Source: Lactobacillales bacterium | GTDB taxonomy: Bacteria; Bacillota_I; Bacilli_A; RF39; UBA660 | Assembly (NCBI GenBank): GCA_015059545.1 | Contig: SVAG01000006.1 | Coordinates: 723 to 64,722 of the forward strand | DNA length: 64,000 bases | Direction of reading: 5' to 3' | Made by a program: the position numbers and the translations under genes | The notes under the pieces: model-generated | The model's database searches: none | Told to the model about the DNA's origin: nothing | Seen by the model: only the letters and a program-made list of their open reading frames with translations | Shown here: positions 1 through 64,000 of the stretch, one piece after another | How positions within the stretch are numbered: the stretch's first letter is position 1 | Layout of the letters: every line of letters begins with the position of its first letter

Positions 1-560
1 CTATCTTATACAATAGAAGATAAGGCTGGTAATACTGAAGAATGTTCTAATTTATCAGTAAATGTATATGTAGATAGAACTGCACCAACATGTACATTCA
101 GTAATGAATCAACAAATTGGAGACAATCAGCAACAATAAAAGCAACATGTTCAGATACAAATGGAAGTGGATGTACAACATCAACATCATCAAAATCATG
201 GGCATATACAAGTGGGACAACAACAACAAAAACAGCTTCGTTATCATATACAATAGAAGACAATGTAGGAAATACAAAAACATGTGGTAAAACAGCAAAT
301 GTATATGTAGATAGAACACCACCAACATGTACGTTCAGTAATGAATCAACAAATTGGAGACAATCAGCAACAATAAAAGCAACATGTTCAGATACAAATG
401 GAAGTGGATGTACAACATCAACATCATCAAAATCATGGGCATATACAAATGGGACAACAACAACAAAAACAGCTTCGTTGTCATATACAATAGAAGATAA
501 TGTAGGAAATACAGCAACATGTAAAAAAACAGCAAATGTATATGTAGATAGAACACCACC
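1..560. repeat. Tandem direct repeats of about 237-240 bp, with units starting at about 1, 241 and 478, encoding near-identical 80-aa protein modules
   Basis: Near-identical DNA strings recur at 1, 241 and 478 (ct/ttatc(a/t)tatacaatagaaga...aatgtatatgtagatagaac...). The third unit diverges after about 560. Confidence 0.85.
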
Positions 561-864
561 AACTGTAACTTGTTCAGTTGGATCAGACAATAATTATCAA
601 TCAAATAATGCATTCTTTGCATATTGTACAGATTCGCATAGTGGATGTATAAATAGTATAAATGATGATGCGTATAGTAATTTTGGGCCTATGATTAGTG
701 GATTTGGAGCAACAACATTTACAAATATTAAAAGAGAACCCGATGATATTGGAAAAATTACATGGAGTTGGCCATATTCTGGTAGTGTAACAGTTACAGC
801 TTCTTATTATGATAAAGTAGGAAATAGTTCAACATGTACAGCAACAGTAATAGGAGCGGGATAA
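1..864 (+). CDS. C-terminal part of a large repeat-containing secreted or surface protein; 5' partial, continuing upstream of the window
   Basis: Frame 1 is open from nt 1 to the stop at 862-864. It contains about 80-aa modules (..SYTIEDNVGNT.TC.KTANVYVDRTPPTCTFSNESTNWRQSATIKATCSDTNGSGCTTS..) repeated about 2.3 times, followed by a unique Cys-containing C-terminal domain and then a terminator hairpin. The overlapping minus-strand ORFs are low-complexity artefacts. Confidence 0.55.
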   Translation, partial: LSYTIEDKAGNTEECSNLSVNVYVDRTAPTCTFSNESTNWRQSATIKATCSDTNGSGCTTSTSSKSWAYTSGTTTTKTASLSYTIEDNVGNTKTCGKTANVYVDRTPPTCTFSNESTNWRQSATIKATCSDTNGSGCTTSTSSKSWAYTNGTTTTKTASLSYTIEDNVGNTATCKKTANVYVDRTPPTVTCSVGSDNNYQSNNAFFAYCTDSHSGCINSINDDAYSNFGPMISGFGATTFTNIKREPDDIGKITWSWPYSGSVTVTASYYDKVGNSSTCTATVIGAG

Positions 865-872
865 AATATCTA

Positions 873-900
873 AAAGACTAGAAATCTAGTCTTTTTATTT
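873..900 (+). terminator. Rho-independent terminator
   Basis: aagactag-aaat-ctagtctt hairpin followed by a T-run. Confidence 0.7.
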
Positions 901-944
901 GAATTTAATTCATTTATATTATATAATGTAGATAGGGTGATGGT

Positions 945-1697
945 ATGAAAGCGTTAATTACAGGAGCAAGTTCAGGAATAGGAGCAGATATAGCTAGAGT
1001 ATTAAGTGAAATGGGATATGATTTAATACTAGTTGCTAGAAGAAAAACAAGGTTAAGTAAATTAAAATCAGAATTAGATACAAATGTAGATATAATTAAT
1101 ATGGATATATCAAGTACATTTAATTGCATGGAGCTTTATAATCAAGTAAAAGAAGAAGATATTGAAATACTTGTTAATTGTGCTGGTTTTGGAGTGTTTG
1201 GTGAATTTACAACAACTTCACTAGATAAAGAACTTGATATGATAGATACTAATATAAAAGGATTACATGTATTAACTAAGTTATTTTTACAAGATTTTTC
1301 TAAAAGAAATAGAGGATATATATTAAATGTAGCGTCTTCAGCTGCATTTCAACCGGGTCCTCTAATGGCTAGTTATTATGCTTCAAAGGCTTATGTATTA
1401 AGACTTAGCGAGGCAATATATGGTGAACTAAAAGAAATTAAAAGTAATGTAGGAATATCTGTATTATGTCCAGGACCAGTTGATACAGAATTTAATAAAG
1501 TTGCTAAAGTTAAATTTGCAGTTAAACCATTATCAAGCGAATATGTAGCAAAATATGCAGTAAAGAAAATGTTTAAAAAGAAACTAGTTATAGTTCCTGG
1601 TAAATTGATGAAATTAAATTATACTTTTAATAGATTTATACCAAAGAAATTATTATTAAAAATGAATTATAATATTCAATCAAAAAAGGAAGGTTAG
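945..1697 (+). CDS. SDR-family short-chain dehydrogenase/reductase
   Basis: N-terminal TGASSGIG dinucleotide-binding motif, a YxxxK region (YYASKAY), and about 250 aa. Confidence 0.85.
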   Translation: MKALITGASSGIGADIARVLSEMGYDLILVARRKTRLSKLKSELDTNVDIINMDISSTFNCMELYNQVKEEDIEILVNCAGFGVFGEFTTTSLDKELDMIDTNIKGLHVLTKLFLQDFSKRNRGYILNVASSAAFQPGPLMASYYASKAYVLRLSEAIYGELKEIKSNVGISVLCPGPVDTEFNKVAKVKFAVKPLSSEYVAKYAVKKMFKKKLVIVPGKLMKLNYTFNRFIPKKLLLKMNYNIQSKKEG

Positions 1698-1698
1698 T

Positions 1699-2073
1699 AT
1701 GAATAAAAAAGGATTAACTATTGTAGAATTGCTTGCAGTATTAGTTATAATTGGTTTAATAGCACTTGTTATATTTCCGGTTGTTACTGATAATATAACT
1801 GGTTCTCAAAAAAAATCACAGGAAATACAAAAAGCAAGTATAAAGGAAGCTGCAGAATCATATGTTGCTGAAAATATTGGAAAAACAATAAATTTTACTG
1901 AAGCAGATAATAAAGAAGAAATAAACTTAAATACTTTAATAGAAGAAGGATATTTAAAAGGAAATTATAATAATCCTCAAACTGGAAAAGAGTATGATTT
2001 AGAAACTTCAAAAGTAACTGTAACAAAAGATAATAATAGTTATAGTTATGATGTAGTATTAAATACAAAATAA
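1699..2073 (+). CDS. Prepilin-type N-terminal cleavage/methylation-domain protein, a ComGC/type IV pilin-like pseudopilin
   Basis: MNKKGLTIVELLAVLVIIGLIAL. This is the G|LTIVE class-III signal with Glu at +5, followed by a hydrophobic helix and a 124-aa soluble tail. Confidence 0.7.
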   Translation: MNKKGLTIVELLAVLVIIGLIALVIFPVVTDNITGSQKKSQEIQKASIKEAAESYVAENIGKTINFTEADNKEEINLNTLIEEGYLKGNYNNPQTGKEYDLETSKVTVTKDNNSYSYDVVLNTK

Positions 2074-2075
2074 AA

Positions 2076-2104
2076 TACCATAATTAAATGGTATTTTTAT
2101 TTTA
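2076..2104 (+). terminator. Rho-independent terminator
   Basis: ataccat-aattaa-atggtat hairpin followed by a T-run. Confidence 0.7.
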
Positions 2105-2156
2105 ATAATTGTAAAAAATAATGAAATATATTATAATATACTCTATGGGTGGTTAT

Positions 2157-2948
2157 ATGGATAATATTATTAAAATAAATGATCTTAACTTTAAATATAA
2201 AGATAAAATAATATTTGAAGATTTAAATTTAAATATTAAAAGAAATACTTTTACAACTATTATAGGATCAAATAATTGTGGAAAAAGTACTCTATGTAAA
2301 ATAATATTAGGAATTATAAAAACTGATTCAGAAATTATGATTGATGATATTAATTTGAATGATAAAAATATCAAAAAAATACGTAAAGTAATAGGTTATA
2401 TTCCGAATAATATATCTGATTCTATAATTATGGATACAGTAGAAGAAGAAATAATATCATCAGTTTCTAAATACAAAAAACAAGATTTAGAAGAATTAAT
2501 AAATAAATTTAATTTTAGTCATTTATTAAAAAGAAATCCAAAAACACTAAGTGGTGGAGAACAACAATTAATGTGTATAATTTCTAATTTATTAAAACAC
2601 CCAAAAATATTAATATTTGATAAATCATTTTCTATGTTGGATAATCTTATTAAAGATAAAATATTAAAAATGATGAAAAAAATATCAAAAGAAGAAAATA
2701 TAACAATTATTAATTTTACTAATGATACAGAAGATGTTGTTTATGGAGATAATATAGTTATTATAGATAATAATAAAATATTAATAAATGAAAAAAAAGA
2801 AATATTATTAAATGATGAAAAATTATTTAAAAGTTTAAATTTAAAACTTCCTTTTATGGCTGATTTATCAAAAAAACTTAGTTATTATAATCTTGTTAAT
2901 ACTTTAGAATTAGATATGACTAGAATGGTGAATAAAATATGGAAATAA
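2157..2948 (+). CDS. ecfA1: Energy-coupling-factor (ECF) transporter ATPase subunit EcfA1
   Basis: Walker A GSNNCGKSTL and ABC signature LSGGEQQ. It is the first of two tandem ABC ATPases upstream of ecfT-truA-rplM-rpsI. An ATG at 2121 is an alternative start without an RBS. GGTGG precedes 2157. Confidence 0.75.
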   Translation: MDNIIKINDLNFKYKDKIIFEDLNLNIKRNTFTTIIGSNNCGKSTLCKIILGIIKTDSEIMIDDINLNDKNIKKIRKVIGYIPNNISDSIIMDTVEEEIISSVSKYKKQDLEELINKFNFSHLLKRNPKTLSGGEQQLMCIISNLLKHPKILIFDKSFSMLDNLIKDKILKMMKKISKEENITIINFTNDTEDVVYGDNIVIIDNNKILINEKKEILLNDEKLFKSLNLKLPFMADLSKKLSYYNLVNTLELDMTRMVNKIWK

Positions 2949-3748
2949 CAATAGAAAATCTATATTTTAAATATCCAGAACAAGATTATATATTAAGTAA
3001 TGTTAATTTGATAATTAAATCAAATATAATAACAGGTATTATAGGACCAAATGGAAGTGGAAAAACAACATTAATAGAAATAATAGATGGATTATTAAAA
3101 CCAGTAAAAGGTATAGTTAAATACAATAAAGTGGAAAAAATAAATCCTAAAGATATTGGATATATATTTCAAAATTCTAAGAATCAATTCTTTTCTAAAA
3201 CAGTAAAAGAAGAATTAGAATTAGGAGCTAAAATTAATAATTATAAATTAGATGTTTTAGATAAAAGAGTATTAGATGTATTAAAAATAGTTAAATTAGA
3301 TAAAGAAATATTAGATAAAAATCCTTTAACTTTAAGTAATAGTGAAGCTAAAAAGATTGCTATCGCATCTATTCTTATGTATAATCCAAAACTAATAATA
3401 TTAGATGAACCAACATTGAATTTAGATGATAAGTCTAAAGATGAATTTATCAAACTTATAAAAATGTTAAAAAATAGATATAATAAGACAATAATAATAA
3501 TATCACATGATATAGATTTATTGCATAAAATAGTTGATAATGTAGTTTTATTAAATGAAGGAAAAATAGTATTAGAAGGTAATAAATATGATGTATTTAA
3601 AGATTCAAAAACATTGAAAAAATATGGATTATTACCTCCTAAAGTAATTATGTTTTCAAATAAAGTATTAAATAAAAAAGGTATTAAATTAGGTTATAGA
3701 GATGAAATAAATGATTTAATAAAGGATATATATAGAAATGTTTACTAA
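2939..3748 (+). CDS. ecfA2: ECF transporter ATPase subunit EcfA2
   Basis: Walker A GPNGSGKTTL. It is the second ABC ATPase and overlaps the ecfA1 stop. Synteny is conserved. Confidence 0.8.
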   Translation: MEITIENLYFKYPEQDYILSNVNLIIKSNIITGIIGPNGSGKTTLIEIIDGLLKPVKGIVKYNKVEKINPKDIGYIFQNSKNQFFSKTVKEELELGAKINNYKLDVLDKRVLDVLKIVKLDKEILDKNPLTLSNSEAKKIAIASILMYNPKLIILDEPTLNLDDKSKDEFIKLIKMLKNRYNKTIIIISHDIDLLHKIVDNVVLLNEGKIVLEGNKYDVFKDSKTLKKYGLLPPKVIMFSNKVLNKKGIKLGYRDEINDLIKDIYRNVY

Positions 3749-4475
3749 TATAACAATAGGAAAATATATATATAAAGAATCAATCATACATAAAATTCAT
3801 CCTATAATTAAAATAATAATGTTATTATTTATTATCTTTTTATCATTAATATCAAGTTATAAAGAAAATATTATTTTATTAGCATATGTATTATTAATTT
3901 CAATATTAACAAAAATAAATATAAAAACATATTTAAAAAATATATATGGATTAAGATATCTTATAATATCAATATTATTTATTAATTTAATATTTAATGT
4001 TAGTGTTTTAAATAGTATAAATTCTATAGAAAAATTAATTATCATATTTATATATTCATCAATATTGATGTATACAACAACTATAAATGAAATTAATTTA
4101 GCATTCAATAAATTATTATCACCATTAAAAAGATTAACTTTTGATGTAGATAATATAAGTTTAATACTAACTATTTCAATTAAATTTATAACAACTATAT
4201 TTGAAGAAGTAGATATATTATTTAAAGCTTTTAAAAGTAGAGGATATAAATTTAATGGAAGTGTTAAAGATAGAATAAATAAAGTTAAAAACTTTTTAAG
4301 TACATTATTTTATTTATTACTTAAAAAATCAGATGATATAGGAACTATATTAGAAATAAAAAATTATAATTTAAAAAAGATAGTTAAAAGAAATAAAAGA
4401 AAAATTAAAATAAAAGAGTATTTAATATTAGTTATAAATATAATTTTATTAATTATTATTAAGAAGGTGGTTTAA
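3738..4475 (+). CDS. ecfT: ECF transporter transmembrane subunit EcfT
   Basis: A polytopic hydrophobic protein of 245 aa immediately downstream of ecfA1/ecfA2, in the conserved Firmicute gene order. Confidence 0.7.
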   Translation: MFTNITIGKYIYKESIIHKIHPIIKIIMLLFIIFLSLISSYKENIILLAYVLLISILTKINIKTYLKNIYGLRYLIISILFINLIFNVSVLNSINSIEKLIIIFIYSSILMYTTTINEINLAFNKLLSPLKRLTFDVDNISLILTISIKFITTIFEEVDILFKAFKSRGYKFNGSVKDRINKVKNFLSTLFYLLLKKSDDIGTILEIKNYNLKKIVKRNKRKIKIKEYLILVINIILLIIIKKVV

Positions 4476-5209
4476 TGCGTTATTTAATGACTTTTTCATA
4501 TGATGGTACTAATTATAATGGTTATCAAAAACAACCAAATAAAAATACAGTACAAGATCAAATAGAAGGTGCTTTATTAAAAATATTTAGTAAAGAAATA
4601 TCTATTCATGCATCTGGAAGAACAGATGCTAAAGTACATGCATTAAATCAAAAAGCTCACTTCGATTTAGAAAAAGAAATAGATTTATATAAATTAAAAA
4701 AATCAATTAATAGTTTAATAAATGATGATATTTATATAAAAGAAATAGAAAAAGTAAATGATGACTTTCATGCAAGATTTAATGTTGTAGAAAAAACATA
4801 TATTTATAAACTAAATGTAGGTAGTTATGATCCTATTAATAGGAATTATATATATCAGTATAATAAAGAACTTGATATAGAATCTATTAAGAAAGCAATT
4901 AAATATTTAATAGGTACACATAATTTTAAATCATTTACTAAAACAGATATTGAAAAAGATGATTATATTAGAACTATATATAGTATAGATTTATTAAAAG
5001 AAGATAATTTATTAACTTTTACATTTAAAGGAAATGGCTTTTTAAGATATATGGTTAGAAATATTGTTGGTACTTTAATACAAGTTGGAGAAAATAAATT
5101 AAAATCTGATGATATTTTACATATAATTGAAAGTGAAGATAGAAAAGAAGCAGGAAAAACTGCTAATCCAGAAGGATTATATTTAAAAGATGTAAAATAT
5201 AATAATTAA
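4475..5209 (+). CDS. truA: tRNA pseudouridine(38-40) synthase TruA
   Basis: MRY..FSYDGTNYNGYQKQPN N-terminus, a GRTDAKVHA catalytic-Asp motif, and a position between ecfT and rplM. Confidence 0.85.
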   Translation: MRYLMTFSYDGTNYNGYQKQPNKNTVQDQIEGALLKIFSKEISIHASGRTDAKVHALNQKAHFDLEKEIDLYKLKKSINSLINDDIYIKEIEKVNDDFHARFNVVEKTYIYKLNVGSYDPINRNYIYQYNKELDIESIKKAIKYLIGTHNFKSFTKTDIEKDDYIRTIYSIDLLKEDNLLTFTFKGNGFLRYMVRNIVGTLIQVGENKLKSDDILHIIESEDRKEAGKTANPEGLYLKDVKYNN

Positions 5210-5222
5210 ATATAATAAATTA

Positions 5223-5251
5223 TTGACTTTTTGCTTATTTTTTAATATAAT
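5223..5251 (+). promoter_or_regulatory. Consensus sigma-A promoter (TTGACT, 17 nt, TATAAT) for rplM-rpsI
   Basis: TTGACT at 5223-5228, a 17-nt spacer, and TATAAT at 5246-5251. Confidence 0.7.
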
Positions 5252-5336
5252 TTTAATTGGTACATTTTATTAATCCCATGAGAAATGGTTGTTGGGACCA
5301 ACCGTTTCAAAATCTATTAAAGGAGAGGGAAAAATT
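5252..5336 (+). ncRNA. Possible ribosomal protein L13 leader, an autoregulatory 5'UTR structure
   Basis: An 85-nt leader between the promoter and rplM with a ggttgttgggaccaacc hairpin. L13 leader elements are known upstream of rplM in Firmicutes. Confidence 0.35.
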
Positions 5337-5768
5337 ATGAAAAATACATATATGCAAAAAAAAGAAGAAATCGTTCGTAACTGGTATGTAATTGATGCAG
5401 AAGGAATGCCACTTGGACGTGTTGCTAGTAAAGCAGCTCATATCTTAAGAGGGAAAAATAAACCTACATTTACACCACATGTTGATTGTGGAGACAATGT
5501 AATTATAATCAATGCATCAAAAGTAGTTCTTACAGGTAATAAATTAAATGATAAAATTTATTACAACCATAGTGGATACACTGGTGGATTAAGAGAAAGA
5601 ACTGCAAAAGTTATGAAAGAAAATTATCCAGTTGAGATGATGGAAAGAGCAGTTAAAGGAATGTTACCAAAAGGAAGACTTGGACGTCAAATGTATAGAA
5701 AGTTATTTGTGTATGCTGGAGAAACTCATCCACATGCAGCTCAACAACCTGTTGAGTTAACTAAATAA
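5337..5768 (+). CDS. rplM: 50S ribosomal protein L13
   Basis: [23 protein letters not shown]...; GGAGAGGG RBS 7 nt upstream. The ORF-track start at 5289 is an in-frame upstream extension. Confidence 0.9.
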
Positions 5769-5780
5769 GGAGGAATTTAA

Positions 5781-6197
5781 ATGGCAGATAAAAAAGTTTA
5801 TATTGGAACTGGAAGAAGAAAATCATCTGTAGCACAAGTTAGAATGGTTTCTGGAAAAGGAAAAATAACTGTTAATGGTAGAGATGTTAGAGATTTCTTC
5901 CCATATGAAACTAATGTAATGGATTTAATGCAACCTCTAGTATTAACTTCTACAGACGAAATGTTTGATATTGACGTTAAAGTAAATGGTGGAGGATTCA
6001 CTGGTCAAACTGGTGCTATCCGTTTAGGTATTACAAGAGCTTTACTTGAATATGATAAACCAAATGAAGGTAATGAAGGATGTTTCAGATCAGTTCTTAA
6101 AAGAGCTGGATTCGTAACTCGTGATTCAAGAAGTAAAGAACGTAAAAAACCAGGACTTAAAGCAGCTCGTAGAGCTCCACAATTCTCAAAAAGATAA
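5781..6197 (+). CDS. rpsI: 30S ribosomal protein S9
   Basis: Ends ...[14 protein letters not shown], the canonical S9 C-terminus. AGGAGG RBS. Confidence 0.92.
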
Positions 6198-6211
6198 TAT
6201 ATGTATTAAAG

Positions 6212-6240
6212 GATATAACTTTGTTATATCTTTTTTTGTT
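6212..6240 (+). terminator. Rho-independent terminator after rpsI
   Basis: gatataac-tttg-ttatatc hairpin followed by a T7 run. Confidence 0.75.
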
Positions 6241-6272
6241 TTATGTTATAATTAATCATAGGAAGTGATAAT

Positions 6273-6626
6273 ATGGAAATAAAAAAAATAACAGAAATAA
6301 TAAATGAATGTGATTTATTATTTGATACTTTATCAAATGAAGAATTAACGACTTGGAATTTTCTAAAGGAAGTTAACAATATAGTTTCAAAATACAAGGG
6401 AATAGATTGTTTAACTAATTTTAATTTTGCTAACGGAAATATAATTCAATGTATGTGTATTATTACTGATTGGCAACCCGGGGCACTAGTGTTTCAATCA
6501 GATAACGGTGACATCCCAATGATGCGTTTAGTATATCCTGAGGAATATGTTGAATTTATGAATAAAATACAACCTATATTTGATTCTGATTATCCTGATA
6601 TACCTGAAGATCAAAAGGAAGAATAA
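6273..6626 (+). CDS. Hypothetical protein (117 aa)
   Basis: ORF with an upstream AGGAAGTGATA RBS. No recognisable motif. Confidence 0.45.
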   Translation: MEIKKITEIINECDLLFDTLSNEELTTWNFLKEVNNIVSKYKGIDCLTNFNFANGNIIQCMCIITDWQPGALVFQSDNGDIPMMRLVYPEEYVEFMNKIQPIFDSDYPDIPEDQKEE

Positions 6627-6701
6627 AATAGTTATTTATCTTAAATTCAGTTATTAGATATAAAATTTTTAATATTATAATGAATTATAGGAAGTGATAA
6701 A

Positions 6702-7220
6702 ATGAATAATTATAATACTAAACTACAATCAGAAAATATTGATTATGTTGAAGTAAATGAAAATCTAATTGATGATTATCTTTTAATGGTAAATAATGAA
6801 GAAATTCAAAAACAAATTTCTACTAAAAGAAGAATTTATACATATGAAGATGAATTAAATTGGGTTAAACAAAAGAAAGAAGAAAATGCAGTTATATTTT
6901 CTATGATTGAAAGACAAAGTGGTAAATTTATAGGTAATGTTGAATTTATGGAAATAAATAATGGAGAAGCAGAAATAGGTATTACAATAACACCATTTTA
7001 TCAAAATAAGCATTATGGAACAGAAGCAATGAAAACAATAATTGATTATGGATTTAATGTAATGAATTTAGAAAAAATAAATTTAGTTGTTTTTTCTAAT
7101 AATAAAAGAGCAATACATTGTTATAAAAATTTAGGTTTTATAGAATATGATGTTGAAAAAAACGTAGCAGTTATTGATAATGAATCAATAGATGATATAT
7201 ACATGACATTAAAAAGATAA
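6702..7220 (+). CDS. GNAT-family N-acetyltransferase, RimJ/RimL-like
   Basis: 172 aa with an acetyl-CoA binding-type segment (..INLVVFSNNKRAIHCYKNLGF..). The RBS is identical to that of the upstream gene. Confidence 0.6.
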   Translation: MNNYNTKLQSENIDYVEVNENLIDDYLLMVNNEEIQKQISTKRRIYTYEDELNWVKQKKEENAVIFSMIERQSGKFIGNVEFMEINNGEAEIGITITPFYQNKHYGTEAMKTIIDYGFNVMNLEKINLVVFSNNKRAIHCYKNLGFIEYDVEKNVAVIDNESIDDIYMTLKR

Positions 7221-7223
7221 TTA

Positions 7224-7255
7224 AAGATATAATATTAACTATTATATCTTTTTTA
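7224..7255 (+). terminator. Rho-independent terminator
   Basis: aagatataat / attatatctt hairpin followed by a T-run. Confidence 0.65.
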
Positions 7256-7279
7256 TGTTATAATTAGTTAGGTGGTTAT

Positions 7280-8146
7280 ATGAAAATTAGTAATGAATGG
7301 ATTGATTATAAAATAATAGATGCTGGAAATAAAGAAAAATTAGAAACATGGAAAAATGTTACTTTAAGAAGACCAGATCCTCAAGCTTTATGGCCAATAG
7401 ATTTTGATAATAAGTGGAAAAATATTGATGCTTTTTATCATAGAAGTAATAAAGGTGGAGGTAGTTGGGAATTTAAAAATAAATTACCTGAATATTGGAC
7501 AATAAATTATAAAGAATTAACATTTAAAGTAAGTCCTACTAATTTTAAACATACAGGTTTATTTCCAGAACAAGCAGCAAATTGGGATTATATGATAGAT
7601 AAAATTAAAAATTCAAATAGAAAAATAAATGTGCTTAATCTATTTGCATATACAGGTGCAGCTACTATGGCATGCTCTTATGCAGGAGCAGATGTTGTTC
7701 ACGTTGATTCAGCACGCGGTATGGTTGAATGGGCAAAGGAAAATATGAAATTATCTCATTTAGAAAATAATAAAATTAGATTTATAGTAGATGATTGTTT
7801 AAAATTTGTTTTAAGAGAAAAAAGAAGAGGAAATAAATATGATGCTATTATAATGGATCCACCTTCTTTTGGAAGAGGACCTAGTGGTGAAGTATGGAAA
7901 TTTGAAGATAAAATAATTGAACTTATAGAAGCATGTACGGATATTTTAAGTGATAAACCTTTATTCTTTCAAGTAAATTCATATACAACAGGATTTTCTA
8001 AAACAGTACTTGAAAATGTACTTAAAACTACATTATTAAAAAAATATAAAAGTGGAAGAGTTGAATGTGATGAAATAGGTCTTCCAATTGAAAATAGTGA
8101 TCTTGTTTTACCATGTGGAATATATGGTAGATGGGAAAGTAAATAA
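7280..8146 (+). CDS. Class I SAM-dependent methyltransferase, RlmI/YbaJ-like
   Basis: LNLFAYTGAATMA (motif I-like) and IIMDPPSFGRG (DPPxF motif IV). It occupies the ybaJ position between rpsI and cwlD, as in Bacillus. Confidence 0.6.
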   Translation: MKISNEWIDYKIIDAGNKEKLETWKNVTLRRPDPQALWPIDFDNKWKNIDAFYHRSNKGGGSWEFKNKLPEYWTINYKELTFKVSPTNFKHTGLFPEQAANWDYMIDKIKNSNRKINVLNLFAYTGAATMACSYAGADVVHVDSARGMVEWAKENMKLSHLENNKIRFIVDDCLKFVLREKRRGNKYDAIIMDPPSFGRGPSGEVWKFEDKIIELIEACTDILSDKPLFFQVNSYTTGFSKTVLENVLKTTLLKKYKSGRVECDEIGLPIENSDLVLPCGIYGRWESK

Positions 8147-8177
8147 TATTAAAACATATATTTTATTAGGTGATAAA

Positions 8178-8837
8178 ATGCTTAAATATAAAATATATGT
8201 TTTTTTATTTTTTATAATAGGGGCTCTTAGTATAAATATAGCTTATGCTAGTAACAATAATTTAGAATTGTTTGGTAAAGTAATATATTTAGATGCTGGA
8301 CATGGAGGAGTTGATTCAGGAGCTACTTATAAAAATATAAAAGAAAAAGATATTAATTTAGAAATATGTTTGAAATTAGAAGAAGAATTAACTAAAAGAG
8401 GAGCAATTGTATATCAAACAAGATATGGTGATTATGATTTATCTCTTCCAAATACTATTAATAGAAAAAGAAGTGATTTATCAAGAAGAAGTAATGTTAT
8501 AAACAGAGCTAATCCTGATTTATTTATATCAATTCATTTAAATGCAGAATCAACTGGTATTTGGAGAGGACCTCAAGTATTTTATAATGACAATAATGAA
8601 GATAATGAAATTATTGCTAAATTATTTCAAAAAGAATTAAATAAATCATTAAAGGGTAATAGAGATTATAAAAAAGATAATGGTTTATATTTACAAAAAA
8701 GAGTAAAAGTACCAGGTGTATTAATAGAAGTAGGTTTTTTAAGTAATAATAATGATAGATATTTACTTAAAAATAAAGAATATCAAACTAAAGTATCTAG
8801 AATTATTACTAATAGTATAATCTATTATTTTAAATAG
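8178..8837 (+). CDS. cwlD: Germination-specific N-acetylmuramoyl-L-alanine amidase CwlD (Amidase_3)
   Basis: LDAGHGGVDSGA amidase_3 motif, an N-terminal TM helix, about 220 aa, and the conserved rpsI-(ybaJ)-cwlD synteny. The ORF-track start at 8088 is an upstream extension. AGGTGA precedes 8178. Confidence 0.75.
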   Translation: MLKYKIYVFLFFIIGALSINIAYASNNNLELFGKVIYLDAGHGGVDSGATYKNIKEKDINLEICLKLEEELTKRGAIVYQTRYGDYDLSLPNTINRKRSDLSRRSNVINRANPDLFISIHLNAESTGIWRGPQVFYNDNNEDNEIIAKLFQKELNKSLKGNRDYKKDNGLYLQKRVKVPGVLIEVGFLSNNNDRYLLKNKEYQTKVSRIITNSIIYYFK

Positions 8838-8903
8838 AAATTCATAAAAACTTCACAAATTAAAAATATATTATGTTATAATGTTTATAGTAGGAGGTTT
8901 TAT

Positions 8904-9830
8904 ATGAATAAGATATTCAAAACTCTTGATCAACAAATTGAAATATTAAAATCAAGAAACCTTATTATAAATGATGAAGAAAGTACTAAAGATATATTAC
9001 TTAGAGAAAACTATTTCTTTATAAATGGATATCGTCATATGTTTTTAGATAGTGAAAGAAGTAGAAATTTTTTAGAAGGAACAACATTTGAAGAATTATA
9101 TGCTACATTTTTATTCGATAGAGATGTAAGAAATATAATGTTTAAACATTTACTTATAGTTGAAAATAATTTCAAATCGATTATAAGTTATCAATTATCT
9201 AAAAAATATGGGTTTAAAGAAAAAGATTACTTGGATCCAAAAAACTTTACACAAGATAGTTTAAAATCAAGACATGTTCATGATATTTTAAATAAAATGA
9301 GAAGACAAATTAGAGTTAATGGTAGACAGCATACTGCAACTCTTCACTATTTAAGTAATTATGGATATATTCCTATGTGGATCTTAGTAAAAGTTTTATC
9401 ATTTGGAATAATTGCAGAATTATATGACATTTTAAAATATGAAGATCAAATGACTATTGCAGATTTATATCATTTAGATCCAGATACATTATCAACATAT
9501 CTTCATTTACTTGCAAATTTTAGAAATCTATGTGCTCATGAAGATATTTTATACGATCATAGAACACAAAAAGAAATACCAGATAATAAATATCATTATT
9601 TATTAGATATTGAAATGAAAGATGATCATTATATATATGGAAAAAATGATTTATTTGCAGTAGTAATTATGTTAAAAGAATTATTAACTGAACAAGAATT
9701 TAATGAATTTATTTCAGAATTAGGATATGAAATAGATTTGTTAGACGGAAAAATTAATGTAATTCCAACTAATATAATTTTAAATTGTATTGGTTTTCCA
9801 AATAATTGGCGAGATATAAATAAAGTATAG
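8904..9830 (+). CDS. Abi-family abortive-infection protein, Abi_2/AbiD-AbiF-like
   Basis: N-terminal LDQQIEILKSRNLIINDEE..LLRENYFFINGY is characteristic of Abi_2 (PF07751). 308 aa. Confidence 0.6.
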   Translation: MNKIFKTLDQQIEILKSRNLIINDEESTKDILLRENYFFINGYRHMFLDSERSRNFLEGTTFEELYATFLFDRDVRNIMFKHLLIVENNFKSIISYQLSKKYGFKEKDYLDPKNFTQDSLKSRHVHDILNKMRRQIRVNGRQHTATLHYLSNYGYIPMWILVKVLSFGIIAELYDILKYEDQMTIADLYHLDPDTLSTYLHLLANFRNLCAHEDILYDHRTQKEIPDNKYHYLLDIEMKDDHYIYGKNDLFAVVIMLKELLTEQEFNEFISELGYEIDLLDGKINVIPTNIILNCIGFPNNWRDINKV

Positions 9831-9838
9831 GAGGATAC

Positions 9839-10930
9839 ATGAAAAATAAATTAAATTATTTGATAGGTATTATTATTTCGTTATTTGTAGGATGTATGTG
9901 TACATTGATAGTTTTAAATAATTTTAATTTATTAGGTAGTAATAAAAAAGAAATAATAGAAAAAACCATAAATGAAGTTAACGTAACTGAAACAGATACA
10001 CTTAAAAATTCTATTGATAAAGTTTATGATGCTGTTGTAGTTATACAAGGATATGAGAATGGTAAATTAAGTAGTACAGGTACAGGTTTTTATTATAAAA
10101 AAGATTCTAAAAGAGGTTATATAATAACTAATCATCATGTTATAGAAGATAGCGATTTAATTAAAGTAACAAATACTTCTAATGTTGAAAGTGAAGCTAC
10201 CTTGCTTGGAAGTGATGAATATTTAGATATAGCTATATTGTCTGTTGATGCAAAGGATGTTATTAAAGTAGCTAAATTAGGTGATACTTCTAAAGTTAAT
10301 GTTGGTGATACTGTATTTACAGTAGGATCTCCTTTAGGTATTAAATATATGGGAACAGTAACAAAAGGAATTTTATCTGGTAAAAATAGACAAGTAACAG
10401 TTAGTGTTTCTAGTAATAAATTTATTATGGATGTCTTACAAACAGATGCAGCTATAAACCCTGGTAATAGTGGAGGACCTCTTTTAAACATTAATGGTGA
10501 AGTTATAGGAGTTACATCTTTAAAATTAGTACAAGATGAAATAGAAGGAATGGGTTTTGCTTTACCAATTGAATCGGTAAAAAATTCATTAGAAAGTTTA
10601 GAAAATGGTAAAGAAATTAACAGACCTGTATTCGGAGTTCAATTGCTAGATGTAGAAAATAAGTCTATGCTTAGAAGATATGGTATAGAGTTAAGTGATA
10701 AAATAAATAACGGAGCAATTATAATTAAAATAGAAAAAAATACATCTGCTTCTGAATCAGAATTAAAAGTTGGTGACATTATAGTTAAAATTAATGATGA
10801 TAAAGTAAAAGATTCTGCACATTTTAGATATTGTTTATATAAATATAGTATTGGAGATACAATTAAAGTAACTTACAATAGAAATGGTAAAGAAAATACT
10901 ATAAGTGTAAAATTAACTGATAAATCTTAA
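9839..10930 (+). CDS. htrA: HtrA/DegP-family trypsin-like serine protease with a PDZ domain
   Basis: N-terminal TM helix, an ITNHHV His region, DAAINPGNSGGPLLN catalytic Ser, and a C-terminal PDZ-like region. Confidence 0.85.
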   Translation: MKNKLNYLIGIIISLFVGCMCTLIVLNNFNLLGSNKKEIIEKTINEVNVTETDTLKNSIDKVYDAVVVIQGYENGKLSSTGTGFYYKKDSKRGYIITNHHVIEDSDLIKVTNTSNVESEATLLGSDEYLDIAILSVDAKDVIKVAKLGDTSKVNVGDTVFTVGSPLGIKYMGTVTKGILSGKNRQVTVSVSSNKFIMDVLQTDAAINPGNSGGPLLNINGEVIGVTSLKLVQDEIEGMGFALPIESVKNSLESLENGKEINRPVFGVQLLDVENKSMLRRYGIELSDKINNGAIIIKIEKNTSASESELKVGDIIVKINDDKVKDSAHFRYCLYKYSIGDTIKVTYNRNGKENTISVKLTDKS

Positions 10931-10957
10931 AAGGAATTTTTAATTCCTTTTTTTATA
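10930..10957 (+). terminator. Rho-independent terminator
   Basis: aaaggaatt-ttta-aattccttt hairpin followed by a T-run. Confidence 0.75.
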
Positions 10958-11152
10958 TTCCACAATATAAAATATGTATATATAATTAATTATTACAGAA
11001 AATAAATATTATAATAATATTTTAAATTTTATAAATTATATTTGATAAAAATGTCTTAAAATGTAAAATTAAATGTAAATTAAATTAATTTTGATTGACT
11101 AAATAAAAATACATATGATATAATCGTATTAATGATAGGAGGTTTATACAAT

Positions 11153-11665
11153 ATGGAAAAGAAAAAGAATTTTGTAATCGGTACTTTACTTGCTGCAATC
11201 GTTTTAATGTCAGTAGGTTACGCAGCATTAGCTCAAGTATTAACTATTAACGGTACTGCTAACATTAGTGCTGATTGGGATGTTGAAATCACAGGAATTA
11301 CAGAAGGTACTTTAACAGGAGCAACTACACAAACTGTTACTTCAGATGCTACTTCTGCAACATTCAATGTTGATTTAGCTTATCCAGGTGCAACTGCTAC
11401 TTACGAAATAGATATTGAAAACAAAGGAACAATCGATGCTGTATTAGAAAGTATTACAGGTGTAGATGCTGCAAACACTGCACTTCCAACTGAAGTTCAA
11501 TATACAGTAACAGGAGTTGCTGAAGGAGATACTTTAGATGCTAAAGCAACTACAAAAGCAATTGTTACAGTTACTTGGGTAGCTAGCGCTGACAATACTG
11601 ATACTGTTCCAACAACAACATCAAAAACTGCAACAATTAACTTAAATTATGTTCAAAATACATAA
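11153..11665 (+). CDS. Secreted TasA/camelysin-like beta-rich protein (paralog 1) with a putative SipW-type signal
   Basis: MEKKKNFVIGTLLAAIVLMSVGYAALA|QVLTINGTANI, with Ala-x-Ala before Gln. The body is T/V/A-rich and ends ..ATINLNYVQNT. AGGAGG RBS 10 nt upstream. The ORF-track start at 11132 is an extension. Confidence 0.6.
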   Translation: MEKKKNFVIGTLLAAIVLMSVGYAALAQVLTINGTANISADWDVEITGITEGTLTGATTQTVTSDATSATFNVDLAYPGATATYEIDIENKGTIDAVLESITGVDAANTALPTEVQYTVTGVAEGDTLDAKATTKAIVTVTWVASADNTDTVPTTTSKTATINLNYVQNT

Positions 11666-11670
11666 TAAAA

Positions 11671-11699
11671 AATAAGGGACAGTAATGTCCTTATTTTTG
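11671..11699 (+). terminator. Rho-independent terminator
   Basis: aagggaca-gtaa-tgtcctt hairpin followed by a T-run. Confidence 0.7.
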
Positions 11700-11713
11700 T
11701 TTGGAGGTAAAAG

Positions 11714-12874
11714 ATGAGAAGACGAAGAAGAAGAAAAGAATTAAGTTTAACTAAAATAATTGTTCTTTTTGTTGTATGTACTTTAACTTTTAGTGTTGGA
11801 TATTCACTTTTATCTCAACAATTATCAGTAGAAGGTACAGTAAACCTTTTGTATGAAAAAGAACTAACTTGTAAGGAATATGTAACGGATGAGTTAAAAT
11901 TAACTTATGATAATAAAATGTTATGGCATAATGCAGGTTTAAATTATATGCAAATTGATATAACATTAACTAATTTAACACAAGAAGAAATGACTGACTG
12001 GAAAGTAATGATAAAGTTTATTAGTGATATTGAAATATCGGGTTCTTGGGCAGGTAATTATACAGAAAGTGATAATAAAGTTACAATAACAGGATTAGAT
12101 TGGAATAAAACATTAGCACCTGGTGGACAAACTACTTTTGGATTTCAAGTAAGTACACCTGATGAAGAAATTCATTTAAGCTCAATTTATCTTAATGGTG
12201 ATTTAGCAATACCTGGAGAATCATGTAGTAATGTTTCGGATGGAGACAACACAGGCGGAGATAACACAGGTGGAGATAACACAGGCGGAGACAACACAGG
12301 TGGAGATAACACAGGCGGAGACAACACAGGCGGAGACAACACAGGTGGAGATAACACAGGTGGAGATAACACAGGTGGAGATAATACAGGCGGAGATAAC
12401 ACAGGTGGAGATAACACAGGTGGAGATAATACAGGCGGAGATAACACAGGCGGAGATAACACAGGCGGAGACAACACAGGCGGAGATAACACAGGTGGAG
12501 ATAACACAGGTGGAGATAACACAGGTGGAGATAACACAGGTGGAGGAACATTTACTCCAGAAATAACATCTTCAAATGTAGATGTAAAAGTTACGAATAC
12601 AACTTCATGGGGAACTGAAGGGAATTATACTTATCAATATGATATTACTGTTACAAATAATTCGGATGTCAATATAGATGGATGGAGTTTTCAATTTGAG
12701 ATTCCTGATGGTGCTTCTATGGGAGATTATTGGCAATGTGAATATATAAATGCGGATGGAGTTGTTACAATATTATCCAATACAAATACTGCAAAATTAG
12801 AAGTTGGACAATCTGCTCAAATAGGATTCCACATAAAGGTTCCAACAAACACTTATGTACTTAAAGTAAGATAG
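11714..12874 (+). CDS. Secreted protein with the same SVGY..LSQ signal motif, two CBM2-like beta-sandwich domains and a (GGDNT)x~20 linker
   Basis: [35 protein letters not shown]. The first domain has ...[19 protein letters not shown], as in CBM2. The second domain has W..GW.FQFE..W...[10 protein letters not shown]. Confidence 0.65.
12240..12545 (+). repeat. Array of about 20 copies of a 15-bp repeat, GGAGA(C/T)AACACAGG(C/T), encoding (GGDNT)n
   Basis: Direct reading of the sequence. Two unit variants alternate irregularly. The array is in frame, a multiple of 3. Confidence 0.95.
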
Positions 12875-12883
12875 GAGTTAATT

Positions 12884-14068
12884 ATGACAAAAATTAGTTT
12901 AAGAACAATATTAATATATTTAATTGCAATTCTTTATACTGTATTTGTTTCAATATTATTTATTGATGATATTGTTTCAAGTTACAATTTATTGATAAAT
13001 CCTATCTTTTGGATAGCTTTATTTGGTTTATCATTATATTTATTTAAAGATAGTAAAACTCGAATAAAATTAAAAAAAGATAAGGTTCAAACTATATTTA
13101 TAATAATCCTTATGTACTTGATTTTCTATTTTTTATCAGGGTTATTCTTTGGATACTCTAGAAGCCCATATGCCCATTCAATAATTGGGATAATCAAAAA
13201 TTTATGGTCATTTGTAATAATAATATTTTTTCAAGAATATGTTAGACATATATTGGCAAATAATTGTTCTAAAAGAAAACTTTTCTATGTATTAACAACT
13301 ATACTATTTATATTAATTGAAATAAATTTTTATAATTTTGAAAACAATTTTGTATCAGGAGAGTCAGGTTTTAAATATATCAGTTCAATTTTATTACCAA
13401 TAATAGTTAGAAATATATTATTTACTTATTTAACACTTGAATGTGGTTTTGAGGCTGTATTAGCATATAGAATGCCAATTATGTTTGCTAATATAATATT
13501 ACCAATATTTCCTGATTTAAACTGGTTTATTATAGCTTTATATGAATTAGTTTTACCATTTGTATGTTTTATTGTTATAAATTATATGCATACAAAAAAA
13601 CAAGAAAGAATATCAAGAAGAAGAATAAGAAAGCAAAATCCAATTAAAAATGTACCATTTATATTAGTATTATTCTTATTTGTTGGGTTTGTTGCTGGTT
13701 TCTTTAAATATATGCCTATTGCAGTTATGTCTAATAGTATGTCTAATGTAATAAATAGGGGAGATATGGTTGTAGTAGAAAAATTAAGTAAAAAAGAAGT
13801 TAAAAATTTGAAGAAACAAGATATTATTGAATATAATTTAGATGGAGATGTTATTATCCATAGAATTATAGAAGTTCAAAAGCAAAAGGATGGATCTGTT
13901 AGATTTATAACTATGGGTGATAATAATACAGCTCCAGATAATAAACCTGTAAAACAAGATCAGGTTATGGGAAAAGTAAAATTTAAAGTTTCTTATATAG
14001 GATATCCAGTTGTGTATTTAAATGACTTCTTCCAAAAAACTAAACCAGATGTTGAAATGGGAAAATAA
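12884..14068 (+). CDS. sipW: Fusion protein of an N-terminal polytopic membrane domain (about 8 TM, 290 aa) and a C-terminal SipW/Sec11-type (archaeal-type) signal peptidase I domain
   Basis: The C-terminal domain has AVMSNSMSNVINRGDMVVVEK (SxSMxP..GD box), VIIHRII (His box) and FITMGDNNTAPD (GDNN box), as in TIGR02228. The preceding 290 aa are multi-pass hydrophobic. Confidence 0.7.
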   Translation: MTKISLRTILIYLIAILYTVFVSILFIDDIVSSYNLLINPIFWIALFGLSLYLFKDSKTRIKLKKDKVQTIFIIILMYLIFYFLSGLFFGYSRSPYAHSIIGIIKNLWSFVIIIFFQEYVRHILANNCSKRKLFYVLTTILFILIEINFYNFENNFVSGESGFKYISSILLPIIVRNILFTYLTLECGFEAVLAYRMPIMFANIILPIFPDLNWFIIALYELVLPFVCFIVINYMHTKKQERISRRRIRKQNPIKNVPFILVLFLFVGFVAGFFKYMPIAVMSNSMSNVINRGDMVVVEKLSKKEVKNLKKQDIIEYNLDGDVIIHRIIEVQKQKDGSVRFITMGDNNTAPDNKPVKQDQVMGKVKFKVSYIGYPVVYLNDFFQKTKPDVEMGK

Positions 14069-14075
14069 ATATGTA

Positions 14076-14102
14076 AAATGCAGTGTAAACTGCATTTTTT
14101 TT
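14076..14102 (+). terminator. Rho-independent terminator
   Basis: aaatgcag-tgtaaac-ctgcattt hairpin followed by a T8 run. Confidence 0.75.
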
Positions 14103-14159
14103 GGTTGTATCTAATATATTTGATGTGATATACTAATAACAGAATAGGAGAGTTTAGAT

Positions 14160-14672
14160 ATGACAGATAAAAAAAGAAATATACTTATAGTAGCTTTATT
14201 TGTAGCAATAGTGGCAATGTCTGTTGGTTATGCAGCATTAGCACAAGTTTTAAATATTAATGGTACAGCAAATATAGCGGCAGAATGGAATGTAGAAATA
14301 ACTGATATTCAAGTTAAAGAACAAAACGGTGCAACTGATAGAGTTAATCCATCATATACAAGTAAAACAGCAAGTTTTGATGTAAATTTAGCTTATCCAG
14401 GAGCAAGTTCTACATATATAGTAACAGTAAAAAATAGTGGAACTATAAATGCAAAATTATCTGAAATTACAGGTATAGATGCAGCAAATTTATCTGATCC
14501 AACTGCAGTACAATATACTGTTACAAAAGTGGACACTAATGATGAATTAAATGTAGGTGAAACTAAAACATTTGAAGTAAAAGTTGAATGGTTAAGTACA
14601 GATGATGGTACAAATATAACAGCTTCAAATAAAACAGCAACAATTAACTTTAATTATGTACAAAATCAATAA
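14160..14672 (+). CDS. Secreted TasA/camelysin-like beta-rich protein (paralog 2) with a putative SipW-type signal
   Basis: MTDKKRNILIVALFVAIVAMSVGYAALA|QVLNINGTANI and ...ATINFNYVQNQ C-terminus. It aligns end to end with the 11153..11665 product. Confidence 0.6.
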   Translation: MTDKKRNILIVALFVAIVAMSVGYAALAQVLNINGTANIAAEWNVEITDIQVKEQNGATDRVNPSYTSKTASFDVNLAYPGASSTYIVTVKNSGTINAKLSEITGIDAANLSDPTAVQYTVTKVDTNDELNVGETKTFEVKVEWLSTDDGTNITASNKTATINFNYVQNQ

Positions 14673-14701
14673 AAGAATAAGAGGAGATAGTAGGTGATTA
14701 T

Positions 14702-15766
14702 ATGAGTAACAATATGACTTTTCCAAAAAGAAAAGTTCTTAAAAAATGGGCTCGTTATTCTTTATTAGGAATAATAATAACATTTTTTATATCTTCTATT
14801 GTTATTATATTAACTAGTTTTAATAAACCTGATAAAAACGAAGACGTATTATTATACTCATATAATGTAAATCAGGATTTAGATTATAAAGTAAATTTAT
14901 ATGACAATAGTTATATAGAATCTAGTTATTTAGGGAAAGATGATACTTATATTTCAGATTTAATAAAAGAAATACAAATAGATTATAAGTATAAATATGC
15001 TGGTTCAAAAGTTGTTCCATTAAATTATACTTATGATGTAGTAGCGACTATAAATGGTGAATATAGTCTAGAAGAAGAAGATTCTAAAGTATGGACTAAA
15101 GAATATAAATTGGTTCAAAATAGAAATGGTAAAATTACAGACAAGACATCTATAAATATAACTGAACCAGTAAGTTTAAATTTTAGTTATTATAATAATG
15201 TAGTATCAAATTTTAGAAAAGAACTACGTTTACCAATAAAAGCCTCATTAATAGTAGTATTTAAGATAAACGTTACAGGTGAAGTATCAGGACAAAAAAT
15301 AAATGATACAAAACAAATGACTTTATCATTTCCTTTAAATCAGCAAGCATTTAAAATTACTGAAAAATATGAGGAAAACTTTAATAATAGTATAAAGCCA
15401 CCTGTAGAAAAGAAAGAAAAAGTTAATTCTAGAAAATTAATATGTGGAATTATATTATTATCAACAGCTATATTTATATTTATATTATTCTTTAGAGAAA
15501 TATTTAATATTCCAAGAAAAAATAAATATACAATTCAATTAAATAAAATATTAAAAGAATATGGAGATATCATAATCGAAGTAATAAATCCAGTAAGTGA
15601 ATTTGAAATGGATATTGTAGAAGTCAAAAACTTCAATGAAATGATAGACTTAGAAGAAGAACTTAGGGTTCCAATAATGTTCTATGAAACAATAGAATAT
15701 TTAGAAGGAGAATTTACATTAGTTCATAATAATATATTATATAAATTTGTTTTAAGAAATGAATAG
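14702..15766 (+). CDS. Bitopic membrane protein of unknown function (354 aa), a possible fibre-assembly accessory
   Basis: TM helix at residues 20-40, a central beta-rich extracytoplasmic region, a second TM at about 240-260, and an acidic C-terminal cytoplasmic domain. Its position in the locus is the basis for the accessory suggestion. Confidence 0.45.
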   Translation: MSNNMTFPKRKVLKKWARYSLLGIIITFFISSIVIILTSFNKPDKNEDVLLYSYNVNQDLDYKVNLYDNSYIESSYLGKDDTYISDLIKEIQIDYKYKYAGSKVVPLNYTYDVVATINGEYSLEEEDSKVWTKEYKLVQNRNGKITDKTSINITEPVSLNFSYYNNVVSNFRKELRLPIKASLIVVFKINVTGEVSGQKINDTKQMTLSFPLNQQAFKITEKYEENFNNSIKPPVEKKEKVNSRKLICGIILLSTAIFIFILFFREIFNIPRKNKYTIQLNKILKEYGDIIIEVINPVSEFEMDIVEVKNFNEMIDLEEELRVPIMFYETIEYLEGEFTLVHNNILYKFVLRNE

Positions 15767-15788
15767 GAAAACTATTCATTTTTTATGT
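15761..15788 (+). terminator. Rho-independent terminator
   Basis: aatgaatag-gaaaa-ctattcatt hairpin followed by a T-run. Confidence 0.7.
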
Positions 15789-15831
15789 ACAAAATTAGGC
15801 TTATTTCATAGAATAATCTAGGAGGTAAATT

Positions 15832-17187
15832 ATGGCAAAGATAGTTATTGATGCTGGACATGGAGGAGATGATCCTGGTGCTAGTGGAAATGGTATTATA
15901 GAAAAAGATTTAGTTTTAGACATTTCTAATTATATGTATGATAGATTTAGAGAATTAGGTATACCTGTTGCTTTAACTAGATCTACAGATATTACATTAA
16001 ATCCAACAGATAGAACAAATAAAATTCTAAATCAATTTGGTAATACAAGTGATGTAATTGTTATTTCCAATCATATAAATGCAGGTGGAGGAGATGGTGC
16101 TGAAGTAATATATGCGCTTAGAGATAATAATAATTTATCTAATTTAATATTAGAAAATTTTGAAGAAGTAGGTCAAAATGTAAGAAAAGCATATCAGAGA
16201 AGATTACCTAGTGATACTTCAAAAGATTATTATTTTATACATAGAAATACAGGAAATACGGAACCTATTATAGTAGAATATGGATTTTTAGATAGCACAG
16301 GTGATGATGTAAATCAATTAAAAAATAATTGGAGAAATTTAGCAGAAGCTGTTGTTAAATCAGTAGCAGAGTATACAAATACATCATATGATAAAGGGTT
16401 AGGAACTACTTATACAGTAAAAAGTGGAGATACATTATGGAGTATAGCTAAAAAATTTAATATGACTGTAAATGAATTAAAAGAAATAAATAATTTGACA
16501 AGTAATACACTTAGAATAGGCCAAATATTGAAGATAAATGAGCAACTTCCATCATCAGATGAAAATACATATATAGTAAAAAGAGGGGATACATTATATG
16601 GAATTGCTAATAAATATGGTGTTACAGTTAATGAAATAAAGAATTTAAATAATTTAATGAATAGTTCACTTAGTATAGGTCAAATTCTTAAAATTCCAGT
16701 AAATGAAGACAATATGGAAGATTATTTAATTTACACAGTAAAAAATGGAGATACATTATACGGAATAGCAAGAACATATAATATAACACCAAGTGAAATT
16801 ATTTCTTATAATAATTTAAATAGTACGGTATTAAATATAGGACAAAATTTAAAAATACCATTTAAAAATATTTCTGACGATGAACAAAATATAGAATATA
16901 TTATTTATACAGTAAAAAGCGGAGACTCTTTATATAGTATAGCTAGAAAATACAATACATCTGTTAATGAGATAATGAATTTAAATAATTTAACAAGTAA
17001 TTTATTAAGCATAGGTCAAACTTTAAAAATTCCTGTAGAAGAATCAAAAGATATAGTTTATACAGTAAAGAGTGGAGATAATCTTTATAGTATAGCAAGA
17101 AAATATAATACAACTGTTGCTAATATAAAAAATAAAAATAATTTAACAACTAATTTACTTAGTATAGGACAAAAATTAATAATATAA
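15832..17187 (+). CDS. N-acetylmuramoyl-L-alanine amidase (Amidase_3) with five C-terminal LysM repeats
   Basis: IDAGHGGDDPGA motif, then 5x YTVKxGDTLYxIAxKYN..Nx(L/I)..IGQxLKIP LysM units. Confidence 0.85.
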   Translation: MAKIVIDAGHGGDDPGASGNGIIEKDLVLDISNYMYDRFRELGIPVALTRSTDITLNPTDRTNKILNQFGNTSDVIVISNHINAGGGDGAEVIYALRDNNNLSNLILENFEEVGQNVRKAYQRRLPSDTSKDYYFIHRNTGNTEPIIVEYGFLDSTGDDVNQLKNNWRNLAEAVVKSVAEYTNTSYDKGLGTTYTVKSGDTLWSIAKKFNMTVNELKEINNLTSNTLRIGQILKINEQLPSSDENTYIVKRGDTLYGIANKYGVTVNEIKNLNNLMNSSLSIGQILKIPVNEDNMEDYLIYTVKNGDTLYGIARTYNITPSEIISYNNLNSTVLNIGQNLKIPFKNISDDEQNIEYIIYTVKSGDSLYSIARKYNTSVNEIMNLNNLTSNLLSIGQTLKIPVEESKDIVYTVKSGDNLYSIARKYNTTVANIKNKNNLTTNLLSIGQKLII

Positions 17188-17216
17188 AAGCACTTAATCA
17201 AGTGCTTTTTATTTTT
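17186..17216. terminator. Bidirectional terminator between convergent genes
   Basis: aaaagcactt-aatca-agtgctttt hairpin with A- and T-runs on both sides. Confidence 0.7.
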
Positions 17217-20118
17217 CTAATTTATATATATAATGTCTTGCTGTTGTGTTTTCAACTTTTTTTGAAAAACCTAAAAATATTTTATTATTAATAATTTTTA
17301 TACCTTCTGGCTCCCATATTTCTTTATTAGTAGGATTACCTAATTTATAACGATATGCAATCTTTTCGCCTTGAAGCGAATAAATTGAAAGGAATGGTCC
17401 TATGCTGTAATTATTGTTAGTAGTAGGGTTTCCTTCTAGTATATATATATAATTTCCATTAACTGTAAACCCTTGCCAACTTATATTGTTAGTATTATCT
17501 GGTAATGAAAATTTAAAAGCTATTTTAGGTGAACTTGAATTTATGAAATCATCTAAATTATATACTTTATAAGTTGTATCATGCCTTATAACTAAAATTC
17601 GATTATTATTATCAATGGCTGCTTGTCCTTGATAATTGTAAGTTTTAACATTTAATTGATCTTTAGTTATTGTTTTACAATTATTCCCATTTGGACTAAA
17701 TAAATTATTTGTTAATTTAATTCTACATATTTTTGTTGATTTATATTCTCCAGGTGCATCTTTTTTTTCTATTCCATCACAACCAACCCATATAAATGTA
17801 TTGTTATTAGTTTTTTCAAAATCAATATTACCTAAGTGTCCAAATTTAGGAAGATTTATACATGAAACTATTGAGTTATTATTTGCATCTATTTTATTAA
17901 TATAAGCATCTCTTTGTGTAATGTATAAGTAGTTATCATCCTTAATCCATGATTGCATGTTTCTAGCTTTATTTGATAATGTTAACTTTGATTTATATAC
18001 TTTTTTAGTTGTTGTAGGATTAATATAATTTCCTGCAACTTTAACGCTTACTTTTGTTTTTGCTTTGAAATTTCCATCTTTAGTTTTAGCTGTAATAGTA
18101 GCTGTACCTATTTTTTTAGCTGTTATAATACCTTTTGCATCAACAGAAACAATTTCTGGGTCATTACTAGACCAAATAATTGTTTTATTAGTAGCATCAT
18201 TAGGTTTAATGGTAGCAATAATTTTTTTAGTATTAGTTTTATTAATAGTAATATTACTAGTATTTAATTTAATTCCAGTAACAGGTGTTTTAACAGTTAT
18301 AGTAGATATTATTTTATAATTATTTTCTTTAGTGGCTGCTGTTATATTTGTTATACCGTCACTAATAGCTTTTATATTACCATTTTGATCAACAGTAGCA
18401 ACTTTCGGATTACTACTAGACCAAATAATTGTTTTATTAGTGGCATCACTAGGTTTAATAGTAGCAGTAATTTTTGAATTTTGACCTTTATTTAAATTAA
18501 TCTTCTTTTTATCAATTTGTATTCCAGTAACAGGTACATTTACTATAACTCTACAAGATGTTTTAAAGTTTCCGTCTTTAGAAGAAATATAAATATATGT
18601 TATTCCTCCAGAAACAGCAGTAACTTTTCCGTTTTGATCGACAGTAGCGATTTTTGGATTACTACTAGACCAAGTTACACTTTTATTTGATGCATATTCA
18701 GGATATATATCATAAGTTAAATTAAAACTCTTATTTTTATTTAGTGTTAAACTTGTTTTATTTAATTTAATATTTGTAACTAAATTTTTTACTGTAACAT
18801 TTATGGATGTTTTAAATTTATTATCTTCTGATTTTACTATTATAGTTGTGGAACCATTAGAAATACCTTTAATATTACCATTTTGATCAACAGTAGCGAT
18901 TTTTTGATTGCTACTAGACCAAATAATTGTTTTATTAGTAGCATCACTTGGGGTAAAAATGACATTAACTTTTTTTATCTCATTTTTTCCTAATTGTAGG
19001 TTAGTAACATTTGTTTTAATTCCATTTAATGGGACATAAACATTAACTTTGCAAGTTGCTTTTGTATTTCCATCTTTAGAAGAAGCAGTTATAATTGAAT
19101 TACCACTAGAAATAGCAGTAACTTTTCCGTTTTGATCAACAGTAGCGATTTTAGAATTACTACTAGACCAAATAATATCTTTATTTCCAGCATCATTAGG
19201 TTTTATAGTATAAGTTAAATTAAATGTATTATTCTTTTTTAAAGAAATATTTGTTTTATTTAAAGTTATATTAGTTACTAGTTTATTAACTATTATTTTA
19301 ATAGAAGTTTTAAATTTATTATCTTTAGTTTTAACTGTAATAGTTGTAGTTCCATTAGAAATAGCAGTAACTTTTCCGTTTTGATCAACTGTAGCGATTT
19401 TAGAATTACTACTGGACCAATAAAAATCTTTATTGTCTGCATCATTAGGTGTTATAATCAAGTTTAATTTTTTTGTAGAATCATTATTCATATATATATT
19501 TTTTTCTTTAAATTTAATCTCTTTTATATGTGATGTAACTTTTATATTACATTTATCTTTATAGCCACCATCTTTAGAAGTAACAGTGATAATTGTATTT
19601 CCTTTTTGTAATGCAGTAACTTTTCCATTTTGATCAACAGTAGCAACTTTTGGGTTACTACTAGACCAGTAAAAATCTTTATTAGTGGCGTTATTAGGTT
19701 CAATATTAACTTTTAAATTAATAGAATCTGATTTATTTAAAGTTTTATTATTATAATTTAGTTTTACGTTTTTAATATATATATATTGTTTTTCATTTGT
19801 TTCTTTTTCCCATTTTGCTGTTAAAGTAGTGTTTTTTGTTATTTGAATATCATTCTCTATTTTGTTATTATTTTCATCATACCATCCTAAAAATATGTAG
19901 TTTTCTTTTTGAGGAGATATTAAATTTTTTAAATTACTATTACAATCTATTTTTTTATTAGGAATATTAAAATCACTATTACTATTAAAGACTATTAAAC
20001 ATTCATTTTTAGTTGAAGAAAATTTATTTGTTGTAAAAATAAGTATTCCAGTAAATAAAAATACAAATATAAGAATCCTATAATCTATTATTTTTAAAAT
20101 TTTCTTCATAAATATCAT
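17209..20118 (-). CDS. Large surface protein with about 8 tandem bacterial Ig-like (Big_2) domains and a C-terminal non-Ig domain of about 280 aa
   Basis: N-terminal TM/signal. Repeated ..ATNKDFYWSSSNPKVATVDQNGKVTA...TIITV.. Big_2 units. The C-terminal domain is rich in N/Y/W. Confidence 0.75.
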   Translation of the reverse strand: MIFMKKILKIIDYRILIFVFLFTGILIFTTNKFSSTKNECLIVFNSNSDFNIPNKKIDCNSNLKNLISPQKENYIFLGWYDENNNKIENDIQITKNTTLTAKWEKETNEKQYIYIKNVKLNYNNKTLNKSDSINLKVNIEPNNATNKDFYWSSSNPKVATVDQNGKVTALQKGNTIITVTSKDGGYKDKCNIKVTSHIKEIKFKEKNIYMNNDSTKKLNLIITPNDADNKDFYWSSSNSKIATVDQNGKVTAISNGTTTITVKTKDNKFKTSIKIIVNKLVTNITLNKTNISLKKNNTFNLTYTIKPNDAGNKDIIWSSSNSKIATVDQNGKVTAISSGNSIITASSKDGNTKATCKVNVYVPLNGIKTNVTNLQLGKNEIKKVNVIFTPSDATNKTIIWSSSNQKIATVDQNGNIKGISNGSTTIIVKSEDNKFKTSINVTVKNLVTNIKLNKTSLTLNKNKSFNLTYDIYPEYASNKSVTWSSSNPKIATVDQNGKVTAVSGGITYIYISSKDGNFKTSCRVIVNVPVTGIQIDKKKINLNKGQNSKITATIKPSDATNKTIIWSSSNPKVATVDQNGNIKAISDGITNITAATKENNYKIISTITVKTPVTGIKLNTSNITINKTNTKKIIATIKPNDATNKTIIWSSNDPEIVSVDAKGIITAKKIGTATITAKTKDGNFKAKTKVSVKVAGNYINPTTTKKVYKSKLTLSNKARNMQSWIKDDNYLYITQRDAYINKIDANNNSIVSCINLPKFGHLGNIDFEKTNNNTFIWVGCDGIEKKDAPGEYKSTKICRIKLTNNLFSPNGNNCKTITKDQLNVKTYNYQGQAAIDNNNRILVIRHDTTYKVYNLDDFINSSSPKIAFKFSLPDNTNNISWQGFTVNGNYIYILEGNPTTNNNYSIGPFLSIYSLQGEKIAYRYKLGNPTNKEIWEPEGIKIINNKIFLGFSKKVENTTARHYIYKLEK

Positions 20119-20171
20119 TCCTATTCCTATTATAAATAATTATAGCACATAATAAAAAAAACATTAATATA

Positions 20172-20597
20172 TTAATGTATTTCTTTACATATCCCTGGAT
20201 CAGGTATATAGAAACAATGACTTTTATATCTTCCTGATAATTTTTGATCATACCAAGTATTTGTACATGCTACACCTGTTTTAGGAGCATAAAACCATAA
20301 TGAATTAGTAGCTGGATGGTAATATTCTCCTCTTATTATTCTGTCGGCTAAATTTTTTTCTGTAGTTGTAGGATTACCATAAAATAAAGAACCTTTTGTT
20401 CCAGAAAATTGATTTGGTTGATATATAACATCTGATATCGTGGAAACATTTTTAAAAGTTAAACAGTTTGCAAGTGCTCTATTAACTACAACATTACCAA
20501 CCATAAGCATTCCAAGGTTACCTTCTCCTACAGCTTCAGCTCTCATTATTCTAGCAAGTAAATCTCTTTCTTTACTTGTATATTTTATAATTGACAT
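20172..20597 (-). CDS. SleB/CwlJ-family cell-wall hydrolase (Hydrolase_2 domain), CwlJ-like
   Basis: LLARIMRAEAVGEG..GMLMVGNVVVNR matches the Hydrolase_2/SleB catalytic-domain signature. 141 aa. Confidence 0.7.
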   Translation of the reverse strand: MSIIKYTSKERDLLARIMRAEAVGEGNLGMLMVGNVVVNRALANCLTFKNVSTISDVIYQPNQFSGTKGSLFYGNPTTTEKNLADRIIRGEYYHPATNSLWFYAPKTGVACTNTWYDQKLSGRYKSHCFYIPDPGICKEIH

Positions 20598-20657
20598 ATA
20601 ATCACCTATTTAATTATATGAATTTACATTAATATAGTGAATATATTTAATTAAACC

Positions 20658-20686
20658 TTGAAATTATTATTATTTCATGTTATAAT
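20658..20686 (+). promoter_or_regulatory. Consensus sigma-A promoter (TTGAAA, 17 nt, TATAAT) for tRNA-Trp
   Basis: TTGAAA at 20658-63, a 17-nt spacer, and TATAAT at 20681-86, 14 nt before the tRNA 5' end. Confidence 0.7.
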
Positions 20687-20700
20687 CAATTTGTCCGTTT

Positions 20701-20774
20701 AGGGGTGTAGTTAAATGGTATAATAACGGTCTCCAAAACCGCTGTTGGGAGTTCGATTCTCTCCACCCCTGCCA
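20701..20774 (+). tRNA. tRNA-Trp (anticodon CCA)
   Basis: AGGGGTG/CACCCCT acceptor stem, CTCCAAA anticodon loop, TTCGATT T-loop, encoded 3' CCA. 74 nt. Confidence 0.9.
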
Positions 20775-20918
20775 TTTAGAATAATTCGAACAAATATGTT
20801 CGTTTCCGTAAAACTTGATATAAAAATATCAAGTTTTTTAATATTTTAATAAAAACTTGACAAAAATAAAAAATGTGATAAAATATATTACACTTTTTAA
20901 GAAGAGGGGGAATTTTAT

Positions 20919-21977
20919 ATGGAAAACGTGGTACTTAAAAAGGAAAATGGAGTAGTTATTGAATCTGTTCGTAAGACTTTAGTTAGTAAAACACCTTATT
21001 TAGGAAAAAATGAAAAATGTTTTTCTGATGCTGTAGAAAATATTAATAAACCTAAAAATAATGATGTTATGGCTATCAAAAAGTCAATTTATACAATGGT
21101 ACAAACTATATCAAAAGCAGAAGGTGGTTCCGAAGTAATTGCTGAATTTTATAATAGATTAAAATTAGCACAAACTCGTGAAGAACTATTAGCCATTGTT
21201 AATTTATTATGCAAAGGTTATGATCAAGTCTTAAAGGGTATGAAACCAGTTAAATCAAGAGAAAAAAATAAAGAAGAAATAATAGTTGACATAAAAATTA
21301 ATACAAAATTTAACGAACAATTAAAAACTAATCCTGATCTTGTTATTTCAATAGCAACTAAAAAGATTATTTCTAATTATTATTTAAATAAAATCTTATC
21401 TTCAGGAAAAGAAAGAGTTAATGAATTAGAAAACTTAAAAATGAGTGGTGTATCTATTGATGAAATTCTAGAATTTTTCGGTGAAAGTTTTAATGAAACT
21501 TCGATTTCAAATGGAATAGAAAAATTATCTAAAAAAATATTTTCAGACACAATAGATGTTGTATCTGATCAATTACAAACACATTTATGTTGGGAACATT
21601 GTGTTAATGCATCAGTATTACAATGTCCAAAAATAGCGGATCAAGTAAAACAAAAGATCGGAGAATATGATTTTATAACAGATGGTTATCAAATATTTGA
21701 TGCAAATGGAAAAGTTGATCAATTTATTGTAACAGGTTGTGATAATTACGTTAAAGCAGAACCAAAAGTTCTTACATCAGAAGAAAAGAAAAGATTAAAA
21801 ATAGCAAAAGAAAGTTTAAGAATGGCATATTTTGATGCATCTTCATTAGAAGAAGCTTATCTTATCCAAGCAGATTTAGAAGCAAGAGGTCAAATTCATA
21901 GTATTAGGGGAAGAAGACCTGATGAAAAAACAATTAAACTTATAAAAGCAAGAAGAAATTCAAAAAATAATTATTAA
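20919..21977 (+). CDS. Hypothetical protein (352 aa)
   Basis: Long ORF with a GAGGGGG RBS. No recognisable motif. Confidence 0.5.
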   Translation: MENVVLKKENGVVIESVRKTLVSKTPYLGKNEKCFSDAVENINKPKNNDVMAIKKSIYTMVQTISKAEGGSEVIAEFYNRLKLAQTREELLAIVNLLCKGYDQVLKGMKPVKSREKNKEEIIVDIKINTKFNEQLKTNPDLVISIATKKIISNYYLNKILSSGKERVNELENLKMSGVSIDEILEFFGESFNETSISNGIEKLSKKIFSDTIDVVSDQLQTHLCWEHCVNASVLQCPKIADQVKQKIGEYDFITDGYQIFDANGKVDQFIVTGCDNYVKAEPKVLTSEEKKRLKIAKESLRMAYFDASSLEEAYLIQADLEARGQIHSIRGRRPDEKTIKLIKARRNSKNNY

Positions 21978-22064
21978 GAGGATTATATAACCCTCTTTTT
22001 TTGTAAAATTATTTGACATTATAAAAAAATAATAGTATTATAACATCTAATTGAGGGGGATAAT

Positions 22065-22460
22065 ATGTCAAAAAATATAGAAATAAAGAATTGGAACGAA
22101 TATTCTTCAGAAGAAAAAAATATTTTGTTACAACATTGGTGGCATTATTATGGAAAAATATTATATACTTTAGATGAATGTGAACAATTTGATAGTTTAT
22201 TAGAAAAAGATATTGATAAAATTTTTATAGCTGCGATTGGTAGTTTTATTATAGGATTAAGTAGTCAACCTTTGATTGATTCTATGAGAAGAAATAATAT
22301 TGATGAATTATTATCAGCATTACCAGAAATGAAAAAATTAGAAGATAATGAGATGTATCATAAAGTCGAAGTTAGTTTAATAACACAATTAGTTGATAGT
22401 TATAATAATCAAGATTTTAATACATTAATTAATCAAAAAACTGCAAAAAAGCATAAATAA
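22065..22460 (+). CDS. Hypothetical protein (131 aa)
   Basis: ORF with a GAGGGGGA RBS. Confidence 0.45.
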   Translation: MSKNIEIKNWNEYSSEEKNILLQHWWHYYGKILYTLDECEQFDSLLEKDIDKIFIAAIGSFIIGLSSQPLIDSMRRNNIDELLSALPEMKKLEDNEMYHKVEVSLITQLVDSYNNQDFNTLINQKTAKKHK

Positions 22461-22477
22461 TTTAATAGGGAGAATTT

Positions 22478-22858
22478 ATGAAAAAAGATTTAAATAATAT
22501 TTGTGGGTGCCAAGGAAATTGCTTATTGTATATGGGAGATTATTATATAAAAGGATTTAACATAAAAGATGAACCATATATTGTTAATTGTTATTATTGC
22601 TCTATATGTGGTAAAGAATTACAAATATATAATGGTTATCATGATAAAGAAACAAGAAAACTATATGAAGAATCATTAAAATATTCACATATAAATAGAT
22701 CTTCGGCATTTGTTTTTGATGTTACAAAATTTAATTCAGAAGTTTTTGGTTGTAGTTTGGAAGAAAAAAGAAGTTTAATTTATGATATAAAAAATAAAAA
22801 TGGGATCGGATCACCAGCAGGGCTACAATTAGTTTTATCTTTTAAAAGAAAAAAATAA
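22478..22858 (+). CDS. Hypothetical Cys-rich protein (126 aa)
   Basis: CGCQGNC...CYYCSICGKE. A putative zinc-ribbon-like small protein. Confidence 0.45.
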   Translation: MKKDLNNICGCQGNCLLYMGDYYIKGFNIKDEPYIVNCYYCSICGKELQIYNGYHDKETRKLYEESLKYSHINRSSAFVFDVTKFNSEVFGCSLEEKRSLIYDIKNKNGIGSPAGLQLVLSFKRKK

Positions 22859-22943
22859 AAGCTCATAATTGAGTTTTTTTATTGTAATTAAAAAATATAT
22901 ATGATATTATATAAATGCAAAAAAATTGCATTTAGGAGGATTT

Positions 22944-23789
22944 ATGAAACACGCATTAATTCATACATTAAAAGATTCAATTAAAATATTACCATTCTTA
23001 TTTATTGCATTTTTAATAATGGAATATTTTGAACATAAATTAAATAATAAAAATAAAGAAATTATAAAAAAATCTGGTAAATTTGGCCCATTATTTGGCG
23101 GAATATTAGGAGCATTTCCTCAATGTGGATTTTCTGTTTTAGCAACTAATTTTTATGCAGCTAGAATAATATCTATTGGAACATTAGTAGCAGTTTATTT
23201 ATCAACATCAGATGAAATGTTACCAATATTATTATCTGAAGGTGCAAAAATAGATGTAATTATTAAATTAATTGGTTTAAAAGTTATAATTGGTATTATT
23301 TTTGGATTTATAATTGATTTTATTTTTAGAAAAACAATTGATAAAAAAGATCATATACATGAAATATGTGATGAAGAACACTGTGATTGTAATCATGGAA
23401 TATTAAAATCTAGTATAAAACATACAATTAATATATTTATATTTATATTAATTACTACTTTTTTAATTAATATTGTAATGGAATATTATGGGGAAGAAAA
23501 ACTATCTAATATATTTATATCTAATAATATATTAAGTTCTTTTATAGCAAGTCTAGTAGGATTAATTCCTAATTGTGCATCAAGTGTTATTATTACAGAA
23601 CTTTATTTAAATGGTATTTTTACTTTAGGATCAGCTATGGCAGGGTTGTTAACTGGTAGTGGAGTAGCTATTATGGTATTATTTAAAATAAATCATAATA
23701 TGAAAGAAAATATAAAAATAGTAGCTATTATATATTCTATAGGAGTTATATGTGGAATTCTTATTGATTTATTAGGTGTAGTTATATGA
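22944..23789 (+). CDS. Polytopic membrane permease with a His/Cys-rich loop, DUF2899/ArsP_2-like; a putative metal exporter
   Basis: About 10 TM segments and a HEICDEEHCDCNH loop. It is adjacent to and translationally coupled with a Fur-family regulator. An ATG at 22926 is an alternative start. Confidence 0.4.
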   Translation: MKHALIHTLKDSIKILPFLFIAFLIMEYFEHKLNNKNKEIIKKSGKFGPLFGGILGAFPQCGFSVLATNFYAARIISIGTLVAVYLSTSDEMLPILLSEGAKIDVIIKLIGLKVIIGIIFGFIIDFIFRKTIDKKDHIHEICDEEHCDCNHGILKSSIKHTINIFIFILITTFLINIVMEYYGEEKLSNIFISNNILSSFIASLVGLIPNCASSVIITELYLNGIFTLGSAMAGLLTGSGVAIMVLFKINHNMKENIKIVAIIYSIGVICGILIDLLGVVI

Positions 23790-24166
23790 TAAATTATTTT
23801 AAATCAAAAAATATTAAATTAACTAAACAAAGAAAATTAGTTTTTGAAACTATTTCTAAATTGGAAGAAGCTAACTTAAAAGATATTCAAAAAATATGTG
23901 GAAAAGAAATGGATAATTCTACTATATATAGAATAATAGATTTATTTTTAAAAAAAGGTATGATAAATAAAAATATTGATAATTCTAATAATCTAGTATA
24001 TATGATAAATAAAGAAGAACATAAACATTACATATATTGTGTAGAATGTCATAACAAAGAAGTTATAGATATATGTCCTATAGATAGTATTAAAAATACA
24101 GGTTATAAGTTATTATCACATCAAATAAGAATAGATGGTATATGTAGTGATTGTCAAAAAAAATAA
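23786..24166 (+). CDS. Fur-family metalloregulator, Zur/PerR-like
   Basis: KLTKQRKLVFETI DNA-binding-helix region and C-terminal CxxC..CxxC (CVECH...CSDC). 126 aa. Confidence 0.7.
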   Translation: MINYFKSKNIKLTKQRKLVFETISKLEEANLKDIQKICGKEMDNSTIYRIIDLFLKKGMINKNIDNSNNLVYMINKEEHKHYIYCVECHNKEVIDICPIDSIKNTGYKLLSHQIRIDGICSDCQKK

Positions 24167-24192
24167 GAGTAAAACTCTTATTTTATTATTTC
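24161..24192. terminator. Bidirectional terminator
   Basis: aataagagt-aaa-actcttatt palindrome followed by a T-run, between convergent genes. Confidence 0.7.
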
Positions 24193-25794
24193 CATAATGT
24201 TTGGAACGATTTGTTTTTTTCTTGAAACAAATTCAGGTAAATAATATCCTTGATAAATGTTTTCTATATTGAAGGCTAAACCAATTTGTTCTTTATTATC
24301 TTCTGTATAGAAAAGATAAGAACCATTTTTAATTATATCAGTTACACATAATAATACTAAATCACATTCTTTATTTATTTTTATATCTTCAATAATTTTA
24401 ATATATTCATCTTTTTCGTTTAATATTTCTTCAAAGTTTAAAGTAAATACTTGTGAAATAGCAATTTTCTTATCATCAACTTGGAAAGTTTTAATATCTT
24501 CATTTACTATTTCATTTTTAGTTTTTCCTTCTAATGAAGTTCCTGCTTTAAACATTTCAGTAGCATATTCATTAAAATCAAATCCTATAATATTAGCTAA
24601 TGATGCTACTACGGTTCTATCTAAACTAGTAGTAGTTGGACTTGTTAAAGCTAGTGTATCAGATAATATACCTGATATCATAAGGCCGGCTATATCTTTA
24701 GGAATTTCAATCTTATTTTCTTTATATAAAGAATATATTATTGTATTCGTACTACCAACTGTCATATTTCTAAAATTAATTGGTTGATTAGTTGTTAAAT
24801 CACCTATTTTATGGTGATCTACTATTTCTAGTATATCAGCTTCATCAAGCCCCATAACACTTTGTTCAGCTTCATTATGATCTACTAAAATACATTTTTT
24901 CTTTCTTTTTTCAGTTATTTCTGTAACTCTTATAAGTCCATGACAATATCCTTTTTTATCAATTATAGGATAGTTATTATGTCCTAATTTACTACTTTTA
25001 ATTAAAAATTCATCATAATAGTCATTTTCATCAAAAGTTTCTATAGAGTCTTCAGTAATTAAATTTTTAATATAATTAGAAAGTCCAATTAATTTAGCTG
25101 TATGGAAACTATCATAAGATGTTCTAATAACATTGACATTATTTTTTCTTGCTATTTCTAGGTGTTCTTCTTTTATTTCGTTATCTCCAACTATAATTAA
25201 TAGTTTTATTTTACTATTAACGGCATATTCAATAACACTATGTCTATCTCCAACTATTAATATAGTTTTATCATCTAATTTTAAATTTTCTAAAAATGTT
25301 GTACTTCTATAAGTAGCAGCTAAAATATTACCATTTATTTCTTCATCACATTTATTTAATATATTAGCTTTTAATACATCAACAATATTTTTTAATGAAG
25401 TATTAAGTAGTGTTTGATCAGTAGCAAGTAATTCTTTAAATATAGTTTTAATTGTTACTAATCCTTTAAATTTATTATTATCATCTACTATAGGTACACC
25501 AGTTATATTTTTTTCTAATAAGAAATTATATACATCTGATACTGATTTATTTTCATTTAAAAAATAATTCCTATGATAATTTATATCTTTTAATTGTAAT
25601 TTAACATCATTTAAATAAGAAGGCACTTTAACTTTAAAATAGTCTAATACAAATTTTGTTTCTTGATTTATTGGGCCTAATACTCTTGGCTCAGTATTGT
25701 ATCCTAACTTATTTTTTAAGTAAGATAGAGTTAGTGCTGCAGTTACTGAATCTGTATCAGGTTTCTTATGACCAAAAATATATACTTTTTGCAT
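24178..25794 (-). CDS. ppaC: Mn-dependent inorganic pyrophosphatase (DHH family II) with a CBS-domain insertion
   Basis: MQKVYIFGHKKPDTDS DHH motif, central CBS pair, DHHA2 C-terminus. GAGGTG RBS. 25803 is an in-frame GTG extension. Confidence 0.8.
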   Translation of the reverse strand: MQKVYIFGHKKPDTDSVTAALTLSYLKNKLGYNTEPRVLGPINQETKFVLDYFKVKVPSYLNDVKLQLKDINYHRNYFLNENKSVSDVYNFLLEKNITGVPIVDDNNKFKGLVTIKTIFKELLATDQTLLNTSLKNIVDVLKANILNKCDEEINGNILAATYRSTTFLENLKLDDKTILIVGDRHSVIEYAVNSKIKLLIIVGDNEIKEEHLEIARKNNVNVIRTSYDSFHTAKLIGLSNYIKNLITEDSIETFDENDYYDEFLIKSSKLGHNNYPIIDKKGYCHGLIRVTEITEKRKKKCILVDHNEAEQSVMGLDEADILEIVDHHKIGDLTTNQPINFRNMTVGSTNTIIYSLYKENKIEIPKDIAGLMISGILSDTLALTSPTTTSLDRTVVASLANIIGFDFNEYATEMFKAGTSLEGKTKNEIVNEDIKTFQVDDKKIAISQVFTLNFEEILNEKDEYIKIIEDIKINKECDLVLLCVTDIIKNGSYLFYTEDNKEQIGLAFNIENIYQGYYLPEFVSRKKQIVPNIMEIIK

Positions 25795-25934
25795 TCTAAT
25801 CACCTCTATTATACCTAATAATTATAAAGCAAATTACTAAAAAAATAAAGTTTATTTTGTATAAAAAAGTTAACTTGTCATATTTTTACATTGAAAAATT
25901 TAAAATAAGATATATAATATAGTTAGGTGGTTTT

Positions 25935-26324
25935 ATGGATTTTTGTAATTGTAATAGGTGTAATAAAATTTTTAATCATATGAGTGGACCTGTTTTATGT
26001 AGAGATTGTGATAAAATTGTATTTGATAAAATAAAAGAATATTTAGAAAATAATCCTTCATCAACTACAAAACAAATAAGTGAAAATACGGAAATTTCTA
26101 TTAAAATAATAAGACAATATATTAAAGATCAAAGATTAATGGAAATAAGAAAAGATTTAAATACATGCATATTATGTGGAGAAGTTATAGAAGAAAATTT
26201 AAAGTATTGTATAGAATGCTCTAAAAAGATAAGTTTGACTAATGAACTTCAGAACATGTATGAAAGTAGAGATAAAGAAGGACCAAAAATGAGATTTTTA
26301 AATAATAATAGAAAAAAGAGATAA
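25935..26324 (+). CDS. Small zinc-ribbon/HTH protein, possibly of the YvyF (TIGR03826) family
   Basis: CNCNRCNK...CRDCD N-terminal zinc ribbon and a second CILCG..C..C ribbon. 129 aa. Confidence 0.35.
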   Translation: MDFCNCNRCNKIFNHMSGPVLCRDCDKIVFDKIKEYLENNPSSTTKQISENTEISIKIIRQYIKDQRLMEIRKDLNTCILCGEVIEENLKYCIECSKKISLTNELQNMYESRDKEGPKMRFLNNNRKKR

Positions 26325-26398
26325 TGTCATAAATTGTCTTTTTTTTTATCTTCTATAAATTAAGTGTCTTAATATATTTTTAATATAGGAGGCAATAT

Positions 26399-29023
26399 AT
26401 GAATAATACTAATATTAATAATGGTTTAAATAATGAAGAAGTAGAAAAATCTAGAGAAAAATATGGTAATAATTGTTTAACAAAAAGTAATAGTACAAGT
26501 TTTATAAAAAAATTTATAGAGTGTTTAGGAGATCCTATTATAAAGATTCTTTTAATAGCGCTTGCAATAAAAACAATATTTTTATTTAAAAATTTTGATT
26601 GGTATGAAACCATAGGGATTGTAATAGCAATTCTTCTTGCTTCTTTTATATCAACTATATCTGAATATGGAAGTGAAAAAGCTTTTATAAAAATGCAAGA
26701 GGAAGCAGCTAAAATAAAATGTAGAGTTTTAAGAAATTCTAAAATAGAGGAAATAAGTGTAGATGATGTTGTGGTTGGCGATATAGTATTACTTAATTCA
26801 GGTGATAAAGTACCTGCTGATGGAATTATAGTAGATGGTGATATAAGTGTAGATGAGTCATCTTTAAATGGTGAAGCAAAAGAAGCTTATAAAGAAGCAA
26901 TAAAAAATAATTTAATAAGTGAAAAAAATAAAGTATATAGAGGAAGTGTTGTTTATTCTAAAAGTGCTAAAATGTTAGTAGAAAAAGTAGGTAATCAAAC
27001 TATATATGGTGGTATTGCTAAAGAACTTTCTGAAAAAAGTCCTATAAGTCCACTTAAATTAAGACTTACTGAACTTGCTAAATTCATAAGTAAAATTGGT
27101 TATGTAGCAGCTTTTTTAATAAGTATATCTTATTTATTTTCAGTGATTGTAATAAAAAATAATTTTGATATTAATTTAATAATTGAAACTATTACAAATT
27201 TTCCAGTAATAACAGGTCATTTATTATATGCTATGACACTTGTTGTTACTGTTATTATAGTAGCAGTACCAGAAGGGCTTCCTATGATGATTACTTTAGT
27301 ATTATCATCTAATATGAAACGAATGCTTAAAAATAATGTATTAGTTAGAAAATTAATGGGAATAGAAACTGCAGGAAATATTAATATTTTATTTACTGAT
27401 AAGACAGGTACATTAACTAAGGGTAAACTAGAAGTAATTGGTTTTGTTAGTGGATCAAAAAAAGAATATAGTAATATGCTAGAATTAAAAAAATATTCTA
27501 AATTAAATGAGTTATTAGAAATAAGTATTGTTTATAATAATGAAAGTGTTTATAGTGATAATAAAATAATAGGTGGAAATATAACCGATAGAGCACTTCT
27601 TTCATTTGTTAATTCTTATAATAAAAATGTTAAAGTAATTAATAAAATACCTTTTAATAGTAAAGATAAATATTCTATAACAACAGTTGATTTTAATGGT
27701 AAAAAACATTTAATCAAAGGTGCTCCTGAAGTAGTAATGAAAAACTGTAAATATTATTATGATGAATTTGGAAATAAAAAATCATTTAATATGGAATTAT
27801 TTAATAATAAAATAGATAGTTATACTAAAAGAGGTATAAGAGTACTAGCTCTTGCTATAAATGACAATTATAGTTTAGAAGATAAGTTTAAAAATTTAAC
27901 ATTAGTTGGAATTGTTTTAATAAAAGATGAAGTAAGAGAAGATGCTATAGAAGGAGTTAAATTAGTTAAAAATGCTCATATTCAGACTGTTATGATAACA
28001 GGTGATAATAAAAATACTGCAGTTGGAATAGCAAAAGAAGTTGGACTGTTAGAAAATAATTATGATATAGTATTAACTAGTGAAGAATTAAAAATGAAAA
28101 CAGATGAAGAATTAAAAAAAATAATACCTAATCTAAGAGTAGTTGCAAGAGCGCTTCCTCAAGATAAAAGTAGATTAGTAAAATTAAGTCAAGAATTAGG
28201 ATTAGTAGTTGGTATGACTGGAGACGGAGTAAATGATGCTCCTGCATTAAAAAAAGCAGATGTTGGATTTGCTATGGGTAGTGGAACGGAAGTAGCAAAA
28301 GAAGCTAGTGATATAGTTATTTTAGATGATAATTTTATGTCTATATCAAAAGCTGTTTTATTTGGAAGAACAATATTTAAAAGCATTAGAAAATTTATCA
28401 TCCTTCAGTTAACTATTAATTTATGTGCTATGAGTTTATCTTTTGTAGGACCATTTATTGGTATAGATACACCTATTACAGTTATTCAAATGTTATGGGT
28501 AAATATGGTTATGGATACATTAGCAGGTTTAGCATTTGCTTTTGAACCTCCTTTACTTGAATATATGAATGAGTATCCTAAAAAGAAAAATGAATCAATT
28601 ATGAATAAATATATGATTAATGAAATTTTATTTACAGGTATTTATTCATCAATTTTATGTGTTTTATTTTTAAAACTTCCAATTATTAAAGAAATATATG
28701 ATTATTATATAACTGATGAATATTTATTAACTGCTTTCTTTGGATTATTTATATTTATTGATATATTTAATTGTTTTAATGCAAGAACTCATCGTATTAA
28801 TATTTTAGCTAATATAATGAAAAATAAAGTATTTATATTTATAATTGGATTTATTACAGTTATTCAATTGTGTATGATTTATTTTGGTCATAATATATTT
28901 AGAACAACTGATCTAACTTTTATAGAATTACAAATTATGATTTTGCTTGCATTTACTGTAATTCCAGTTGATTGGATAAGAAAATTATATTTAAAGAAAA
29001 AAGGTAAATTAACAGGGGTTTAA
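26399..29023 (+). CDS. Cation-transporting P-type ATPase, Ca2+-ATPase-like (type IIA/IIB)
   Basis: DKTGTLT phosphorylation motif, TGDN and GDGVNDAPALKKADVG hinge, and about 10 TM. 874 aa. Confidence 0.85.
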   Translation: MNNTNINNGLNNEEVEKSREKYGNNCLTKSNSTSFIKKFIECLGDPIIKILLIALAIKTIFLFKNFDWYETIGIVIAILLASFISTISEYGSEKAFIKMQEEAAKIKCRVLRNSKIEEISVDDVVVGDIVLLNSGDKVPADGIIVDGDISVDESSLNGEAKEAYKEAIKNNLISEKNKVYRGSVVYSKSAKMLVEKVGNQTIYGGIAKELSEKSPISPLKLRLTELAKFISKIGYVAAFLISISYLFSVIVIKNNFDINLIIETITNFPVITGHLLYAMTLVVTVIIVAVPEGLPMMITLVLSSNMKRMLKNNVLVRKLMGIETAGNINILFTDKTGTLTKGKLEVIGFVSGSKKEYSNMLELKKYSKLNELLEISIVYNNESVYSDNKIIGGNITDRALLSFVNSYNKNVKVINKIPFNSKDKYSITTVDFNGKKHLIKGAPEVVMKNCKYYYDEFGNKKSFNMELFNNKIDSYTKRGIRVLALAINDNYSLEDKFKNLTLVGIVLIKDEVREDAIEGVKLVKNAHIQTVMITGDNKNTAVGIAKEVGLLENNYDIVLTSEELKMKTDEELKKIIPNLRVVARALPQDKSRLVKLSQELGLVVGMTGDGVNDAPALKKADVGFAMGSGTEVAKEASDIVILDDNFMSISKAVLFGRTIFKSIRKFIILQLTINLCAMSLSFVGPFIGIDTPITVIQMLWVNMVMDTLAGLAFAFEPPLLEYMNEYPKKKNESIMNKYMINEILFTGIYSSILCVLFLKLPIIKEIYDYYITDEYLLTAFFGLFIFIDIFNCFNARTHRINILANIMKNKVFIFIIGFITVIQLCMIYFGHNIFRTTDLTFIELQIMILLAFTVIPVDWIRKLYLKKKGKLTGV

Positions 29024-29086
29024 CTTTTTTGTCGGTATCATCTTGATTTTCATATTTATCTATAATATAATTATTAAGGTGATTAT

Positions 29087-29635
29087 ATGATAATTAGACA
29101 TAAAGATTTAGTAAATAAGGGATATAGTGCTTATCAAATAAAGAAAATGGTTAATGATAAAAAGTTATATTTTGTAAAAAAAGGTGTATATTCTACTGAT
29201 GAAAATGTAAATTATTTTGAAGTAATCGCTAAAAAACATCCTAATGCAATATATACTTTAGAAACAGCTTGTTATATATATAAATTAAAAAAAGATATGC
29301 CTAAATTATATTATGTAGCAAGCAAACAAAAAGATAGAAAAATGAAAGAAGAATATATAAAACAAATTTTTATGACAGATAGCTTATATACTATAGGTGT
29401 TAATAATATGACATATATGGGTGTTAATATTAAAGCATATGATTTAGAAAGAACTTTAATAGAAGTTGTAAGAAATAAAACAAATATAGAAAATGATTCT
29501 TATAGGGAAATAATAGAATCTTATAGTAAAATATCAAAGCTTTTAAATAAAAGAAAATTAGAAGAATATTTACCTAATTTTAAAGATCCAAAAATCATTG
29601 AAAGAATAAATCACGAAGTTTTTAAAACACAATAA
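29087..29635 (+). CDS. Hypothetical protein with an AbiEi-antitoxin-like N-terminal domain
   Basis: MIIRHKDLVNKGYSAYQIKKMVNDKKLYFVKKGVYS resembles the AbiEi_4 N-terminal domain. No AbiEii partner is adjacent. Confidence 0.35.
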   Translation: MIIRHKDLVNKGYSAYQIKKMVNDKKLYFVKKGVYSTDENVNYFEVIAKKHPNAIYTLETACYIYKLKKDMPKLYYVASKQKDRKMKEEYIKQIFMTDSLYTIGVNNMTYMGVNIKAYDLERTLIEVVRNKTNIENDSYREIIESYSKISKLLNKRKLEEYLPNFKDPKIIERINHEVFKTQ

Positions 29636-29650
29636 TATTGTGTTTTTTAT
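29623..29650 (+). terminator. Rho-independent terminator
   Basis: aaacacaat-aata-ttgtgttt hairpin followed by a T-run. Confidence 0.7.
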
Positions 29651-29728
29651 TGTAATAAATTCCAAAATATGGTAATATTGATACTGTATTAACGTAAAGC
29701 AAATAGTAAAGGGAGCAAGTGAAATAGT

Positions 29729-30448
29729 ATGATTAAATTCGTAGTTTATGATGACGAAGAAGTATTTAGAAGTAATATTGTAAGTTGTATAAATAAAGTT
29801 ATAGATAATAATAAAATTGATTATAAGATTGAGGAGTTTTCTAAGTATAATAGTAGAATGCAAAAGGTTATCGATGAAGATTGTCCTAAAATTTATATTT
29901 TAGATATTGAAATACCAAATGGATTATCTGGTATTGATGTTGCTAGAAAAATTAGGGTAGATGATTGGAATAGTATAATTATTTTAGTTACATCTCATGT
30001 AGATATGGGTTACGATGCTTTGAAAGCACAAATTATGTTATTGGACTTCATATCAAAATATAATGATTGTAATAGAAATATTGAAAAAACAGTCAAGAAA
30101 GCATTATTGAAAATTGATAATAAGAAAGTTTTAATATTTGAATCTAATGATATTACTTATAAAGTATATACTGATGATATAGTTTATATTGTAAAAGATA
30201 CAATTGATAGAAAATGTATTATTAAGACAGTTTATAATGAGATTAGTATTAATGAAAATATTAGTACTTTATTTGATATGCTTGATAATAGATTTTTTAT
30301 GACACATAGAAGTTGTATAGTAAATACTGAAAAGATTGATAGAATTGATTGGAGAAATAATATAGTTTATTTTAAGAATGGATTCAATACAGATTATTTA
30401 TCAAGAGATAGAAAGAAGGAGTTTAAGGCGTATGTTAGAGGTTGTTAG
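29729..30448 (+). CDS. LytTR-family response regulator, AgrA-like
   Basis: REC domain (MIKFVVYDDEE...DIEIPNGLSGID) and a C-terminal LytTR DNA-binding domain. 239 aa. Confidence 0.8.
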   Translation: MIKFVVYDDEEVFRSNIVSCINKVIDNNKIDYKIEEFSKYNSRMQKVIDEDCPKIYILDIEIPNGLSGIDVARKIRVDDWNSIIILVTSHVDMGYDALKAQIMLLDFISKYNDCNRNIEKTVKKALLKIDNKKVLIFESNDITYKVYTDDIVYIVKDTIDRKCIIKTVYNEISINENISTLFDMLDNRFFMTHRSCIVNTEKIDRIDWRNNIVYFKNGFNTDYLSRDRKKEFKAYVRGC

Positions 30449-31736
30449 TTCGTTTATAATTTATTTTATTACACATTTATTAGATTGTAGTGTATTTTCT
30501 AAATTAATTGGTACAAAATTTAAAATAGATATTAAATTTATAGTATTGATTTCTATTTTTTCTTTTTTAAATATATATGCAGGATTGCAATATGGGAGCC
30601 TTGTTAAATTAATTATAACAAATTTGATAACATTTATATTATTTTTACTCATATATAAACAAACGATGTATAAAACTTTGATAGGAACAATATTTACATT
30701 TATAGGTGTGGTATTGTCAGAATCATTTTTTTCTGTTATTGCATTTGAAATTTTTAATATTAATACAATCAGTTTTATGAATAGTTTGTTTGGATTGATT
30801 GTAATTAATTTTTCAATATTTATTATATATCTACTAATATTTAAAATTAAATTTGTTGTAAGTTTTATTTCAAAAATAATGAAGTGGTATGAAGAAAGTA
30901 AACTGCTAAATTTAATTAGTTTATTTATAATTGTTATATCAATATGTTATGTTATTGGATATAAAATAATTTTTGACATATTTGCTTTGAATATTACTTT
31001 TTTACTTTTTAATATATTAGTTGGCATAATTATATTTATAGGAGGATATTTTAAAGAAAAATCTAGTAATAATAAATTAACAATTGAGTATGATCAATTG
31101 CTTGATTATGTAAAAACATATGAAGAAGAAGTAGTTGATAAGAGTAAAAAACAACATGAATATAAAAATCAACTTATAATTATAGATGATATGATTCCAA
31201 AAACGAATAGGAAAGCAAAGGATTATTTAAAGAAAGTATTAAATAATGTTGAAGATATCACTGATAATGATTGGCTAGTGAAATTAAAAAATTTACCATC
31301 AGGTGGTATAAAGGGGTTAGTTCATTTTAAAATAAAAAAAATGATAGAAAATAAAATATCTGTTTATATAGATGTTGATAAGAAGTTATCTAAAAAAGAT
31401 AATTGGGTTAATGTCGATAAAAATTTAGAAGATGTAAGTAGAATATTGGGTGTTTATTTGGATAATGCTATAGAAGCTGCATCAAAAGCTAAAGATAAAC
31501 AAATAATAATTGAATTTATAAATGGAGAAGATAGTATAGAGTTTGTTTTATCGAATAGTTATAGTGGAAATATAAGTTTTGCTGAATTAGATAAGGAAGG
31601 ATATTCAACCAAAGGAAAAAATCGTGGTGTAGGATTATCGCTAGTTAAAGATATTATTAAAAACAATAAATTATTAGAACAATCAAGGGAAATAAATGGT
31701 AAATTTTATGTTCAAAAATTATATATAAAAAAATAA
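30432..31736 (+). CDS. GHKL-type sensor histidine kinase, AgrC-like, with a 6-7 TM sensor
   Basis: Polytopic N-terminus and a C-terminal HATPase (..GVGLSLVKDII..). Overlaps the RR stop by 17 nt. AAGGAG RBS. The ORF-track start at 30378 is an extension. Confidence 0.75.
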   Translation: MLEVVSSFIIYFITHLLDCSVFSKLIGTKFKIDIKFIVLISIFSFLNIYAGLQYGSLVKLIITNLITFILFLLIYKQTMYKTLIGTIFTFIGVVLSESFFSVIAFEIFNINTISFMNSLFGLIVINFSIFIIYLLIFKIKFVVSFISKIMKWYEESKLLNLISLFIIVISICYVIGYKIIFDIFALNITFLLFNILVGIIIFIGGYFKEKSSNNKLTIEYDQLLDYVKTYEEEVVDKSKKQHEYKNQLIIIDDMIPKTNRKAKDYLKKVLNNVEDITDNDWLVKLKNLPSGGIKGLVHFKIKKMIENKISVYIDVDKKLSKKDNWVNVDKNLEDVSRILGVYLDNAIEAASKAKDKQIIIEFINGEDSIEFVLSNSYSGNISFAELDKEGYSTKGKNRGVGLSLVKDIIKNNKLLEQSREINGKFYVQKLYIKK

Positions 31737-31770
31737 GATTTAAATTAATAAATCTTATTTTTATTTTTAT
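31726..31770. terminator. Bidirectional terminator between the convergent HK and agrD genes
   Basis: aagattta-aattaa-taaatctt hairpin flanked by an A-run upstream and a T-run downstream. Confidence 0.6.
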
Positions 31771-31889
31771 TTTTCAATCATACTTTTTGGCATTTCTGGT
31801 TCATCTAAAATAAATCTTGGTGAACAAACATTTGTCATGCTTAAACTTCCAATAGTTTTAAATAATTTTGAAAAAAAACTTCTGAACAT
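31767..31889 (-). CDS. agrD: AgrD-like autoinducing-peptide precursor (40 aa); not in the supplied ORF track
   Basis: Minus-strand ORF MFRSFFSKLFKTIGSLSMTNVCSPRFILDEPEMPKSMIEK with a GGAGGA RBS 7 nt upstream. It has an amphipathic leader, a single Cys core, and a C-terminal DEPEMPKSM that matches the DEVEVPKEL / EEPKSL AgrD recognition tail. It lies immediately downstream of agrB. Confidence 0.7.
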   Translation of the reverse strand: MFRSFFSKLFKTIGSLSMTNVCSPRFILDEPEMPKSMIEK

Positions 31890-31934
31890 ACTTTAATCCT
31901 CCTTTTTGTTCTTTTATAATTAAACGGGCCCTGT

Positions 31935-32543
31935 TTAATTCATATTTAATAAGTAAGTTTTATAATTATCGTAACTCAAATGAAATATTTTATAAGTAAT
32001 AGGGAGAATAAGGAATATTTCAATCCATATTGAGAAAATAATTATATTTGAAATTATATCGTCTTTAATTATTAAAGATAAAATTGTAAGAATTATGCAA
32101 CTTATTGTTGATATTATTTTGTATTTTTTTCTTCTTTGTTCTTTTATAATTGGTGCTTTTTTAGTATCCGCAGGTGCATACTTAAATATTAATAATGTAC
32201 CAATTATTCCTAAAATAAATTTAATTATAAAAGGAATAATTATTATTTTTGTTAAAAAAGGTATTCCTAAAAATACAATTGAAGATGATAATAGACATAT
32301 CCAACTTTTAGTAGCATGCAATCCATGGGCTGATTCTCTTAATATATTAAAGAAGAATAAAAGTATTATCATTTCTCTAAATACACCTAATATAATAGAC
32401 ATTGGAATTATAAATAACATTTTAGTAAAAGTTAAATAAAATCCTTCTAGACTATATCTATATTCATCTATTTTAATATCATCTGTTTCAGGATATTGCT
32501 CTTTTATTAATCTAGTAGCAAAATTTAAAAATCTTTTTTTCAT
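31935..32543 (-). CDS. agrB: AgrB-family AgrD-processing membrane peptidase
   Basis: RESAHGLHATKSWICLLSS carries the conserved catalytic His and Cys spacing of AgrB. 4-6 TM. 202 aa. Confidence 0.8.
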   Translation of the reverse strand: MKKRFLNFATRLIKEQYPETDDIKIDEYRYSLEGFYLTFTKMLFIIPMSIILGVFREMIILLFFFNILRESAHGLHATKSWICLLSSSIVFLGIPFLTKIIIIPFIIKFILGIIGTLLIFKYAPADTKKAPIIKEQRRKKYKIISTISCIILTILSLIIKDDIISNIIIFSIWIEIFLILPITYKIFHLSYDNYKTYLLNMN

Positions 32544-32867
32544 ATAATCACCAACTACTATAAAAATTTTATCACTTAAAAATTAGATTTCAATCAGTAT
32601 TGCAAGTTATGTTTTTAAAGCAGTTTTAAATGTAATTTTGATTTAATTTTTGTTAAAAAAATACAATTCATGTTTCTAAAATGACGTTTTGCACAAAACT
32701 AATTGATTATGAAGAAATATCTTGGTATCATAAACTCGTTCGCTAAAAATAATGCCTTAAATGCAGCTGCGAAATTTGTCGGAATTTAGGGTTTTGTTTT
32801 TCTTGAAACAATAGCAGTAGAAGATGTATATTTAATATGTAAACAGAAATAAGAAGGAGGCATTATT

Positions 32868-33080
32868 GTGAGAGGAAAAGTGAAATGGTTCAATAATGAA
32901 AAAGGATATGGATTTATTGAATATAATGATCATGAAGATATCTTTGTTCATTATTCAGCTATATTAACTGAAGGTTATAAAACTTTAGTTGAAGGACAAT
33001 ACGTTGACTTTGAACTTGTGAGAACTGACAAGGGATTACAAGCTAAAAATGTTATCGAAGTAAAAACTGCTTTAGTATAG
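32868..33080 (+). CDS. csp: Cold-shock protein (CspA family)
   Basis: [18 protein letters not shown]..., containing the RNP1 motif. 70 aa. GGAGG RBS. Confidence 0.92.
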
Positions 33081-33142
33081 TAGTTTTTTTGTTTATTTTA
33101 TTTTTTTTTTATGATATAATCAATTAAAGAGAGGATGATGTT

Positions 33143-33670
33143 ATGAGATACAATATTCGTGGAAGTAAAATGGAAGTTACAGATTCAATTAGAAATTATA
33201 TTGAAGAAAAATTAGGTAAACTTGATAAATACTTCGAAAATCCAGATGAAATAACAGCAAGTGTGTTAGTTAGAGAAAGTGGAATAAACGATAAGGTTGA
33301 AGTTACAATTCCAATTAAAACTACAATTTTAAGAGCAGAAGTTTCAACAAAAGATTTATATGAAGCAATAGATTTAGTTGTTGAAAAATTAGAAAGACAA
33401 ATAAGAAAAAATAAGACAAGAATGAATAAAATAAATAAAGAATCAATAGTTGCATTTATTGATTTTGAAATTACAGAAGAAGAAAAGAAAGAAGAAGCTG
33501 TTGTAAAAAGAAAAACAGTTGAAATGAAACCAATGAGTGAAGAAGAAGCAATTCTTCAAATGAATTTAATAGGGCATGATTTCTTTATATTTAAAAATTC
33601 AGCGACTGATGAAGTTTCTGTATTATATAGAAGAAATGATGAACAATATGGAATAATTGATGTAAAATAG
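33143..33670 (+). CDS. hpf: Ribosome hibernation-promoting factor, long form (YvyD/HPF)
   Basis: M.YNIRG..MEVTDSIRNYIEEKLGKL N-terminal domain and a C-terminal dimerisation domain. 175 aa. Confidence 0.85.
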   Translation: MRYNIRGSKMEVTDSIRNYIEEKLGKLDKYFENPDEITASVLVRESGINDKVEVTIPIKTTILRAEVSTKDLYEAIDLVVEKLERQIRKNKTRMNKINKESIVAFIDFEITEEEKKEEAVVKRKTVEMKPMSEEEAILQMNLIGHDFFIFKNSATDEVSVLYRRNDEQYGIIDVK

Positions 33671-33695
33671 GTACAAATATGTACCTATTTTTTGT
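33667..33695 (+). terminator. Rho-independent terminator after hpf
   Basis: ataggtac-aaat-atgtacctat hairpin followed by a T-run. Confidence 0.75.
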
Positions 33696-33743
33696 TTTTA
33701 TGCATATAATGTTATATAATTTTGAAAAAAAACAAAAAAAATG

Positions 33744-33772
33744 TTGCATTTTAAAAAAAAAAATGTTATACT
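33744..33772 (+). promoter_or_regulatory. Sigma-A promoter (TTGCAT, 17 nt, TATACT) for the tRNA-Arg/tRNA-Pro pair
   Basis: TTGCAT at 33744-49, a 17-nt spacer, and TATACT at 33767-72, 20 nt before tRNA-Arg. Confidence 0.6.
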
Positions 33773-33792
33773 TTTGGAGTCAGAAGAAAGCC

Positions 33793-33869
33793 GCGCTCGT
33801 AGCTCAGCTGGATAGAGTGTTTGGCTACGAACCAAAAGGTCAGGGGTTCGAATCCCTTCGAGCGCACCA
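33793..33869 (+). tRNA. tRNA-Arg (anticodon ACG)
   Basis: GCGCTCG/CGAGCGC acceptor, CTACGAA anticodon loop, TTCGAAT T-loop, CCA encoded. 77 nt. Confidence 0.9.
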
Positions 33870-33874
33870 TATTT

Positions 33875-33951
33875 CGGGAAATGGCTCAACTTGGTAGAGC
33901 ACTTGGTTTGGGACCAAGGGGTTGCAGGTTCAAATCCTGTTTTCCCGACCA
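33875..33951 (+). tRNA. tRNA-Pro (anticodon UGG)
   Basis: CGGGAAA/TTTCCCG acceptor, TTTGGGA anticodon loop, TTCAAAT T-loop, CCA encoded. 77 nt. Confidence 0.9.
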
Positions 33952-33961
33952 TTTAGTAAGA

Positions 33962-33992
33962 TAAAGAACTTCTAGTGAGTTCTTTTTTTCTT
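33962..33992 (+). terminator. Rho-independent terminator after the tRNA pair
   Basis: aagaact-tctagtg-agttctt hairpin followed by a T7 run. Confidence 0.75.
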
Positions 33993-34081
33993 TTTATTTG
34001 CAAGCCCCTTGTGCTCCCAAACCTTATAAAGAAAAAAGCGTATACTAAAATACGCTCTGGGATTCAACAAAGACATTTTGG

Positions 34082-34825
34082 TTATATAATAATTTCATCA
34101 TATAATTGTAATAAATCTTCTTCTTTAATATCAAAACCAGTTCCATGGTCATATGTTTTTCCTTTTTTCTTTCCTTTTTTATAGACACTTACTTTGAAAG
34201 TAACCCTTATTTTACCTTGATCTAAAAGATTTATAAATTCATTAAAAGTTTTAAGTTTATAAAATTTTATTTTTGTATATTTAAAATAGATCCCATCTTT
34301 ACTATATTTTTTTATAGCATGAATATATGCTAGATATTCTAATTTTCTATACAATTTTTCTTCTAATGTTTGAAAATCCCAATATACATCTTTTTCTAGT
34401 AAATTATTTTTTGTATCATATATATGCAAAAATATTTTTTTATCTTTTTTGTTAATTTTTAATTCAAAGTAAAATCTATTGCCAATTTTTGTTTTTTCAT
34501 TACAAAAAACAGAATTGTTTAATACTTTATATTTTGGAAAATTCCTGTCAGGATATCCATATGTATCTTTAATTCTTTCAGTTTCTTTGTAATACAATCC
34601 TTCTGGTTTACAATTAAATAATGTAGTAAAAATATTTTTTTTACTTGTTTTAGTTTTGATTTCAATTCCATTATAATCAGGTATTTCTAAATTGTTTTCA
34701 TTATTTCCTAGTAGTGTTTCAAAAGTTCTTCCCACACTACTGTTTCCATCAATAATACTTTTTATCCATCCTTTCATTTTAATGTCTATAAATTTTTGAT
34801 TTAAATCTATAATGTTTTTTAACAT
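34082..34825 (-). CDS. MvaI/BcnI-family (MutH-like) type II restriction endonuclease homologue
   Basis: SSVGRTFETLLG..NNLEIPDYNGIEIKT matches the G..E..G..NN...D..G.E(I/L)K catalytic signature of MvaI/BcnI/MutH. 247 aa. Confidence 0.5.
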   Translation of the reverse strand: MLKNIIDLNQKFIDIKMKGWIKSIIDGNSSVGRTFETLLGNNENNLEIPDYNGIEIKTKTSKKNIFTTLFNCKPEGLYYKETERIKDTYGYPDRNFPKYKVLNNSVFCNEKTKIGNRFYFELKINKKDKKIFLHIYDTKNNLLEKDVYWDFQTLEEKLYRKLEYLAYIHAIKKYSKDGIYFKYTKIKFYKLKTFNEFINLLDQGKIRVTFKVSVYKKGKKKGKTYDHGTGFDIKEEDLLQLYDEIII

Positions 34826-34969
34826 ATAATTTCCTCCTCAATTATATTATTCGATATGAATAACTAAAAATCCTTCTAATTTCATAAAAAAATAATAAAA
34901 TAATAATAATAGATATTTGATATTTATTATTAAATATGTTATTATTTTATAGAAAGGAGTGGAGTGTAT

Positions 34970-35407
34970 ATGAAAAAAACTTTAGTTTTATTAGCAACAG
35001 TTGTAATGATAGGTCTTTCTACAGGTTGTAAAAAAGAAAAAGTATTAGACTGTTCAACTACACAAGAACAATCTGGTATTGAAATGAAACAAAATATGAA
35101 AGCAACTTTCAAAGGTAATGAAGTTACTGATGTAAAAGTTACTGTTGATGCAGTTTTAGGAGAAACTTATAAAAATTATAAAAGTTTATTTGTTTCATCA
35201 ATTGAATCATCATTTAAAAAATATGAAGATTTAAAAGGTGTAGATATCAAAACTACTGATAAAGATGATGTTGTAACAGTTACTTTAAAAGCAGATATTA
35301 CAAAAATGGATGATGAAGCAAAAGATGCTTTAGATATTGTTGATACAACAGGAAATTATGAAGCAACTAAAAAAGCTTTAGAAAAAGAAGGATACACTTG
35401 TAAATAA
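34970..35407 (+). CDS. Lipoprotein, DUF1307/YehR-like
   Basis: MKKTLVLLATVVMIGLSTGC lipobox. AAGGAG RBS. The ORF-track start at 34964 is a GTG extension. Confidence 0.6.
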   Translation: MKKTLVLLATVVMIGLSTGCKKEKVLDCSTTQEQSGIEMKQNMKATFKGNEVTDVKVTVDAVLGETYKNYKSLFVSSIESSFKKYEDLKGVDIKTTDKDDVVTVTLKADITKMDDEAKDALDIVDTTGNYEATKKALEKEGYTCK

Positions 35408-35434
35408 CATTTGATTTAATCAAATGTTTTTTCT
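35405..35434 (+). terminator. Rho-independent terminator
   Basis: aacatttgatt-taa-tcaaatgtt hairpin followed by a T-run. Confidence 0.75.
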
Positions 35435-35480
35435 TGCTTTTTTGTTATTCTGAATATATAATTAATATGCGAGGTGACTT

Positions 35481-36197
35481 ATGGAAAGATTACAAAAGGT
35501 TATAGCAAATAGTGGATATACTTCAAGAAGAAAAGCGGAAGAGTTAATATCAAAAGGCTTAGTAAAAGTAAATGGTGTAACTGTTTATGAATTAGGAGTT
35601 AAAGTAAATACTAATGATTTAATTGAAGTAGATGGATACATAATAAAAAATGAAAATAAAGTTTACTATTTGTTAAATAAACCAAGAGGCATAATAACAT
35701 CTACATCAGATGATAAAGGGAGAAAAACAGTAGTAGATTTAATTAATACTAATGTAAGAATTTATCCAGTAGGAAGACTTGATTATGATACAACAGGTGC
35801 TATTATATTAACAAATGATGGAGAACTTGCTAATTTAATAATGCATCCAAAGTCAAAAATTGATAAAGTATATATTGCAAAAATTAACGGATTGATTGGA
35901 AAAAGTCAATTACAAAGATTAGAAAAGGGTGTATTTATAGATGGTAAAAAAACATCTAAATCAAGAGCTAGAATTAAAAATTATGATAAAAAAACAGATA
36001 CTTCTATAGTAGAATTAACAATTCATGAAGGTAGAAATCATCAAGTAAAGAAAATGTTTGAATCATTAGGGTATGATGTTTTAAAATTAAAAAGAGAAAG
36101 AATTTCTTTCTTAGATGTTAATAATTTAAAATCTGGAGAATATAGAATTTTAAATCCAAAGGAAGTAAAAAAATTATATAATGAAACAACAAAATAA
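35481..36197 (+). CDS. rluB: RsuA/RluB-family pseudouridine synthase with an S4 domain
   Basis: MERLQKVIANSGYTSRRKAEELI S4 domain and an RLDYDTTG catalytic-Asp motif. 238 aa. Confidence 0.85.
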   Translation: MERLQKVIANSGYTSRRKAEELISKGLVKVNGVTVYELGVKVNTNDLIEVDGYIIKNENKVYYLLNKPRGIITSTSDDKGRKTVVDLINTNVRIYPVGRLDYDTTGAIILTNDGELANLIMHPKSKIDKVYIAKINGLIGKSQLQRLEKGVFIDGKKTSKSRARIKNYDKKTDTSIVELTIHEGRNHQVKKMFESLGYDVLKLKRERISFLDVNNLKSGEYRILNPKEVKKLYNETTK

Positions 36198-36226
36198 AAA
36201 TGTGTTTGTAAACACATTTTTATTTA
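36196..36226. terminator. Bidirectional terminator
   Basis: aaatgtgtt-tgta-aacacattt palindrome flanked by A- and T-runs, between convergent genes. Confidence 0.7.
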
Positions 36227-36435
36227 TCTTCTTCTTTATAAATAGCATTGGTAGGACATCCTTCTAATGCATCCATAACATCATTTTTTAATTCTTCTTC
36301 CATTGTATCAATTGTATTATTATCTTCATTTGCTTCAGCAAATCCGTCATCATTAAATGAAAATACATCACTTGCAATAGCAGTACATGCTCCACAACCA
36401 ATACATGCGTCTTCATTAACTCTTACTTTTTCCAT
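36220..36435 (-). CDS. fer: Small [4Fe-4S] ferredoxin
   Basis: CIGCGAC...EGCP motif. 71 aa, acidic. Confidence 0.8.
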   Translation of the reverse strand: MEKVRVNEDACIGCGACTAIASDVFSFNDDGFAEANEDNNTIDTMEEELKNDVMDALEGCPTNAIYKEEDK

Positions 36436-36537
36436 ATTAATTCCTCCTTATATGATTATATAAAAAAATATATATTAAATGCAAGTAAAGGTTTAAAAAA
36501 AATAAAAAATGTGATATTATTATTAATAGGTGATAGT

Positions 36538-37344
36538 ATGGTAAGCAGAATGGAAAAATATTATAAAAATGAAGTTGCTTCAAAACAACGAAGTCAAAAA
36601 AATAAAGATCTTTATCGTAGTATATATGATGATGGTGAATATTCTAATATAGAAGGTATTGCTACCATGGATAAAAATAATGAAATTGATATCACTAAAG
36701 TAAGAAATACATTAAAAAACAGAGAAAATTATAAAAGACAAAAACAATATAGACAGATTACAAAACAAAAAGATGATTATGAAGAAAAAAATGTAAGTCG
36801 TGATTTCACTTCTAATGAACAAAAGAATTATGATATTAGAGATATTTTAAATAAAGCAAGAGATAAAAAACCAGTTGAAGATACACCTAGAAGTTTAGAT
36901 AATACAAATTATAATATATTAAAAAGTCTAAAACTAAATAGTGAAAAGGATCATCATAAAGAATTTGAGGATGATGAACTTAAAGAATTAATTAATACTA
37001 TTACAAGTACTAGTATGTTAAATCAAATGAATGATAAAGAACTTGGACTAAATATGTTTGATTTAGAGGAAACAACTGAAAATAAAATTGAAGGTAAAGA
37101 ATCCGTTAAACAATTATTAGAACAAGCTAAGAAGTATCAAGAAAATAAATCTGATACAATACCAGATTTAGATGATTCTTTTTATACATCTAGTTTAAAT
37201 TTCAATAAAGAGGATTTTGAAGAAGCTAATGATTATATTAAAAAGAAAAAATCAAAAAAAATCCTATCAAAAATACTTCTTTTTGTAGGACTTATAGTTG
37301 TAACTGGATTAATTATATTTGGAGTTTACTACCTAATTAAATAA
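36538..37344 (+). CDS. Hypothetical Lys/Asp/Glu-rich protein with a C-terminal TM anchor
   Basis: ORF 36511..37344. The internal start MVSRMEKYYKNE is more plausible. A single C-terminal TM helix, LLFVGLIVVTGLIIFGVYYLI. Confidence 0.4.
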   Translation: MVSRMEKYYKNEVASKQRSQKNKDLYRSIYDDGEYSNIEGIATMDKNNEIDITKVRNTLKNRENYKRQKQYRQITKQKDDYEEKNVSRDFTSNEQKNYDIRDILNKARDKKPVEDTPRSLDNTNYNILKSLKLNSEKDHHKEFEDDELKELINTITSTSMLNQMNDKELGLNMFDLEETTENKIEGKESVKQLLEQAKKYQENKSDTIPDLDDSFYTSSLNFNKEDFEEANDYIKKKKSKKILSKILLFVGLIVVTGLIIFGVYYLIK

Positions 37345-37360
37345 TTAGGTAGTTTTTTTA
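37328..37360. terminator. Bidirectional terminator
   Basis: tactacctaatt-aaat-aattaggtag palindrome followed by a T7 run. It overlaps both stop codons. Confidence 0.7.
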
Positions 37361-38439
37361 TATTTAGTTCTTATAAATACTAGTAATGGTAATATAAATA
37401 ATATTACCATCATAACAAATGGAAGTTTATATAATATAAAATTATCTCCAACAGTATTATTTTGAAATAAATAATTACTAGATATAAAACATACTATTAT
37501 TATCAAAACAGAAATAAATAAATTATCATATTTACAATTTGTAATGTGTTTAAATGAATATTTTATAAAATGAAAACATATTGAAAGCATCATGAATAAA
37601 TCAAATATCCATTGAGTTGCTAGTATACTCTCAAATCTTTGAAAGAAACCTGTTGTAGCAATTCTTCTTAAAAGAACAAAATCAGGAAATTCATACATAC
37701 TTGCTAAATCAATACCAAACGTTGATAGTACATAAAAAATTACTATAAATTTTCCAATGTTAGTAAATATATAGAAAAATATAATAGTTTTTGTTAAGTT
37801 TTTATTGTTTTTTACATCCTTTTTAGGAATAAATAATAATATATTTAATGGAAGAATAGAATATGCTACATGTGCTAGTCCACTAAGTAACGGATTTTTT
37901 ATACCATGTTCTAAGAAAGGTAATAAGTTTGTTAACTTAGAACTTCCAATTAATCCTAAAGCGCATATTAAAAATATTATTATTGATATATAAAATAATA
38001 TATTTGATGTTCTAACTAATGTATTTAAACTTTTAGTACAAGTATAAATAAAACATATTCCAAATATGATAGCAACATATAGTGTAGAAGTTCTAAATAG
38101 ATATTGAGAGCTTATAAAATTAAGCAAATTCCAAAATATAATACATGTTAAGAAAATAATTGTTCCTACAACTATAATATTAATAATTTTTCCAATTTTT
38201 TTTCCAAATAAAGAATCAAATTTTTCAAATATATTTAAATCAGGTCTATAATTTAATAATTTAAGAAAAATATATAGCGGAATAAACCCAATTATCGTAC
38301 CAATTATTGGTGATAAGTATCCATCTACACCTCCTATATGTATATAAGAATTCATAGATATTCCAAGTGACATAGATCTTATTAAGAAATAAATCAATAT
38401 ACCATATTCAAAGCATGTAATTTTATTTAATTTAATCAT
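37345..38439 (-). CDS. Spore germination protein, GerAB-type amino-acid-permease-like subunit
   Basis: 10-TM Spore_permease-like protein and the last gene of the gerA-type operon. Confidence 0.7.
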   Translation of the reverse strand: MIKLNKITCFEYGILIYFLIRSMSLGISMNSYIHIGGVDGYLSPIIGTIIGFIPLYIFLKLLNYRPDLNIFEKFDSLFGKKIGKIINIIVVGTIIFLTCIIFWNLLNFISSQYLFRTSTLYVAIIFGICFIYTCTKSLNTLVRTSNILFYISIIIFLICALGLIGSSKLTNLLPFLEHGIKNPLLSGLAHVAYSILPLNILLFIPKKDVKNNKNLTKTIIFFYIFTNIGKFIVIFYVLSTFGIDLASMYEFPDFVLLRRIATTGFFQRFESILATQWIFDLFMMLSICFHFIKYSFKHITNCKYDNLFISVLIIIVCFISSNYLFQNNTVGDNFILYKLPFVMMVILFILPLLVFIRTKYKKTT

Positions 38440-39613
38440 ATTTTTTCGCCGCCTTTAATGATTGTTTAGTTGCTCCCATTGTTTTAATATTAACATCTAT
38501 ATCTATATTTATATCTAAAGTAATAAATTTTTTATTCCAGTCATCTATTTCTTTAAAATATTTAGGATTTTTTTTATAAACTAAATTACCATAACCAAAA
38601 ATATCAGTTTCATTTTCTTTAGCTACTTCTATTCCTTGATTAACTAATTTTTTTACTTTTTTCTCTGTTTTTTCTTCTATCATTTGAATGTTTTCTTGTT
38701 TTTTTAAGTCAGTATCACAAGTAATTTCTTGAATATTACCATCAGCTTTAACATTTATATTAACAATTGGTTCGTTACCAACAAATTTAATTTTAGTTTT
38801 TGTTTCTAAACCTGATAGTGCAGTTATAATATATCCATCATCACAAGTTGTTTCTACTATCATTTCAGTTGTATTATCAGTTGCTATATTAATTCCTCTA
38901 CTTTCATCATCAGTCGCATAGTCTAAAAACTTAGAATTCTTAAAAAGTGCTAAACCTTTAAGTCCTACAAAAGCTTTTAATTCAGTTGATTCTAAAGCTT
39001 TACTAGTGCTTCCTTTATCTTCTTTTCCATATATTTTAATAGTTGGAAGATATGGTTCAGCTCCTTTTCTTAAATAAGTTTCCATAAAATCACTATATGT
39101 CATATCATCTGATATCGAACTAGCATTATTAGCGTTTTCAATATTTAATTTTACATTTTGAGAAGGAAATGATTCAAGTGGTGATAGTATTTTTAATACA
39201 TCACTAGCTTTTTCATCATTTCTTGTCATTATTAGATAAGATCTTTTAGTTGTTTCAGGACTCCTAAATAAATAGTCGCTTATATCAGCAAGGCCTTTTT
39301 TTGCGACATCTTCAGATACTATAATAACTGCTAAATGTCCTAAATATATTTTTTTAGGAATTCTATTATCTATTTTTTTTAATGCCATGGAAAAGTTTTT
39401 GCCAGTACCATCATATACTATTGTTCCAGCATCTCCTTCTTTAGAACTTTCTTGAGCTTTTTTAGAATTTGATATTAATATACTTACTTTATATTTATCA
39501 TCTTCCATATCAACAGCAATTCCAGTAACAATCGCGATATTATTTAATTCTTTATAATCAGCACATCCTGTAAAAATTAATAATATAGGAATAATTAATA
39601 AAAGTTTTTTCAT
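38432..39613 (-). CDS. Spore germination lipoprotein, GerAC-type
   Basis: MKKLLLIIPILLIFTGCADYKELNNIAIVTGIAVD, the typical Ger(x)C lipobox and N-terminus. Confidence 0.8.
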   Translation of the reverse strand: MKKLLLIIPILLIFTGCADYKELNNIAIVTGIAVDMEDDKYKVSILISNSKKAQESSKEGDAGTIVYDGTGKNFSMALKKIDNRIPKKIYLGHLAVIIVSEDVAKKGLADISDYLFRSPETTKRSYLIMTRNDEKASDVLKILSPLESFPSQNVKLNIENANNASSISDDMTYSDFMETYLRKGAEPYLPTIKIYGKEDKGSTSKALESTELKAFVGLKGLALFKNSKFLDYATDDESRGINIATDNTTEMIVETTCDDGYIITALSGLETKTKIKFVGNEPIVNINVKADGNIQEITCDTDLKKQENIQMIEEKTEKKVKKLVNQGIEVAKENETDIFGYGNLVYKKNPKYFKEIDDWNKKFITLDINIDIDVNIKTMGATKQSLKAAKKYD

Positions 39614-41073
39614 TTATATTCCTCCATTCTTGTTTCATTTTTTGTAAGATATGGTGCTCTTGTTTTTTGCCTTAATTTTGAAAATCTAATAATACTATCT
39701 TTTAGCATCTTAGGATATAAGGGAGCACTTGGAACCATATATGGAATATTTAAATATTCTATACTACATAATTTAACTACAAATATTAAGAAGGCAATTA
39801 TAAGCCCAATAAATCCTAATATAGTAGAGAAGAAAATAAATATAAGTCGCCACCATCTAATACCATTTATAAAATCAATATCGGTATATAATAAACCTGA
39901 AATTGAAGTAAATGCTACTACTATTATGACGATAGGCGATACAATTCCTGCACTAACAGCTGCTTCTCCAAGTATTAGTGCCCCAACAATACTGATTGCT
40001 GCTCCTGTATTATTTGGCATTCTAGTATCAGCTTCTCTTAATATTTCAAATATTGCTATCATTAGTATTAATTCTAAAGCTGTAGGAAAGGGTACTCCTG
40101 ATTTTTGAATTGATAAAGATATTAATAATTCATTTGGAATAACTTCTTGATTCCATGTTGTAACAGCAATATAAAATCCAGGTGTTATTATAGTAAGAAT
40201 AAAACCAATAAATCTAAGTATTCTTGTTAAACTTATATTAATTGGTTTTTGATAATAGTCTTCTGGATTATGTAAAAAATCTATTAATAATCCAGGTAGT
40301 ATTAAAGCAAATGGACTATTTTCAACTAGTATTACTATTTTACCTTCTAATAAGGCACCACTTACTAAATCTGGTCTTTCAGTACTTATCATATTTGGTA
40401 ATGAATTATTTGATTTATTAGTTAGAAATTCTCTTATATAGCCACTATCTAAAACTCCATCAACATCTATTTTACTAAGTCTCTCTTCTATTATTTTTAC
40501 GTTTTTTTTATTAACTATATCATTTATATATCCGATTGATACTTTTGTTTTTGTTCTTCTACCAATTCTTATATCTTTAAACCATAGATTTTCATCTTTA
40601 ACTCTTTTTCTTATTAAACCTAAATTGATATTATGGTTTTCTGTAAAACTATCTTTTGGACCTCTAATTACTGCTTCACTAGATGATTCTGTAACACCTC
40701 TATCTAGTTGCATCCTTGTTTCAATAGTTATTGCTTCATCATAACCATCTACAAATATACAAGCAAATCCCGATGATAATTTATAAACAATATCTTCTTT
40801 TGTTTTAGAAGTTGATAAATTACTATTATAAATAGTATTTTCTAATCTTTTAAATAAGTCTTTAAATAAATTTAAACTATTTTCTTTAACAAAACTACTT
40901 ATATTTTTCATTAAAAAATTACTTATTTTATCATCACTACTAACACTTGCTAAATATATATAAGCTATTTTTTTATTTTTAATAGTTATAGTTCTAGTTA
41001 CTAAATCACCACTATTACCATAACTATCTTGTATAGTTTTTACATTCTTTTCTAAATTATCACTTATTTTCAT
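39610..41073 (-). CDS. Spore germination protein, GerAA-type subunit
   Basis: GerA-family soluble N-terminal domain plus a C-terminal 4-5 TM. Overlaps the GerAC start by 4 nt. Confidence 0.8.
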   Translation of the reverse strand: MKISDNLEKNVKTIQDSYGNSGDLVTRTITIKNKKIAYIYLASVSSDDKISNFLMKNISSFVKENSLNLFKDLFKRLENTIYNSNLSTSKTKEDIVYKLSSGFACIFVDGYDEAITIETRMQLDRGVTESSSEAVIRGPKDSFTENHNINLGLIRKRVKDENLWFKDIRIGRRTKTKVSIGYINDIVNKKNVKIIEERLSKIDVDGVLDSGYIREFLTNKSNNSLPNMISTERPDLVSGALLEGKIVILVENSPFALILPGLLIDFLHNPEDYYQKPINISLTRILRFIGFILTIITPGFYIAVTTWNQEVIPNELLISLSIQKSGVPFPTALELILMIAIFEILREADTRMPNNTGAAISIVGALILGEAAVSAGIVSPIVIIVVAFTSISGLLYTDIDFINGIRWWRLIFIFFSTILGFIGLIIAFLIFVVKLCSIEYLNIPYMVPSAPLYPKMLKDSIIRFSKLRQKTRAPYLTKNETRMEEYK

Positions 41074-41159
41074 ATTATCCCTCGACTTTTAATATTCCCA
41101 AAATATGAAAATATATGACATTAACTTATATTTTTGATATAATGTTTTTGGTGAATACT

Positions 41160-42380
41160 ATGATAGTAAAAGTAGAAAAAATGGATCATCAAGGAAGAGG
41201 AATTGCTAAAGTAAATGATAAAACAGTTTTTATTTATAATGCACTTCCTCTTGAATTAGTTGATATTAGAATAATTAAAGAAAATAAAAGAATTATGGAA
41301 GCTGTTGTTTTAAAGTACATTGAAACATCTAAAAAAAGAATTAATCCAATTTGTCCATATTACTTAGAATGTGGTGGTTGTGATTTAATGCATATTAACT
41401 ATGATGATGAATTAGAATATAAAGAAAATAAGATTAGACAAATTATAGAAAAATTTACGACTTTACCTTTACAAATAATTAAACCAATTGTAGGTAATAG
41501 TTGTGATAACTATAGAAATAAAGTAACATTTCATGTAAATAGCAAAATAGGATATTATTCTAAAAAGAGTTTTAAAATAATAGATATAGATAATTGTTTT
41601 ATAGCCTCTAATGAAATAAATAATATTTTAAAAAATTTAAAAGAAATTAATTTAAATAATATTTATGAAATAGTTATTAGAACTTCTAAATATATGAATG
41701 ATAAAATGATTGTTTTAAAAATTAATAATTATATTAATGAAGAAGAAATAATTGATAAATTAAAGGATATAGTAGACTCTATTATTGTTTACCAAAATAA
41801 AGAATATAAAACTATATATGGTAAAGGATTTATAAATGATAAAATAGGTGATTATATATTTAAGATATCACCAGATTCATTTTTTCAGGTTAATACTATT
41901 CAAGCTAAGGTTTTATATGATAAAGTTTTAGAATATTTAGAACCAAATAAAGATGAAAATATATTAGATTTATATTGTGGTACAGGAACTATTGGTATTT
42001 ATGTTAGTAAATATGTTAAGAGTGTTAAAGGAATTGAAATAAATAAGTATGCAGTAATAGATGCGAATTATAATAAAAAAATAAATAATGTAGATAATAT
42101 TTCATTTGAATGTTTAGATGCTTCAAAAGTAGATAAAATTAAAGATAAATTTGATAGTGTTATAGTAGATCCACCAAGAAGTGGACTTGATAAAAAAACA
42201 ATAAATTATTTAATAAATTTGAAAGCTAAAAAAATAGTATATGTATCATGTGATCCTGTTACATTAGCACGTGATTTAGAACTTTTAAAAGATTATTATA
42301 ATGTAGAAGAAATAACACCTGTTGATATGTTTAGTAATACATATCATGTAGAATGTGTAAGTGTTTTGAAACTTAAATAG
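41160..42380 (+). CDS. rlmD: 23S rRNA (uracil-C5)-methyltransferase RlmD/RumA family, with TRAM domain and Fe-S Cys cluster
   Basis: TRAM N-terminus, CPYYLECGGCDLMH cluster, DLYCGTGTIG SAM motif, and a C-terminal VDMFSNTYHVECV. The ORF-track start at 41115 is a probable extension. Confidence 0.8.
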   Translation: MIVKVEKMDHQGRGIAKVNDKTVFIYNALPLELVDIRIIKENKRIMEAVVLKYIETSKKRINPICPYYLECGGCDLMHINYDDELEYKENKIRQIIEKFTTLPLQIIKPIVGNSCDNYRNKVTFHVNSKIGYYSKKSFKIIDIDNCFIASNEINNILKNLKEINLNNIYEIVIRTSKYMNDKMIVLKINNYINEEEIIDKLKDIVDSIIVYQNKEYKTIYGKGFINDKIGDYIFKISPDSFFQVNTIQAKVLYDKVLEYLEPNKDENILDLYCGTGTIGIYVSKYVKSVKGIEINKYAVIDANYNKKINNVDNISFECLDASKVDKIKDKFDSVIVDPPRSGLDKKTINYLINLKAKKIVYVSCDPVTLARDLELLKDYYNVEEITPVDMFSNTYHVECVSVLKLK

Positions 42381-42431
42381 AGAACCTTCTATAATACAGA
42401 ATTAGTTATTTTTAGAAAGTAGGAAAATAAT

Positions 42432-42998
42432 ATGAAGAATATATTAATACTTGGAACTTGTAGAACAGGAAAAACTACTTTTTCAAAGATGTTACAAAAA
42501 GAGTTAGATAATTACCAAATTCTTGAAGTTGATTCAATCATTTCAGCATTACAAAGAACGTTTGATGATATTGAAGTAGGTTTTATACATGATAATTTAG
42601 AGAATAATAAATTAACTGAATTTATAAGCATTTTAATTGAAAAATTTCAAGTAAGATTAGGAAATGAATATGGGTTTATCATAAATTCTGATTCAATATT
42701 ACCAGAAGATTTAATTAAATATTTTGATTTAGATAATACAATAGTTTATTATTTTGTAAGTTCAAAGTTGACAGTAGATGAAATTGTTCAAAACTGTAGA
42801 AATTATGATAATTTGAATCAATGGACAACTAAAAGAACAGATGAACAATTATCAAATCATTTGAAAATTGCAAAGAATTTTGAAATTAAAGTCATTGAAC
42901 AATGTAAAAAATACAATATCGAATGTATTGATACATCACATAATAGAGAGATTATTTTCAAACAATTATTAGATGATATTAAAAGTATCCTTAATTAA
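42432..42998 (+). CDS. P-loop NTPase, small kinase-like fold (paralog A)
   Basis: Walker A GTCRTGKTT. 188 aa. Confidence 0.5.
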   Translation: MKNILILGTCRTGKTTFSKMLQKELDNYQILEVDSIISALQRTFDDIEVGFIHDNLENNKLTEFISILIEKFQVRLGNEYGFIINSDSILPEDLIKYFDLDNTIVYYFVSSKLTVDEIVQNCRNYDNLNQWTTKRTDEQLSNHLKIAKNFEIKVIEQCKKYNIECIDTSHNREIIFKQLLDDIKSILN

Positions 42999-43015
42999 AA
43001 TACATATATGGAGGA

Positions 43016-43579
43016 ATGATTATGAAAAATATAATAATTATTGGACCATCTAGAGTTGGTAAATCTACATTAGCATCTATATTGTGCCAAAAATATAATT
43101 TTAATTATATAAGTGGTGATAGCATTAGAAATGCTTTTATTGATATATATCCTGAACTTGGATATACAGTAAAAGACACAATAGAAAGAAAAGATTTTTG
43201 TGAGTTTATAAATTTTATAATTAATCAAAATAATATTCATTTAAAAAGAGATATTTATTATGTTATTGATTCAGCTGATATTTCAATTAAAAATGCTAAA
43301 GAAGTCTTTAAAAATTCTTTGATAATTGGTATTGGATGTAAAGATATTTCTGCTGAAGAATTAAAAAATAAAATATTAGAACATGATAATAATCTTGATT
43401 GGACTTACGGATATAATGAAGAAGATCTTTTATCTATTTCAAAAGGAACTATTAATAGTAGTATTAATCTTTATAATGAATGTGTTTTAAATAATATTTG
43501 TTATTTTGATGCGTCAACAGATAGATATGAAACATATAATGAAATTTATAAATATATAGAAAGTAATATTGAGGTATAA
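43016..43579 (+). CDS. P-loop NTPase, small kinase-like fold (paralog B)
   Basis: Walker A GPSRVGKST. 187 aa. It can be aligned with the preceding gene along its full length. Confidence 0.5.
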   Translation: MIMKNIIIIGPSRVGKSTLASILCQKYNFNYISGDSIRNAFIDIYPELGYTVKDTIERKDFCEFINFIINQNNIHLKRDIYYVIDSADISIKNAKEVFKNSLIIGIGCKDISAEELKNKILEHDNNLDWTYGYNEEDLLSISKGTINSSINLYNECVLNNICYFDASTDRYETYNEIYKYIESNIEV

Positions 43580-43581
43580 TT

Positions 43582-44172
43582 ATGGATAGAATATTTTTAT
43601 TTGATCTTGGAGATGTTTTGGTAGAGTTCTTAGATGACTATGATTTGTATAATAAACTAAATTGTAAAATTTCATATGATGAATTTTTACCATATTGGTG
43701 GGGAGATGATTTAGTAATAAAAGCTCACATGGGACTTGCTATAGATGATGAACATGTTGAAGCATTATTAAAATTTTGTAAAAGTGATTTATCAATAAGT
43801 GAATTTTATGAAATGTATAATAATTTGGATAAATCTTTATATAATGATACTGTTCAAATTATAAATGAATTAAAAAATAAAGGATATAAGGTTGGACTTT
43901 TATCCAATCTTAGATTAATGGATTACAAAAGATATGAAGAACAAATCAAAAAAATAGATTTTGATTATGTATTTTTATCATATGAGATGAAATGTATAAA
44001 ACCATCAAAAGATATTTATTTACAAGTAATTAATAAACTTAATTGTGAAGCAAATAATATAATATTTTTTGATGATAATGAAAAAAATGTAGAGGGTGCT
44101 AAAGCAGTTGGAATTAATGCTTATCAAGTTACTGGTAAAAATATAAAAGAAGTATTTAATAAAATAATATAA
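43582..44172 (+). CDS. HAD-superfamily hydrolase
   Basis: Motif I FDLGDVLV, motif IV FFDDNEKNVEGAKAVGINAY. 196 aa. Confidence 0.65.
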   Translation: MDRIFLFDLGDVLVEFLDDYDLYNKLNCKISYDEFLPYWWGDDLVIKAHMGLAIDDEHVEALLKFCKSDLSISEFYEMYNNLDKSLYNDTVQIINELKNKGYKVGLLSNLRLMDYKRYEEQIKKIDFDYVFLSYEMKCIKPSKDIYLQVINKLNCEANNIIFFDDNEKNVEGAKAVGINAYQVTGKNIKEVFNKII

Positions 44173-44288
44173 GATTTGTATAAATACATGTGGAATGTGT
44201 ATGTGCTTTAAAACATAAGTAAATAATTGAAATATAAAATGAAATTCATTATAATAATTACATTAGAAAAAAGAAGGAGGTTTAAAAT

Positions 44289-44474
44289 TTGCTAAATTCT
44301 AAAAATAAAAGAATACAATATTTAAAACAACAAAAGTATTTGTCAATTAAAGAAAAAAAAGAATTGATTTTAGCTGGAGAAGATGTACCTATTTGTATTG
44401 GTAGTAGTAAAAGTGATATAGGTGGTCCTGTTAAATATTATTCTCATCATGTTAAAAAGAAAATAAGATTATAA
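44289..44474 (+). CDS. Hypothetical small protein (61 aa, TTG start)
   Basis: AAGGAGG RBS 8 nt upstream of TTG. Basic. Confidence 0.3.
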   Translation: MLNSKNKRIQYLKQQKYLSIKEKKELILAGEDVPICIGSSKSDIGGPVKYYSHHVKKKIRL

Positions 44475-44577
44475 ACAGATTAATTATATATAAAGATATT
44501 TTAATGTTAGAAAAAATAATTTTTTTCTTTTTTTATATTGTATAATGAACAAATGTTTGGTATAATTTAATTATTAA

Positions 44578-45165
44578 ATGAAGGATGTGACTTTAATGAA
44601 TGAAAGCAATATTTTGTTATATGAAACAGATGAAGGAAAAGTTAATGTTGATGTAATATTAAAGGATGAAACTATATGGTTAACACAAAAAAGTATGTCA
44701 GAATTGTTTGATGTTAATGTACCTGCAATAAATAAACATTTAAATAATATTTATGATGAAGAAGAATTAACTAAGATTTCAACTATTTCCAAAATGGAAA
44801 TAGTTCGAAAAGAAGGAAATCGTAATGTAAAAAGAGACCTTGATTTTTATAATTTGGATGCAATAATTGCAGTAGGTTATAGAGTTAATTCTAAAAAAGC
44901 CACTAAGTTTAGAATATGGGCAACTAAAATATTAAAAGAATATATGATTAAAGGTTTTGTAATAGATGATGAAAAATTAAAAAATGGACCTAAATTTGGT
45001 AAAGATTATTATGATGAATTATTGCAAACTATTAAGGAAATTAGATTAAGTGAAAGAAGACAATATCAAAAGATTACAGATGTATTTGAAGCAACAAGTA
45101 TTGATTATAATAAAAATTCTGAAGAAGCATATACATTCTTTAAAATAGTTCAAAATAAATTACAT
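44578..45165 (+). pseudogene. rhuM-family (Virulence_RhuM) gene, 5' fragment, interrupted after ...FFKIVQNKLH
   Basis: The N-terminus LLYETDEGKVNVDVILKDETIWLTQKSMSELF..INKHL..IY is the RhuM signature. The frame runs into the inserted DNA and stops 8 codons later. Confidence 0.6.
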
Positions 45166-45336
45166 GATGCAATTTGTAATAACGTTTAAAAGCCTTGAAA
45201 TACAAGGGGTTGTGAAATTTTAATATGCGATTAGATACGAATTAGATATTAAAAAATTGAATTATAGGTATGTTATATGTTTATTTTTAATAATTAATTC
45301 GTATCTAAAAATAATTATCAAAGGAGGAAATGTCGA

Positions 45337-45669
45337 ATGATAAAAAATTATAAAGTCATAACTTTATGTGGTTCAACTAGATTTAAGAAAGAGTTTATGA
45401 ATGTTCAAAAGGAATTAACACTTAAAGGTAACATTGTTATATCCGTAGGATTGTTCGGACATTCTGGTGACAACGAGGTATGGGAAAATATGGATGAAGG
45501 GACTTTAACTAAAACAAAAGAAATGTTAGATGATATGCATAAAAGGAAAATAGATATGGCAGATGAAATATTTGTAATAAATGTAGATGGTTATATTGGT
45601 GAAAGCACAAAATCAGAAATAGAGTATGCTAAAAAGACAGGAAAAAAAGTGAACTATCTTGAAAAATAA
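45337..45669 (+). CDS. Hypothetical protein, DUF4406/nucleoside 2-deoxyribosyltransferase-like fold (110 aa)
   Basis: ITLCGSTRF...ADEIFVINVDGYIGESTKSEIEYAKKTGKKV pattern. GGAGG RBS. Confidence 0.4.
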   Translation: MIKNYKVITLCGSTRFKKEFMNVQKELTLKGNIVISVGLFGHSGDNEVWENMDEGTLTKTKEMLDDMHKRKIDMADEIFVINVDGYIGESTKSEIEYAKKTGKKVNYLEK

Positions 45670-45688
45670 AATAGAGGAGGTTGTGGTA

Positions 45689-46570
45689 TTGAAACAAGAG
45701 TTAATAAAGACAGAGATAATAGTCAAAGAAAATAAAGTAGGAATCTTAAGGGTAGGAAATGTTAATTATATTTCTTTAACAGACTTAGCAAAATATCAAA
45801 ATTCTTCTGATCCATCATTTACAGTTAAAAATTGGTTAAGAAGAGTAACTACTATAGATTATGTTGGACTTTGGGAACAAATACATAATATTGATTTTAA
45901 TTTGGTCGAATTCGACCAAATTAAAAAAGAGTATGGTAAAAACTCATTTGCAATGTCTCCAACTCAATGGATAAAAAGAACTAATGCAATAGGTATTGTA
46001 TCAAAAGGTGGAAGATATAGTATTGGAACATATGCTCATCCTGATATTGCTTTTGAATTTGCTAGTTGGCTTTCTCCAGAATTTAAATTATATTTAATAA
46101 CAGAGTTTGAAAGATTAAAAGTGAATGAAGCTTATCAAGAAAAGATAGATTGGCAAGCAAATAGAATTCTTTCAAAATTAAATTACGTTGTTCATACTGA
46201 TGCAATAAAGGAGTATATAGTACCTAAACTTACAGAAAAACAAATTAAATTTATTTATGCAGAAGAAGCAGATGTTTTAAATGTTGCATTATTCGGAATG
46301 ACTGCAAAAGAATGGAGAGAAGCTAATCCAGAATTAGCTAAAAAAGGAAATATTAGAGATTATACAGATTTACTTCATTTAGTTATTTTAAATAATTTGC
46401 AAAATACTAATGCAGAGTTAATTGAAAATAATATTCCACAAAGCGAAAGATTAGTAAGATTAAATAATTCTGCAAGAAGACAAATGAAATCATTACAAAA
46501 TAATAAAAATATACATGAACTAGAAAAACTTCAAAGTCAAGTAAATAATGAGAAATATCTATTAGAATGA
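45689..46570 (+). CDS. KilA-N domain protein
   Basis: VGLWEQIHNIDFNLVEF...SPTQWIKRTNAIGIVSKGGRYSIGTYAHPDIAFEFASWLSPEFKLYL is a KilA-N/APSES-type DNA-binding domain. A probable TTG start lies after the GAGGAGG RBS. The ORF-track start at 45659 is also TTG. Confidence 0.6.
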   Translation: MKQELIKTEIIVKENKVGILRVGNVNYISLTDLAKYQNSSDPSFTVKNWLRRVTTIDYVGLWEQIHNIDFNLVEFDQIKKEYGKNSFAMSPTQWIKRTNAIGIVSKGGRYSIGTYAHPDIAFEFASWLSPEFKLYLITEFERLKVNEAYQEKIDWQANRILSKLNYVVHTDAIKEYIVPKLTEKQIKFIYAEEADVLNVALFGMTAKEWREANPELAKKGNIRDYTDLLHLVILNNLQNTNAELIENNIPQSERLVRLNNSARRQMKSLQNNKNIHELEKLQSQVNNEKYLLE

Positions 46571-46724
46571 TTGCAAAATTAAATATTTAAAATTTTTAAA
46601 TTAGATACGAATTTAGATACTAATAGCAAAATTTAATAGTGGAATGGAGTGTAGCTAGGTTGAGTTAAAGGTTGAAAAATAAGGCTAGAATGGAACTGAG
46701 TTGACCTGGATAAGCATTAATTAA

Positions 46725-47168
46725 CTTCACTATGCAATAACAGGTAAAACAGCTGCAGAATTAATTTATGAAAGAGTTGATTCTGAAAAAATACATATGG
46801 GACTTACTAATTGGAAAAATAGTCCTGATGGTAAAATAATGAAATATGACGTAGGAGTTGCTAAAAATTATTTAAATGAGAGTGAACTTAAAAAATTAAA
46901 TAATTTAACAATCTTATTTTTAGATTATGCAGAAGATATGGCTTTAGAAAATGAATTGATGACTATGAAAAAATGGATAGATGCTACTGATAAATTATTA
47001 AAATTTAGAGATAAAAAAATATTGCAAGATTCTGGTAATGTTTCACATAAAAAAGCTATAGAAAAAGCAGAAAATGAATATGAAAAATTTAGAATAAAAC
47101 AAGATAAAGAATATATATCAAGTATGGATGAAATGTATAAAAGATATTTAGAAGAAAATGATAAATAA
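46725..47168 (+). pseudogene. rhuM-family gene, 3' fragment (..HYAITGKTAAELIYERV...)
   Basis: Open frame from 46725. LHYAITGKTAAELIYERVDSEKIHMGLTNW continues the RhuM sequence interrupted at 45165. ORF-track 46797..47168 is the ATG-initiated part. Confidence 0.6.
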
Positions 47169-47183
47169 GTATAGGAGGAAAAT

Positions 47184-47369
47184 ATGAAAAAATATATAAA
47201 AGAATTAAATAAAACACAACTTGTTTTGTATATAATTTTAATGATTATAGATATTTATGTGTTAGGAAGTATAGATTTTGTTGAACATAAAATATATGGT
47301 GTTTTATTTGTAGTAATTAATGCTTGTTTAATAAGTTTTATAAAATATGGTGGAAAAGATAAAAAATAA
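47184..47369 (+). CDS. Small membrane protein (61 aa)
   Basis: AGGAGG RBS and two hydrophobic helices. Confidence 0.4.
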   Translation: MKKYIKELNKTQLVLYIILMIIDIYVLGSIDFVEHKIYGVLFVVINACLISFIKYGGKDKK

Positions 47370-47389
47370 TTGATTTCTTTGCTGATATT

Positions 47390-47584
47390 ATGCTAATAAC
47401 TTTAGCTGATATTACTAGTGATGCAACAACATATTACTTAGTAAAAAAAGATAATTTGAAATTATTAGTAAATATTAAAAACTATACTTTAGAAGTTATA
47501 GAATTACCATCTAATACAAATGATAAAAAATTTGTATATGGTCAAAATAAATTTAAAAATTATGGTGAGTTTAAAATTAAATAA
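47390..47584 (+). CDS. Hypothetical small protein (64 aa)
   Basis: ORF only. Confidence 0.25.
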   Translation: MLITLADITSDATTYYLVKKDNLKLLVNIKNYTLEVIELPSNTNDKKFVYGQNKFKNYGEFKIK

Positions 47585-47689
47585 TAATATAGGAGCAAAT
47601 CAAAAAATGATTTGTTTTTTTATAGACAATTATTGACAAATTATATGTGTGTGTTTATAATATACGACAATTTGTGAAGGGAATATAAT

Positions 47690-48700
47690 ATGAAAAAAAT
47701 AAGAATGAATTATTTAAATTTACTAAATTTTAATAAAAAGAATAAGTTTCATGATTTTATTAAAAATGAAACTTTAATAGATGAATATACTGAAGGATTA
47801 TCATATAGTGAATTAAATTATTTGACATTTGATGAAATTGAGTATCTTTTTAATAACTTGGATAAGACTTATGAAATGTATAATGATATATGTGAGATGT
47901 ATGAACAATCTAAAAATATTTTAAATAAATTTTTTAAATGTGTTGAAACTTCTAATTTTGAAGAATTATCTACATTTGAAGAAAATAGAGTTTTAATTTT
48001 ACAAGGTTATAAAACATATCTAGATGTATTTCCTGATTTCTTTAAAAAAGTCGATGATGAATTTGTTTTTTCAAATGAAGAATTAGAAATAAAAACTAAA
48101 TTTGAAGATCATGTGATTTTAAAAACAATTAATTCAAAAAATCGTAATTTAGCTATTAATTGTTATAAATATAATTATATTTACTATTCAATGCAACTAT
48201 ATTTAATGTGTAAAGAAAATAATAATATAGATGAAGAATTAATAAAAAATAAAGAACGGGAAGTGCTTTTAAATACTTTTGAAATAGAAAAAAGTATTGA
48301 AAGACCGACAAAAAATGGTATAAATACACTACGTGTTTTTTATATTAATGAAAAGAATCCTATGAATAAGTTTTCATATTATCATTTAATTGTTGAATCA
48401 AGTAGACAACAGGATTTAGTAAACAGATTGGCAAAACAGTCAGAACTTGATAAATTAAATTTAATGGCTCTAATTCATATGTATTTAGTAGGTGGTGGTA
48501 ATACATTTGCATTAAATAAAAAAATAAAAGTATCTACATTAAATAATAATACATTAGATGAAATATATAAATTATTAAAGGATAAGTTTCCTGAAATTAC
48601 GGCTTTATCTAATATATATAAAGCTGACTCTGATAATTCATGTGATAATAATGAGAAAGATGATAGTGGAAAAATAATAAATTTCCCTAAAAGAAAATAA
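47690..48700 (+). CDS. Hypothetical protein (336 aa)
   Basis: Long ORF ending with a basic tail. No recognisable motif. Confidence 0.45.
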   Translation: MKKIRMNYLNLLNFNKKNKFHDFIKNETLIDEYTEGLSYSELNYLTFDEIEYLFNNLDKTYEMYNDICEMYEQSKNILNKFFKCVETSNFEELSTFEENRVLILQGYKTYLDVFPDFFKKVDDEFVFSNEELEIKTKFEDHVILKTINSKNRNLAINCYKYNYIYYSMQLYLMCKENNNIDEELIKNKEREVLLNTFEIEKSIERPTKNGINTLRVFYINEKNPMNKFSYYHLIVESSRQQDLVNRLAKQSELDKLNLMALIHMYLVGGGNTFALNKKIKVSTLNNNTLDEIYKLLKDKFPEITALSNIYKADSDNSCDNNEKDDSGKIINFPKRK

Positions 48701-48707
48701 TAAAAAT

Positions 48708-48738
48708 AAAACAGATTTAAATTAATCTGTTTTTTTGA
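48708..48738 (+). terminator. Rho-independent terminator
   Basis: aacagatt-taaat-taatctgtt hairpin followed by a T7 run. Confidence 0.7.
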
Positions 48739-48780
48739 TATAATAGTTTTATTAGAAAAATTAGATAAAGGAGTTATAAA

Positions 48781-50736
48781 ATGAAGAAAAATATAAAAAA
48801 GATAATAATAATTTCATTAGTAGTTATTTTAATATTAGGGATTGTAACATTATTATTCCTAAATAATAAAAATACTAATAAAAAGGAAGTAGAAGTTATA
48901 TCAAGTTTAATAGAACAACAATCAAAGAAGGAAAAAGAATTTAAAATAGATGGATATACAATTGATAAACCTAATGTTATTTTAAATCCATATGGTAATT
49001 CACCTCTTACAGCTTTAATTTTATTTGAAACTGAAAAAGAAGTGGAAGTTAAAGTTACAATTGAAGGTAAAGATAAACATTCAACATTTACTCATACTTT
49101 TGAAAAAGCAAAACAACATTATTTACCAATATACGGGTTGTATGCTGATAAAGAAAATAAAGTTGTAATTGAATGTAATGATACTAAAAAAGAAGTAACA
49201 CTTAAAACTGATAAATTACCAGAAAATATGGCACTTCCAACTGATATTTATGCGAATAAAGATGAATTAGGTAATGAATTATATTTCTTTACTCCATCAA
49301 GTGCAGGATATACTATGGCTTACGATGTTAATGGAGATGTTAGATGGTATCTTACTAATTATGCATTATGGAAAATTGATAGATTAAAAAATGGTCATTT
49401 ACTTGTAAGTACAGAAAGATTAGTTAATAGTCCATATTATATGACAGGGTTATATGAAATGGATTTATTAGGTAAAATATATACTGAATATAGTTTAGAA
49501 GGTGGATATCACCATGACTATTATGAAATGGAAAATGGCAATTTGTTAATAGCAAGTGATGATTTTAATAGTGGAGAAGGTACTGTAGAAGATTATATAG
49601 TTGAAATTGATAGAGAATCAGGAAAAATTGTTAAAAAATTTGATTTAAAAGATTTATTAAACATGAAAGATGGTCAAAGTGAAAACTGGGCAGCATATGA
49701 TTGGTTCCATAATAATTCAGTTTGGTATGATAAAAAGACAAATTCTATTACATTATCAGGAAGACATCAAGATGCAGTAATTAATATAGATTATAAAACA
49801 GGTAAATTAAATTGGATAATAGGTGATCCTACAAATTGGAGTGAAGAATATCAAAAATATTTCTTTAAACCAGTAGGTGATGATTTTGAATGGCAATGGA
49901 GTCAACATGCCGCTATGGTAACACCAGAAGGATATGTATTTATATTAGATAATGGTAATAATAAATCTAAAATAGAAGAAAAATATGTAGATGCATCTAA
50001 TAGTTATACAAGGGGTGTAATGTACAAAATAGATACAGAAAAAATGACAATTGAACAAGTATGGCAATATGGTAAAGAACGTGGTAGTGAATTTTATTCA
50101 CCATATATTTCAGATGTTGATTATATAGATAGTAATCATTATATAGTACATTCTGGAGGAATTGTATATGTAGATGGTAAAAATTCAAATCAACCTGCAG
50201 GAATAAGCGGATATGATAAACTCGTATCAGATACCGTAGAAATAAAAAATAATAAAGTAATTTTTGAAATAAAGTTACCAACAAATAATTATAGAGTAGA
50301 AAAAATGAGCCTTTATGCTCAAGATGAAAATTTTAAAATTACAGAAGCTAAAAGAGTTGGAACATTAGGAACAACTGAAGTAGATTCTTCAAAATTAACA
50401 CTAAATCTTTCTACTAAAAAAATAGATAAAGAATATAAATCACATGATATAAAAATTACAAAAGAAATAGATAGATTAGTAATAAAAGGAATATTTAAAA
50501 AATGTTCAGAAGTTAATATAGTTTTATATAGTAATTTTAATAGTAAAACATACAATTTCCCAGTAAGTAAGAAACCATATACAGCTTTATGTGTTGATAT
50601 ACTAACAGAAGAAGAAAATGAAAATGGTATAGTAGTTACTAAATATATAAATGATGAAGGTTTAAGTGGTAAATATTCTATTTATTTACAAATAGATGGT
50701 AAATTATATGATACAGAAGAATATGTTAAATTCTAA
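48781..50736 (+). CDS. Membrane-anchored aryl-sulfate sulfotransferase (ASST)-like beta-propeller protein
   Basis: N-terminal TM anchor. His/Trp-rich repeated blades (GGYHHDYYEMENGNLL, WFHNNSVWYD, WQWSQHAAMVTPEGYVFILDNGNN) are typical of ASST. 651 aa. Confidence 0.5.
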   Translation: MKKNIKKIIIISLVVILILGIVTLLFLNNKNTNKKEVEVISSLIEQQSKKEKEFKIDGYTIDKPNVILNPYGNSPLTALILFETEKEVEVKVTIEGKDKHSTFTHTFEKAKQHYLPIYGLYADKENKVVIECNDTKKEVTLKTDKLPENMALPTDIYANKDELGNELYFFTPSSAGYTMAYDVNGDVRWYLTNYALWKIDRLKNGHLLVSTERLVNSPYYMTGLYEMDLLGKIYTEYSLEGGYHHDYYEMENGNLLIASDDFNSGEGTVEDYIVEIDRESGKIVKKFDLKDLLNMKDGQSENWAAYDWFHNNSVWYDKKTNSITLSGRHQDAVINIDYKTGKLNWIIGDPTNWSEEYQKYFFKPVGDDFEWQWSQHAAMVTPEGYVFILDNGNNKSKIEEKYVDASNSYTRGVMYKIDTEKMTIEQVWQYGKERGSEFYSPYISDVDYIDSNHYIVHSGGIVYVDGKNSNQPAGISGYDKLVSDTVEIKNNKVIFEIKLPTNNYRVEKMSLYAQDENFKITEAKRVGTLGTTEVDSSKLTLNLSTKKIDKEYKSHDIKITKEIDRLVIKGIFKKCSEVNIVLYSNFNSKTYNFPVSKKPYTALCVDILTEEENENGIVVTKYINDEGLSGKYSIYLQIDGKLYDTEEYVKF

Positions 50737-51268
50737 AATATTTATACAAGAGCTTTTAACTTCAGATGATGTAGTAGATAGTATAAAAAGTAATTTAGAT
50801 GAATTACTTGAAATAATACCTGAATTAAAAGCTATGATTGGATTTGTTCATAAACATCCGCATCATCATTTAGATGTTTTTGAACATACTTTATTAGCTT
50901 TATCAAAATCAGAAAATGATTTTGAAGTAAGACTTGTATTATTACTTCATGATATAGGTAAACCACATTGTTACATTGATGGAGAAGTAAGAAATTTTAA
51001 GGGACATCCTAAAGTTTCAAAAGAAATATCTTTAAACATATTAAAAAGATTAAATTATACTGATAAATTTATAGAAGAAATTTGTTATTTAATAGAAAAA
51101 CATGATGATATAATAATAAGAGAAGATATAGAAAATAATTATGATTTAGCTTATAAAAGATATTTAGTTCAAGAATGTGATGCATTAGCTCATCATCCAG
51201 ATAAATTAGATAAAAGAATTAAGTATTTAGAAAAAACAAAAACTAAATTTAAAGAATATTCACATTAG
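50723..51268 (+). CDS. HD-domain phosphohydrolase
   Basis: HPHHHLDVFEHTL ... LLLHDIGKP H..HD metal-binding motifs. The start is ambiguous, at 50696 or 50723. Confidence 0.7.
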   Translation: MLNSKIFIQELLTSDDVVDSIKSNLDELLEIIPELKAMIGFVHKHPHHHLDVFEHTLLALSKSENDFEVRLVLLLHDIGKPHCYIDGEVRNFKGHPKVSKEISLNILKRLNYTDKFIEEICYLIEKHDDIIIREDIENNYDLAYKRYLVQECDALAHHPDKLDKRIKYLEKTKTKFKEYSH

Positions 51269-51335
51269 TGAGTATTTTTTATTTGAATTTATTACTTTAA
51301 TAAGTTATAATAATTAAGTATTAAGTAGGTGTTTT

Positions 51336-53426
51336 ATGAAAGTTATAATTGCAGAAAAACCTAGTCTTGCTCGTAATATAGTAGATGCGATAGGTAATAT
51401 GAAAAAAAATAACGGATATTTTTCTAATAATGACTATATAGTAACATGGGCATTTGGACATTTATTTAGTCTATATGATATAGAAGATTATGAAGAAAAT
51501 CCTGACAAGAAATGGAAAATGGATAACTTACCATGTTTTCCAGAAAAATTTAAATTTAAATTAAAAGAAGATAATAATAAAAAAATCGATAGTGGAGTAT
51601 TAAAACAATTTAATATTATAAAAGAATTAGTTAATATGAGTGATGTAGATGCAATTATAAATGCAGGCGATGCTGATAGAGAAGGAGAAATAATAGTAAG
51701 ACTTTGTATAATGAATGCACTTAAAGGTAAGAAAAAATTACTTAGATTATGGCTTCCTGATCAAACACCTGAAACTATAAATAAAGCATTAACTGAAATG
51801 AAAGAAGAAGTAGAATACAATAATTTAGCAAATGAAGGATTTGCTAGAACATATATTGATTGGTTATATGGAGTTAATTTAACAAGATATGCAACTTTAA
51901 AAACAGGAACACTACAAAGAGTTGGAAGAGTCATTGTCCCAATTGTAAAAGCTATATATGATAGAGATTTAAGTATAAGAAACTTTGTAGAAGATATTTA
52001 TTATTCTATAAGTAGTAAAGAAGAAACTAATGGGGAAGTAGTTGAACTTAATAGTAAATTAAAATTTGATAAAAAAGATTTAAGTAAAGCTGGGGAAACT
52101 TGCGATAAATATAATAGTTTAGAAGCAATAGTTACTGATAAAAAAGTAAAAAAAGATAAGATGGAACCAGGTAAATTATATTCTTTATCAAAATTACAAA
52201 ATGTACTTGGTAAAAAATATAAGATGTCTATGGATAAATCTTTAGCTATTATTCAAAAATTATATGAAGATGGATATTTAACTTACCCACGTACTAATTC
52301 AGAGTATTTAGCTACTCCAGAAAAAGATAAAATAAAAACTATTATAAATAATTTATCTAAATTAAATTATCCTGTAACTTTTAAAGATAAAAAAACAATA
52401 TTTAATGATGCTAAAATAGAATCACATTCAGCATTAACTCCTACTTATAAAATACCTGATATAAAGAAGTTAACTGAAGATGAAAAAATAGTATATAAAA
52501 CAGTACTTAAAAGATTTGTTGCTGTTTTCTGTAATGAAGAATGTTTAGTAGAAAAAACAGAAATAAAGATTAAATTAGATGAAGAAGAATTTAATTTAAA
52601 AGGAACAGTTATTCTAGAACCAGGTTGGACAAAATATGATGATTATACAGCTAAAGATAAAATACTTCCTAATTTAAATAAAGGGGATGTTGTAAATATC
52701 AATTTTAAACCTGTAGAAAAGAAAACAACACCTCCTAAACATTACACAATTGAAACTTTAAATAATTATTTAAAGAATCCTTTTAAAGAAGATAAAGCTA
52801 AGGCAAATGAAGATGAATATGATGATGAAGAAGATTATAAAGCAATATTTGAAGGATTAGAATTAGGTACAGAAGCAACAAGAACTGGTATAATTGATAA
52901 TGCTATTAGAAGTGAATATATTAGTTTAAAAAAAGATGTTTATCATATTTTACCTAAAGGTGAATATTTAATAGAATCGTTAATACAAATGGAAATATCT
53001 ATGGATAAATATAAAACTAGTGAAATGGGTAAAGCCTTAAAGAAAGTATTTAGAAATGAAATAAAAGTAGAAGATTCTGTTGAAGTCGCAAAAAATGAAA
53101 TAAACGATGTATTTAGTAAAAAACAAGTATCTATTGAAAAAGATACTGATAATGGTTTTTATGGAGATTATATTGGTAAATGTCCAAAATGTGGTAAAGA
53201 TGTATTAAAAAATAGATATGGTTATGGATGTATAGGATATAAAGAAGGTTGTGACTTTAGAATTAATGGTGTTATTTGTAAAAGAGTTATTTCTAAAAGT
53301 AATGCTGTTAAATTACTAGAGACAGGTAAAACATCTAAAATAGAAGATTTTATATCAAAAAAAGATACTAAATTTAGTGCATATTTAGTTCTTAAAGATA
53401 ATAAGATAGAATTTAGTTTTGATTAG
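51336..53426 (+). CDS. topB: DNA topoisomerase III
   Basis: Toprim N-terminus (MKVIIAEKPSLARNI...DREGE), a type IA core and a C-terminal zinc ribbon CPKCGKD...GCIGYKEGCDF. 696 aa. Confidence 0.85.
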   Translation: MKVIIAEKPSLARNIVDAIGNMKKNNGYFSNNDYIVTWAFGHLFSLYDIEDYEENPDKKWKMDNLPCFPEKFKFKLKEDNNKKIDSGVLKQFNIIKELVNMSDVDAIINAGDADREGEIIVRLCIMNALKGKKKLLRLWLPDQTPETINKALTEMKEEVEYNNLANEGFARTYIDWLYGVNLTRYATLKTGTLQRVGRVIVPIVKAIYDRDLSIRNFVEDIYYSISSKEETNGEVVELNSKLKFDKKDLSKAGETCDKYNSLEAIVTDKKVKKDKMEPGKLYSLSKLQNVLGKKYKMSMDKSLAIIQKLYEDGYLTYPRTNSEYLATPEKDKIKTIINNLSKLNYPVTFKDKKTIFNDAKIESHSALTPTYKIPDIKKLTEDEKIVYKTVLKRFVAVFCNEECLVEKTEIKIKLDEEEFNLKGTVILEPGWTKYDDYTAKDKILPNLNKGDVVNINFKPVEKKTTPPKHYTIETLNNYLKNPFKEDKAKANEDEYDDEEDYKAIFEGLELGTEATRTGIIDNAIRSEYISLKKDVYHILPKGEYLIESLIQMEISMDKYKTSEMGKALKKVFRNEIKVEDSVEVAKNEINDVFSKKQVSIEKDTDNGFYGDYIGKCPKCGKDVLKNRYGYGCIGYKEGCDFRINGVICKRVISKSNAVKLLETGKTSKIEDFISKKDTKFSAYLVLKDNKIEFSFD

Positions 53427-53537
53427 TTGATTTAAAATAATATTTATGATATTATGTATATAGATGAGGGAAACTTCATAAAATAAAAAAGGATACATTT
53501 GATTGTGGTTGATCAAATGCAATCCCTTATGGATGTA

Positions 53538-53577
53538 GCATCTGAAATCACATAGTTGTGAAATCAGATGCTTTTTC
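53538..53577 (+). terminator. Strong Rho-independent terminator (15-bp stem) inside a 370-bp non-coding leader
   Basis: gcatctgaaatcaca-tagt-tgtgaaatcagatgc followed by a T5 run. Confidence 0.7.
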
Positions 53578-53798
53578 TATTTAAATAGTATTACAAATAC
53601 CAATATAAATAGGAGGATAATTATAATAAATTGAGATTGTTCTCTCTTTGTCATAAGTATCACCAACTTTCATTTATCATAGATATATGAAAGGGAAAGC
53701 ATCTGATATATTTCAAATGTATCCAATAACATTATAACAAACAAAAGTTCGTAATACAATATTTTTGGATAAAATAATTAAAATTAAAGGAGTAGAAT

Positions 53799-54623
53799 AT
53801 GAATTTTATTGTAAAAGAAAAAATAGAATTATTAGAATTTTTATATCAAAATATTAATAAATCTAAAAACACGATTAAAAATATTTTAAAAGATAATACT
53901 TATGTTAATGATAAAAAAATTAGTAAGTTTAATTATGTATTAAAAGTAAATGATATTGTTTCTATTAAAAATAAAATAGATGATATTGAAATAATATATG
54001 AAGATAAAGATTTAATAGTTGTTAATAAACCTTATAATTTACTTACAATTGGAACTAATAAAGAAAAAGAGAAAACTTTATATCATATGGTATCAGATTA
54101 TATAAAAACTAGTAATAAAAATAATAGAATATTTGTAGTACATAGATTAGATAAGGATACATCTGGAATAGTAGTATTTTCTAAATCAGAAAAATTAAAA
54201 GAAGAATTACAAAAAGATTGGAATTCTATTGTTAAATTAAGAAGTTATATAGCTATTGTAGAAGGTAATACTAAAGATTCTGGAACAATAAAATCATATT
54301 TAAAAGAAAAAGATATGTATACATATTCTACTAATAGTAAAGATGGTAAATTAGCAATTACACATTATAAAAAAATAAAAAGTAATGATAAATATACTAT
54401 GCTTAATATAAATATAGAAACAGGTAGAAAAAATCAAATAAGAGTTCATTTAAAAGAAATGGGTAATTTAATAGTTGGAGACAAAAAATATGGTTCAAAG
54501 GATAATTCTATTAAAAGAATGGCATTACATGCTAATGAATTAGAATTTATTAATCCTAAAAATAAAAAAATAATGAAATTTAAAACAGATATACCAAATA
54601 GTTTTAAAAAATTAATAAAGTAA
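53799..54623 (+). CDS. RluA-family pseudouridine synthase with an S4-like N-terminal domain
   Basis: VVHRLDKDTSGIVVFSK catalytic-Asp motif. 274 aa. Confidence 0.8.
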   Translation: MNFIVKEKIELLEFLYQNINKSKNTIKNILKDNTYVNDKKISKFNYVLKVNDIVSIKNKIDDIEIIYEDKDLIVVNKPYNLLTIGTNKEKEKTLYHMVSDYIKTSNKNNRIFVVHRLDKDTSGIVVFSKSEKLKEELQKDWNSIVKLRSYIAIVEGNTKDSGTIKSYLKEKDMYTYSTNSKDGKLAITHYKKIKSNDKYTMLNINIETGRKNQIRVHLKEMGNLIVGDKKYGSKDNSIKRMALHANELEFINPKNKKIMKFKTDIPNSFKKLIK

Positions 54624-54646
54624 AAGACAAATTGTCTTTTTTTTGT
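54623..54646 (+). terminator. Rho-independent terminator
   Basis: aagaca-aat-tgtctt hairpin followed by a T8 run. Confidence 0.65.
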
Positions 54647-54666
54647 TATAATTTTAAGTAGGTGAT

Positions 54667-55653
54667 TTGATGTTTAAAATTGGAAATATCGAAATAAAAA
54701 ATAAAGTTGTTTTAGCACCTATGGCTGGTATATGTAATCATGCCTATAGAACGATTATAAAAGAAATGGGAGCAGGACTTATATATGCTGAAATGGTTAG
54801 TGATAAAGCTATAAGTTATGGTAGTAAAAAAACAATTGATATGCTTTATATGACAGATAATGAAAGACCAATTGCTCAACAAATATTTGGTAGTGATAAA
54901 GAATCTTTTGTTACAGCAGCTAAATATATTGAGTCAAATATGCATCCAGATATTATTGATATTAATATGGGATGTCCTGTACCAAAGGTAGCTTTAAAAT
55001 CACAAGCTGGTAGTGCTCTTTTAAAAAATCCAGAAAAAGTTTATGAAATAGTTAAATCTGTAGTAGAAGCGGTAAATGTACCAGTTACAGTTAAAATTAG
55101 AAGTGGCTGGGACTCAAGTAGTATTAATGCAGTAGAGATTGCTAAGATAGTAGAAAAAGCTGGAGCAAGTGCTATTACAGTTCATCCGAGAACGAGATCA
55201 CAAGGTTATAGTGGTAAAGCAGATTGGAATATAATTAAAGTTGTTAAACAAAATGTCGGTATTCCTGTTATTGGTAATGGGGATATAAAGAGTTGTTATG
55301 ATGCTAAAAGAATGTTAGAAGAAACAGGTTGTGATGCTGTTATGATAGGTAGAGGAGTACTTGGTAATCCTTGGCTTATTAAAGAATGTGTGGATTATTT
55401 GGAAAATAATATTATTCCAGATAAAATATCACATGAAGAAAAGTTAGAAATGATATTACATCATTTAGATTTACTTGAAAATTTAAAAAATAGTAAAGTT
55501 GCTTTACTTGAAATGAGAAGTCATACAGCATGGTATTTAAAAGGAATACCTAATACATCAAAATTAAAAGAAGATATTTTTAAAACAAAAACGATAGAAG
55601 AATTTAAAGAATTAATAACTAATTTCTTAAAGGAGGGGTCTTATGAGTGCTAA
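54667..55653 (+). CDS. dusB: tRNA-dihydrouridine synthase DusB
   Basis: VLAPMAGICNHAYR..., DINMGCP catalytic-Cys motif, and a conserved dusB-lysS neighbourhood. Confidence 0.85.
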   Translation: MMFKIGNIEIKNKVVLAPMAGICNHAYRTIIKEMGAGLIYAEMVSDKAISYGSKKTIDMLYMTDNERPIAQQIFGSDKESFVTAAKYIESNMHPDIIDINMGCPVPKVALKSQAGSALLKNPEKVYEIVKSVVEAVNVPVTVKIRSGWDSSSINAVEIAKIVEKAGASAITVHPRTRSQGYSGKADWNIIKVVKQNVGIPVIGNGDIKSCYDAKRMLEETGCDAVMIGRGVLGNPWLIKECVDYLENNIIPDKISHEEKLEMILHHLDLLENLKNSKVALLEMRSHTAWYLKGIPNTSKLKEDIFKTKTIEEFKELITNFLKEGSYEC

Positions 55654-56239
55654 TGCATCTAAAAGAATAATTGCTTATATAATAGATTTTATATTTATAT
55701 CAGCAATTTTAATGATAGTTTCATACTTTATACCTAAAAACAGTAATGTAGAATTTTTAAATAATGATATAAATAATTTAACAGAACAAGTTTTAAATAA
55801 TGAAATAACATTTGAATCTTATGCAAGAGAATATTCTATATATTTAAGTAGTATAGATAAAGAAAATGTTATTTATAATGTTATAAGCGTAGTAATAATG
55901 CTTGTATATTATGTAATAATACCAGTAATATTTAAAGCTACGTTAGGTAAGTATATAATGAAATTAGAAATTAAAAATAAAGATGGAAAGAAACTAAATT
56001 TATATAATACATTTATAAGAAGTGTAGTTACTGAAGGAATGCTATATTCGTTAATTACAATTTTTTTAGTACAAATTGTTAGTAGTAAGACATATTTGTT
56101 AAATTTAATTATTTTAGGATTTATAGAGTTTATACTAGTAATTATAAGTCTTTTTATGATATTATATAGACGAGACAAAAGAGGACTACATGATATTTTA
56201 AGTAGAAGTATTGTAGTCGACAAAGAGGTGAAAGAATGA
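55643..56239 (+). CDS. RDD-family membrane protein
   Basis: 3 TM, a C-terminal RRDKRGLHD motif (RDD), and overlaps with both neighbours. Confidence 0.6.
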
Positions 56240-57723
56240 GAGAATTTACAGAACAAGAATTAGTAAGAAGAGAAAAATTAGAAAAATTAAAAGAACTTAA
56301 TTTAGATCCATTTGGACAAGCATTTAAAAGAGATGCTTATGCTTTAGATTTAAAAGAAAAATATAAAGATATTGATCATGAAGAATTTGATAATATGGAT
56401 GATACTGCTACTGTAGCAGGAAGAATTATGTTTATAAGAAAAATGGGTAAAGCTTCTTTCTTTACAATTAAAGATAAAACTGGACCTATTCAAATATATA
56501 TATCAATTAATGATATAGGAGAAGATAAATATAATTTATTTAAATCAGCAGATATTGGAGATATCGTTGGTGTACATGGTAAAGTTATGAAAACTAAAAC
56601 TGGAGAAGTTACAATTAAATGTTTAGAATATACACATTTAGTTAAATCATTAAAACCACTTCCAGAAAAATTCCATGGACTTACAGATATAGAAGAAAGA
56701 TATAGAAGACGTTATGTTGATTTAATAATGAATGATGAATCAAGAAAAGTAGCATTTACTCGTCCTAAAATTATTAGATGTATTCAAAATTATATGGATT
56801 CATTAGGATTTACAGAAGTAGAAACTCCAGTACTTACAACATTACTTACAGGAGCATCTGCTCGTCCATTTATAACTCATCATAATACACAAAACTTAGA
56901 TATGTATTTACGTATAGCTTTAGAATTACCACTTAAAAGATTATTAGTTGGTGGAATGGAAGCCGTATATGAAATAGGAAGAGTATTTAGAAATGAAGGT
57001 ATGGATCCAAGACACAATCCAGAATTTACTTTAATGGAAGCTTATTTAGCTTATTCTAATTTAGAAGGTATGATGGATTTAACTGAAAATATGTTTCAAA
57101 AAATTGCTAAAGAAGTAACAGGTAAAATGATATATAACTGGAATGGACATGAAATTAATCTAGAAGGGCCATGGAAAAGAATTAGCATGGTAGATTCTAT
57201 AAAAGAAGTAACAGGAATTGATTTCAAAAAAGAAATGACTGTTGAAGAAGCTTTAGAATTAGCTAAAGAACACAATATTGAAGTACAAGATCATGAAAAA
57301 ACAGTAGGACATATTATTAATTTATTCTTTGAAAAATATGTAGAAGAAACTTTAATTCAACCTACATTCCTATATGGTCATCCAGTAGAAATATCTCCAC
57401 TTACTAAGAAAAATCCAGAAGATCCTAGATTTGTAGATAGATTTGAATTATTTATAGATGGAAAAGAATTTGCTAATGCATATACAGAATTAAATGATCC
57501 AATTGATCAATTAGAAAGATTTGAAGATCAATTAAAAGAAAAAAATCTTGGTAATGATGAAGCAAATGATATCGATATGGATTTCGTAGAAGCTTTAGAA
57601 TATGGTATGCCACCAGCAGGTGGAATTGGATATGGTATTGATAGATTAGTAATGTTATTTACTGAATCAGAATCAATAAGAGACGTTATTTTATTCCCAA
57701 CAATGAAACCAATAGATAAATAA
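56236..57723 (+). CDS. lysS: Lysine--tRNA ligase (class II)
   Basis: OB-fold N-terminus, class II motifs (..FRNEG.., [15 protein letters not shown]). 495 aa. Confidence 0.92.
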
Positions 57724-57724
57724 T

Positions 57725-58258
57725 ATGAAACTTTATTTAGTAAGACATGGACAAACTGAAAAAAATGTATTAGGTTTAGTTCAAGGTCAAACAGAAGCTG
57801 ACTTAACAGAAAAAGGAATAAAAGAAGCAGAAAAATTGCAAGAATTAATTGAATCATTAAATATTGATGTAGTTATTTCTTCTCCACTTAGAAGAGCAAA
57901 AGATACAGCAAAAATTATTACAAATAACAAATATCCTATAAATATAGATGATAGAATAATTGAAAGAAGTTGGGGACTTAGAGAAGGTGTTAATGTTGAA
58001 CTTCTCGATACTACAAAATGTTGGAATTTTAACTTAAATGATGGTGATCATCAAATAGAAAAAGTTCAAGATTTTATGAAAAGAATATCAGAGTTTATAG
58101 AAGATATTAGAGCTAAACATAAAGATAAAAAAGTATTAGTAGTAGCTCATAGTGCTGTATTAAGAGGTGCGCATTATTTAATAAATGGTGTTCCAGAAGA
58201 TGGAGATATGAGTAAAATAGAAATACCAAATTTAAGAATAATAGAATATGAAATATAG
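57725..58258 (+). CDS. Histidine-phosphatase (phosphoglycerate-mutase-like) family protein
   Basis: LYLVRHGQTEKN, the RHG catalytic motif. 177 aa. Confidence 0.8.
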   Translation: MKLYLVRHGQTEKNVLGLVQGQTEADLTEKGIKEAEKLQELIESLNIDVVISSPLRRAKDTAKIITNNKYPINIDDRIIERSWGLREGVNVELLDTTKCWNFNLNDGDHQIEKVQDFMKRISEFIEDIRAKHKDKKVLVVAHSAVLRGAHYLINGVPEDGDMSKIEIPNLRIIEYEI

Positions 58259-58272
58259 AAAAGAGGAATTAT

Positions 58273-59448
58273 ATGAAAATATTAACAATTAATGCAGGAA
58301 GTTCATCAATGAAATTTAGCGTAATGGAAATACCAGAAGGAAAAGAATTAATAAATGGATATTTCCAAAGAATAGGTTTAGAAGGATCATTCTATGATGT
58401 AAAAATAAATGGTGAAAAATTACATAGAGATGAAGTATTAACTAATCATTTAGAAGCATTAGAATGTATTAAAAAAGAATTAGTAGAATTAAATGTCGTA
58501 GAAAACTTAGATGAAATAGATGCTGTTGGACATAGATTAGTTCATGGTGGAGAAAAATTCAAAAATTCAACACTTATTACAGATGAAGTAATTGAAGAAT
58601 GTAAGAAATTTACTAAATTAGCACCACTTCATAATCCAGCTATGTTAGCTTGTATTGAAGCTGCTAAACAAGCATTCCCAAATCAACCAATGGTTGCTGT
58701 ATTTGATACATCATTCCATCAAACAATGGATAAAGCAAATTTCTTATATCCAGTTCCATATGATTGGTATACAAAATATGGTGTAAGAAAATATGGATTC
58801 CATGGAACAAGCCATAAATTTATAAATAGAGAAATATCTAAACATTTAAATAGAGATGACTTAAAAGTGATTTCATGTCATATTGGTAGTGGAGCAAGTA
58901 TTTGTGCTATAGACTCAGGAAAAGTAGTTGATACTTCAATGGGATTTAGTCCAATGACAGGAATTATGATGGGTACAAGACCAGGTGATGTTGATCCATC
59001 AATCGTAACTTATGTTGCTGAAGAAGAAGGAACTTCTGTAGAAGAAGTAATGACAATGTTAAATAAACATAGTGGATCAGAAGGTATTTGTGGTAAATCA
59101 GATTCAAGAGATATTGAAGATGGTATCAAAGCTGGAGATGAATTATGTATTTTAGCACAAGAAATGTATGCAAGAAGAATTGCTAACTATGTAGCTATGT
59201 ATAATAATGAACTTAATGGAGCAGATGTAATTGTTTTAACTGCAGGAATTGGAGAAAATTCTAAAGATACAAGAAAAGATATAATTGAACATATCCAATC
59301 ATTAGGCGTTAAATTAGATGAAGAAAAGAACAACTTTAGAGGTGAATTTAGACTTATATCAACAGAAGATTCTAAAATACCTGTATATGTAATTCCAACA
59401 AATGAAGAATTAATGATTGCATTAGATACTTATGAATTAATAAAATAG
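58273..59448 (+). CDS. ackA: Acetate kinase
   Basis: MKILTINAGSSSMKF N-terminus, GFHGTSH and ..GIGEN.. motifs. 391 aa. Confidence 0.85.
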   Translation: MKILTINAGSSSMKFSVMEIPEGKELINGYFQRIGLEGSFYDVKINGEKLHRDEVLTNHLEALECIKKELVELNVVENLDEIDAVGHRLVHGGEKFKNSTLITDEVIEECKKFTKLAPLHNPAMLACIEAAKQAFPNQPMVAVFDTSFHQTMDKANFLYPVPYDWYTKYGVRKYGFHGTSHKFINREISKHLNRDDLKVISCHIGSGASICAIDSGKVVDTSMGFSPMTGIMMGTRPGDVDPSIVTYVAEEEGTSVEEVMTMLNKHSGSEGICGKSDSRDIEDGIKAGDELCILAQEMYARRIANYVAMYNNELNGADVIVLTAGIGENSKDTRKDIIEHIQSLGVKLDEEKNNFRGEFRLISTEDSKIPVYVIPTNEELMIALDTYELIK

Positions 59449-59451
59449 GAT

Positions 59452-60429
59452 GTGAATAAAATGGGAAACACAATATATAGAAAAATATATAATGCTATAA
59501 AAAAATACGATAATATTGTAATAGCACGTCATGTAGGACCAGATCCAGATGCACTTGGAAGTAGTATGGGACTTAAAGATATAATACAAAATACTTTTCC
59601 AAATAAAAAAGTTTATGTAGTTGGATGTTCAGCTGCTAAATTTAGATATTTTGGAAATTTAGATAAATGTCCAGATGATACTTCTAAAATGTTACTTATA
59701 GTAACTGATACACCAGATAAAGGTAGAGTAGATTCAGCAATTCCTAATGAATTTGCTTATAGTATTAAAATAGATCATCATCCATTTATAGAAGAATTCT
59801 GTGATATAGAATGGATAGATGAAGAAGCTAGTAGTGCATCACAAATGGTTATGGAGCTAGCGTTTAATACAAAATTAAAAATGAGTAAAAGCGCAGCTGA
59901 AAAACTATTTATTGGTTTAGTTGCAGATACAGATCGTTTCCTATTTTCATATACAACTCCTAAAACTTTTGATTTAATATCAAAGCTTATTAAAGAAACA
60001 AAATTAGATTTTACACCTTTATATAAAAAACTATATATGAGACCATTTAAAGAAATAAGATTTCATGGTTTCTTAGAAGATAATTTAAATATCACTAAAA
60101 ATGGTTTTGCTTATATAAAAATAACAGAGGAAATATTAGAAAGATATGGAGTAGATGCTGCAACTGCTGGTAATATGGTTAATGATTTTAATTATATTGA
60201 AAATGTAGAAGCATGGGCAGTATTTTCATATGATAGAGTTAATAATAATATAAGAGGATCTATTAGATCAAGAGGACCTGTTATTAATGAAGTTGCTAGT
60301 AAATATAATGGTGGAGGACACAAATTTGCTAGTGGGGTAAGAGTAAAAGATTTTGATGAAGTAGATAAATTAATTAAAGACTTAGATCAAGTTTGTTTAG
60401 AATATAAAGACTTAGATGATAATATCTAA
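59452..60429 (+). CDS. nrnA: DHH/DHHA1 phosphoesterase, NrnA-type bifunctional oligoribonuclease/pAp phosphatase
   Basis: IARHVGPDPDALGS (motif I/II), KIDHHP (DHH), and a C-terminal GGGHKFASG (DHHA1). Confidence 0.8.
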   Translation: MNKMGNTIYRKIYNAIKKYDNIVIARHVGPDPDALGSSMGLKDIIQNTFPNKKVYVVGCSAAKFRYFGNLDKCPDDTSKMLLIVTDTPDKGRVDSAIPNEFAYSIKIDHHPFIEEFCDIEWIDEEASSASQMVMELAFNTKLKMSKSAAEKLFIGLVADTDRFLFSYTTPKTFDLISKLIKETKLDFTPLYKKLYMRPFKEIRFHGFLEDNLNITKNGFAYIKITEEILERYGVDAATAGNMVNDFNYIENVEAWAVFSYDRVNNNIRGSIRSRGPVINEVASKYNGGGHKFASGVRVKDFDEVDKLIKDLDQVCLEYKDLDDNI

Positions 60430-60434
60430 GTCTT
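60400..60434 (+). terminator. Rho-independent terminator overlapping the nrnA 3' end
   Basis: aagacttagat-gataat-atctaagtctt hairpin followed by a T7 run. Confidence 0.7.
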
Positions 60435-60504
60435 TTTTTATTGTAGTAACAACTTTAGATTTGTGGTATACTATTAATATAGTTGATAATAAGGGAAGTG
60501 TTGT

Positions 60505-61483
60505 AATGCTAACTATTGATGAAATAAATTTTTATATAAATAAGTATAATATCGTTGATGGTAATGTATATATAAAAGAAAACAATCAACAAGTTTTTGA
60601 TGAAGATATAATTCTTAAAGCAAAATCATCACGTTTAATATATAATGAAGCCCATTTACTTTATAATAATGACATAAAACAATTTGGCAAAACAAACAAT
60701 GATGCTAGTTATTATATAAAAAAAATAATGGAACGATTATCAGTAAACAATGAGATTAATAGTTATGGTACTAATAAATTAATTAATGCATTATTATCTT
60801 CGAATGGACAATATGAAGAAATGATGAGTGGTAGTAATTTAAATGAAAGTAAGTTTTCGATGTTTTGTGATCAAAAATACGATTATGGAATAGCATATTT
60901 GAGAATGAAATTTAGAGAAAATAAATTAGATATTGATAGTTTTGAAATAAAACAAGATTTATCTGAAATACAACATAATGGTGTTTCTAAGGTAATTATA
61001 AATTTTAAAATAAAACCATATGAAAAAAAACAAGAAAATATTCATAGTATTCAGGGTGATGATAGAAAAAAATATGCTGAAGAACAGTTAGCAATTGCAA
61101 TTCAAAAAAATGATGATGCAATGATATCATATTGGAATACAATGATTAGTAATTTAAATAAAAATTTAGTATTTTCACATCCAAAAGCAGACATTTTAAA
61201 TGAATTAGAGACTATGAAAAAACAAGCAGCAAAATTGGATGACGATGTGACTGTAAATTATTATCAATCTAATATTAATAAGATATTAACAGAAAATCCG
61301 ATTGAAATAACACAAGAAGAGTGGGATATGATGGATTATGATGCAAGACGTAGATTTTTAAATTTAAAAATGAAAGAGGCAAAAGCTTTAAATGATGAAG
61401 ATTCTTTCAATTATTGGCGTGCAAATATGATTTCATTAGAAGAAAAAAATACAGAATTATCACAAGGAGTACATAAAAAATAG
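60505..61483 (+). CDS. Hypothetical protein (about 326 aa)
   Basis: A long ORF. MLTIDEINFY, with a GGGAAG RBS, is the plausible start. ORF-track 60416 is an upstream extension across a terminator. Confidence 0.45.
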
Positions 61484-61500
61484 TTAAAAACTATTTTTTT

Positions 61501-61890
61501 TTATAAATTAGGATTTCCACTTCCAATAATTATATTATAATTATCACCACATGATTTAATAACAACATATAATACAATTAATGTAGATACTAAAGATATT
61601 TCAGAAGCTAATACTTGTAGATTAGAAAGATTTAATTTTTTACCCTTTTGATTAGCTATTTTTCTATTATTATAACTTATGTATAAATAACTTAATGATA
61701 ATATAACTACTAATGTACGATTAAATATAGATATTTTAGAAGTATCTGGATATTTAATATTAGGATTAAGTGTTGATTTTTTATCAATAGTGGTAATATA
61801 TATAGATATTAATAAACTTATTATAAATATAGCTGTAGTTATATTTTGTAAATCTAAAAGATTAACTTCTTTTTGTTTTAATTCATCCAT
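61501..61890 (-). CDS. Small membrane protein (129 aa, 3 TM)
   Basis: Hydrophobic ORF overlapping the upstream deacetylase gene by 8 nt. Confidence 0.45.
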   Translation of the reverse strand: MDELKQKEVNLLDLQNITTAIFIISLLISIYITTIDKKSTLNPNIKYPDTSKISIFNRTLVVILSLSYLYISYNNRKIANQKGKKLNLSNLQVLASEISLVSTLIVLYVVIKSCGDNYNIIIGSGNPNL

Positions 61891-63148
61891 TACTTCTTAA
61901 CTTTTTAATTTCTTGTAATTCTCTAACTGTTACAAAAGTAAATCCTTGTTCTTTTAAAACAGGTATTATTTTTTTTACAGCATCTACTGTTCTTTTTCTT
62001 GTATCATGCATTAATATAATATCTAAATCTTTAGTATTTTTAGTAGCTCTTGATACTATTTTATCAACACTTTTATATTTCCAATCCATTGTATCAACAT
62101 TCCATAAAACAATATTTAAATTAATATTATTTCGCATATTATTATTTATTGAACCATATGTTGGTCTAAAATTAGTAGGTGTATAATTTAATGTTTCATA
62201 TATAATATCTTGTGTTTTAGTTATTTGATTATGTAATTCATCATTATTAACTTTTGTTAACCATTTATGATTATATGAATGATTACCTAATTCATTACCA
62301 TTTTTAATAGCTTTATTTAAAGTATCAGAATATATTTCTACTTTATTTCCGGTAATAAAAAATGTTCCAACCGCATCATTTTCTTTTAAAACATTAATTA
62401 ATTCATCTGTATATTTACTAGGGCCATCATCAAATGTTAAAGCAACTACTTTTTTATTAATATCAATAACATTATTAACAGGTACGTTTTGTTTGATTTT
62501 TTCTTTTTGGTTATTTTCAAATGATAAATTTATTTTATTTAAAGGTATTAATATCTCTATAATATCATCATAATTATCAGTTATTTCACTAGGATTGTAA
62601 TAAATATATAAATAATCATTATCTATACTAAATAATTCATAATTATATTCTATATTATTAAGTTCATTTATATTAATAAATTCACCATAATTTTTAATTA
62701 GATAAGTATTTATTATTTTAGGTATTTTTTTTATATTATCATTGTCTACTATATCATTTAAAGTTAATATTTTATTTTTATTAATATCATAGTTATATGT
62801 TTTTATATAGTTGATACTTGTATCTAATTTAGAACTATTAATATATATGTTTATAGTGATTGTAATTATATTATTATCAAGTTTATTATATGTATAATCA
62901 ATATTTAATTCTGACTTAGTAGTAAGATTTGAAAAACTTTCATATTCATCTTTAAAATTATTATAGATTATTTCAATATCTTTATTTATTAAATTATCAA
63001 TTTTTTTATAACCAGTAGTTGGATAATTAATTCCTACAATTATGTTTTTATTTTCTTCTATAACAGTATTAACATCTTCATTTATATCTTTTTTGCACCC
63101 ACTAAAAAGTAAAATAATTAAAGTAAAGATAAATATTTTTTTATACAT
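61883..63148 (-). CDS. Lipoprotein polysaccharide deacetylase (NodB homology domain) with an N-terminal unknown domain
   Basis: MYKKIFIFTLIILLFSGC lipobox. C-terminal VALTFDDGPSKYT...HSYNH... NodB motifs. 421 aa. Confidence 0.8.
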   Translation of the reverse strand: MYKKIFIFTLIILLFSGCKKDINEDVNTVIEENKNIIVGINYPTTGYKKIDNLINKDIEIIYNNFKDEYESFSNLTTKSELNIDYTYNKLDNNIITITINIYINSSKLDTSINYIKTYNYDINKNKILTLNDIVDNDNIKKIPKIINTYLIKNYGEFININELNNIEYNYELFSIDNDYLYIYYNPSEITDNYDDIIEILIPLNKINLSFENNQKEKIKQNVPVNNVIDINKKVVALTFDDGPSKYTDELINVLKENDAVGTFFITGNKVEIYSDTLNKAIKNGNELGNHSYNHKWLTKVNNDELHNQITKTQDIIYETLNYTPTNFRPTYGSINNNMRNNINLNIVLWNVDTMDWKYKSVDKIVSRATKNTKDLDIILMHDTRKRTVDAVKKIIPVLKEQGFTFVTVRELQEIKKLRSNG

Positions 63149-63341
63149 ATAATCACCTATAAAAGTATATTCAATATAAAAAAAATAATTAATATTATCA
63201 CAAATAGTCGAATAATGAAAAAATATGGTGTTTTTGTTAAAAAATAAGGGTAAATTACATAAAAAGTGTTGATTTTATTATAAAAAAATGGTATTCTTAA
63301 AATGTAAGCAAGATAGCTTAGAAATATAGGAGGTAATTAGA

Positions 63342-63614
63342 ATGTCAAAAACTGAATTAGTAAACTTTATTGCTGAAGAAGCAGGATTAACTAAAGCTGA
63401 TGCTACTCGTGCATATGATGCTATGGTTAAAGGAATTGAAAAAGGATTAAAAGCTGAAGGAAAAGTAACTTTAACTGGTTTCTTAACTTTCACTGCTAAG
63501 AAAAAAGCAGCTACTACAGCTCGTAATCCAAGAACTGGAGAAACTGTACCAGTTCCAGCAAGAACTGCAGTTACAATCAAAGCTGGTTCTAAATTAAAAG
63601 AAGCTTTAAACTAA
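63342..63614 (+). CDS. hup: DNA-binding protein HU
   Basis: MSKTELVNFIAEEAGLTKADA...ARNPRTGE..., the canonical HU. 90 aa. GGAGG RBS. Confidence 0.93.
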   Translation: MSKTELVNFIAEEAGLTKADATRAYDAMVKGIEKGLKAEGKVTLTGFLTFTAKKKAATTARNPRTGETVPVPARTAVTIKAGSKLKEALN

Positions 63615-63619
63615 TATAA

Positions 63620-63648
63620 AAAAGCCATTGGCTTTTTTTATTTTTTTT
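63620..63648 (+). terminator. Rho-independent terminator after hup
   Basis: aaagcc-attg-ggcttt followed by a long T-run. Confidence 0.7.
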
Positions 63649-63672
63649 GTTATGATTTAATTGGTGATATCT

Positions 63673-64000
63673 ATGTATGAAATAGCTTTAAATATTTTAA
63701 ATAAATTAGAAAAAGAAGGATTTAAATCATATATAGTTGGTGGTTATCCACGGGATAAATATATGAATAGAGAATCATTTGATATAGATATATGTACTAG
63801 TGCTAAAGTAGAAGATATAGAAAAATTATTTGATAATATTGATAAAACATATAGTAAATATGGTAATGTAATTATTAATATTGAAAATTATAAATTTGAA
63901 GTAACTACATTTAGAAGTGATATATATTTAAAAAATAGAAATGATGTTATTATTAGTTTTGTAGATACATTAGAAGAAGATTTGAAAAGAAGAGATTTTA
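63673..64000 (+). CDS. cca: CCA-adding tRNA nucleotidyltransferase / poly(A) polymerase head-domain protein; 3' partial, running off the window
   Basis: MYEIALNILNKLEKEGFKSYIVGGYPRDKYM...FDIDICT is the GG(x)RD..D.D nucleotidyltransferase head motif. The frame is open to nt 64000. Confidence 0.7.
   Translation, partial: MYEIALNILNKLEKEGFKSYIVGGYPRDKYMNRESFDIDICTSAKVEDIEKLFDNIDKTYSKYGNVIINIENYKFEVTTFRSDIYLKNRNDVIISFVDTLEEDLKRRDF

What the first reader, a model, noticed from the sequence alone, without database searches (positions are those of the whole stretch)
11132..15766. Atypical TapA-SipW-TasA-like fibre/matrix locus with three cognate substrates and a fused signal peptidase
Five co-oriented genes, each bounded by its own terminator, encode the following. 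Two paralogous beta-rich secreted proteins of about 170 aa (11153-11665 and 14160-14672) are the first and fourth genes. A larger secreted protein with CBM2-like domains (11714-12874) is the second gene. A SipW/Sec11-type signal peptidase (12884-14068) sits in the middle. A bitopic membrane protein (14702-15766) is last. In Bacillus, the tapA-sipW-tasA operon uses a dedicated archaeal-type signal peptidase to process an accessory protein (TapA) and a fibre subunit (TasA). This is established knowledge. This locus has the same logic, accessory, then peptidase, then subunit. Every component is divergent, however. The signal regions are not the canonical TasA type. The peptidase is a fusion. One substrate carries carbohydrate-binding-like domains. 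The locus sits among spore and cell-wall genes (htrA upstream, an amidase-LysM gene downstream). It looks like a previously uncharacterised secreted-fibre or cell-surface assembly module.
Basis: partly seen in the sequence, partly recalled or inferred. Interest (0 to 1): 0.85.

Follow-up and report, generated by a model that had tools for sequence, protein, structure and literature searches.

The report
AbpX-type TasA-like fibre gene cluster
This is a five-gene cluster from an uncultured, spore-forming gut bacterium that most likely builds a secreted protein fibre of the TasA/AbpX kind, with its own signal peptidase and a carbohydrate-binding cap protein; the type was first described in 2025-2026, so this is a new member with some new twists, not a new kind.

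Summary
The five co-oriented genes exist as described. Two details are wrong. Only two genes are followed by a terminator, and the last protein has two membrane helices, not one.

The two 170-aa paralogues (54% identical) have no Pfam or NCBIfam family. Profiles of their family hit only archaeal AbpX among solved structures (E 5e-4). They align to the AbpX family with 95.9% HHalign probability, and that alignment includes the signal peptide and cleavage site.

The "fused" peptidase has a Sec11/SipW-type catalytic domain behind an eight-helix membrane domain. It matches the peptidase next to Pyrodictium abyssi abpX over both domains (98.8%). By fold, the membrane domain resembles CPBP/Rce1-type proteins but lacks their catalytic histidines.

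The last gene is a DUF5305 protein, the proposed peptidase accessory of AbpX and Tafi loci. The CBM2 protein carries the same N-terminal cleavage/donor-strand motif as the subunits.

In 22 related genomes, DUF5305 follows the peptidase in 22 and a subunit gene is adjacent in 19.

New here are the gut Bacilli clade, the CBM2 cap, the missing calcium-binding residue in the donor strand, and the CPBP-like fold. Polymerisation itself is inferred, not shown.

The parts
11095..11124 (+). Promoter-like site TTGACT-18 nt-TATAAT with an upstream TG (extended -10), in front of gene 1
   Evidence: It is the best sigma-70-type match in the region, 11 of 12 positions. The sequence was read. Its function is inferred.
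11153..11665 (+). Gene 1: AbpX-like fibre subunit, 170 aa, probably the major subunit. It has a signal-anchor helix at 8-26, a predicted cleavage site after G-Y-A (residue 25), and a mature N-terminus ALAQVLTINGTANI, the proposed donor strand.
   Evidence: The A1 profile matches it at E 8e-69. Orthologues occupy the same position upstream of the CBM2 gene in 19 of 22 loci. The mature protein has a pI of 4.05. The start is set by the RBS.
11675..11692 (+). Terminator-like hairpin after gene 1, possibly a partial terminator that raises the subunit-to-accessory ratio
   Evidence: The hairpin has a 7-bp stem followed by a T-run. The attenuation role is inferred.
11714..12874 (+). Gene 2: donor-strand-bearing cap or anchor protein, 386 aa. 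Its layout is the same N-terminal motif (SVGYS|[14 protein letters not shown]), CBM2-like domain 1 (79-163), a GDNTG x20 linker (about 176-279), then CBM2/CBM49-like domain 2 (291-372).
   Evidence: CBM_2 scores 2.3e-24 and CBM49 7.7e-11. The A1 profile hits only its N-terminus, at 1e-7. Orthologues with the same layout but different linkers are found in 12 of 22 loci.
12241..12545 (+). 15-nt tandem repeat, 20.3 copies, encoding the GDNTG linker of gene 2
   Evidence: TRF reports 92% matches. Otherwise identical alleles from other samples carry 20, 18 or 17 units.
12884..14068 (+). Gene 3: dedicated signal peptidase I, 394 aa. It has an eight-helix CPBP-like membrane domain (1-240), a basic cytoplasmic loop, an anchor helix (253-274) and an extracytoplasmic Sec11/SipW-type catalytic domain (275-385).
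   Evidence: - TIGR02228 scores 5.5e-24, and the family profile hits human SEC11A at 4e-18.
- S285, H326, D346 and D352 are invariant in 59 relatives.
- The AlphaFold2 model has pLDDT 87 and pTM 0.80.
- HHalign gives 98.8% over 310 columns to the peptidase next to P. abyssi abpX.
14075..14098 (+). Terminator-like hairpin after gene 3
   Evidence: The hairpin has a 10-bp stem followed by T8.
14160..14672 (+). Gene 4: second AbpX-like subunit, 170 aa, probably a minor or base subunit. It is 54% identical to gene 1 and has the same cleavage/donor-strand motif.
   Evidence: - Identity to gene 1 is.
- The A1 profile matches it at 1e-74.
- The AlphaFold2 model has pLDDT 82.6: an eight-strand beta-sandwich, with residues 28-44 at low confidence.
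- A gene at this position exists only in the closest relatives, L006 and L007.
14702..15766 (+). Gene 5: DUF5305 protein, 354 aa. It has helix 20-38, an outside domain 39-245, helix 246-264 and a cytoplasmic tail 265-354. It is the proposed accessory subunit of the peptidase.
   Evidence: PF17231 scores 4.4e-22, 79 bits against a cut-off of 29. A DUF5305 gene lies downstream of the peptidase in 22 of 22 related genomes. The accessory role is proposed in bioRxiv 10.64898/2026.01.04.697558 and PMC11821415.

Best explanation
The locus is an AbpX-type member of the TasA superfamily of secreted protein fibres.

**Proposed mechanism (inferred)**
1. Genes 1 and 4 encode small acidic beta-sandwich subunits. 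They are exported by Sec and held in the membrane by a signal-anchor helix.
2. The dedicated peptidase (gene 3), probably working with the DUF5305 protein (gene 5), cuts after the conserved G-Y-A.
3. This frees an amphipathic N-terminal strand (A-L-A-Q-V-L-x-I-N-G-T-A). The strand inserts into the open groove of a neighbouring subunit (donor-strand complementation), giving a chaperone-free fibre.
4. Gene 2 has the same cleavable N-terminal strand, followed by two complete CBM2-like domains on a long flexible linker. It can therefore only cap the groove end of a fibre.
5. In that position it acts either as a wall anchor and nucleator, like TapA, or as a distal glycan-binding adhesin.
6. The eight-helix N-terminal domain of the peptidase has a CPBP/Rce1-like fold without the catalytic histidines. 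It most likely docks the substrates' signal-anchor helices.

**Shown here:** the homologies, the domain architectures, the catalytic residues, the shared motif and the conserved gene cassette.

**Inferred:** the cleavage position, polymerisation, and the roles of genes 2 and 5 and of the CPBP-like domain.
For: **Subunits**
- The family profile hits only AbpX among all PDB sequences: 9sj2 at E 5e-4 and 9rhp at 1e-3.
- HHalign of 76 relatives against the P. abyssi AbpX family gives 95.9%, E 5e-9, over 143 columns. It aligns ...GLTYA|QWSETLSLSATI with ...SVGYA|ALAQVLNINGTANI.
- Only the G-Y-[AS] site fits the -3/-1 rule in all three substrates (sequences).
- Residues after the site are strongly conserved: L6 in 72 of 75, I8 in 64, G10 in 68, T11 in 59.
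- In the monomer model this stretch is the low-confidence part, outside the eight-strand sandwich.
- The mature proteins have pI 4.05 and 4.31, like AbpX homologues (preprint section 9).

**Peptidase**
- Matches TIGR02228 and SEC11A, with invariant Ser, His and Asp residues.
- Gives 98.8% HHalign over both domains to the AbpX-adjacent peptidase.

**DUF5305 protein**
- The Pfam match is well above threshold.

**Cassette conservation in 22 species-level genomes**
- DUF5305 lies downstream in 22 of 22.
- A subunit gene is adjacent in 19 of 22 (one further locus is truncated).
- A CBM2-type protein with the same N-terminal motif is present in 12 of 22.

**Family size and adhesin links**
- The subunit family is large: 703 cluster representatives at E<=1e-30.
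- Longer members carry adhesin-type C-terminal domains such as BspA LRR and Flg_new.
Against: - No polymerisation, cleavage or binding data exist for this clade.
- The AbpX donor-strand hallmarks are missing. [quoted passage not shown] This locus has Leu and Gln. In the family only 18 of 75 are aromatic and 2 of 75 acidic.
- There is no TasA/Peptidase_M73 match for genes 1 or 4. Only 6 of 76 relatives match it weakly.
- Two related genomes have the peptidase-DUF5305 pair without an adjacent subunit gene.
- The CPBP assignment rests on a predicted structure only. There is no sequence-level match.
Confidence: 0.7

Rival explanations
1. Genes 1, 2 and 4 are ordinary secreted or surface-retained beta-sandwich proteins, such as glycan-binding or wall-associated proteins. 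They share a specialised signal peptide and a private signal peptidase but do not polymerise.
For: - Subunit relatives give weak sub-threshold hits to generic Ig-like families: DUF11 in 22 of 76, DUF7507 in 19 of 76, CARDB in 12 of 76.
- The fold searches are generic.
- The calcium-binding donor-strand residue of AbpX is absent.
Against: - The stretch right after the cleavage site is the most conserved part of the family. It is shared with otherwise unrelated partner proteins: the CBM2 proteins and the roughly 275-aa proteins in L022, L023 and L026. This is expected for a donor strand, not for a discarded or passive N-terminus.
- There is specific homology to AbpX and to its peptidase.
Confidence: 0.15
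2. The fibre is a sporulation-linked structure, such as a spore appendage or spore-surface matrix, rather than a vegetative biofilm or adhesion fibre.
For: - The organism encodes a GerA-type germinant receptor operon, so it is a spore-former.
- In several relatives the peptidase-DUF5305 pair sits between spoVIF/der and spoIVA.
- From my own knowledge: TasA was first found as a spore-associated protein.
Against: - Gene 1 is preceded by a near-consensus sigma-A-type extended -10 promoter, not a recognisable sporulation-sigma site.
- In this window the immediate neighbours are htrA and an amidase, not sporulation genes.
- The spoIVA neighbourhood is limited to one sub-branch (L001/L002, L004/L014, L010, L019). 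L010 and L019 have no adjacent subunit gene, while L014 does.
Confidence: 0.1
3. The locus is a polysaccharide-degradation or cellulosome-like module, in which the CBM2 protein is the functional centre and the small proteins are accessory binding proteins.
For: Gene 2 has two bona fide CBM_2 matches. The relatives come from herbivore and high-fibre human gut samples (record titles).
Against: - There is no catalytic glycoside-hydrolase, dockerin or cohesin domain in any of the five proteins.
- The CBM2 protein is missing from about 10 of 22 cassettes, whereas the subunit, peptidase and DUF5305 genes persist.
Confidence: 0.03
4. The locus encodes a type IV pilus or a sortase-assembled pilus.
Against: - There is no prepilin G|F-x-x-x-E motif, no LPXTG motif, and no sortase, ATPase or platform protein in the locus.
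- The peptidase keeps the full catalytic Ser, His and Asp set. SipA, from my own knowledge, lacks it.
Confidence: 0.02

Closest known systems
AbpX loci of the TasA superfamily: Pyrodictium abyssi AbpX, PDB 9SJ2/9RHP, and the bacterial loci of Clostridium amylolyticum, Natronincola peptidivorans, Ammonifex, Thermacetogenium, Syntrophothermus and Heliobacterium (bioRxiv 10.64898/2026.01.04.697558)
   Same: - The subunits are small, acidic beta-sandwich proteins homologous to AbpX.
- The position of the signal-peptidase site before an amphipathic strand is the same.
- The locus has major plus minor subunit genes.
- It has a multi-helix signal peptidase I homologous over its full length.
- It has a DUF5305 accessory gene.
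- An extra protein shares the donor strand.
   Different: - The clade is sequence-distant: BLAST-level searches do not connect them, and no Pfam or NCBIfam model covers it.
- The donor strand lacks the aromatic-2 and acidic-4 residues tied to calcium-dependent assembly.
- The partner protein carries CBM2 domains instead of SLH or LPXTG anchors.
- No histidine kinase, c-di-GMP or Spo0A-like genes lie in the cassette.
- The hosts are uncultured gut Bacilli, not Clostridia or thermophiles.
Bacillus subtilis tapA-sipW-tasA operon
   Same: - The logic is the same: accessory protein, dedicated ER/archaeal-type signal peptidase, fibre subunit.
- The accessory protein carries a donor-strand-like N-terminus.
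- The shared core motif is PG[AD]...N.G[ST][IL].A.
   Different: - Neither gene 1 nor gene 4 matches Peptidase_M73, TIGR04088 or TapA models.
- The peptidase scores 67 bits against the SipW equivalog's cut-off of 190 and has an extra eight-helix domain.
- Bacillus has no DUF5305 partner.
Haloarchaeal Tat-fimbriae (Tafi: TafA/E subunits, TafD peptidase, TafG DUF5305) (PMC11821415, PMC12337348)
   Same: - A dedicated signal peptidase is paired with a DUF5305 protein.
- Subunits are 150-200 aa and assemble by strand donation.
- Additional adhesin-like proteins are encoded.
   Different: - Tafi subunits use Tat signals.
- TafD has four helices, with the peptidase domain at the N-terminus.
- Subunit sequences are not detectably similar: no Tafi hit in the PDB profile searches.
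CPBP family (Rce1, S. aureus SpdC/LyrA)
   Different: - There is no Pfam match in 59 relatives.
- There is no invariant histidine. The conserved polar set is Y78, N106, E118 and R121, with an E-x-x-R spacing rather than EExxxR.
- It is fused to a signal peptidase.
Eukaryotic signal peptidase complex (SEC11 with accessory subunits)
   Same: The catalytic domain is most similar to SEC11A/C (E 4e-18). The catalytic unit is surrounded by extra membrane modules. The preprint draws the analogy for DUF5305.
   Different: The accessory modules are not homologous to SPC12, SPC22/23 or SPC25 as far as was tested. The enzyme appears to be dedicated to a small set of substrates.

Membership tests
AbpX clade of the TasA superfamily | Subunit core homologous to AbpX | tested here: met
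   hmmsearch of the family profile against the PDB hits only AbpX, at E 5e-4 and 1e-3. HHalign of A4 against the AbpX family gives 95.9%, E 5e-9, over 143 columns.
AbpX clade of the TasA superfamily | Signal peptidase I site directly followed by an amphipathic N-terminal donor strand | tested here: met
   This was tested at sequence level only. TYA|QWSETLSLSATI aligns with GYA|ALAQVLNINGTANI, and positions 6, 8, 10 and 11 are conserved.
AbpX clade of the TasA superfamily | Aromatic residue at mature position 2 and acidic residue at position 4 (calcium-mediated strand complementation) | tested here: not met
   Genes 1 and 4 have Leu2 and Gln4. In the family, position 2 is L in 51, F in 18 and I in 5, and position 4 is acidic in 2 of 75.
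AbpX clade of the TasA superfamily | Low pI (about 4) and acidic composition | tested here: met
   The mature proteins have pI 4.05 and 4.31. Asp plus Glu is about 12%, against about 15% reported for AbpX.
AbpX clade of the TasA superfamily | Adjacent dedicated multi-helix signal peptidase I | tested here: met
   I count nine helices, where the preprint reports ten. HHalign gives 98.8% over 310 columns to the P. abyssi abpX-adjacent enzyme.
AbpX clade of the TasA superfamily | DUF5305 accessory gene in the locus | tested here: met
   PF17231 scores 79 bits against a cut-off of 29. The gene is present in 22 of 22 related loci.
AbpX clade of the TasA superfamily | Polymerisation into fibres by donor-strand complementation | not testable with these tools
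   The structure tool predicts single chains only and refuses engineered sequences.
Bacillus TapA-SipW-TasA system | Subunit belongs to TasA/camelysin (Pfam Peptidase_M73) | tested here: not met
   Genes 1 and 4 give no hit at E<=0.1. Six of 76 relatives hit weakly, best 6e-4. HHalign to TasA gives 33%.
Bacillus TapA-SipW-TasA system | SipW-cognate signal peptide (TIGR04088) and TapA (TIGR04087) | tested here: not met
   No NCBIfam hit at E<=0.1 for genes 1, 2 or 4.
Bacillus TapA-SipW-TasA system | Peptidase is a SipW equivalog | tested here: not met
   NF046067 scores 67 bits against a cut-off of 190. The broader TIGR02228 model is met, at 84.8 bits against 51.85.
Tafi (Tat-fimbriae) | Tat signal on subunits; TafD-type peptidase (peptidase domain first, four helices) | tested here: not met
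   Genes 1 and 4 have Lys-rich n-regions without a twin arginine. Gene 2 has RRRRRRK, but its orthologues have Lys-rich n-regions. The peptidase domain order is reversed.
Tafi (Tat-fimbriae) | TafG-like DUF5305 protein | tested here: met
CPBP intramembrane protease family (N-domain of gene 3) | Eight-helix CPBP fold | tested here: met
CPBP intramembrane protease family (N-domain of gene 3) | Catalytic motifs EExxxR, FxxxH, HxxxN/D; Pfam PF02517 match | tested here: not met
   The N-domain has no invariant His in 59 sequences, and only E118-x-x-R121 is conserved. No CPBP family appears among the Pfam hits.
CBM2 (domains of gene 2) | Match to Pfam CBM_2 above the gathering score | tested here: met
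   86.1 bits against a cut-off of 24, in two stretches. The ligand was not tested.

The most novel reading that the evidence does not exclude
Two linked readings remain open.

1. The CPBP-like domain fused to the Sec11-type peptidase, together with DUF5305, forms a dedicated prokaryotic 'signal peptidase complex'. It docks the subunits' signal anchors and couples cleavage directly to donor-strand polymerisation, without the calcium switch of AbpX.
2. With its CBM2 cap, the resulting fibre is a plant-fibre or glycan adhesion organelle. On this reading it is widespread but unrecognised in uncultured gut Bacilli. The family has hundreds to thousands of clusters, some with BspA-LRR or Listeria-Bacteroides-repeat adhesin domains.
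Probability: 0.25. Interest if true: 0.65.

Novelty: new member of a known kind. Interest (0 to 1): 0.45.

Why it matters
- **Reach of the system.** TasA-superfamily fibres are emerging as a cross-domain way to build biofilm matrices and adhesive filaments. This locus shows the AbpX-type system extends into uncultured, low-GC, spore-forming gut Bacilli. The complete system comprises subunits, a multi-helix peptidase, DUF5305 and a strand-bearing partner.
- **Annotation gap.** All parts except the peptidase are annotated as hypothetical. The subunit family is large and has no Pfam or NCBIfam model.
- **Testable leads.** Assembly may not need the calcium-binding donor-strand residue. A carbohydrate-binding cap may link fibres to dietary or host glycans. 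The extra membrane domain of the peptidase has a CPBP-like fold. I did not find that fold described in the AbpX preprint or in a full-text search.

Tried and rejected
- **Single-sequence PDB search with gene 4.** Nothing meaningful.
- **Pfam and NCBIfam on genes 1 and 4.** No family. TIGR04088, TIGR04087 and Peptidase_M73 were all absent.
33% only.
- **Word-indexed homologue search with the AbpX fragment.** It gave four close Pyrodictium relatives only, so bacterial AbpX sequences from the preprint could not be compared directly. The preprint's supplement holds accession numbers but no sequences.
- **Sequence-level test of the CPBP assignment.** No Pfam or PDB sequence hit for the N-domain.
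- **Rfam scan of 10500-17500** for a riboswitch, such as c-di-GMP, upstream of the subunit gene. Nothing was found.
- **Rejected alternatives.** Type IV pilus, sortase pilus, S-layer and cellulosome readings lack their defining domains. A Tat-dependent reading for gene 2's poly-Arg n-region fails because orthologues have Lys-rich n-regions.

Full report
**1. What is in the sequence**

Five co-oriented ORFs lie at 11153-11665 (170 aa), 11714-12874 (386 aa), 12884-14068 (394 aa), 14160-14672 (170 aa) and 14702-15766 (354 aa), in DNA of about 24% G+C. The first and fourth proteins are 54% identical (E 5e-55).

Terminator-like hairpins occur only after gene 1 (11675-11692), after gene 3 (14075-14098) and after the downstream amidase gene (17186-17209). 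Genes 2/3 are 9 nt apart and genes 4/5 are 29 nt apart. The statement that each gene has its own terminator is therefore not confirmed.

A near-consensus sigma-A-type site with an extended -10 (TTGACT-18-TGaTATAAT, 11095-11124) and a GGAGG at 11139-11143 place the start of gene 1 at 11153, not 11132.

The likely transcription units are:
- gene 1, with read-through into genes 2-3;
- genes 4-5, possibly continuing into the amidase gene.

**2. Domain content**

- **Gene 2** has two CBM_2/CBM49 matches (2.3e-24 and 7.7e-11). They flank a 105-aa (GDNTG)x20 linker encoded by a 15-nt tandem repeat at 12241-12545.
- **Gene 3** matches archaeal-type signal peptidase I (TIGR02228, 84.8 bits against a cut-off of 51.85) in residues 259-380. 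It falls below the SipW equivalog cut-off (67 bits against 190). Hydropathy and an AlphaFold2 model (pLDDT 87.2, pTM 0.80) show eight helices, a Lys/Arg-rich loop, a ninth anchor helix (253-274) and then the catalytic domain.
- **Gene 3 catalytic residues.** In 59 relatives S283, S285, M286, H326, R327, G345, D346, N348 and D352 are invariant. This is the Ser-His-Asp set of ER/archaeal-type enzymes. The family profile hits human SEC11A at E 4e-18.
- **Gene 5** is a DUF5305 protein (79 bits against a cut-off of 29) with helices at 20-38 and 246-264. It has two membrane spans, not one.
- **Genes 1 and 4** match no Pfam or NCBIfam family.

**3. What the 170-aa proteins are**

A word-indexed search found 39 relatives, all unnamed and from metagenomes or MAGs labelled Bacilli. 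A full HMMER scan of 1.84 billion cluster representatives with their profile found 10,531 hits at E<=1e-3, 5,423 at <=1e-10 and 703 at <=1e-30. The weak end probably includes generic CARDB/DUF11-like repeats. All but one (P0168) of the best 150 match from about residue 2 to 169, that is, signal peptide included. Many carry C-terminal extensions. In a sample of ten long members these included BspA-type LRR, Listeria-Bacteroides repeat and DUF6273 domains.

Evidence linking the family to AbpX:
- Against all PDB sequences the family profile hits only AbpX of Pyrodictium abyssi, 9sj2 at E 5e-4 and 9rhp at 1e-3. A broader 76-sequence profile gave the same two top hits.
- HHalign of that profile against the four full-length AbpX-family sequences gives 95.9% probability, E 5e-9, over 143 columns.
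- Six of 76 relatives weakly match Peptidase_M73.

Structure searches with the AlphaFold2 model were not discriminating. The model has pLDDT 82.6 and an eight-strand sandwich, with residues 28-44 at low confidence.

I conclude that these proteins belong to the TasA superfamily and are closest to AbpX. They form a sequence-distant clade that has no curated model.

**4. The shared N-terminus**

AbpX is reported to be cleaved after residue 54 (...GLTYA|QWSETLSLSATI). The new N-terminus, W2-I12, is the donor strand. [quoted passage not shown]

The HHalign alignment puts ...SVGYA|ALAQVLNINGTANI of genes 1 and 4 in register with this. Gene 2 has ...SVGYS|[14 protein letters not shown]. The G-Y-[AS] site is the only one that satisfies the -3/-1 small-residue rule in all three proteins.

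In 75 relatives the conservation after the site is as follows:

| Mature position | Residues |
|---|---|
| 2 | L 51, F 18, I 5 |
| 4 | Q 42, T 16, S 8; acidic in only 2 |
| 6 | L 72 |
| 8 | I 64 |
| 10 | G 68 |
| 11 | T 59 |

The amphipathic strand is therefore conserved, but the calcium-binding signature is not. No other ORF in the 64-kb window has the motif or matches the profile.

**5. The peptidase**

HHalign of the 59-sequence alignment against the 380-aa peptidase encoded directly downstream of P. abyssi abpX gives 98.8% over 310 columns. The alignment covers the membrane domain as well as the catalytic domain, and QEYVR aligns with REMVR. This is the 'structurally distinct' multi-helix signal peptidase I that the preprint associates with AbpX. 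The preprint reports ten helices; I count nine.

There is no sequence-level CPBP match. The CPBP histidines are absent. The invariant residues of the membrane domain are Y78, G86, N106, R121, F163, P207, P210 and W214, and E118 is nearly invariant.

I read this as a CPBP-like, probably non-proteolytic domain. Neither the preprint nor a full-text search mentions this fold assignment.

**6. Conservation of the cassette**

A scan of one genome per species returned 22 loci. All are uncultured gut or rumen-type MAGs, labelled Bacilli, Tenericutes, Mycoplasmatota or Clostridia. Two are labelled Muribaculaceae, which may reflect mis-binning.

Searching their ORFs with profiles made here gave:

| Feature | Loci |
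|---|---|
| DUF5305 gene downstream of the peptidase | 22 of 22 |
| Strong AbpX-like subunit gene adjacent, usually directly upstream | 19 of 22 |
| Contig cut at the peptidase; a motif-bearing protein lies downstream | 1 |
| No subunit gene nearby | 2 |
| CBM2-type protein with the same N-terminal motif, between subunit and peptidase | 12 of 22 |

In the CBM2-type proteins the linkers differ between species (PDPDPT, GGES, PDN, PEE). Other loci instead have a protein of about 275 aa with the motif and a different body.

A second subunit gene between the peptidase and DUF5305 occurs only in this window and its closest relatives, L006 and L007.

**7. Mechanism**

Shown here:
- the homologies and domain architectures;
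- the catalytic residues;
- the shared motif;
- the conserved synteny.

Inferred by analogy with AbpX, TasA/TapA and Tafi:
1. Sec export.
2. Retention of the precursor by the signal anchor.
3. Cleavage after G-Y-A by gene 3, assisted by gene 5.
4. Insertion of the freed strand into a neighbour's groove, giving a chaperone-free fibre.
5. Gene 1 as the major subunit. It has its own strong promoter and a terminator that would limit read-through, and it is the orthologue present in every cassette.
6. Gene 4 as a minor or base subunit.
7. Gene 2 as a strand-only cap of the groove end. It would be either a wall anchor and nucleator like TapA, equivalent to the SLH/LPXTG partners in the preprint's bacterial loci, or a distal glycan adhesin.

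I cannot tell anchor from adhesin for gene 2.

The missing acidic residue at position 4 predicts assembly that does not depend on the AbpX-type calcium site.

**8. Context**

The organism is a spore-former. A GerA-type receptor operon lies at 37345-41073. The immediate neighbours are an Abi_2 gene, htrA, two Amidase_3 genes and a large Big_2 surface protein. They are conserved only in close relatives.

In one sub-branch of relatives the peptidase-DUF5305 pair lies between spoVIF/der and spoIVA. A sporulation link is therefore possible but not supported for this window.

No Rfam element lies in the locus.

Public records name all products 'hypothetical protein' except the peptidase. The MAG is labelled Lactobacillales bacterium.

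**9. Comparison and novelty**

The locus passes most tests for an AbpX-type locus:
- subunit homology;
- cleavage site followed by a strand;
- low pI;
- a homologous multi-helix peptidase;
- a DUF5305 gene.

It fails one test, the aromatic-2/acidic-4 signature. It fails the membership tests for TasA proper and for Tafi, while sharing their logic.

AbpX-type loci with these parts were described in January 2026, and the peptidase-DUF5305 pairing in 2023-2025. I therefore file this as a new member of a known kind.

Variant features worth following:
- a large, unmodelled gut-Bacilli clade;
- a CBM2 cap;
- a donor strand without the calcium-binding signature;
- a CPBP-like peptidase domain.

My confidence in the fibre explanation is about 0.7. 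Polymerisation is untested, and the structural searches for the subunit were inconclusive.

Noticed in passing
window 12241-12545; L028-L031: The GDNTG linker repeat of gene 2 has 20 units here and in two other samples. It has 18 and 17 units in two further samples whose protein is otherwise identical. This is either real copy-number polymorphism or assembly collapse.
   Followed up: partly
window 37345-41073 (- strand): A GerA-type spore germinant receptor operon (Spore_permease, GerAC, GerA) is present, so the organism is a spore-former.
   Followed up: no
window 29729-32543: An agr-like quorum-sensing module lies about 14 kb downstream of the fibre locus. It comprises a LytTR response regulator (29729-30448), a GHKL histidine kinase (30378-31736) and AgrB (31935-32543, - strand). 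I looked for no link to the locus.
   Followed up: no
window 8904-9830: An Abi_2 (abortive-infection-like) gene sits between an Amidase_3 gene (8088-8837) and htrA.
   Followed up: no
window 17209-20118 (- strand): A 969-aa surface protein with seven Big_2 domains and a Listeria-Bacteroides repeat converges on the amidase-LysM gene and shares its bidirectional terminator. It lacks the fibre N-terminal motif.
   Followed up: partly
L013 766-4895 and 9817-11295: A mouse-gut MAG has five to six AbpX-like paralogues around the peptidase. Two are 492-aa proteins with the subunit module at the N-terminus.
   Followed up: no
L001, L002, L010, L019, L004/L014: In one sub-branch of relatives the peptidase-DUF5305 pair lies between der/spoVIF and spoIVA. 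In L010 and L019 (and the L001/L002 contigs, same arrangement as L010) no subunit gene lies within 6.5 kb.
   Followed up: partly
proteins P0165-P0280 (relatives of genes 1/4): Many family members are 270-1080 aa long. They have the subunit module at the N-terminus and adhesin-type C-terminal domains (BspA LRR_5, Flg_new, DUF6273).
   Followed up: partly
window 34082-34825 (-), 45659-46570, 48781-50736: The window also holds an MvaI/BcnI-type restriction endonuclease, a KilA-N domain protein and an arylsulfotransferase.
   Followed up: no
window 11003-11043: A 20-nt AT-rich tandem repeat (2 copies) lies in the intergenic region upstream of the gene 1 promoter.
   Followed up: no

Follow-up and report, generated by a model that had tools for sequence, protein, structure and literature searches.

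A signal-peptide and proposed donor-strand module shared by three proteins at a probable AbpX-like fiber locus in uncultured gut Bacilli

The window, by which we mean the whole 64-kb stretch of DNA analyzed, contains a locus that encodes two small paralogous proteins (paralogs 1 and 2), a CBM protein, a signal peptidase fused to an N-terminal membrane domain, and a DUF5305 membrane protein (Table 1). Paralog 1 begins at the ATG at 11153, which has an AGGAGG ribosome-binding site ahead of it at ∼11141; the ATG upstream at 11132 is not the start. The hairpin that follows paralog 1 may attenuate transcription, leading to high expression of the subunit and lower expression of the accessory genes. 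Pfam analysis of six flanking ORFs (8175-10930 and 15832-21977) revealed no LPXTG or SLH anchor, sortase, or c-di-GMP gene.

Table 1. Positions of genes, protein segments, and candidate transcription signals at the locus
Feature	Positions	Strand	Basis
Promoter-like site, TTGACT-18-(TG)TATAAT, upstream of paralog 1	11095..11124	+	11/12 consensus matches, extended −10; consensus match only
Paralog 1, 170 aa, candidate major fiber subunit	11153..11665	+	ORF, 348 homologues, hhalign vs AbpX, AF2
S20-V-G-Y-A24, signal-peptide c-region, proposed peptidase-recognition part	11210..11224	+	−3/−1 small throughout, Y near-invariant, aligned to AbpX T-Y-A|Q; predicted cut after A24
A25-L-A-Q-V-L-T-I-N-G-T-A-N-I-S-A-D41, proposed N-terminal donor strand	11225..11275	+	AbpX alignment, unpaired in AF2 monomer
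Terminator-like hairpin and T-run after paralog 1	11675..11692	+	Pattern match only
CBM protein, 386 aa, candidate tip adhesin	11714..12874	+	ORF, Pfam domains, motif at 11798
15-bp tandem repeat, 20.3 copies, encoding (GGDNT)n linker of CBM protein	12241..12545	+	
Fused peptidase, N-terminal 8-TM domain (aa 1-245), CPBP/Rce1/SpdC-like fold (predicted)	12884..13618	+	
Fused peptidase, Sec11/SipW-type signal peptidase I part (aa 253-394), TM anchor and catalytic domain	13640..14068	+	TIGR02228, invariant residues, SEC11A/C matches; SipA, SEC11A, LepB likeness
Terminator-like hairpin after peptidase gene	14075..14098	+	
Paralog 2, 170 aa, candidate minor or alternative subunit	14160..14672	+	ORF, S21-V-G-Y-A25|A-L-A-Q motif
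DUF5305 membrane protein, 354 aa, proposed peptidase accessory subunit	14702..15766	+	PF17231 4.4e-22, hydropathy, peptidase linkage, literature

Paralog 1, the CBM protein, and paralog 2 share an N-terminal layout: a basic N terminus, a hydrophobic core, and the motif S-V-G-Y-(A/S)-x-L-x-Q-x-L-x-(I/V)-x-G-T. A six-frame regular-expression scan of the window found the motif at these three places only, and the N termini read exactly as quoted in the preliminary description, which had drawn attention to the motif. The same description had claimed a shared C-terminal end for the small paralogs, quoted as KTATINLNYVQNT and KTATINFNYVQNQ; both match the proteins and fall on a strongly conserved strand, K-T-A-T-I-x-L-N-Y-x-Q, in which K158, A160, I162, and Q168 are invariant. 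The two paralogs are clear duplicates (54% identity); paralog 2 was found in loci L001 and L002 and is absent from L003 and L073. Pfam and NCBIfam scans of the small paralogs gave no match, a PDB sequence search with paralog 1 returned chance-level matches only, none of its 348 homologues is named, and a literature search with the motif strings retrieved nothing relevant.

Conservation of the motif far exceeds that expected by chance or from recent paralogy. A profile search, suggested earlier for the N termini and carried out with the small-paralog family, yielded 8,133 clusters at 50% identity. G-Y-A is near-invariant and Q is not. Among 119 close homologues, the Tyr and the following Ala are invariant, and Gly precedes the Tyr in 116. 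In a wider set of 144 representatives (mutual identity ≤50%), the three positions are G 128/A 12/S 4, Y 137/F 7, and A 131/S 11/G 2; downstream, L(+7) is present in 136, I(+9) in 127, and G(+11) in 132. The consensus first proposed needs loosening at two positions: its Gln is present in just 72 of the 144 representatives (T 33, S 29), with Glu in some orthologues, and the residue before the Gln is small in most sequences, not in all.

Paralog 1 comprises a predicted signal peptide (residues 1-24), a putative donor-strand extension (25-41), and a beta-sandwich core (42-170). Its AF2 model (pLDDT 87.6) has a helix at residues 2-26, coil at 27-43, and strands at 44-168; the beta-sandwich is confident, and residues 27-43 are unpaired in the monomer, with lower pLDDT. 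The mature proteins are acidic, with a pI of 4.05-4.31 (4.05 for paralog 1) and a D+E content of 11.6-15.2%.

In the CBM protein, the motif-bearing signal peptide (S27-V-G-Y-S31|) leads directly to CBM2, followed by a (GGDNT)20 linker and a CBM49-like domain; Pfam places CBM_2 at residues 79-163 (2.3e-24) and CBM49 at 291-372 (7.7e-11). CBM_2 proteins with the motif occupy the same position in many loci, and other motif-bearing cargo also carries adhesin-like domains (Big_2, BspA-type LRR, Flg_new). Tat export of the CBM protein, considered for its RRRRRRK stretch, was rejected, as the Arg run is absent from orthologues.

The C-terminal part of the fused peptidase scores 84.8 bits against TIGR02228 (cutoff, 51.85) and matches SEC11A/C with an E value of ∼1e-18, compared with ∼0.1 for bacterial LepB. 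Its catalytic residues are S285 (SNSM), H326, and D346 (GDNN); across 60 homologues, S283, S285, M286, H326, R327, G345, D346, N348, and D352 are invariant. By these sequence measures it is an ER/archaeal-type (Sec11/SipW) signal peptidase I. It falls below the cutoff of the SipW equivalog model NF046067 (67 bits versus 190). AF2 models the whole protein with 8 + 1 TM helices plus a short C-terminal helix, and the confident model predicts a CPBP/Rce1-like fold for the N-terminal 8-TM domain. This domain differs from the CPBP/Abi proteases (Rce1) and the pseudoprotease SpdC/LyrA in that it matches no Pfam family, PF02517 included; the CPBP motifs EExxxR, FxxxH, and HxxxN are not found in it, with only E118 and R121 kept, recalling motif 1. 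Canonical CPBP catalysis is unlikely because residues 1-245 contain no conserved His. SipW is not known to have a CPBP-like domain. The DUF5305 protein has two hydrophobic segments (residues 20-38 and 246-264), and the literature describes DUF5305 proteins as signal peptidase I accessories (TafG in Tafi loci).

The preliminary description had also suggested testing whether the motif co-occurs with the fused peptidase, and it does. Both the peptidase and DUF5305 lie within 10 kb of the motif, arranged in a constant order on one strand, in 51 of 67 motif-selected loci and in 27 of the 30 that have full flanks; DUF5305 adjoins the peptidase in 54 of the 67. Conversely, eight loci selected by peptidase all contained DUF5305 next to it, and five contained a motif-bearing pilin; in the other three, no cargo was found within 7 kb. 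Motif-bearing cargo is sometimes remote from the peptidase. Three peptidase loci sit between spoVIF and spoIVA; a connection with sporulation was entertained on account of this placement, which we simply note.

AbpX of the archaeon Pyrodictium abyssi is a solved donor-strand fiber of the TasA superfamily; in its cryo-EM structure, W2, E4, L6, L8, A10, and I12 are buried in the groove (Sleutel et al., bioRxiv 10.64898/2026.01.04.697558). Members of the AbpX-like clade polymerize through donor-strand complementation in a Ca2+-dependent manner and with no chaperone. Just five close homologues of AbpX were retrieved by a word-index search. The small-paralog family aligned with the AbpX family by hhalign (94.9%, E = 4.7e-8, 152 columns), and it did so nearly as well when the signal peptide, or the signal peptide and donor strand, were removed (93%, E = 4e-7). 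When the family profile was run against the PDB, AbpX was the top match, albeit a weak one (E = 0.24), and AbpX scored 19 to 30 bits against the family HMM, so that HMMER alone was not significant. On the alignment of their core domains, the small paralogs are remote homologues of AbpX. L2, Q4, L6, I8, G10, and A12 of the mature paralogs pair, in phase, with the six buried AbpX residues; paralog 1 has hydrophobic residues at mature positions 2, 6, 8, 12, and 14, with Q4 in the place of AbpX E4. Mature position 2 is L in 93 and F in 45 of the 144 representatives, and Q and E are exchanged at position 4 among orthologues. An amphipathic donor strand would thus directly follow the signal peptidase I site, as in AbpX.

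As to where the precursors are cut, G-Y-(A/S)| obeys the −3/−1 rule in all sequences of three sets (119/119 close homologues, 144/144 representatives, and 35/35 second-gene proteins), and both hhalign and HMMER align G-Y-A with AbpX T-Y-A. The AbpX site itself (T-Y-A|Q, giving an N-terminal Gln) is a software prediction, and S-V-G|Y obeys the rule equally well as G-Y-A|A. The possibility of a class III (type IV prepilin) signal was dismissed because the G|F-T-L-x-E motif is missing and the cut would fall after, not before, the hydrophobic core.

The preliminary description had instead taken the whole S-V-G-Y-A-A-L-A-Q...G-T stretch to be the recognition signal of the fused peptidase, cut at A-L-A|Q and defining a new cognate-signal class. 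That site does obey the AxA rule in both small paralogs, its −1 residue is A/S/T in 113 of the 119 close homologues, and it would leave an N-terminal Gln, as predicted for AbpX; the strong peptidase linkage and the failure of the motif to match TIGR04088 fit this reading as well. However, the −1 residue is R or Q in the other 6 of 119, Q/N/R or similar in at least 16 of 144, and small in just 17 of 35 second-gene proteins, whose −3 residue is often Tyr or Leu. Because relatives often have Q, K, R, N, or Y ahead of the Gln, and the Gln itself is so variable, cleavage at A-L-A|Q is disfavored and a cut at G-Y-A|A seems more likely. With the alignment anchored on the Gln, moreover, the hydrophobic periodicity and the AbpX donor strand are out of phase, but they are in phase when Y-A is the anchor. 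Beyond G-Y-A the conservation is that of an amphipathic strand, something unneeded in a signal that is cleaved off or merely recognized. We consider this first reading unlikely. We would instead divide the motif into M-x-x-G-Y-A, for recognition and cleavage, and A-L-x-Q-x-L-x-I-x-G-T-A-x-I, the proposed donor strand.

Two further readings were weighed. If the N-terminal helix were kept, the proteins would be type II membrane-anchored surface proteins, with a conserved juxtamembrane motif through which they dock with either the CPBP-like domain or DUF5305. The AF2 helix does run through G-Y-A-A-L, the CPBP-like relative SpdC acts by binding its partner's TM helix, and a single-TM jelly-roll protein has been proposed as a membrane anchor in Tafi loci; yet the Sec11-type catalytic residues are invariant in the 60 homologues, small −3/−1 residues are universal, and AbpX and TasA, which are homologues, undergo cleavage and are secreted as fiber proteins, making retention of the helix quite improbable. 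Harder still to credit, and largely refuted, is that these are ordinary Sec signals processed by the housekeeping signal peptidase, whose likeness stems only from a recent local duplication. The two small paralogs are indeed duplicates, but the motif is kept across representatives sharing ≤50% identity, it also precedes unrelated domains (CBM_2, LRR_5) and proteins without Pfam domains, an invariant Tyr at −2 is not typical of generic signal peptides, and a dedicated peptidase adjoins the genes in most loci.

The locus probably encodes an AbpX-like extracellular fiber of the TasA superfamily, assembled by donor-strand complementation, with subunits cut by the peptidase and DUF5305 protein and a CBM tip. 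We infer that each precursor would be exported by means of a Sec-type signal peptide with the c-region M-(S/A/G)-(V/I)-G-Y-(A/S), and that the locus peptidase, with its Sec11/SipW-type and 8-TM CPBP-like parts and probably together with the DUF5305 protein, would cut after G-Y-A. The exposed N terminus, A-(L/F)-x-(Q/E/T/S)-x-L-x-I-x-G-T-(A/S)-x-I, would then insert as an amphipathic strand into the groove left open in the beta-sandwich of the next subunit. The major subunit would be paralog 1, with paralog 2 serving in a minor or alternative role. Since the CBM2/CBM49 protein has the strand and lacks an acceptor beta-sandwich, it could cap just one end, as a donor-only, carbohydrate-binding tip adhesin or nucleator. 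The three proteins would have the motif in common because they use the same peptidase and plug the same groove.

A bolder extension, which we offer tentatively and with some doubt, is that M-x-x-G-Y-A is read within the membrane by the CPBP-like domain acting as a pseudoprotease, and that cleavage is coupled to strand donation into the next subunit while this is still held in the membrane. The peptidase-DUF5305 pair might then be the assembly platform of a sortase-independent Gram-positive pilus that elongates at the base and has exchangeable adhesin tips (CBM2, BspA-type LRR, and others) in thousands of uncultured gut Bacillota lineages.

If the fiber interpretation is correct, a very large unannotated family (the 8,133 clusters, for which there is no Pfam or NCBIfam model) forms sortase-independent donor-strand fibers in gut Firmicutes. 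Cellulose- or chitin-type binding tips in this lineage would suggest that small-genome, uncultured Bacilli attach to dietary fiber or other glycans. The G-Y-A plus donor-strand module would also be a searchable tag for adhesins that join fibers, including those encoded far from the peptidase, and the CPBP-like membrane fold suggests a concrete, testable way in which a "cognate" signal peptidase could choose its substrates, one that may carry over to the AbpX-type many-TM peptidases.

Several known systems resemble this locus. The Tafi pili of haloarchaea (TafE/TafA, TafC tip, TafD peptidase, and TafG, a DUF5305 protein) are alike in their parts list, combining donor-strand pilins and a tip protein with a signal peptidase and a DUF5305 helper, but Tafi pilins are mostly Tat exported.

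TasA-TapA-SipW of B. subtilis, CalY/SipW of B. cereus, and BsaA/SipW of C. perfringens likewise have a dedicated Sec11-type peptidase in the operon and a cleavage that exposes an N-terminal donor strand; the accessory protein TapA carries the same donor strand as TasA. The site position in TasA, T-W-A|A-F-N-D, is equivalent to the proposed G-Y-A|A-L-A-Q. There is no detectable sequence similarity, however. TIGR04088, TIGR04089, and TIGR04090 did not match the N termini of paralog 1, paralog 2, or the CBM protein even at E ≤ 10, while in the same search TasA matched TIGR04088 at 38 bits (cutoff, 19), with weak matches to TIGR04090 and TIGR04089, so the preliminary description was right to set this signal apart from the SipW-cognate one. 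Because hhalign of the family against TasA alone was not significant (8.8%), the link to TasA depends on AbpX and on positional analogy. The TasA locus, as described, includes SipW and TapA only (bioRxiv 10.64898/2026.01.04.697558).

The closest likeness is to AbpX. The core beta-sandwich is homologous, and both proteins are acidic. In each, the signal peptide ends in (small)-Y-A and an amphipathic strand comes next, and the monomer layout of helix, unpaired stretch, and beta-sandwich mirrors that predicted for AbpX. AbpX-type cassettes include minor subunits, a donor-strand-only tip protein, a signal peptidase I of roughly ten TM helices, and DUF5305 (bioRxiv 10.64898/2026.01.04.697558); this locus likewise encodes candidate extra subunits and a candidate tip protein with the proposed donor strand, alongside DUF5305 and a many-TM signal peptidase I. 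The window proteins differ in having Leu and Gln at mature positions 2 and 4, where the AbpX clade has an aromatic residue and an acidic Ca2+ ligand, although some relatives have Phe and Glu; the tip protein here is CBM2/CBM49; and the host belongs to low-GC, uncultured gut Bacilli, outside the bacterial examples listed among AbpX-like loci of Thermoproteota, Bacillota, and Chloroflexota (bioRxiv 10.64898/2026.01.04.697558). Rather than the new signal class first proposed, the architecture is that of TasA and AbpX, with a cassette already reported in that work, and the locus is best read as a known kind of system, described in early 2026, in which TasA/AbpX-type fiber subunits are paired with a dedicated signal peptidase.

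Five co-directional genes occupy 11.1-15.8 kb of the window. The first, paralog 1, starts at ATG 11153, 5' of which lie AGGAGG and a promoter-like sequence close to consensus, with an extended −10 element. A six-frame regular-expression scan found the motif S-V-G-Y-(A/S)-x-L-x-Q-x-L-x-(I/V)-x-G-T exclusively at three sites of the 64-kb window, namely the N-termini of paralog 1, paralog 2 and the carbohydrate-binding module (CBM) protein; these three N-termini, like the C-terminal ends of the two paralogs, read exactly as quoted in the preliminary description. The flanking genes recur at L073 (2716-12736), a locus of a relative with a peptidase of 61% identity, and thus the wider neighborhood is stable in this lineage. 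Farther downstream is a surface protein whose signal peptide is ordinary and lacks the motif; its C-terminal 300 residues have no domain assigned.

Features of the window at and around the locus
Feature	Position	Strand	Length or content
Low-G+C stretch	2001-4000		G+C down to 17% vs 21-29% in rest of window
Upstream flank	8175-10930		Amidase_3, Abi_2, HtrA-like protease
Paralog 1	11153-11665	+	170 aa
CBM2 + CBM49 protein	11714-12874	+	386 aa
Linker repeat in CBM protein	12241-12545		15 bp, 20.3 copies, 92% matches; encodes (GGDNT)20
Signal peptidase	12884-14068	+	394 aa
Paralog 2	14160-14672	+	170 aa
DUF5305 protein	14702-15766	+	
Downstream flank	15832-17187		Amidase_3 with five LysM repeats
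Surface protein	17209-20118	−	969 aa; Listeria-Bacteroides repeat, seven Big_2 domains

Scanning one genome per species for the motif yielded 67 loci, all in metagenome-assembled genomes (MAGs) of uncultured gut or sediment Bacillota. By local BLAST of the ORFs in these loci, the fused peptidase was present in 52 and was joined by DUF5305 in 51; exceptions were mostly at contig ends. Among the 30 loci with full 10-kb flanks, 27 had the peptidase and all 27 also had DUF5305, bearing out the earlier proposal of a specific signal linked to this enzyme. All genes of a locus invariably share one strand and run subunit(s), (CBM protein), peptidase, (subunit), DUF5305, with one to six subunit genes per locus. 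A second motif-bearing gene, encoding 170 to 600 aa and often carrying CBM_2, CBM49 or Big_2, usually directly follows the first.

In the reverse direction, eight loci were chosen via peptidase homologues (38-61% identity): DUF5305 adjoined the peptidase in all eight, a motif-bearing subunit lay ≤7 kb away in five, and the complete cassette of subunit, CBM_2, peptidase and DUF5305 was found in four. At L069 (7001-9295), L071 (7001-9245) and L072 (3078-5321), from one spore-forming lineage, spoVIF and spoIVA flank the peptidase-DUF5305 pair, and no gene up to 7 kb away bears the motif; L070 shares this setting and retains one subunit gene. This pair may have its cargo elsewhere or may act on another substrate. 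MAG JAETPN01 has a single peptidase locus (L048) and four clustered genes for motif proteins (L009); far from both, in a housekeeping region (L068, 10001-11449 and ~17737 onward), are orphan motif-bearing proteins in which a subunit domain is fused to BspA-type LRR. Given such remote cargo and the loci without nearby cargo, cargo and peptidase are usually, not universally, neighbors, an arrangement that resembles a sorting signal and its enzyme. MAG CAKPRZ01 encodes at least five motif proteins of 449 to 623 aa on separate contigs (L055, L056, L057 and L065), with no peptidase within 10 kb; these long proteins carry the version G-I-G-Y-A-A-L-S-Q-V-L-N-I.

The C-terminal part of the peptidase scores above the cutoff of TIGR02228 and below that of the SipW equivalog model, matches human SEC11A/C at E ~1e-18 versus ~0.1 for bacterial LepB, and has invariant S285, H326 and D346; these comparisons assign it to the Sec11/SipW type. 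The 120 homologues listed of 221 clusters (E ≤ 0.001) are 343 to 398 aa long, nearly all 376 to 398, which is consistent with a retained fused architecture. In four loci (L014, L015, L018 and L019) the peptidase is apparently split into a membrane-domain ORF and a separate catalytic ORF of 187 to 216 aa, which could be due to a frameshift or represent a true two-gene form. In the AF2 model (pLDDT 87.2), residues 6-240 contain eight long helices, and the model also has an anchor helix and the catalytic beta domain. Sequence models did not detect the CPBP relation of the membrane domain, and it has no conserved His; the CPBP-like domain is therefore probably noncatalytic. On the model of SpdC, the domain may bind the signal-peptide helix of the substrate.

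A word-indexed search with paralog 1 returned 348 homologue clusters, with no named protein or Pfam domain among them. A family profile built from 70 members and scored against 1.84 billion representatives matched 8,133 proteins at E≤1e-3, of which 4,145 also passed E≤1e-10; many matches are 300 to 870 aa long, with the family domain N-terminal. Residue counts across these homologues show a real and ancient motif, whose best-conserved core is G-Y-A plus the L-x-I-x-G-T periodicity, not the Gln.

Residues at motif positions, numbered relative to Tyr
Position	Close homologues (119)	Representatives ≤50% identical (144)
-1 (G)	116	G 128, A 12, S 4
Tyr	Y 119	Y 137, F 7
+1 (A)	A 119	A 131, S 11, G 2
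+3	L 115	L 93, F 45
+5	Q 115	Q 72, T 33, S 29
+7 (L)	118	136
+9 (I)	117	127
+11 (G)	116	132

The small proteins are relatives of AbpX, a TasA-superfamily protein of Pyrodictium abyssi described in a January 2026 preprint; in its cryo-EM fiber, an N-terminal donor strand (W2, E4, L6, L8, A10, I12) inserts into the next subunit (bioRxiv 10.64898/2026.01.04.697558). We compared the family profile with an AbpX profile (the supplement sequence plus four close homologues) using hhalign. The probability was 94.9% at full length (E 4.7e-8, 152 columns), 93% without the signal peptide, and 93% without signal peptide and donor strand. The relationship is a remote one: AbpX scores only 19 to 30 bits against the family HMM and is the top, nonsignificant match in a PDB sequence search. 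The AF2 model of paralog 1 (pLDDT 87.6) consists of a helix (2-26), an unpaired segment (27-43) and an eight-strand sandwich (44-168), the layout of AbpX monomer predictions; fold searches with it returned generic Ig-like sandwiches only, so structural placement adds no independent evidence. Like AbpX-like proteins, the mature forms are acidic (pI 4.05 to 4.3).

Both hhalign and HMMER place V-G-Y-A↓A-L-A-Q-V-L-T-I-N-G-T-A of paralog 1 on L-T-Y-A↓Q-W-S-E-T-L-S-L-S-A-T-I of AbpX. Numbered from A25, hydrophobic residues fall at 2, 6, 8, 12 and 14, the same register as on the buried side of the AbpX strand, and the conserved Gln aligns with E4, a Ca2+ ligand in AbpX; this register is lost when the alignment is anchored on the Gln. 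We therefore divide the motif in two, and the earlier view of it as a signal throughout gives way to one in which M-x-x-G-Y-A would leave with the signal peptide and the segment after it would form the donor strand. Since fibre assembly cannot explain the invariance of M-x-x-G-Y-A, this part is the leading candidate for what the dedicated peptidase recognizes. Close relatives can have Glu in place of the Gln, as in G-Y-A-A-L-A-E-Q-L (L074, 5575-7004) and T-Y-S-F-F-S-E-Q-L (L073, 6176-6988), indicating Gln/Glu interchange at the putative Ca2+-ligand position; some orthologues combine Glu at mature position 4 with Phe at position 2, the AbpX-type aromatic/acidic pattern.

Cleavage at A-L-A↓Q, as previously proposed, requires a small residue before the Gln, yet this position varies: among close homologues it is A 91, S 18, T 4, R 4 and Q 2 (n = 119), and among representatives S 68, A 42, Q 8, G 6, T 5, N 5, R 3 and others (n = 144). 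It is small in only 17 of 35 second-gene proteins of related loci, the remainder having Q, Y, N, K, H or R, and in many cases Tyr or Leu at −3. In every sequence examined, G-Y-(A/S)↓ places small residues at both −3 and −1, as does (S/A/G/T)-x-G↓Y. We favor a predicted site at G-Y-A↓A because it agrees with the AbpX alignment, in which the AbpX site is itself a software prediction, and with the experimentally known small-aromatic-Ala↓ pattern of TasA.

In the CBM protein, CBM2 begins ~25 residues past the donor strand and is followed by the (GGDNT)20 linker and a CBM49-like domain. Its orthologues are 270 to 321 aa long; linker length thus varies between strains. With no room for an acceptor sandwich, the protein could donate a strand without accepting one and would therefore occupy one chain end only. 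We take it as a candidate tip adhesin, by analogy with the AbpX (bioRxiv 10.64898/2026.01.04.697558) and Tafi papers, which give equivalent genes the tip role; a TapA-like nucleator or anchor is a possible alternative, and TapA shares the TasA donor strand.

The signal was described as distinct from that of TasA, and formally it is, having no match to the TIGR04088 model. It is not new in kind: the locus belongs with fiber systems of the AbpX/TasA type already described. In TasA (G-G-G-T-W-A↓A-F-N-D), the mature protein starts at residue 28 and the donor strand spans 28-38, the same layout of cleavage site and strand that we read here. AbpX-like loci are known in archaea and Bacillota and comprise minor subunits, tip proteins, a ten-TM signal peptidase I and a DUF5305 accessory protein (bioRxiv 10.64898/2026.01.04.697558), the gene set of our locus. 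What goes beyond this literature is the G-Y-A core combined with a position 4 that is not acidic, together with the CPBP-like fold seen for the peptidase membrane domain; the family itself is very large, unannotated and new among the AbpX/TasA-type fiber systems.

Follow-up and report, generated by a model that had tools for sequence, protein, structure and literature searches.

A candidate fibre end piece with two family-2 carbohydrate-binding modules on a variable in-frame repeat tether

What would a protein made of two carbohydrate-binding domains, joined by twenty identical pentapeptides, do inside a gene cassette for extracellular fibres? The question is raised by an open reading frame at 11714..12874 (+) of the window, the 64,000-nucleotide stretch of DNA analysed here, which encodes 386 aa, as an earlier note on this DNA described. 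From its N terminus, the product (the CBM protein) consists of a leader, a donor-strand-like segment, a CBM2 domain, a (GDNTG)20 linker, and a CBM2/CBM49-like domain. The N-terminal CBM2 domain spans residues 53–171 (11870..12226, +), with Cys53 and Cys171 at its bounds, and the C-terminal domain spans residues 283–386 (12560..12871, +). The motif W..G...[19 protein letters not shown], quoted in the earlier note, is found in the 386-aa protein.

The domains on either side of the linker both belong to carbohydrate-binding module family 2. The CBM protein matched Pfam CBM_2 (PF00553) in two stretches at E=2.3e-24 and with 86.1 bits, where the cutoff is 24. The best stretch covers residues 79–163, and the second lies in the C-terminal domain, where CBM49, annotated like CBM_2 as carbohydrate-binding, also matched at residues 291–372 (E=7.7e-11). 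CBM_2 and CBM49 were both matched by 9/9 homologues. In an AF2 model built from a 9-sequence alignment, pLDDT was 85–95 in the N-terminal domain and about 80–90 in the C-terminal domain. Foldseek returned the CBM2a of Cellulomonas fimi Cex (6qfs_A) as the top match of this model (E=4.7e-8, TMt 0.85, rmsd 1.9 Å, 106 columns), with further matches to the CBM2 modules 3ndy_E, 1exg and 6f7e and to the chitin-binding CBM2s 2rtt, 2cwr and 5dhd. The earlier note had called the domains CBM2-like and proposed a CBM HMM search; the Pfam score, the nine homologues and the superposition of the model on Cex CBM2a bear this out in both family and fold.

The ligand face of a CBM2a is a planar strip of three exposed aromatics, which in Cex are W17, W54 and W72. 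An ungapped phmmer alignment of the N-terminal domain with Cex CBM2a (1exg) paired W96 with W38, W112 with W54, and W130 with W72; the W17 equivalent is ambiguous, being either W71 or Y78, both outside the aligned block. The C-terminal domain aligned with 1exg at E=2e-6, keeps the W54 equivalent, and has Asn at the W72 position, with the third aromatic lost. Next in sequence similarity come the CBM2s of a GH18 chitinase, of xylanases, and of a PHA-depolymerase-family esterase, and all solved CBM2s among the significant fold and sequence matches are cellulose or chitin binders. We predict cellulose or chitin as the ligand class of both domains. Pfam family and fold are common to the CBM protein, the CBM2s of C. 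fimi Cex and CenA, and those of archaeal and streptomycete chitinases, as are the FGF motif, the residues equivalent to Trp54 and Trp72, and, within the lineage of the window, a Cys pair at the ends of the domain. Unlike Cex/CenA, the modules here are joined to a fibre-type leader rather than a catalytic domain, come from an uncultured, low-G+C gut bacterium of the Bacilli instead of an actinobacterium, and in their C-terminal copy are short of one ligand-face aromatic.

Between the two modules lies a 15-bp tandem array at 12241..12545 (+). Tandem Repeats Finder reported one 15-bp array there, of 20.3 copies with 92% matches, no indels and a score of 498. In peptide phase (12242–12541) it encodes 20 identical GDNTG units, residues 177–276, which agrees with the twenty exact pentapeptides of the earlier note. 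The repeat-unit formula given there was right in its length of 15 bp and is corrected here to GGAGA(C/T)AA(C/T)ACAGG(C/T), with AAT carried by two units. The window holds five DNA variants of the unit, every difference being synonymous, and G+C is 51% in the array versus 24% in the window. With a pLDDT of 33–41 in the AF2 model and a pI of 4.05, the linker is predicted to be a disordered acidic tether between the domains. A pentapeptide-repeat beta-helix (PF01469 / PF00805) was rejected because Pentapeptide_2 reached 15 bits, below its cutoff of 26.4 (E=0.024), and because disorder is predicted; the register of the repeat does not fit an RTX-like GGxGxD calcium motif on sequence inspection, and GGDNT holds no N-x-S/T sequon for N-glycosylation. 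The literature searched gave no description of GGDNT or GG[DE]NT as a linker type, and a literature text search for VNTR CBM linkers returned nothing relevant.

The length of this tether differs between near-identical genomes. In metagenome contigs, alleles of 17, 18 and 20 units sit amid flanks that are 100% identical over 11,101 bp, and within a single 90% identity cluster, protein lengths of 371, 376 and 386 aa reflect nothing but the number of units. In a sister species, 11 versus 12 GGDNT units (340 versus 345 aa) accompany 3 mismatches in 17 kb. The counts come from 4 + 2 contigs, all short-read metagenome assemblies. A 45-bp loss at locus L001 coincides with the longest exact repeat of the array (59 bp, at offset 45), locus L003 has two point differences within the array and none across its 11 kb flanks, and in one related scaffold the array is interrupted by a gap of 100 N. 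Because of the short-read assemblies, the gap, and the in-array point differences at L003, some of the allele differences could reflect faults of assembly or sequencing; array collapse at k of at least 61 is argued against by the longest exact repeat within it, which is only 59 bp. In these assemblies unit number is not invariant, as the in-frame variable linker of the earlier note had implied.

Among more distant relatives, a non-repeat orthologue cluster of 7 members has a length fixed at 285 aa, PT/PD-type linkers occupy the equivalent site in orthologues, and homologues with almost no linker exist. In-frame arrays of 15, 18 and 21 bp have been acquired independently at this one inter-domain site. 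In-frame VNTRs are known in bacterial surface proteins, such as the staphylococcal Ser-Asp repeat proteins and streptococcal alpha-C/Rib, and cellulases have Pro/Thr linkers. The low-complexity spacer is the feature common to all of these, and with the VNTRs the array shares a unit that is a multiple of 3 and a copy number that differs among close strains. In contrast to surface-protein VNTRs, the repeat here tethers two binding modules and does not lift a domain off the wall. Of the "tunable stalk" proposed in the earlier note, the in-frame variation in length therefore stands, and the connection of cell to binding module does not.

The gene lies in a cassette with the order subunit, CBM gene, 9–10-TM signal peptidase I, subunit, DUF5305. 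Upstream of subunit 1 is a promoter-like site (TTGACT, 18 nt, TG-TATAAT; 11095..11124, +), by consensus match only, which is the region's best at 11/12 positions with an extended −10. Subunit 1 (11153..11665, +) is an AbpX/TasA-superfamily-like protein of 170 aa that starts at 11153, after the ribosome-binding site AGGAGG at 11137–11142, rather than at the 11132 of the ORF list; the L001 gene call is also 170 aa. Subunit 2 (14160..14672, +; AF2 pLDDT 82) is likewise 170 aa, with 53% identity to subunit 1. The pI of the subunits is about 4.1–4.3 (values 4.05, for mature subunit 1, and 4.31). Between subunit 1 and the CBM gene, in a region with 6 terminator-like sites against 0.9 expected, a terminator-like hairpin with a T-run (11675..11692, +; RNA fold −12.9 kcal/mol, z=−3.5) may set the subunit-to-accessory ratio.

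The peptidase gene (12884..14068, +) begins 9 nt past the CBM gene stop codon. It encodes 394 aa, with 9–10 TM segments predicted by hydropathy and then an archaeal/SipW-type catalytic domain (TIGR02228, E=5.5e-24; SipW, E=1.5e-18; Peptidase_S26/S24 matches), and is followed by a bidirectional terminator-like hairpin (14075..14098). The last gene encodes a DUF5305 protein of 354 aa with 2 TM (14702..15766, +; Pfam DUF5305, E=4.4e-22). In reports on TafG and AbpX loci, the DUF5305 family is proposed as an accessory of fibre-dedicated signal peptidases (PMC11821415, PMC12337348, bioRxiv 10.64898/2026.01.04.697558). The series subunit, CBM2x2, multi-TM SPase I, (subunit), DUF5305 is kept in loci L001–L007, L010 and L011, and the CBM gene is within the fibre cassette at every locus with flanking DNA recovered, down to about 22–30% identity.

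Judged from sequence, the cassette fits a recently described branch of the TasA-like donor-strand fibres, the AbpX branch. The subunit profile searched against the PDB gave AbpX (9sj2, 9rhp) as the only significant matches, which are weak (E=2e-4 and 7e-4, 24.6 bits), and Foldseek of the subunit model gave no significant match to AbpX or TasA, with TasA 8aur ranked 13th at E=0.028. In AbpX loci (bioRxiv 10.64898/2026.01.04.697558) and in haloarchaeal Tafi (TafA/C/E, TafD, TafG), an acidic, long-leader subunit of ~170 aa is accompanied, as here, by a dedicated multi-TM SPase I (TIGR02228), a DUF5305 accessory, and a second minor subunit; an extra 'tip/anchor' protein is predicted to join via strand complementation. 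As described there, Tafi tip proteins such as TafC have a subunit-like and a lectin-like domain, whereas the CBM protein has no subunit domain, and bacterial AbpX loci carry SLH or LPXTG anchors where this cassette carries CBM2x2 and a VNTR linker. No CBM2 cargo in AbpX/Taf loci was found in the available AbpX description or by literature text search, and the text search gave nothing relevant on CBM-bearing accessories of TasA type.

The CBM protein is tied to the subunits by its N terminus. The leader (residues 1–34; 11714..11815, +) has a strongly positive n-region, RRRRRRK, one hydrophobic segment at residues 15–33 by hydropathy (AF2 helix, 12–36), and an invariant SVGY then ..LLS. The proposed donor strand that follows, residues 35–46 with the sequence [12 protein letters not shown] (11816..11851, +), corresponds to QVLNINGTANI of the subunits and has the same register, L-x-[IV]-x-G-T-x-N-[IL]. 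Sequence comparison shows its opening ~46 residues to be homologous to the leader of the subunits together with their N-terminal strand: hhalign gave a probability of 96% (E=4.7e-9), its confidence being high only for residues 14–46, and BLASTP gave 44% identity over 34 aa (E=3e-8). The common motif is SVGY..L.Q.L...GT.N, and within the 64-kb window it occurs only in the three cassette proteins. F19, V28, G29, Y30, S31 and L33 are invariant among 9 homologues, and the leader/strand motif residues are the most invariant of the CBM protein family. A profile of this segment found 1910 protein clusters; among the best 150 of these 1910, the match starts within the first 25 residues in 150/150, and most are subunit-sized. 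Other long proteins bearing this leader retain the subunit domain, so that a donor without one, as the Pfam scan and AF2 model indicate for the CBM protein, is exceptional in this family.

Cleavage may occur after G29 or after S34. SVG↓Y and LLS↓Q are both invariant small-residue sites that fit the −3/−1 rule. In the subunits, the invariant Tyr of SVG↓Y lies 5 residues upstream of the amphipathic strand QVLNINGTANI, and depending on the cleavage site would be the first mature residue. A cut beyond the end of the common motif (NIAA↓EW for the subunits), which would leave no donor strand, was rejected on an alignment that places mature AbpX residues 9–12 (SATI) on the subunits' TANI and so retains it in the mature protein, with only these last 4 residues aligned. 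The leader/strand segment is unstructured in monomer models of the CBM protein and the subunit, with pLDDT <50 at residues 35–46, and AbpX donor strands are likewise reported as unstructured. The N-terminal CBM2 was also considered as a strand-accepting pilin domain and rejected, as it superposes on a complete CBM2 (TMt 0.85) and hhalign confidence is low past residue 46.

We favour, at a probability of roughly 0.55, the reading that the CBM protein is a minor end piece that donates a strand to an AbpX/TasA-type donor-strand fibre, is TapA-like in logic rather than ancestry, and carries two CBM2 domains. The precursor would be exported via its Arg-rich signal, and the multi-TM signal peptidase I of the operon, probably working with the DUF5305 partner, would cut at the SVGY...S/Q motif common to it and both subunits. 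Once released, the N-terminal strand, [12 protein letters not shown], would enter the open groove of a subunit. The CBM2 domains are predicted to be complete sandwiches with no groove; able to donate a strand and unable to accept one, the protein would sit only at one fibre end, as initiator or cap. The first CBM2 would stand ~15 residues from the junction and the second on the 100-residue acidic disordered (GDNTG)20 tether, and in the gut the two heads could bind cellulose or chitin, as crystalline polysaccharide, at two points. Units of 15 bp would be gained or lost in frame by slippage or unequal recombination, tether-length alleles would arise within a single strain background, and tether length may bear on fitness.

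TapA of B. subtilis was assigned as the donor-strand initiator of TasA from its N-terminal similarity and complete Ig fold (PMC9674648, PMC10151520). Like the CBM protein, it is encoded beside a SipW-type signal peptidase and a fibre subunit and combines a (cleavable) leader, a donor-strand-like segment, and a complete fold, so that it donates and cannot accept (PMC9674648, PMC10151520). The CBM protein has this architecture in its strand-like N-terminal segment, its complete CBM2 folds, and the peptidase gene 9 nt downstream, with cleavage predicted. Its ancestry differs: Pfam and NCBIfam scans returned only CBM_2, CBM49 and an exoglucanase CBM region, with no TapA homology. The cargo is two CBM2 domains on a long repeat tether in place of a V-set Ig domain, the peptidase has 9–10 TM and a DUF5305 partner, unlike the tapA-sipW-tasA operon's, and the subunits are AbpX-like rather than camelysin/TasA proper. 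The TapA-like role suggested in the earlier note is therefore supported by the leader/strand homology (hhalign 96%, BLASTP E=3e-8) and the complete folds, whereas descent from TapA and a tapA-sipW-tasA locus are not, the locus being of AbpX type. That note had argued for the role solely from gene position.

The shared N-terminal segment could also be a recognition motif for the peptidase rather than a donor strand. The CBM protein would then share with the subunits only an export and processing signal, and would be free, secreted and bivalent, cross-linking polysaccharide or coating plant or fungal fibre without entering the bacterial fibre. The absence of a subunit domain suits this account, and tandem CBMs with flexible linkers are common among free cellulose-binding proteins. 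We regard it as unlikely, given that the similarity runs about 12 residues past either plausible cleavage site in a subunit-like alternating hydrophobic register, that AbpX by alignment retains that stretch in the mature protein, and that the gene lies in the fibre cassette wherever flanks were recovered, to about 22–30% identity. Were the leader instead to remain uncleaved, the single N-terminal TM helix with its RRRRRRK n-region could act as the signal anchor of a membrane-tethered surface adhesin, in which the repeat extends the distal CBM through or beyond the wall and copy number tunes reach. Low-complexity spacers are typical of Gram-positive surface proteins. The repeat, however, separates the two CBMs rather than the first domain from the anchor, and that first domain begins ~15 residues past the leader helix in the AF2 model; together with the signal peptidase gene 9 nt downstream, the fit of SVG↓Y and LLS↓Q to the −3/−1 rule, and the near-linkerless homologues, this makes such an adhesin very unlikely.

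A different arrangement keeps the protein at the fibre end and makes it the cell-proximal anchor, with CBM2-like domains that bind the cell's own envelope or matrix polymer, the "matrix- or wall-binding" version of the earlier note. Anchoring and assembly are the roles described for TapA (PMC9674648), bacterial AbpX loci often encode wall anchors (SLH, LPXTG) with predicted strand complementation, and Pfam and NCBIfam scans of the cassette gave no other anchor candidate. The ligands of the relatives point elsewhere, with cellulose or chitin bound by all solved CBM2s among the significant matches and the next-nearest relatives being CBM2s of chitinase, xylanases and esterase; the host clade inhabits herbivore and human guts, and a GH10 xylanase lies 7 kb upstream in the sister genome. 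On these grounds the anchor role seems quite improbable.

For the favoured strand-donating end piece, we offer an extension only tentatively, the odds being against it. In this donor-strand fibre of TasA/AbpX type, which would be chaperone-free, the first or last unit may be no pilin but a strand-only 'grappling head' of two CBM2 domains whose reach is set by a hypermutable in-frame minisatellite, and a clone would continually yield tether-length variants, giving gut Gram-positives a previously undescribed hold on insoluble plant or fungal polysaccharide. The Asp/Asn-rich Gly repeat might even be calcium-responsive, which would accord with the Ca-dependence of AbpX fibres.

It was recognised only recently that TasA-like donor-strand fibres form a cross-domain family, and what is known of their ends and attachment targets comes largely from B. 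subtilis. The five-gene cassette offers a small test case, with an end piece whose predicted ligand class, crystalline cellulose or chitin, is recognisable and would make fibre polarity, initiation and substrate attachment approachable by simple binding or labelling. If true, the end-piece reading would give gut Firmicutes a third means of adhering to fibre, cellulosomes and type IV pili being the other two, and the 15-, 18- and 21-bp arrays at one site would be a natural experiment on tether length in bivalent CBM binding.

The array also gives rise to three artefactual open reading frames in other frames or on the other strand (12187..12566), with translations of the types (LSPPV)n, (LCYLH)n and (EITQV)n. 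The earlier note had listed spurious antisense ORFs here, which holds for the two at 12187–12537 (−) and 12192–12551 (−); the third, at 12231–12566 (+), is out-of-frame sense. As genes they were rejected, since their translations are pure repeat without independent support and the homologues conserve the in-frame reading.

The gene at 11714–12874 (+) encodes a 386-residue protein and is the second of a five-gene cassette, in the order subunit 1 (11153–11665), CBM gene, peptidase (12884–14068), subunit 2 (14160–14672) and DUF5305 protein (14702–15766). Subunit 1 and its paralogue subunit 2 (53% identity) are both 170 residues long. We place the subunit 1 start at ATG 11153, as called in the near-identical contig L001, because an AGGAGG lies at 11137–11142 and a promoter-like site, whose extended -10 ends at 11124, lies ahead of the gene; the ORF list's ATG 11132 (177 residues) was rejected as an over-extension on account of the same Shine-Dalgarno sequence. 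The peptidase (394 residues) begins 9 nt past the CBM gene stop; its 9–10 hydrophobic segments lead into a signal peptidase I domain of archaeal/SipW type (TIGR02228, E = 5.5e-24), and the DUF5305 protein has two transmembrane segments. Cassette order is conserved in three near-identical contigs, two sister species, a human-gut MAG (L007), a very distant locus (L010) and a further related locus (L011). Terminator-like hairpins lie 3' of the subunit 1 and peptidase genes (6 sites versus 0.9 expected), and this layout, together with the promoter, would fit an abundant subunit with scarcer accessories.

We read the locus as most likely of AbpX type, within the TasA superfamily, which refines the earlier note's TapA-like framing. 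The 170-residue subunits match no Pfam family, and a profile of 23 subunit proteins gave only two significant matches in the PDB, both to AbpX of Pyrodictium abyssi (9sj2, E = 2.1e-4; 9rhp, E = 6.7e-4; next match E = 0.3). The 2026 AbpX preprint describes Bacillota loci in which the subunits are acidic (pI about 4) and are accompanied by a dedicated ten-TM-helix SPase I, a DUF5305 accessory, minor subunits, and tip or anchor proteins whose predicted mode of joining is donor-strand complementation (bioRxiv 10.64898/2026.01.04.697558). The cassette here likewise combines acidic subunits (pI 4.05 and 4.31), a multi-TM SPase I and a DUF5305 protein. In the haloarchaeal Tafi system, TafD is described as the peptidase, TafG as the DUF5305 protein and TafC as the tip adhesin (PMC11821415, PMC12337348).

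The CBM protein matches Pfam CBM_2 over two stretches (86.1 bits where the gathering score is 24; E = 2.3e-24), with an additional CBM49 match in the C-terminal domain, and 9/9 first-round homologues match both families. An AF2 model, built with the nine homologue sequences as alignment input, places a helix at residues 12–36, an unstructured stretch at 31–48, a beta-sandwich at 50–172 (pLDDT about 85–95), the linker stretch at 173–279 (pLDDT 33–45) and a second sandwich at 280–386 (pLDDT about 80–90). The top Foldseek matches in the PDB are solved CBM2 modules, among them the C. fimi cellulose-binding domain 6qfs (TMt 0.85, rmsd 1.9 Å), EngD 3ndy_E, 1exg, chitin-binding 2rtt, 2cwr, 5dhd, 5dhe and ScLPMO10C 6f7e. 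In an ungapped phmmer alignment of the N-terminal domain with Cex CBM2a, W96, W112 and W130 correspond to W38, W54 and W72, and PGG..FGF aligns with AGG..FGF; the equivalent of W17 (Cex numbering) is ambiguous. Cys53 and Cys171, absent from distant homologues, flank this domain like the terminal disulfide of Cex. The C-terminal domain retains the W54 equivalent and carries Asn at the W72 position. Judged by profile match and predicted structure, both domains are settled as CBM2 in family and fold, with cellulose, chitin and xylan as candidate ligands. The earlier note's reading is essentially right and its finding real. HMM search and structure prediction agree with the CBM2-like domains it proposed.

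The first ~46 residues of the CBM protein are shared with the subunits, in which the stretch reads ...AMSVGYAALAQVLNINGTANIA. BLASTP aligns the two at 44% identity over 34 residues (E = 3e-8), and in a profile-profile comparison the probability is 96%, with columns of high confidence confined to residues 14–46. Within the 64-kb window, the motif occurs only in the CBM protein and the two subunits. V28, G29, Y30, S31, L33, L37 and G41 are invariant across the CBM-protein family, a conservation exceeding that of the CBM domains. The alternating pattern Q-x-L-x-[IV]-x-G-T-x-N-[IL] is of donor-strand type, and the stretch is unstructured in monomer models of both CBM protein and subunit, as is also reported for AbpX. 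The AbpX donor strand spans W2–I12 and ends in SATI; in our alignment, these mature residues 9–12 fall on the subunits' TANI. Extrapolating from this alignment, the mature N-terminus may be generated at the canonical A-L-A|Q site; the alternative S-V-G|Y also fits the -3/-1 rule, and either predicted cleavage would leave the strand pattern on the mature protein. Within the strand (residues 35–40, window 11816–11833), CBM proteins carry Glu (..SVEGT..) versus Asn (..NINGT..) in the subunits; of the nine first-round homologues only P0009 departs from Glu, with Thr. AbpX binds calcium through an acidic residue of its donor strand.

Because the CBM protein has no subunit domain and both of its sandwiches are complete CBM2 folds, it would donate a strand and accept none. 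We infer that it is more than a neighbour of the fibre genes, namely a strand-donating end piece that would insert its strand into the fibre and occupy one fibre end. TapA was argued to be the strand-donating initiator of TasA from a donor-strand-like N-terminus and a complete Ig fold (PMC9674648, PMC10151520), and the same logic of N-terminal similarity to the subunit strand plus complete folds applies here. Pfam and NCBIfam scans give no TapA homology. Hence, the TapA-like role of the earlier note is supported by leader/strand homology and complete folds better than by gene position, as a role distinct from TapA ancestry. On this reading, the protein would be a TasA/AbpX fibre accessory that has a VNTR linker of the surface-protein kind. 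The main ground for interest is that the cassette makes fibre polarity and substrate attachment approachable by experiment.

The two CBM2 domains are joined by a single 15-bp array at 12241–12545 (20.3 copies, 92% matches, 0 indels, Tandem Repeats Finder score 498), which in peptide phase reads (GDNTG)x20, residues 177–276. All five unit variants in the window are synonymous, differing at the third base of the codons for Asp, Asn and Gly, which leaves a perfect repeat at the peptide level. G+C is 51% in the array versus 24% in the window. Its earlier coordinates and description hold, although the unit consensus left out the AAC/AAT variation. Of the overlapping ORFs called spurious and antisense, two in the ORF list are antisense and the third is out-of-frame sense; all three are pure repeat translations.

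Array length varies in frame, as the earlier note had anticipated, and this copy-number polymorphism is probably real. The 90% identity cluster holds proteins of 386, 386, 376 and 371 residues (20, 20, 18 and 17 units) with identical domains, on four contigs whose flanks (6459 + 4642 bp) are 100% identical. Relative to the window array (unit-variant string BGECEBCGGHGGHEEBGGGG), a GGH block (45 bp) is missing from L001 and two units close to the 5' end are missing from L002, whereas L003 shows point changes at two positions, of which one replaces Asn by Thr. The GGH block was lost where the array has its longest exact internal repeat (59 bp at offset 45). Two contigs of one sister species have 11 and 12 GGDNT units (proteins of 340 and 345 residues) and are separated by 3 mismatches and 2 gaps across 17 kb; members of a repeat-free orthologue cluster are 285 residues in 7/7 cases. 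Since no exact internal repeat exceeds 59 bp, assemblers could resolve the array at k ≥ 61, and the k141_ prefix of the sister-species contigs, which we take to mark MEGAHIT assembly at k = 141, further argues against simple array collapse. Two observations keep the polymorphism at probable. The L003 point changes are suspicious, sitting in otherwise SNP-free 11 kb, and in L011 (ENA ERZ28654337 scaffold_1089, 2540–2990) a GG[DE]NT array of at least 23 units is broken by a 100-N scaffold gap, so that only the last 108 residues of the gene are called (P0216). Tolerance of Asp/Glu exchange is evident from the L011 array, as is the capacity of such arrays to break assemblies.

Orthologues carry other in-frame arrays at the same inter-domain site, GDTGGDS in the related locus L012 (622–761; 21 bp x 6.7 copies) and PTPDPD in the human-gut MAG (7503–7579; 18 bp x 4.3 copies), or else non-repetitive Asp/Asn/Glu-rich stretches or almost nothing. 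In-frame repeat linkers have arisen there repeatedly and independently. It follows that the exact GGDNT peptide is dispensable; what the linkers have in common is acidity, disorder and a labile length. Among regex-captured units of GGDNT arrays, 9/10 variants are synonymous, which suggests some peptide constraint; the sister-species array L005 contains a further, non-synonymous unit, GEDNT. Of the tunable stalk proposed earlier, the length-variable linker stands, refined in that the repeat tethers two binding modules. Both the ligand of those modules and the effect of tether length we infer.

Searching 1.84 billion proteins with a 51-position leader/strand profile yielded 1910 clusters at 50% identity, a large family for which Pfam has no dedicated model. 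In the best 150 matches listed, the match starts within the first 25 residues in 150/150, and most are subunit-sized. By alignment consensus, most of 34 longer proteins scanned appear to keep the subunit domain; some add C-terminal BspA-type LRR (LRR_5), DUF6273, DUF7507 or DUF285 domains and may be decorated fibre subunits or adhesins. The strand-only architecture with two CBM2 domains is rare, at about 21 clusters in 5.8 billion sequences, beyond which matches fall to classical actinobacterial CBM2 enzymes (E about 1e-8). The sources named comprise MAGs labelled 'Lactobacillales bacterium' and 'Bacilli bacterium', one MAG each from human gut and water-deer rectum, and two contigs binned as Muribaculaceae MAGs.

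Immediately 5' of the cassette (8904–10930) lie an Abi_2 (abortive-infection-like) gene and an HtrA-type Trypsin_2/PDZ protease gene, in a position retained in the sister species and human-gut MAG (L004–L007). About 7 kb upstream of the cassette in sister species L005/L006 (1–889) is a GH10 (xylanase family) gene, as would fit a clade that lives by degrading plant fibre. Right after the DUF5305 gene, and in the same place in L001–L006, is an N-acetylmuramoyl-L-alanine amidase with five LysM repeats (15832–17187); it might make an opening in the wall through which the fibre passes, or might be unrelated. Convergent with it, and sharing a bidirectional terminator-like hairpin (17186–17209), is a gene (17209–20118, -) for a 969-residue surface-type protein with a periodic ~83-residue domain repeat and diverged 249/498-bp tandem DNA repeats (74–76% matches); for the near-identical 966-residue counterpart in L001–L003, the annotation gives Big_2 domains and a weak Flg_new match. 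At the left edge of the window (56–567), a 237-bp tandem repeat (2.2 copies, 95% matches) possibly lies within a gene that runs off the window.
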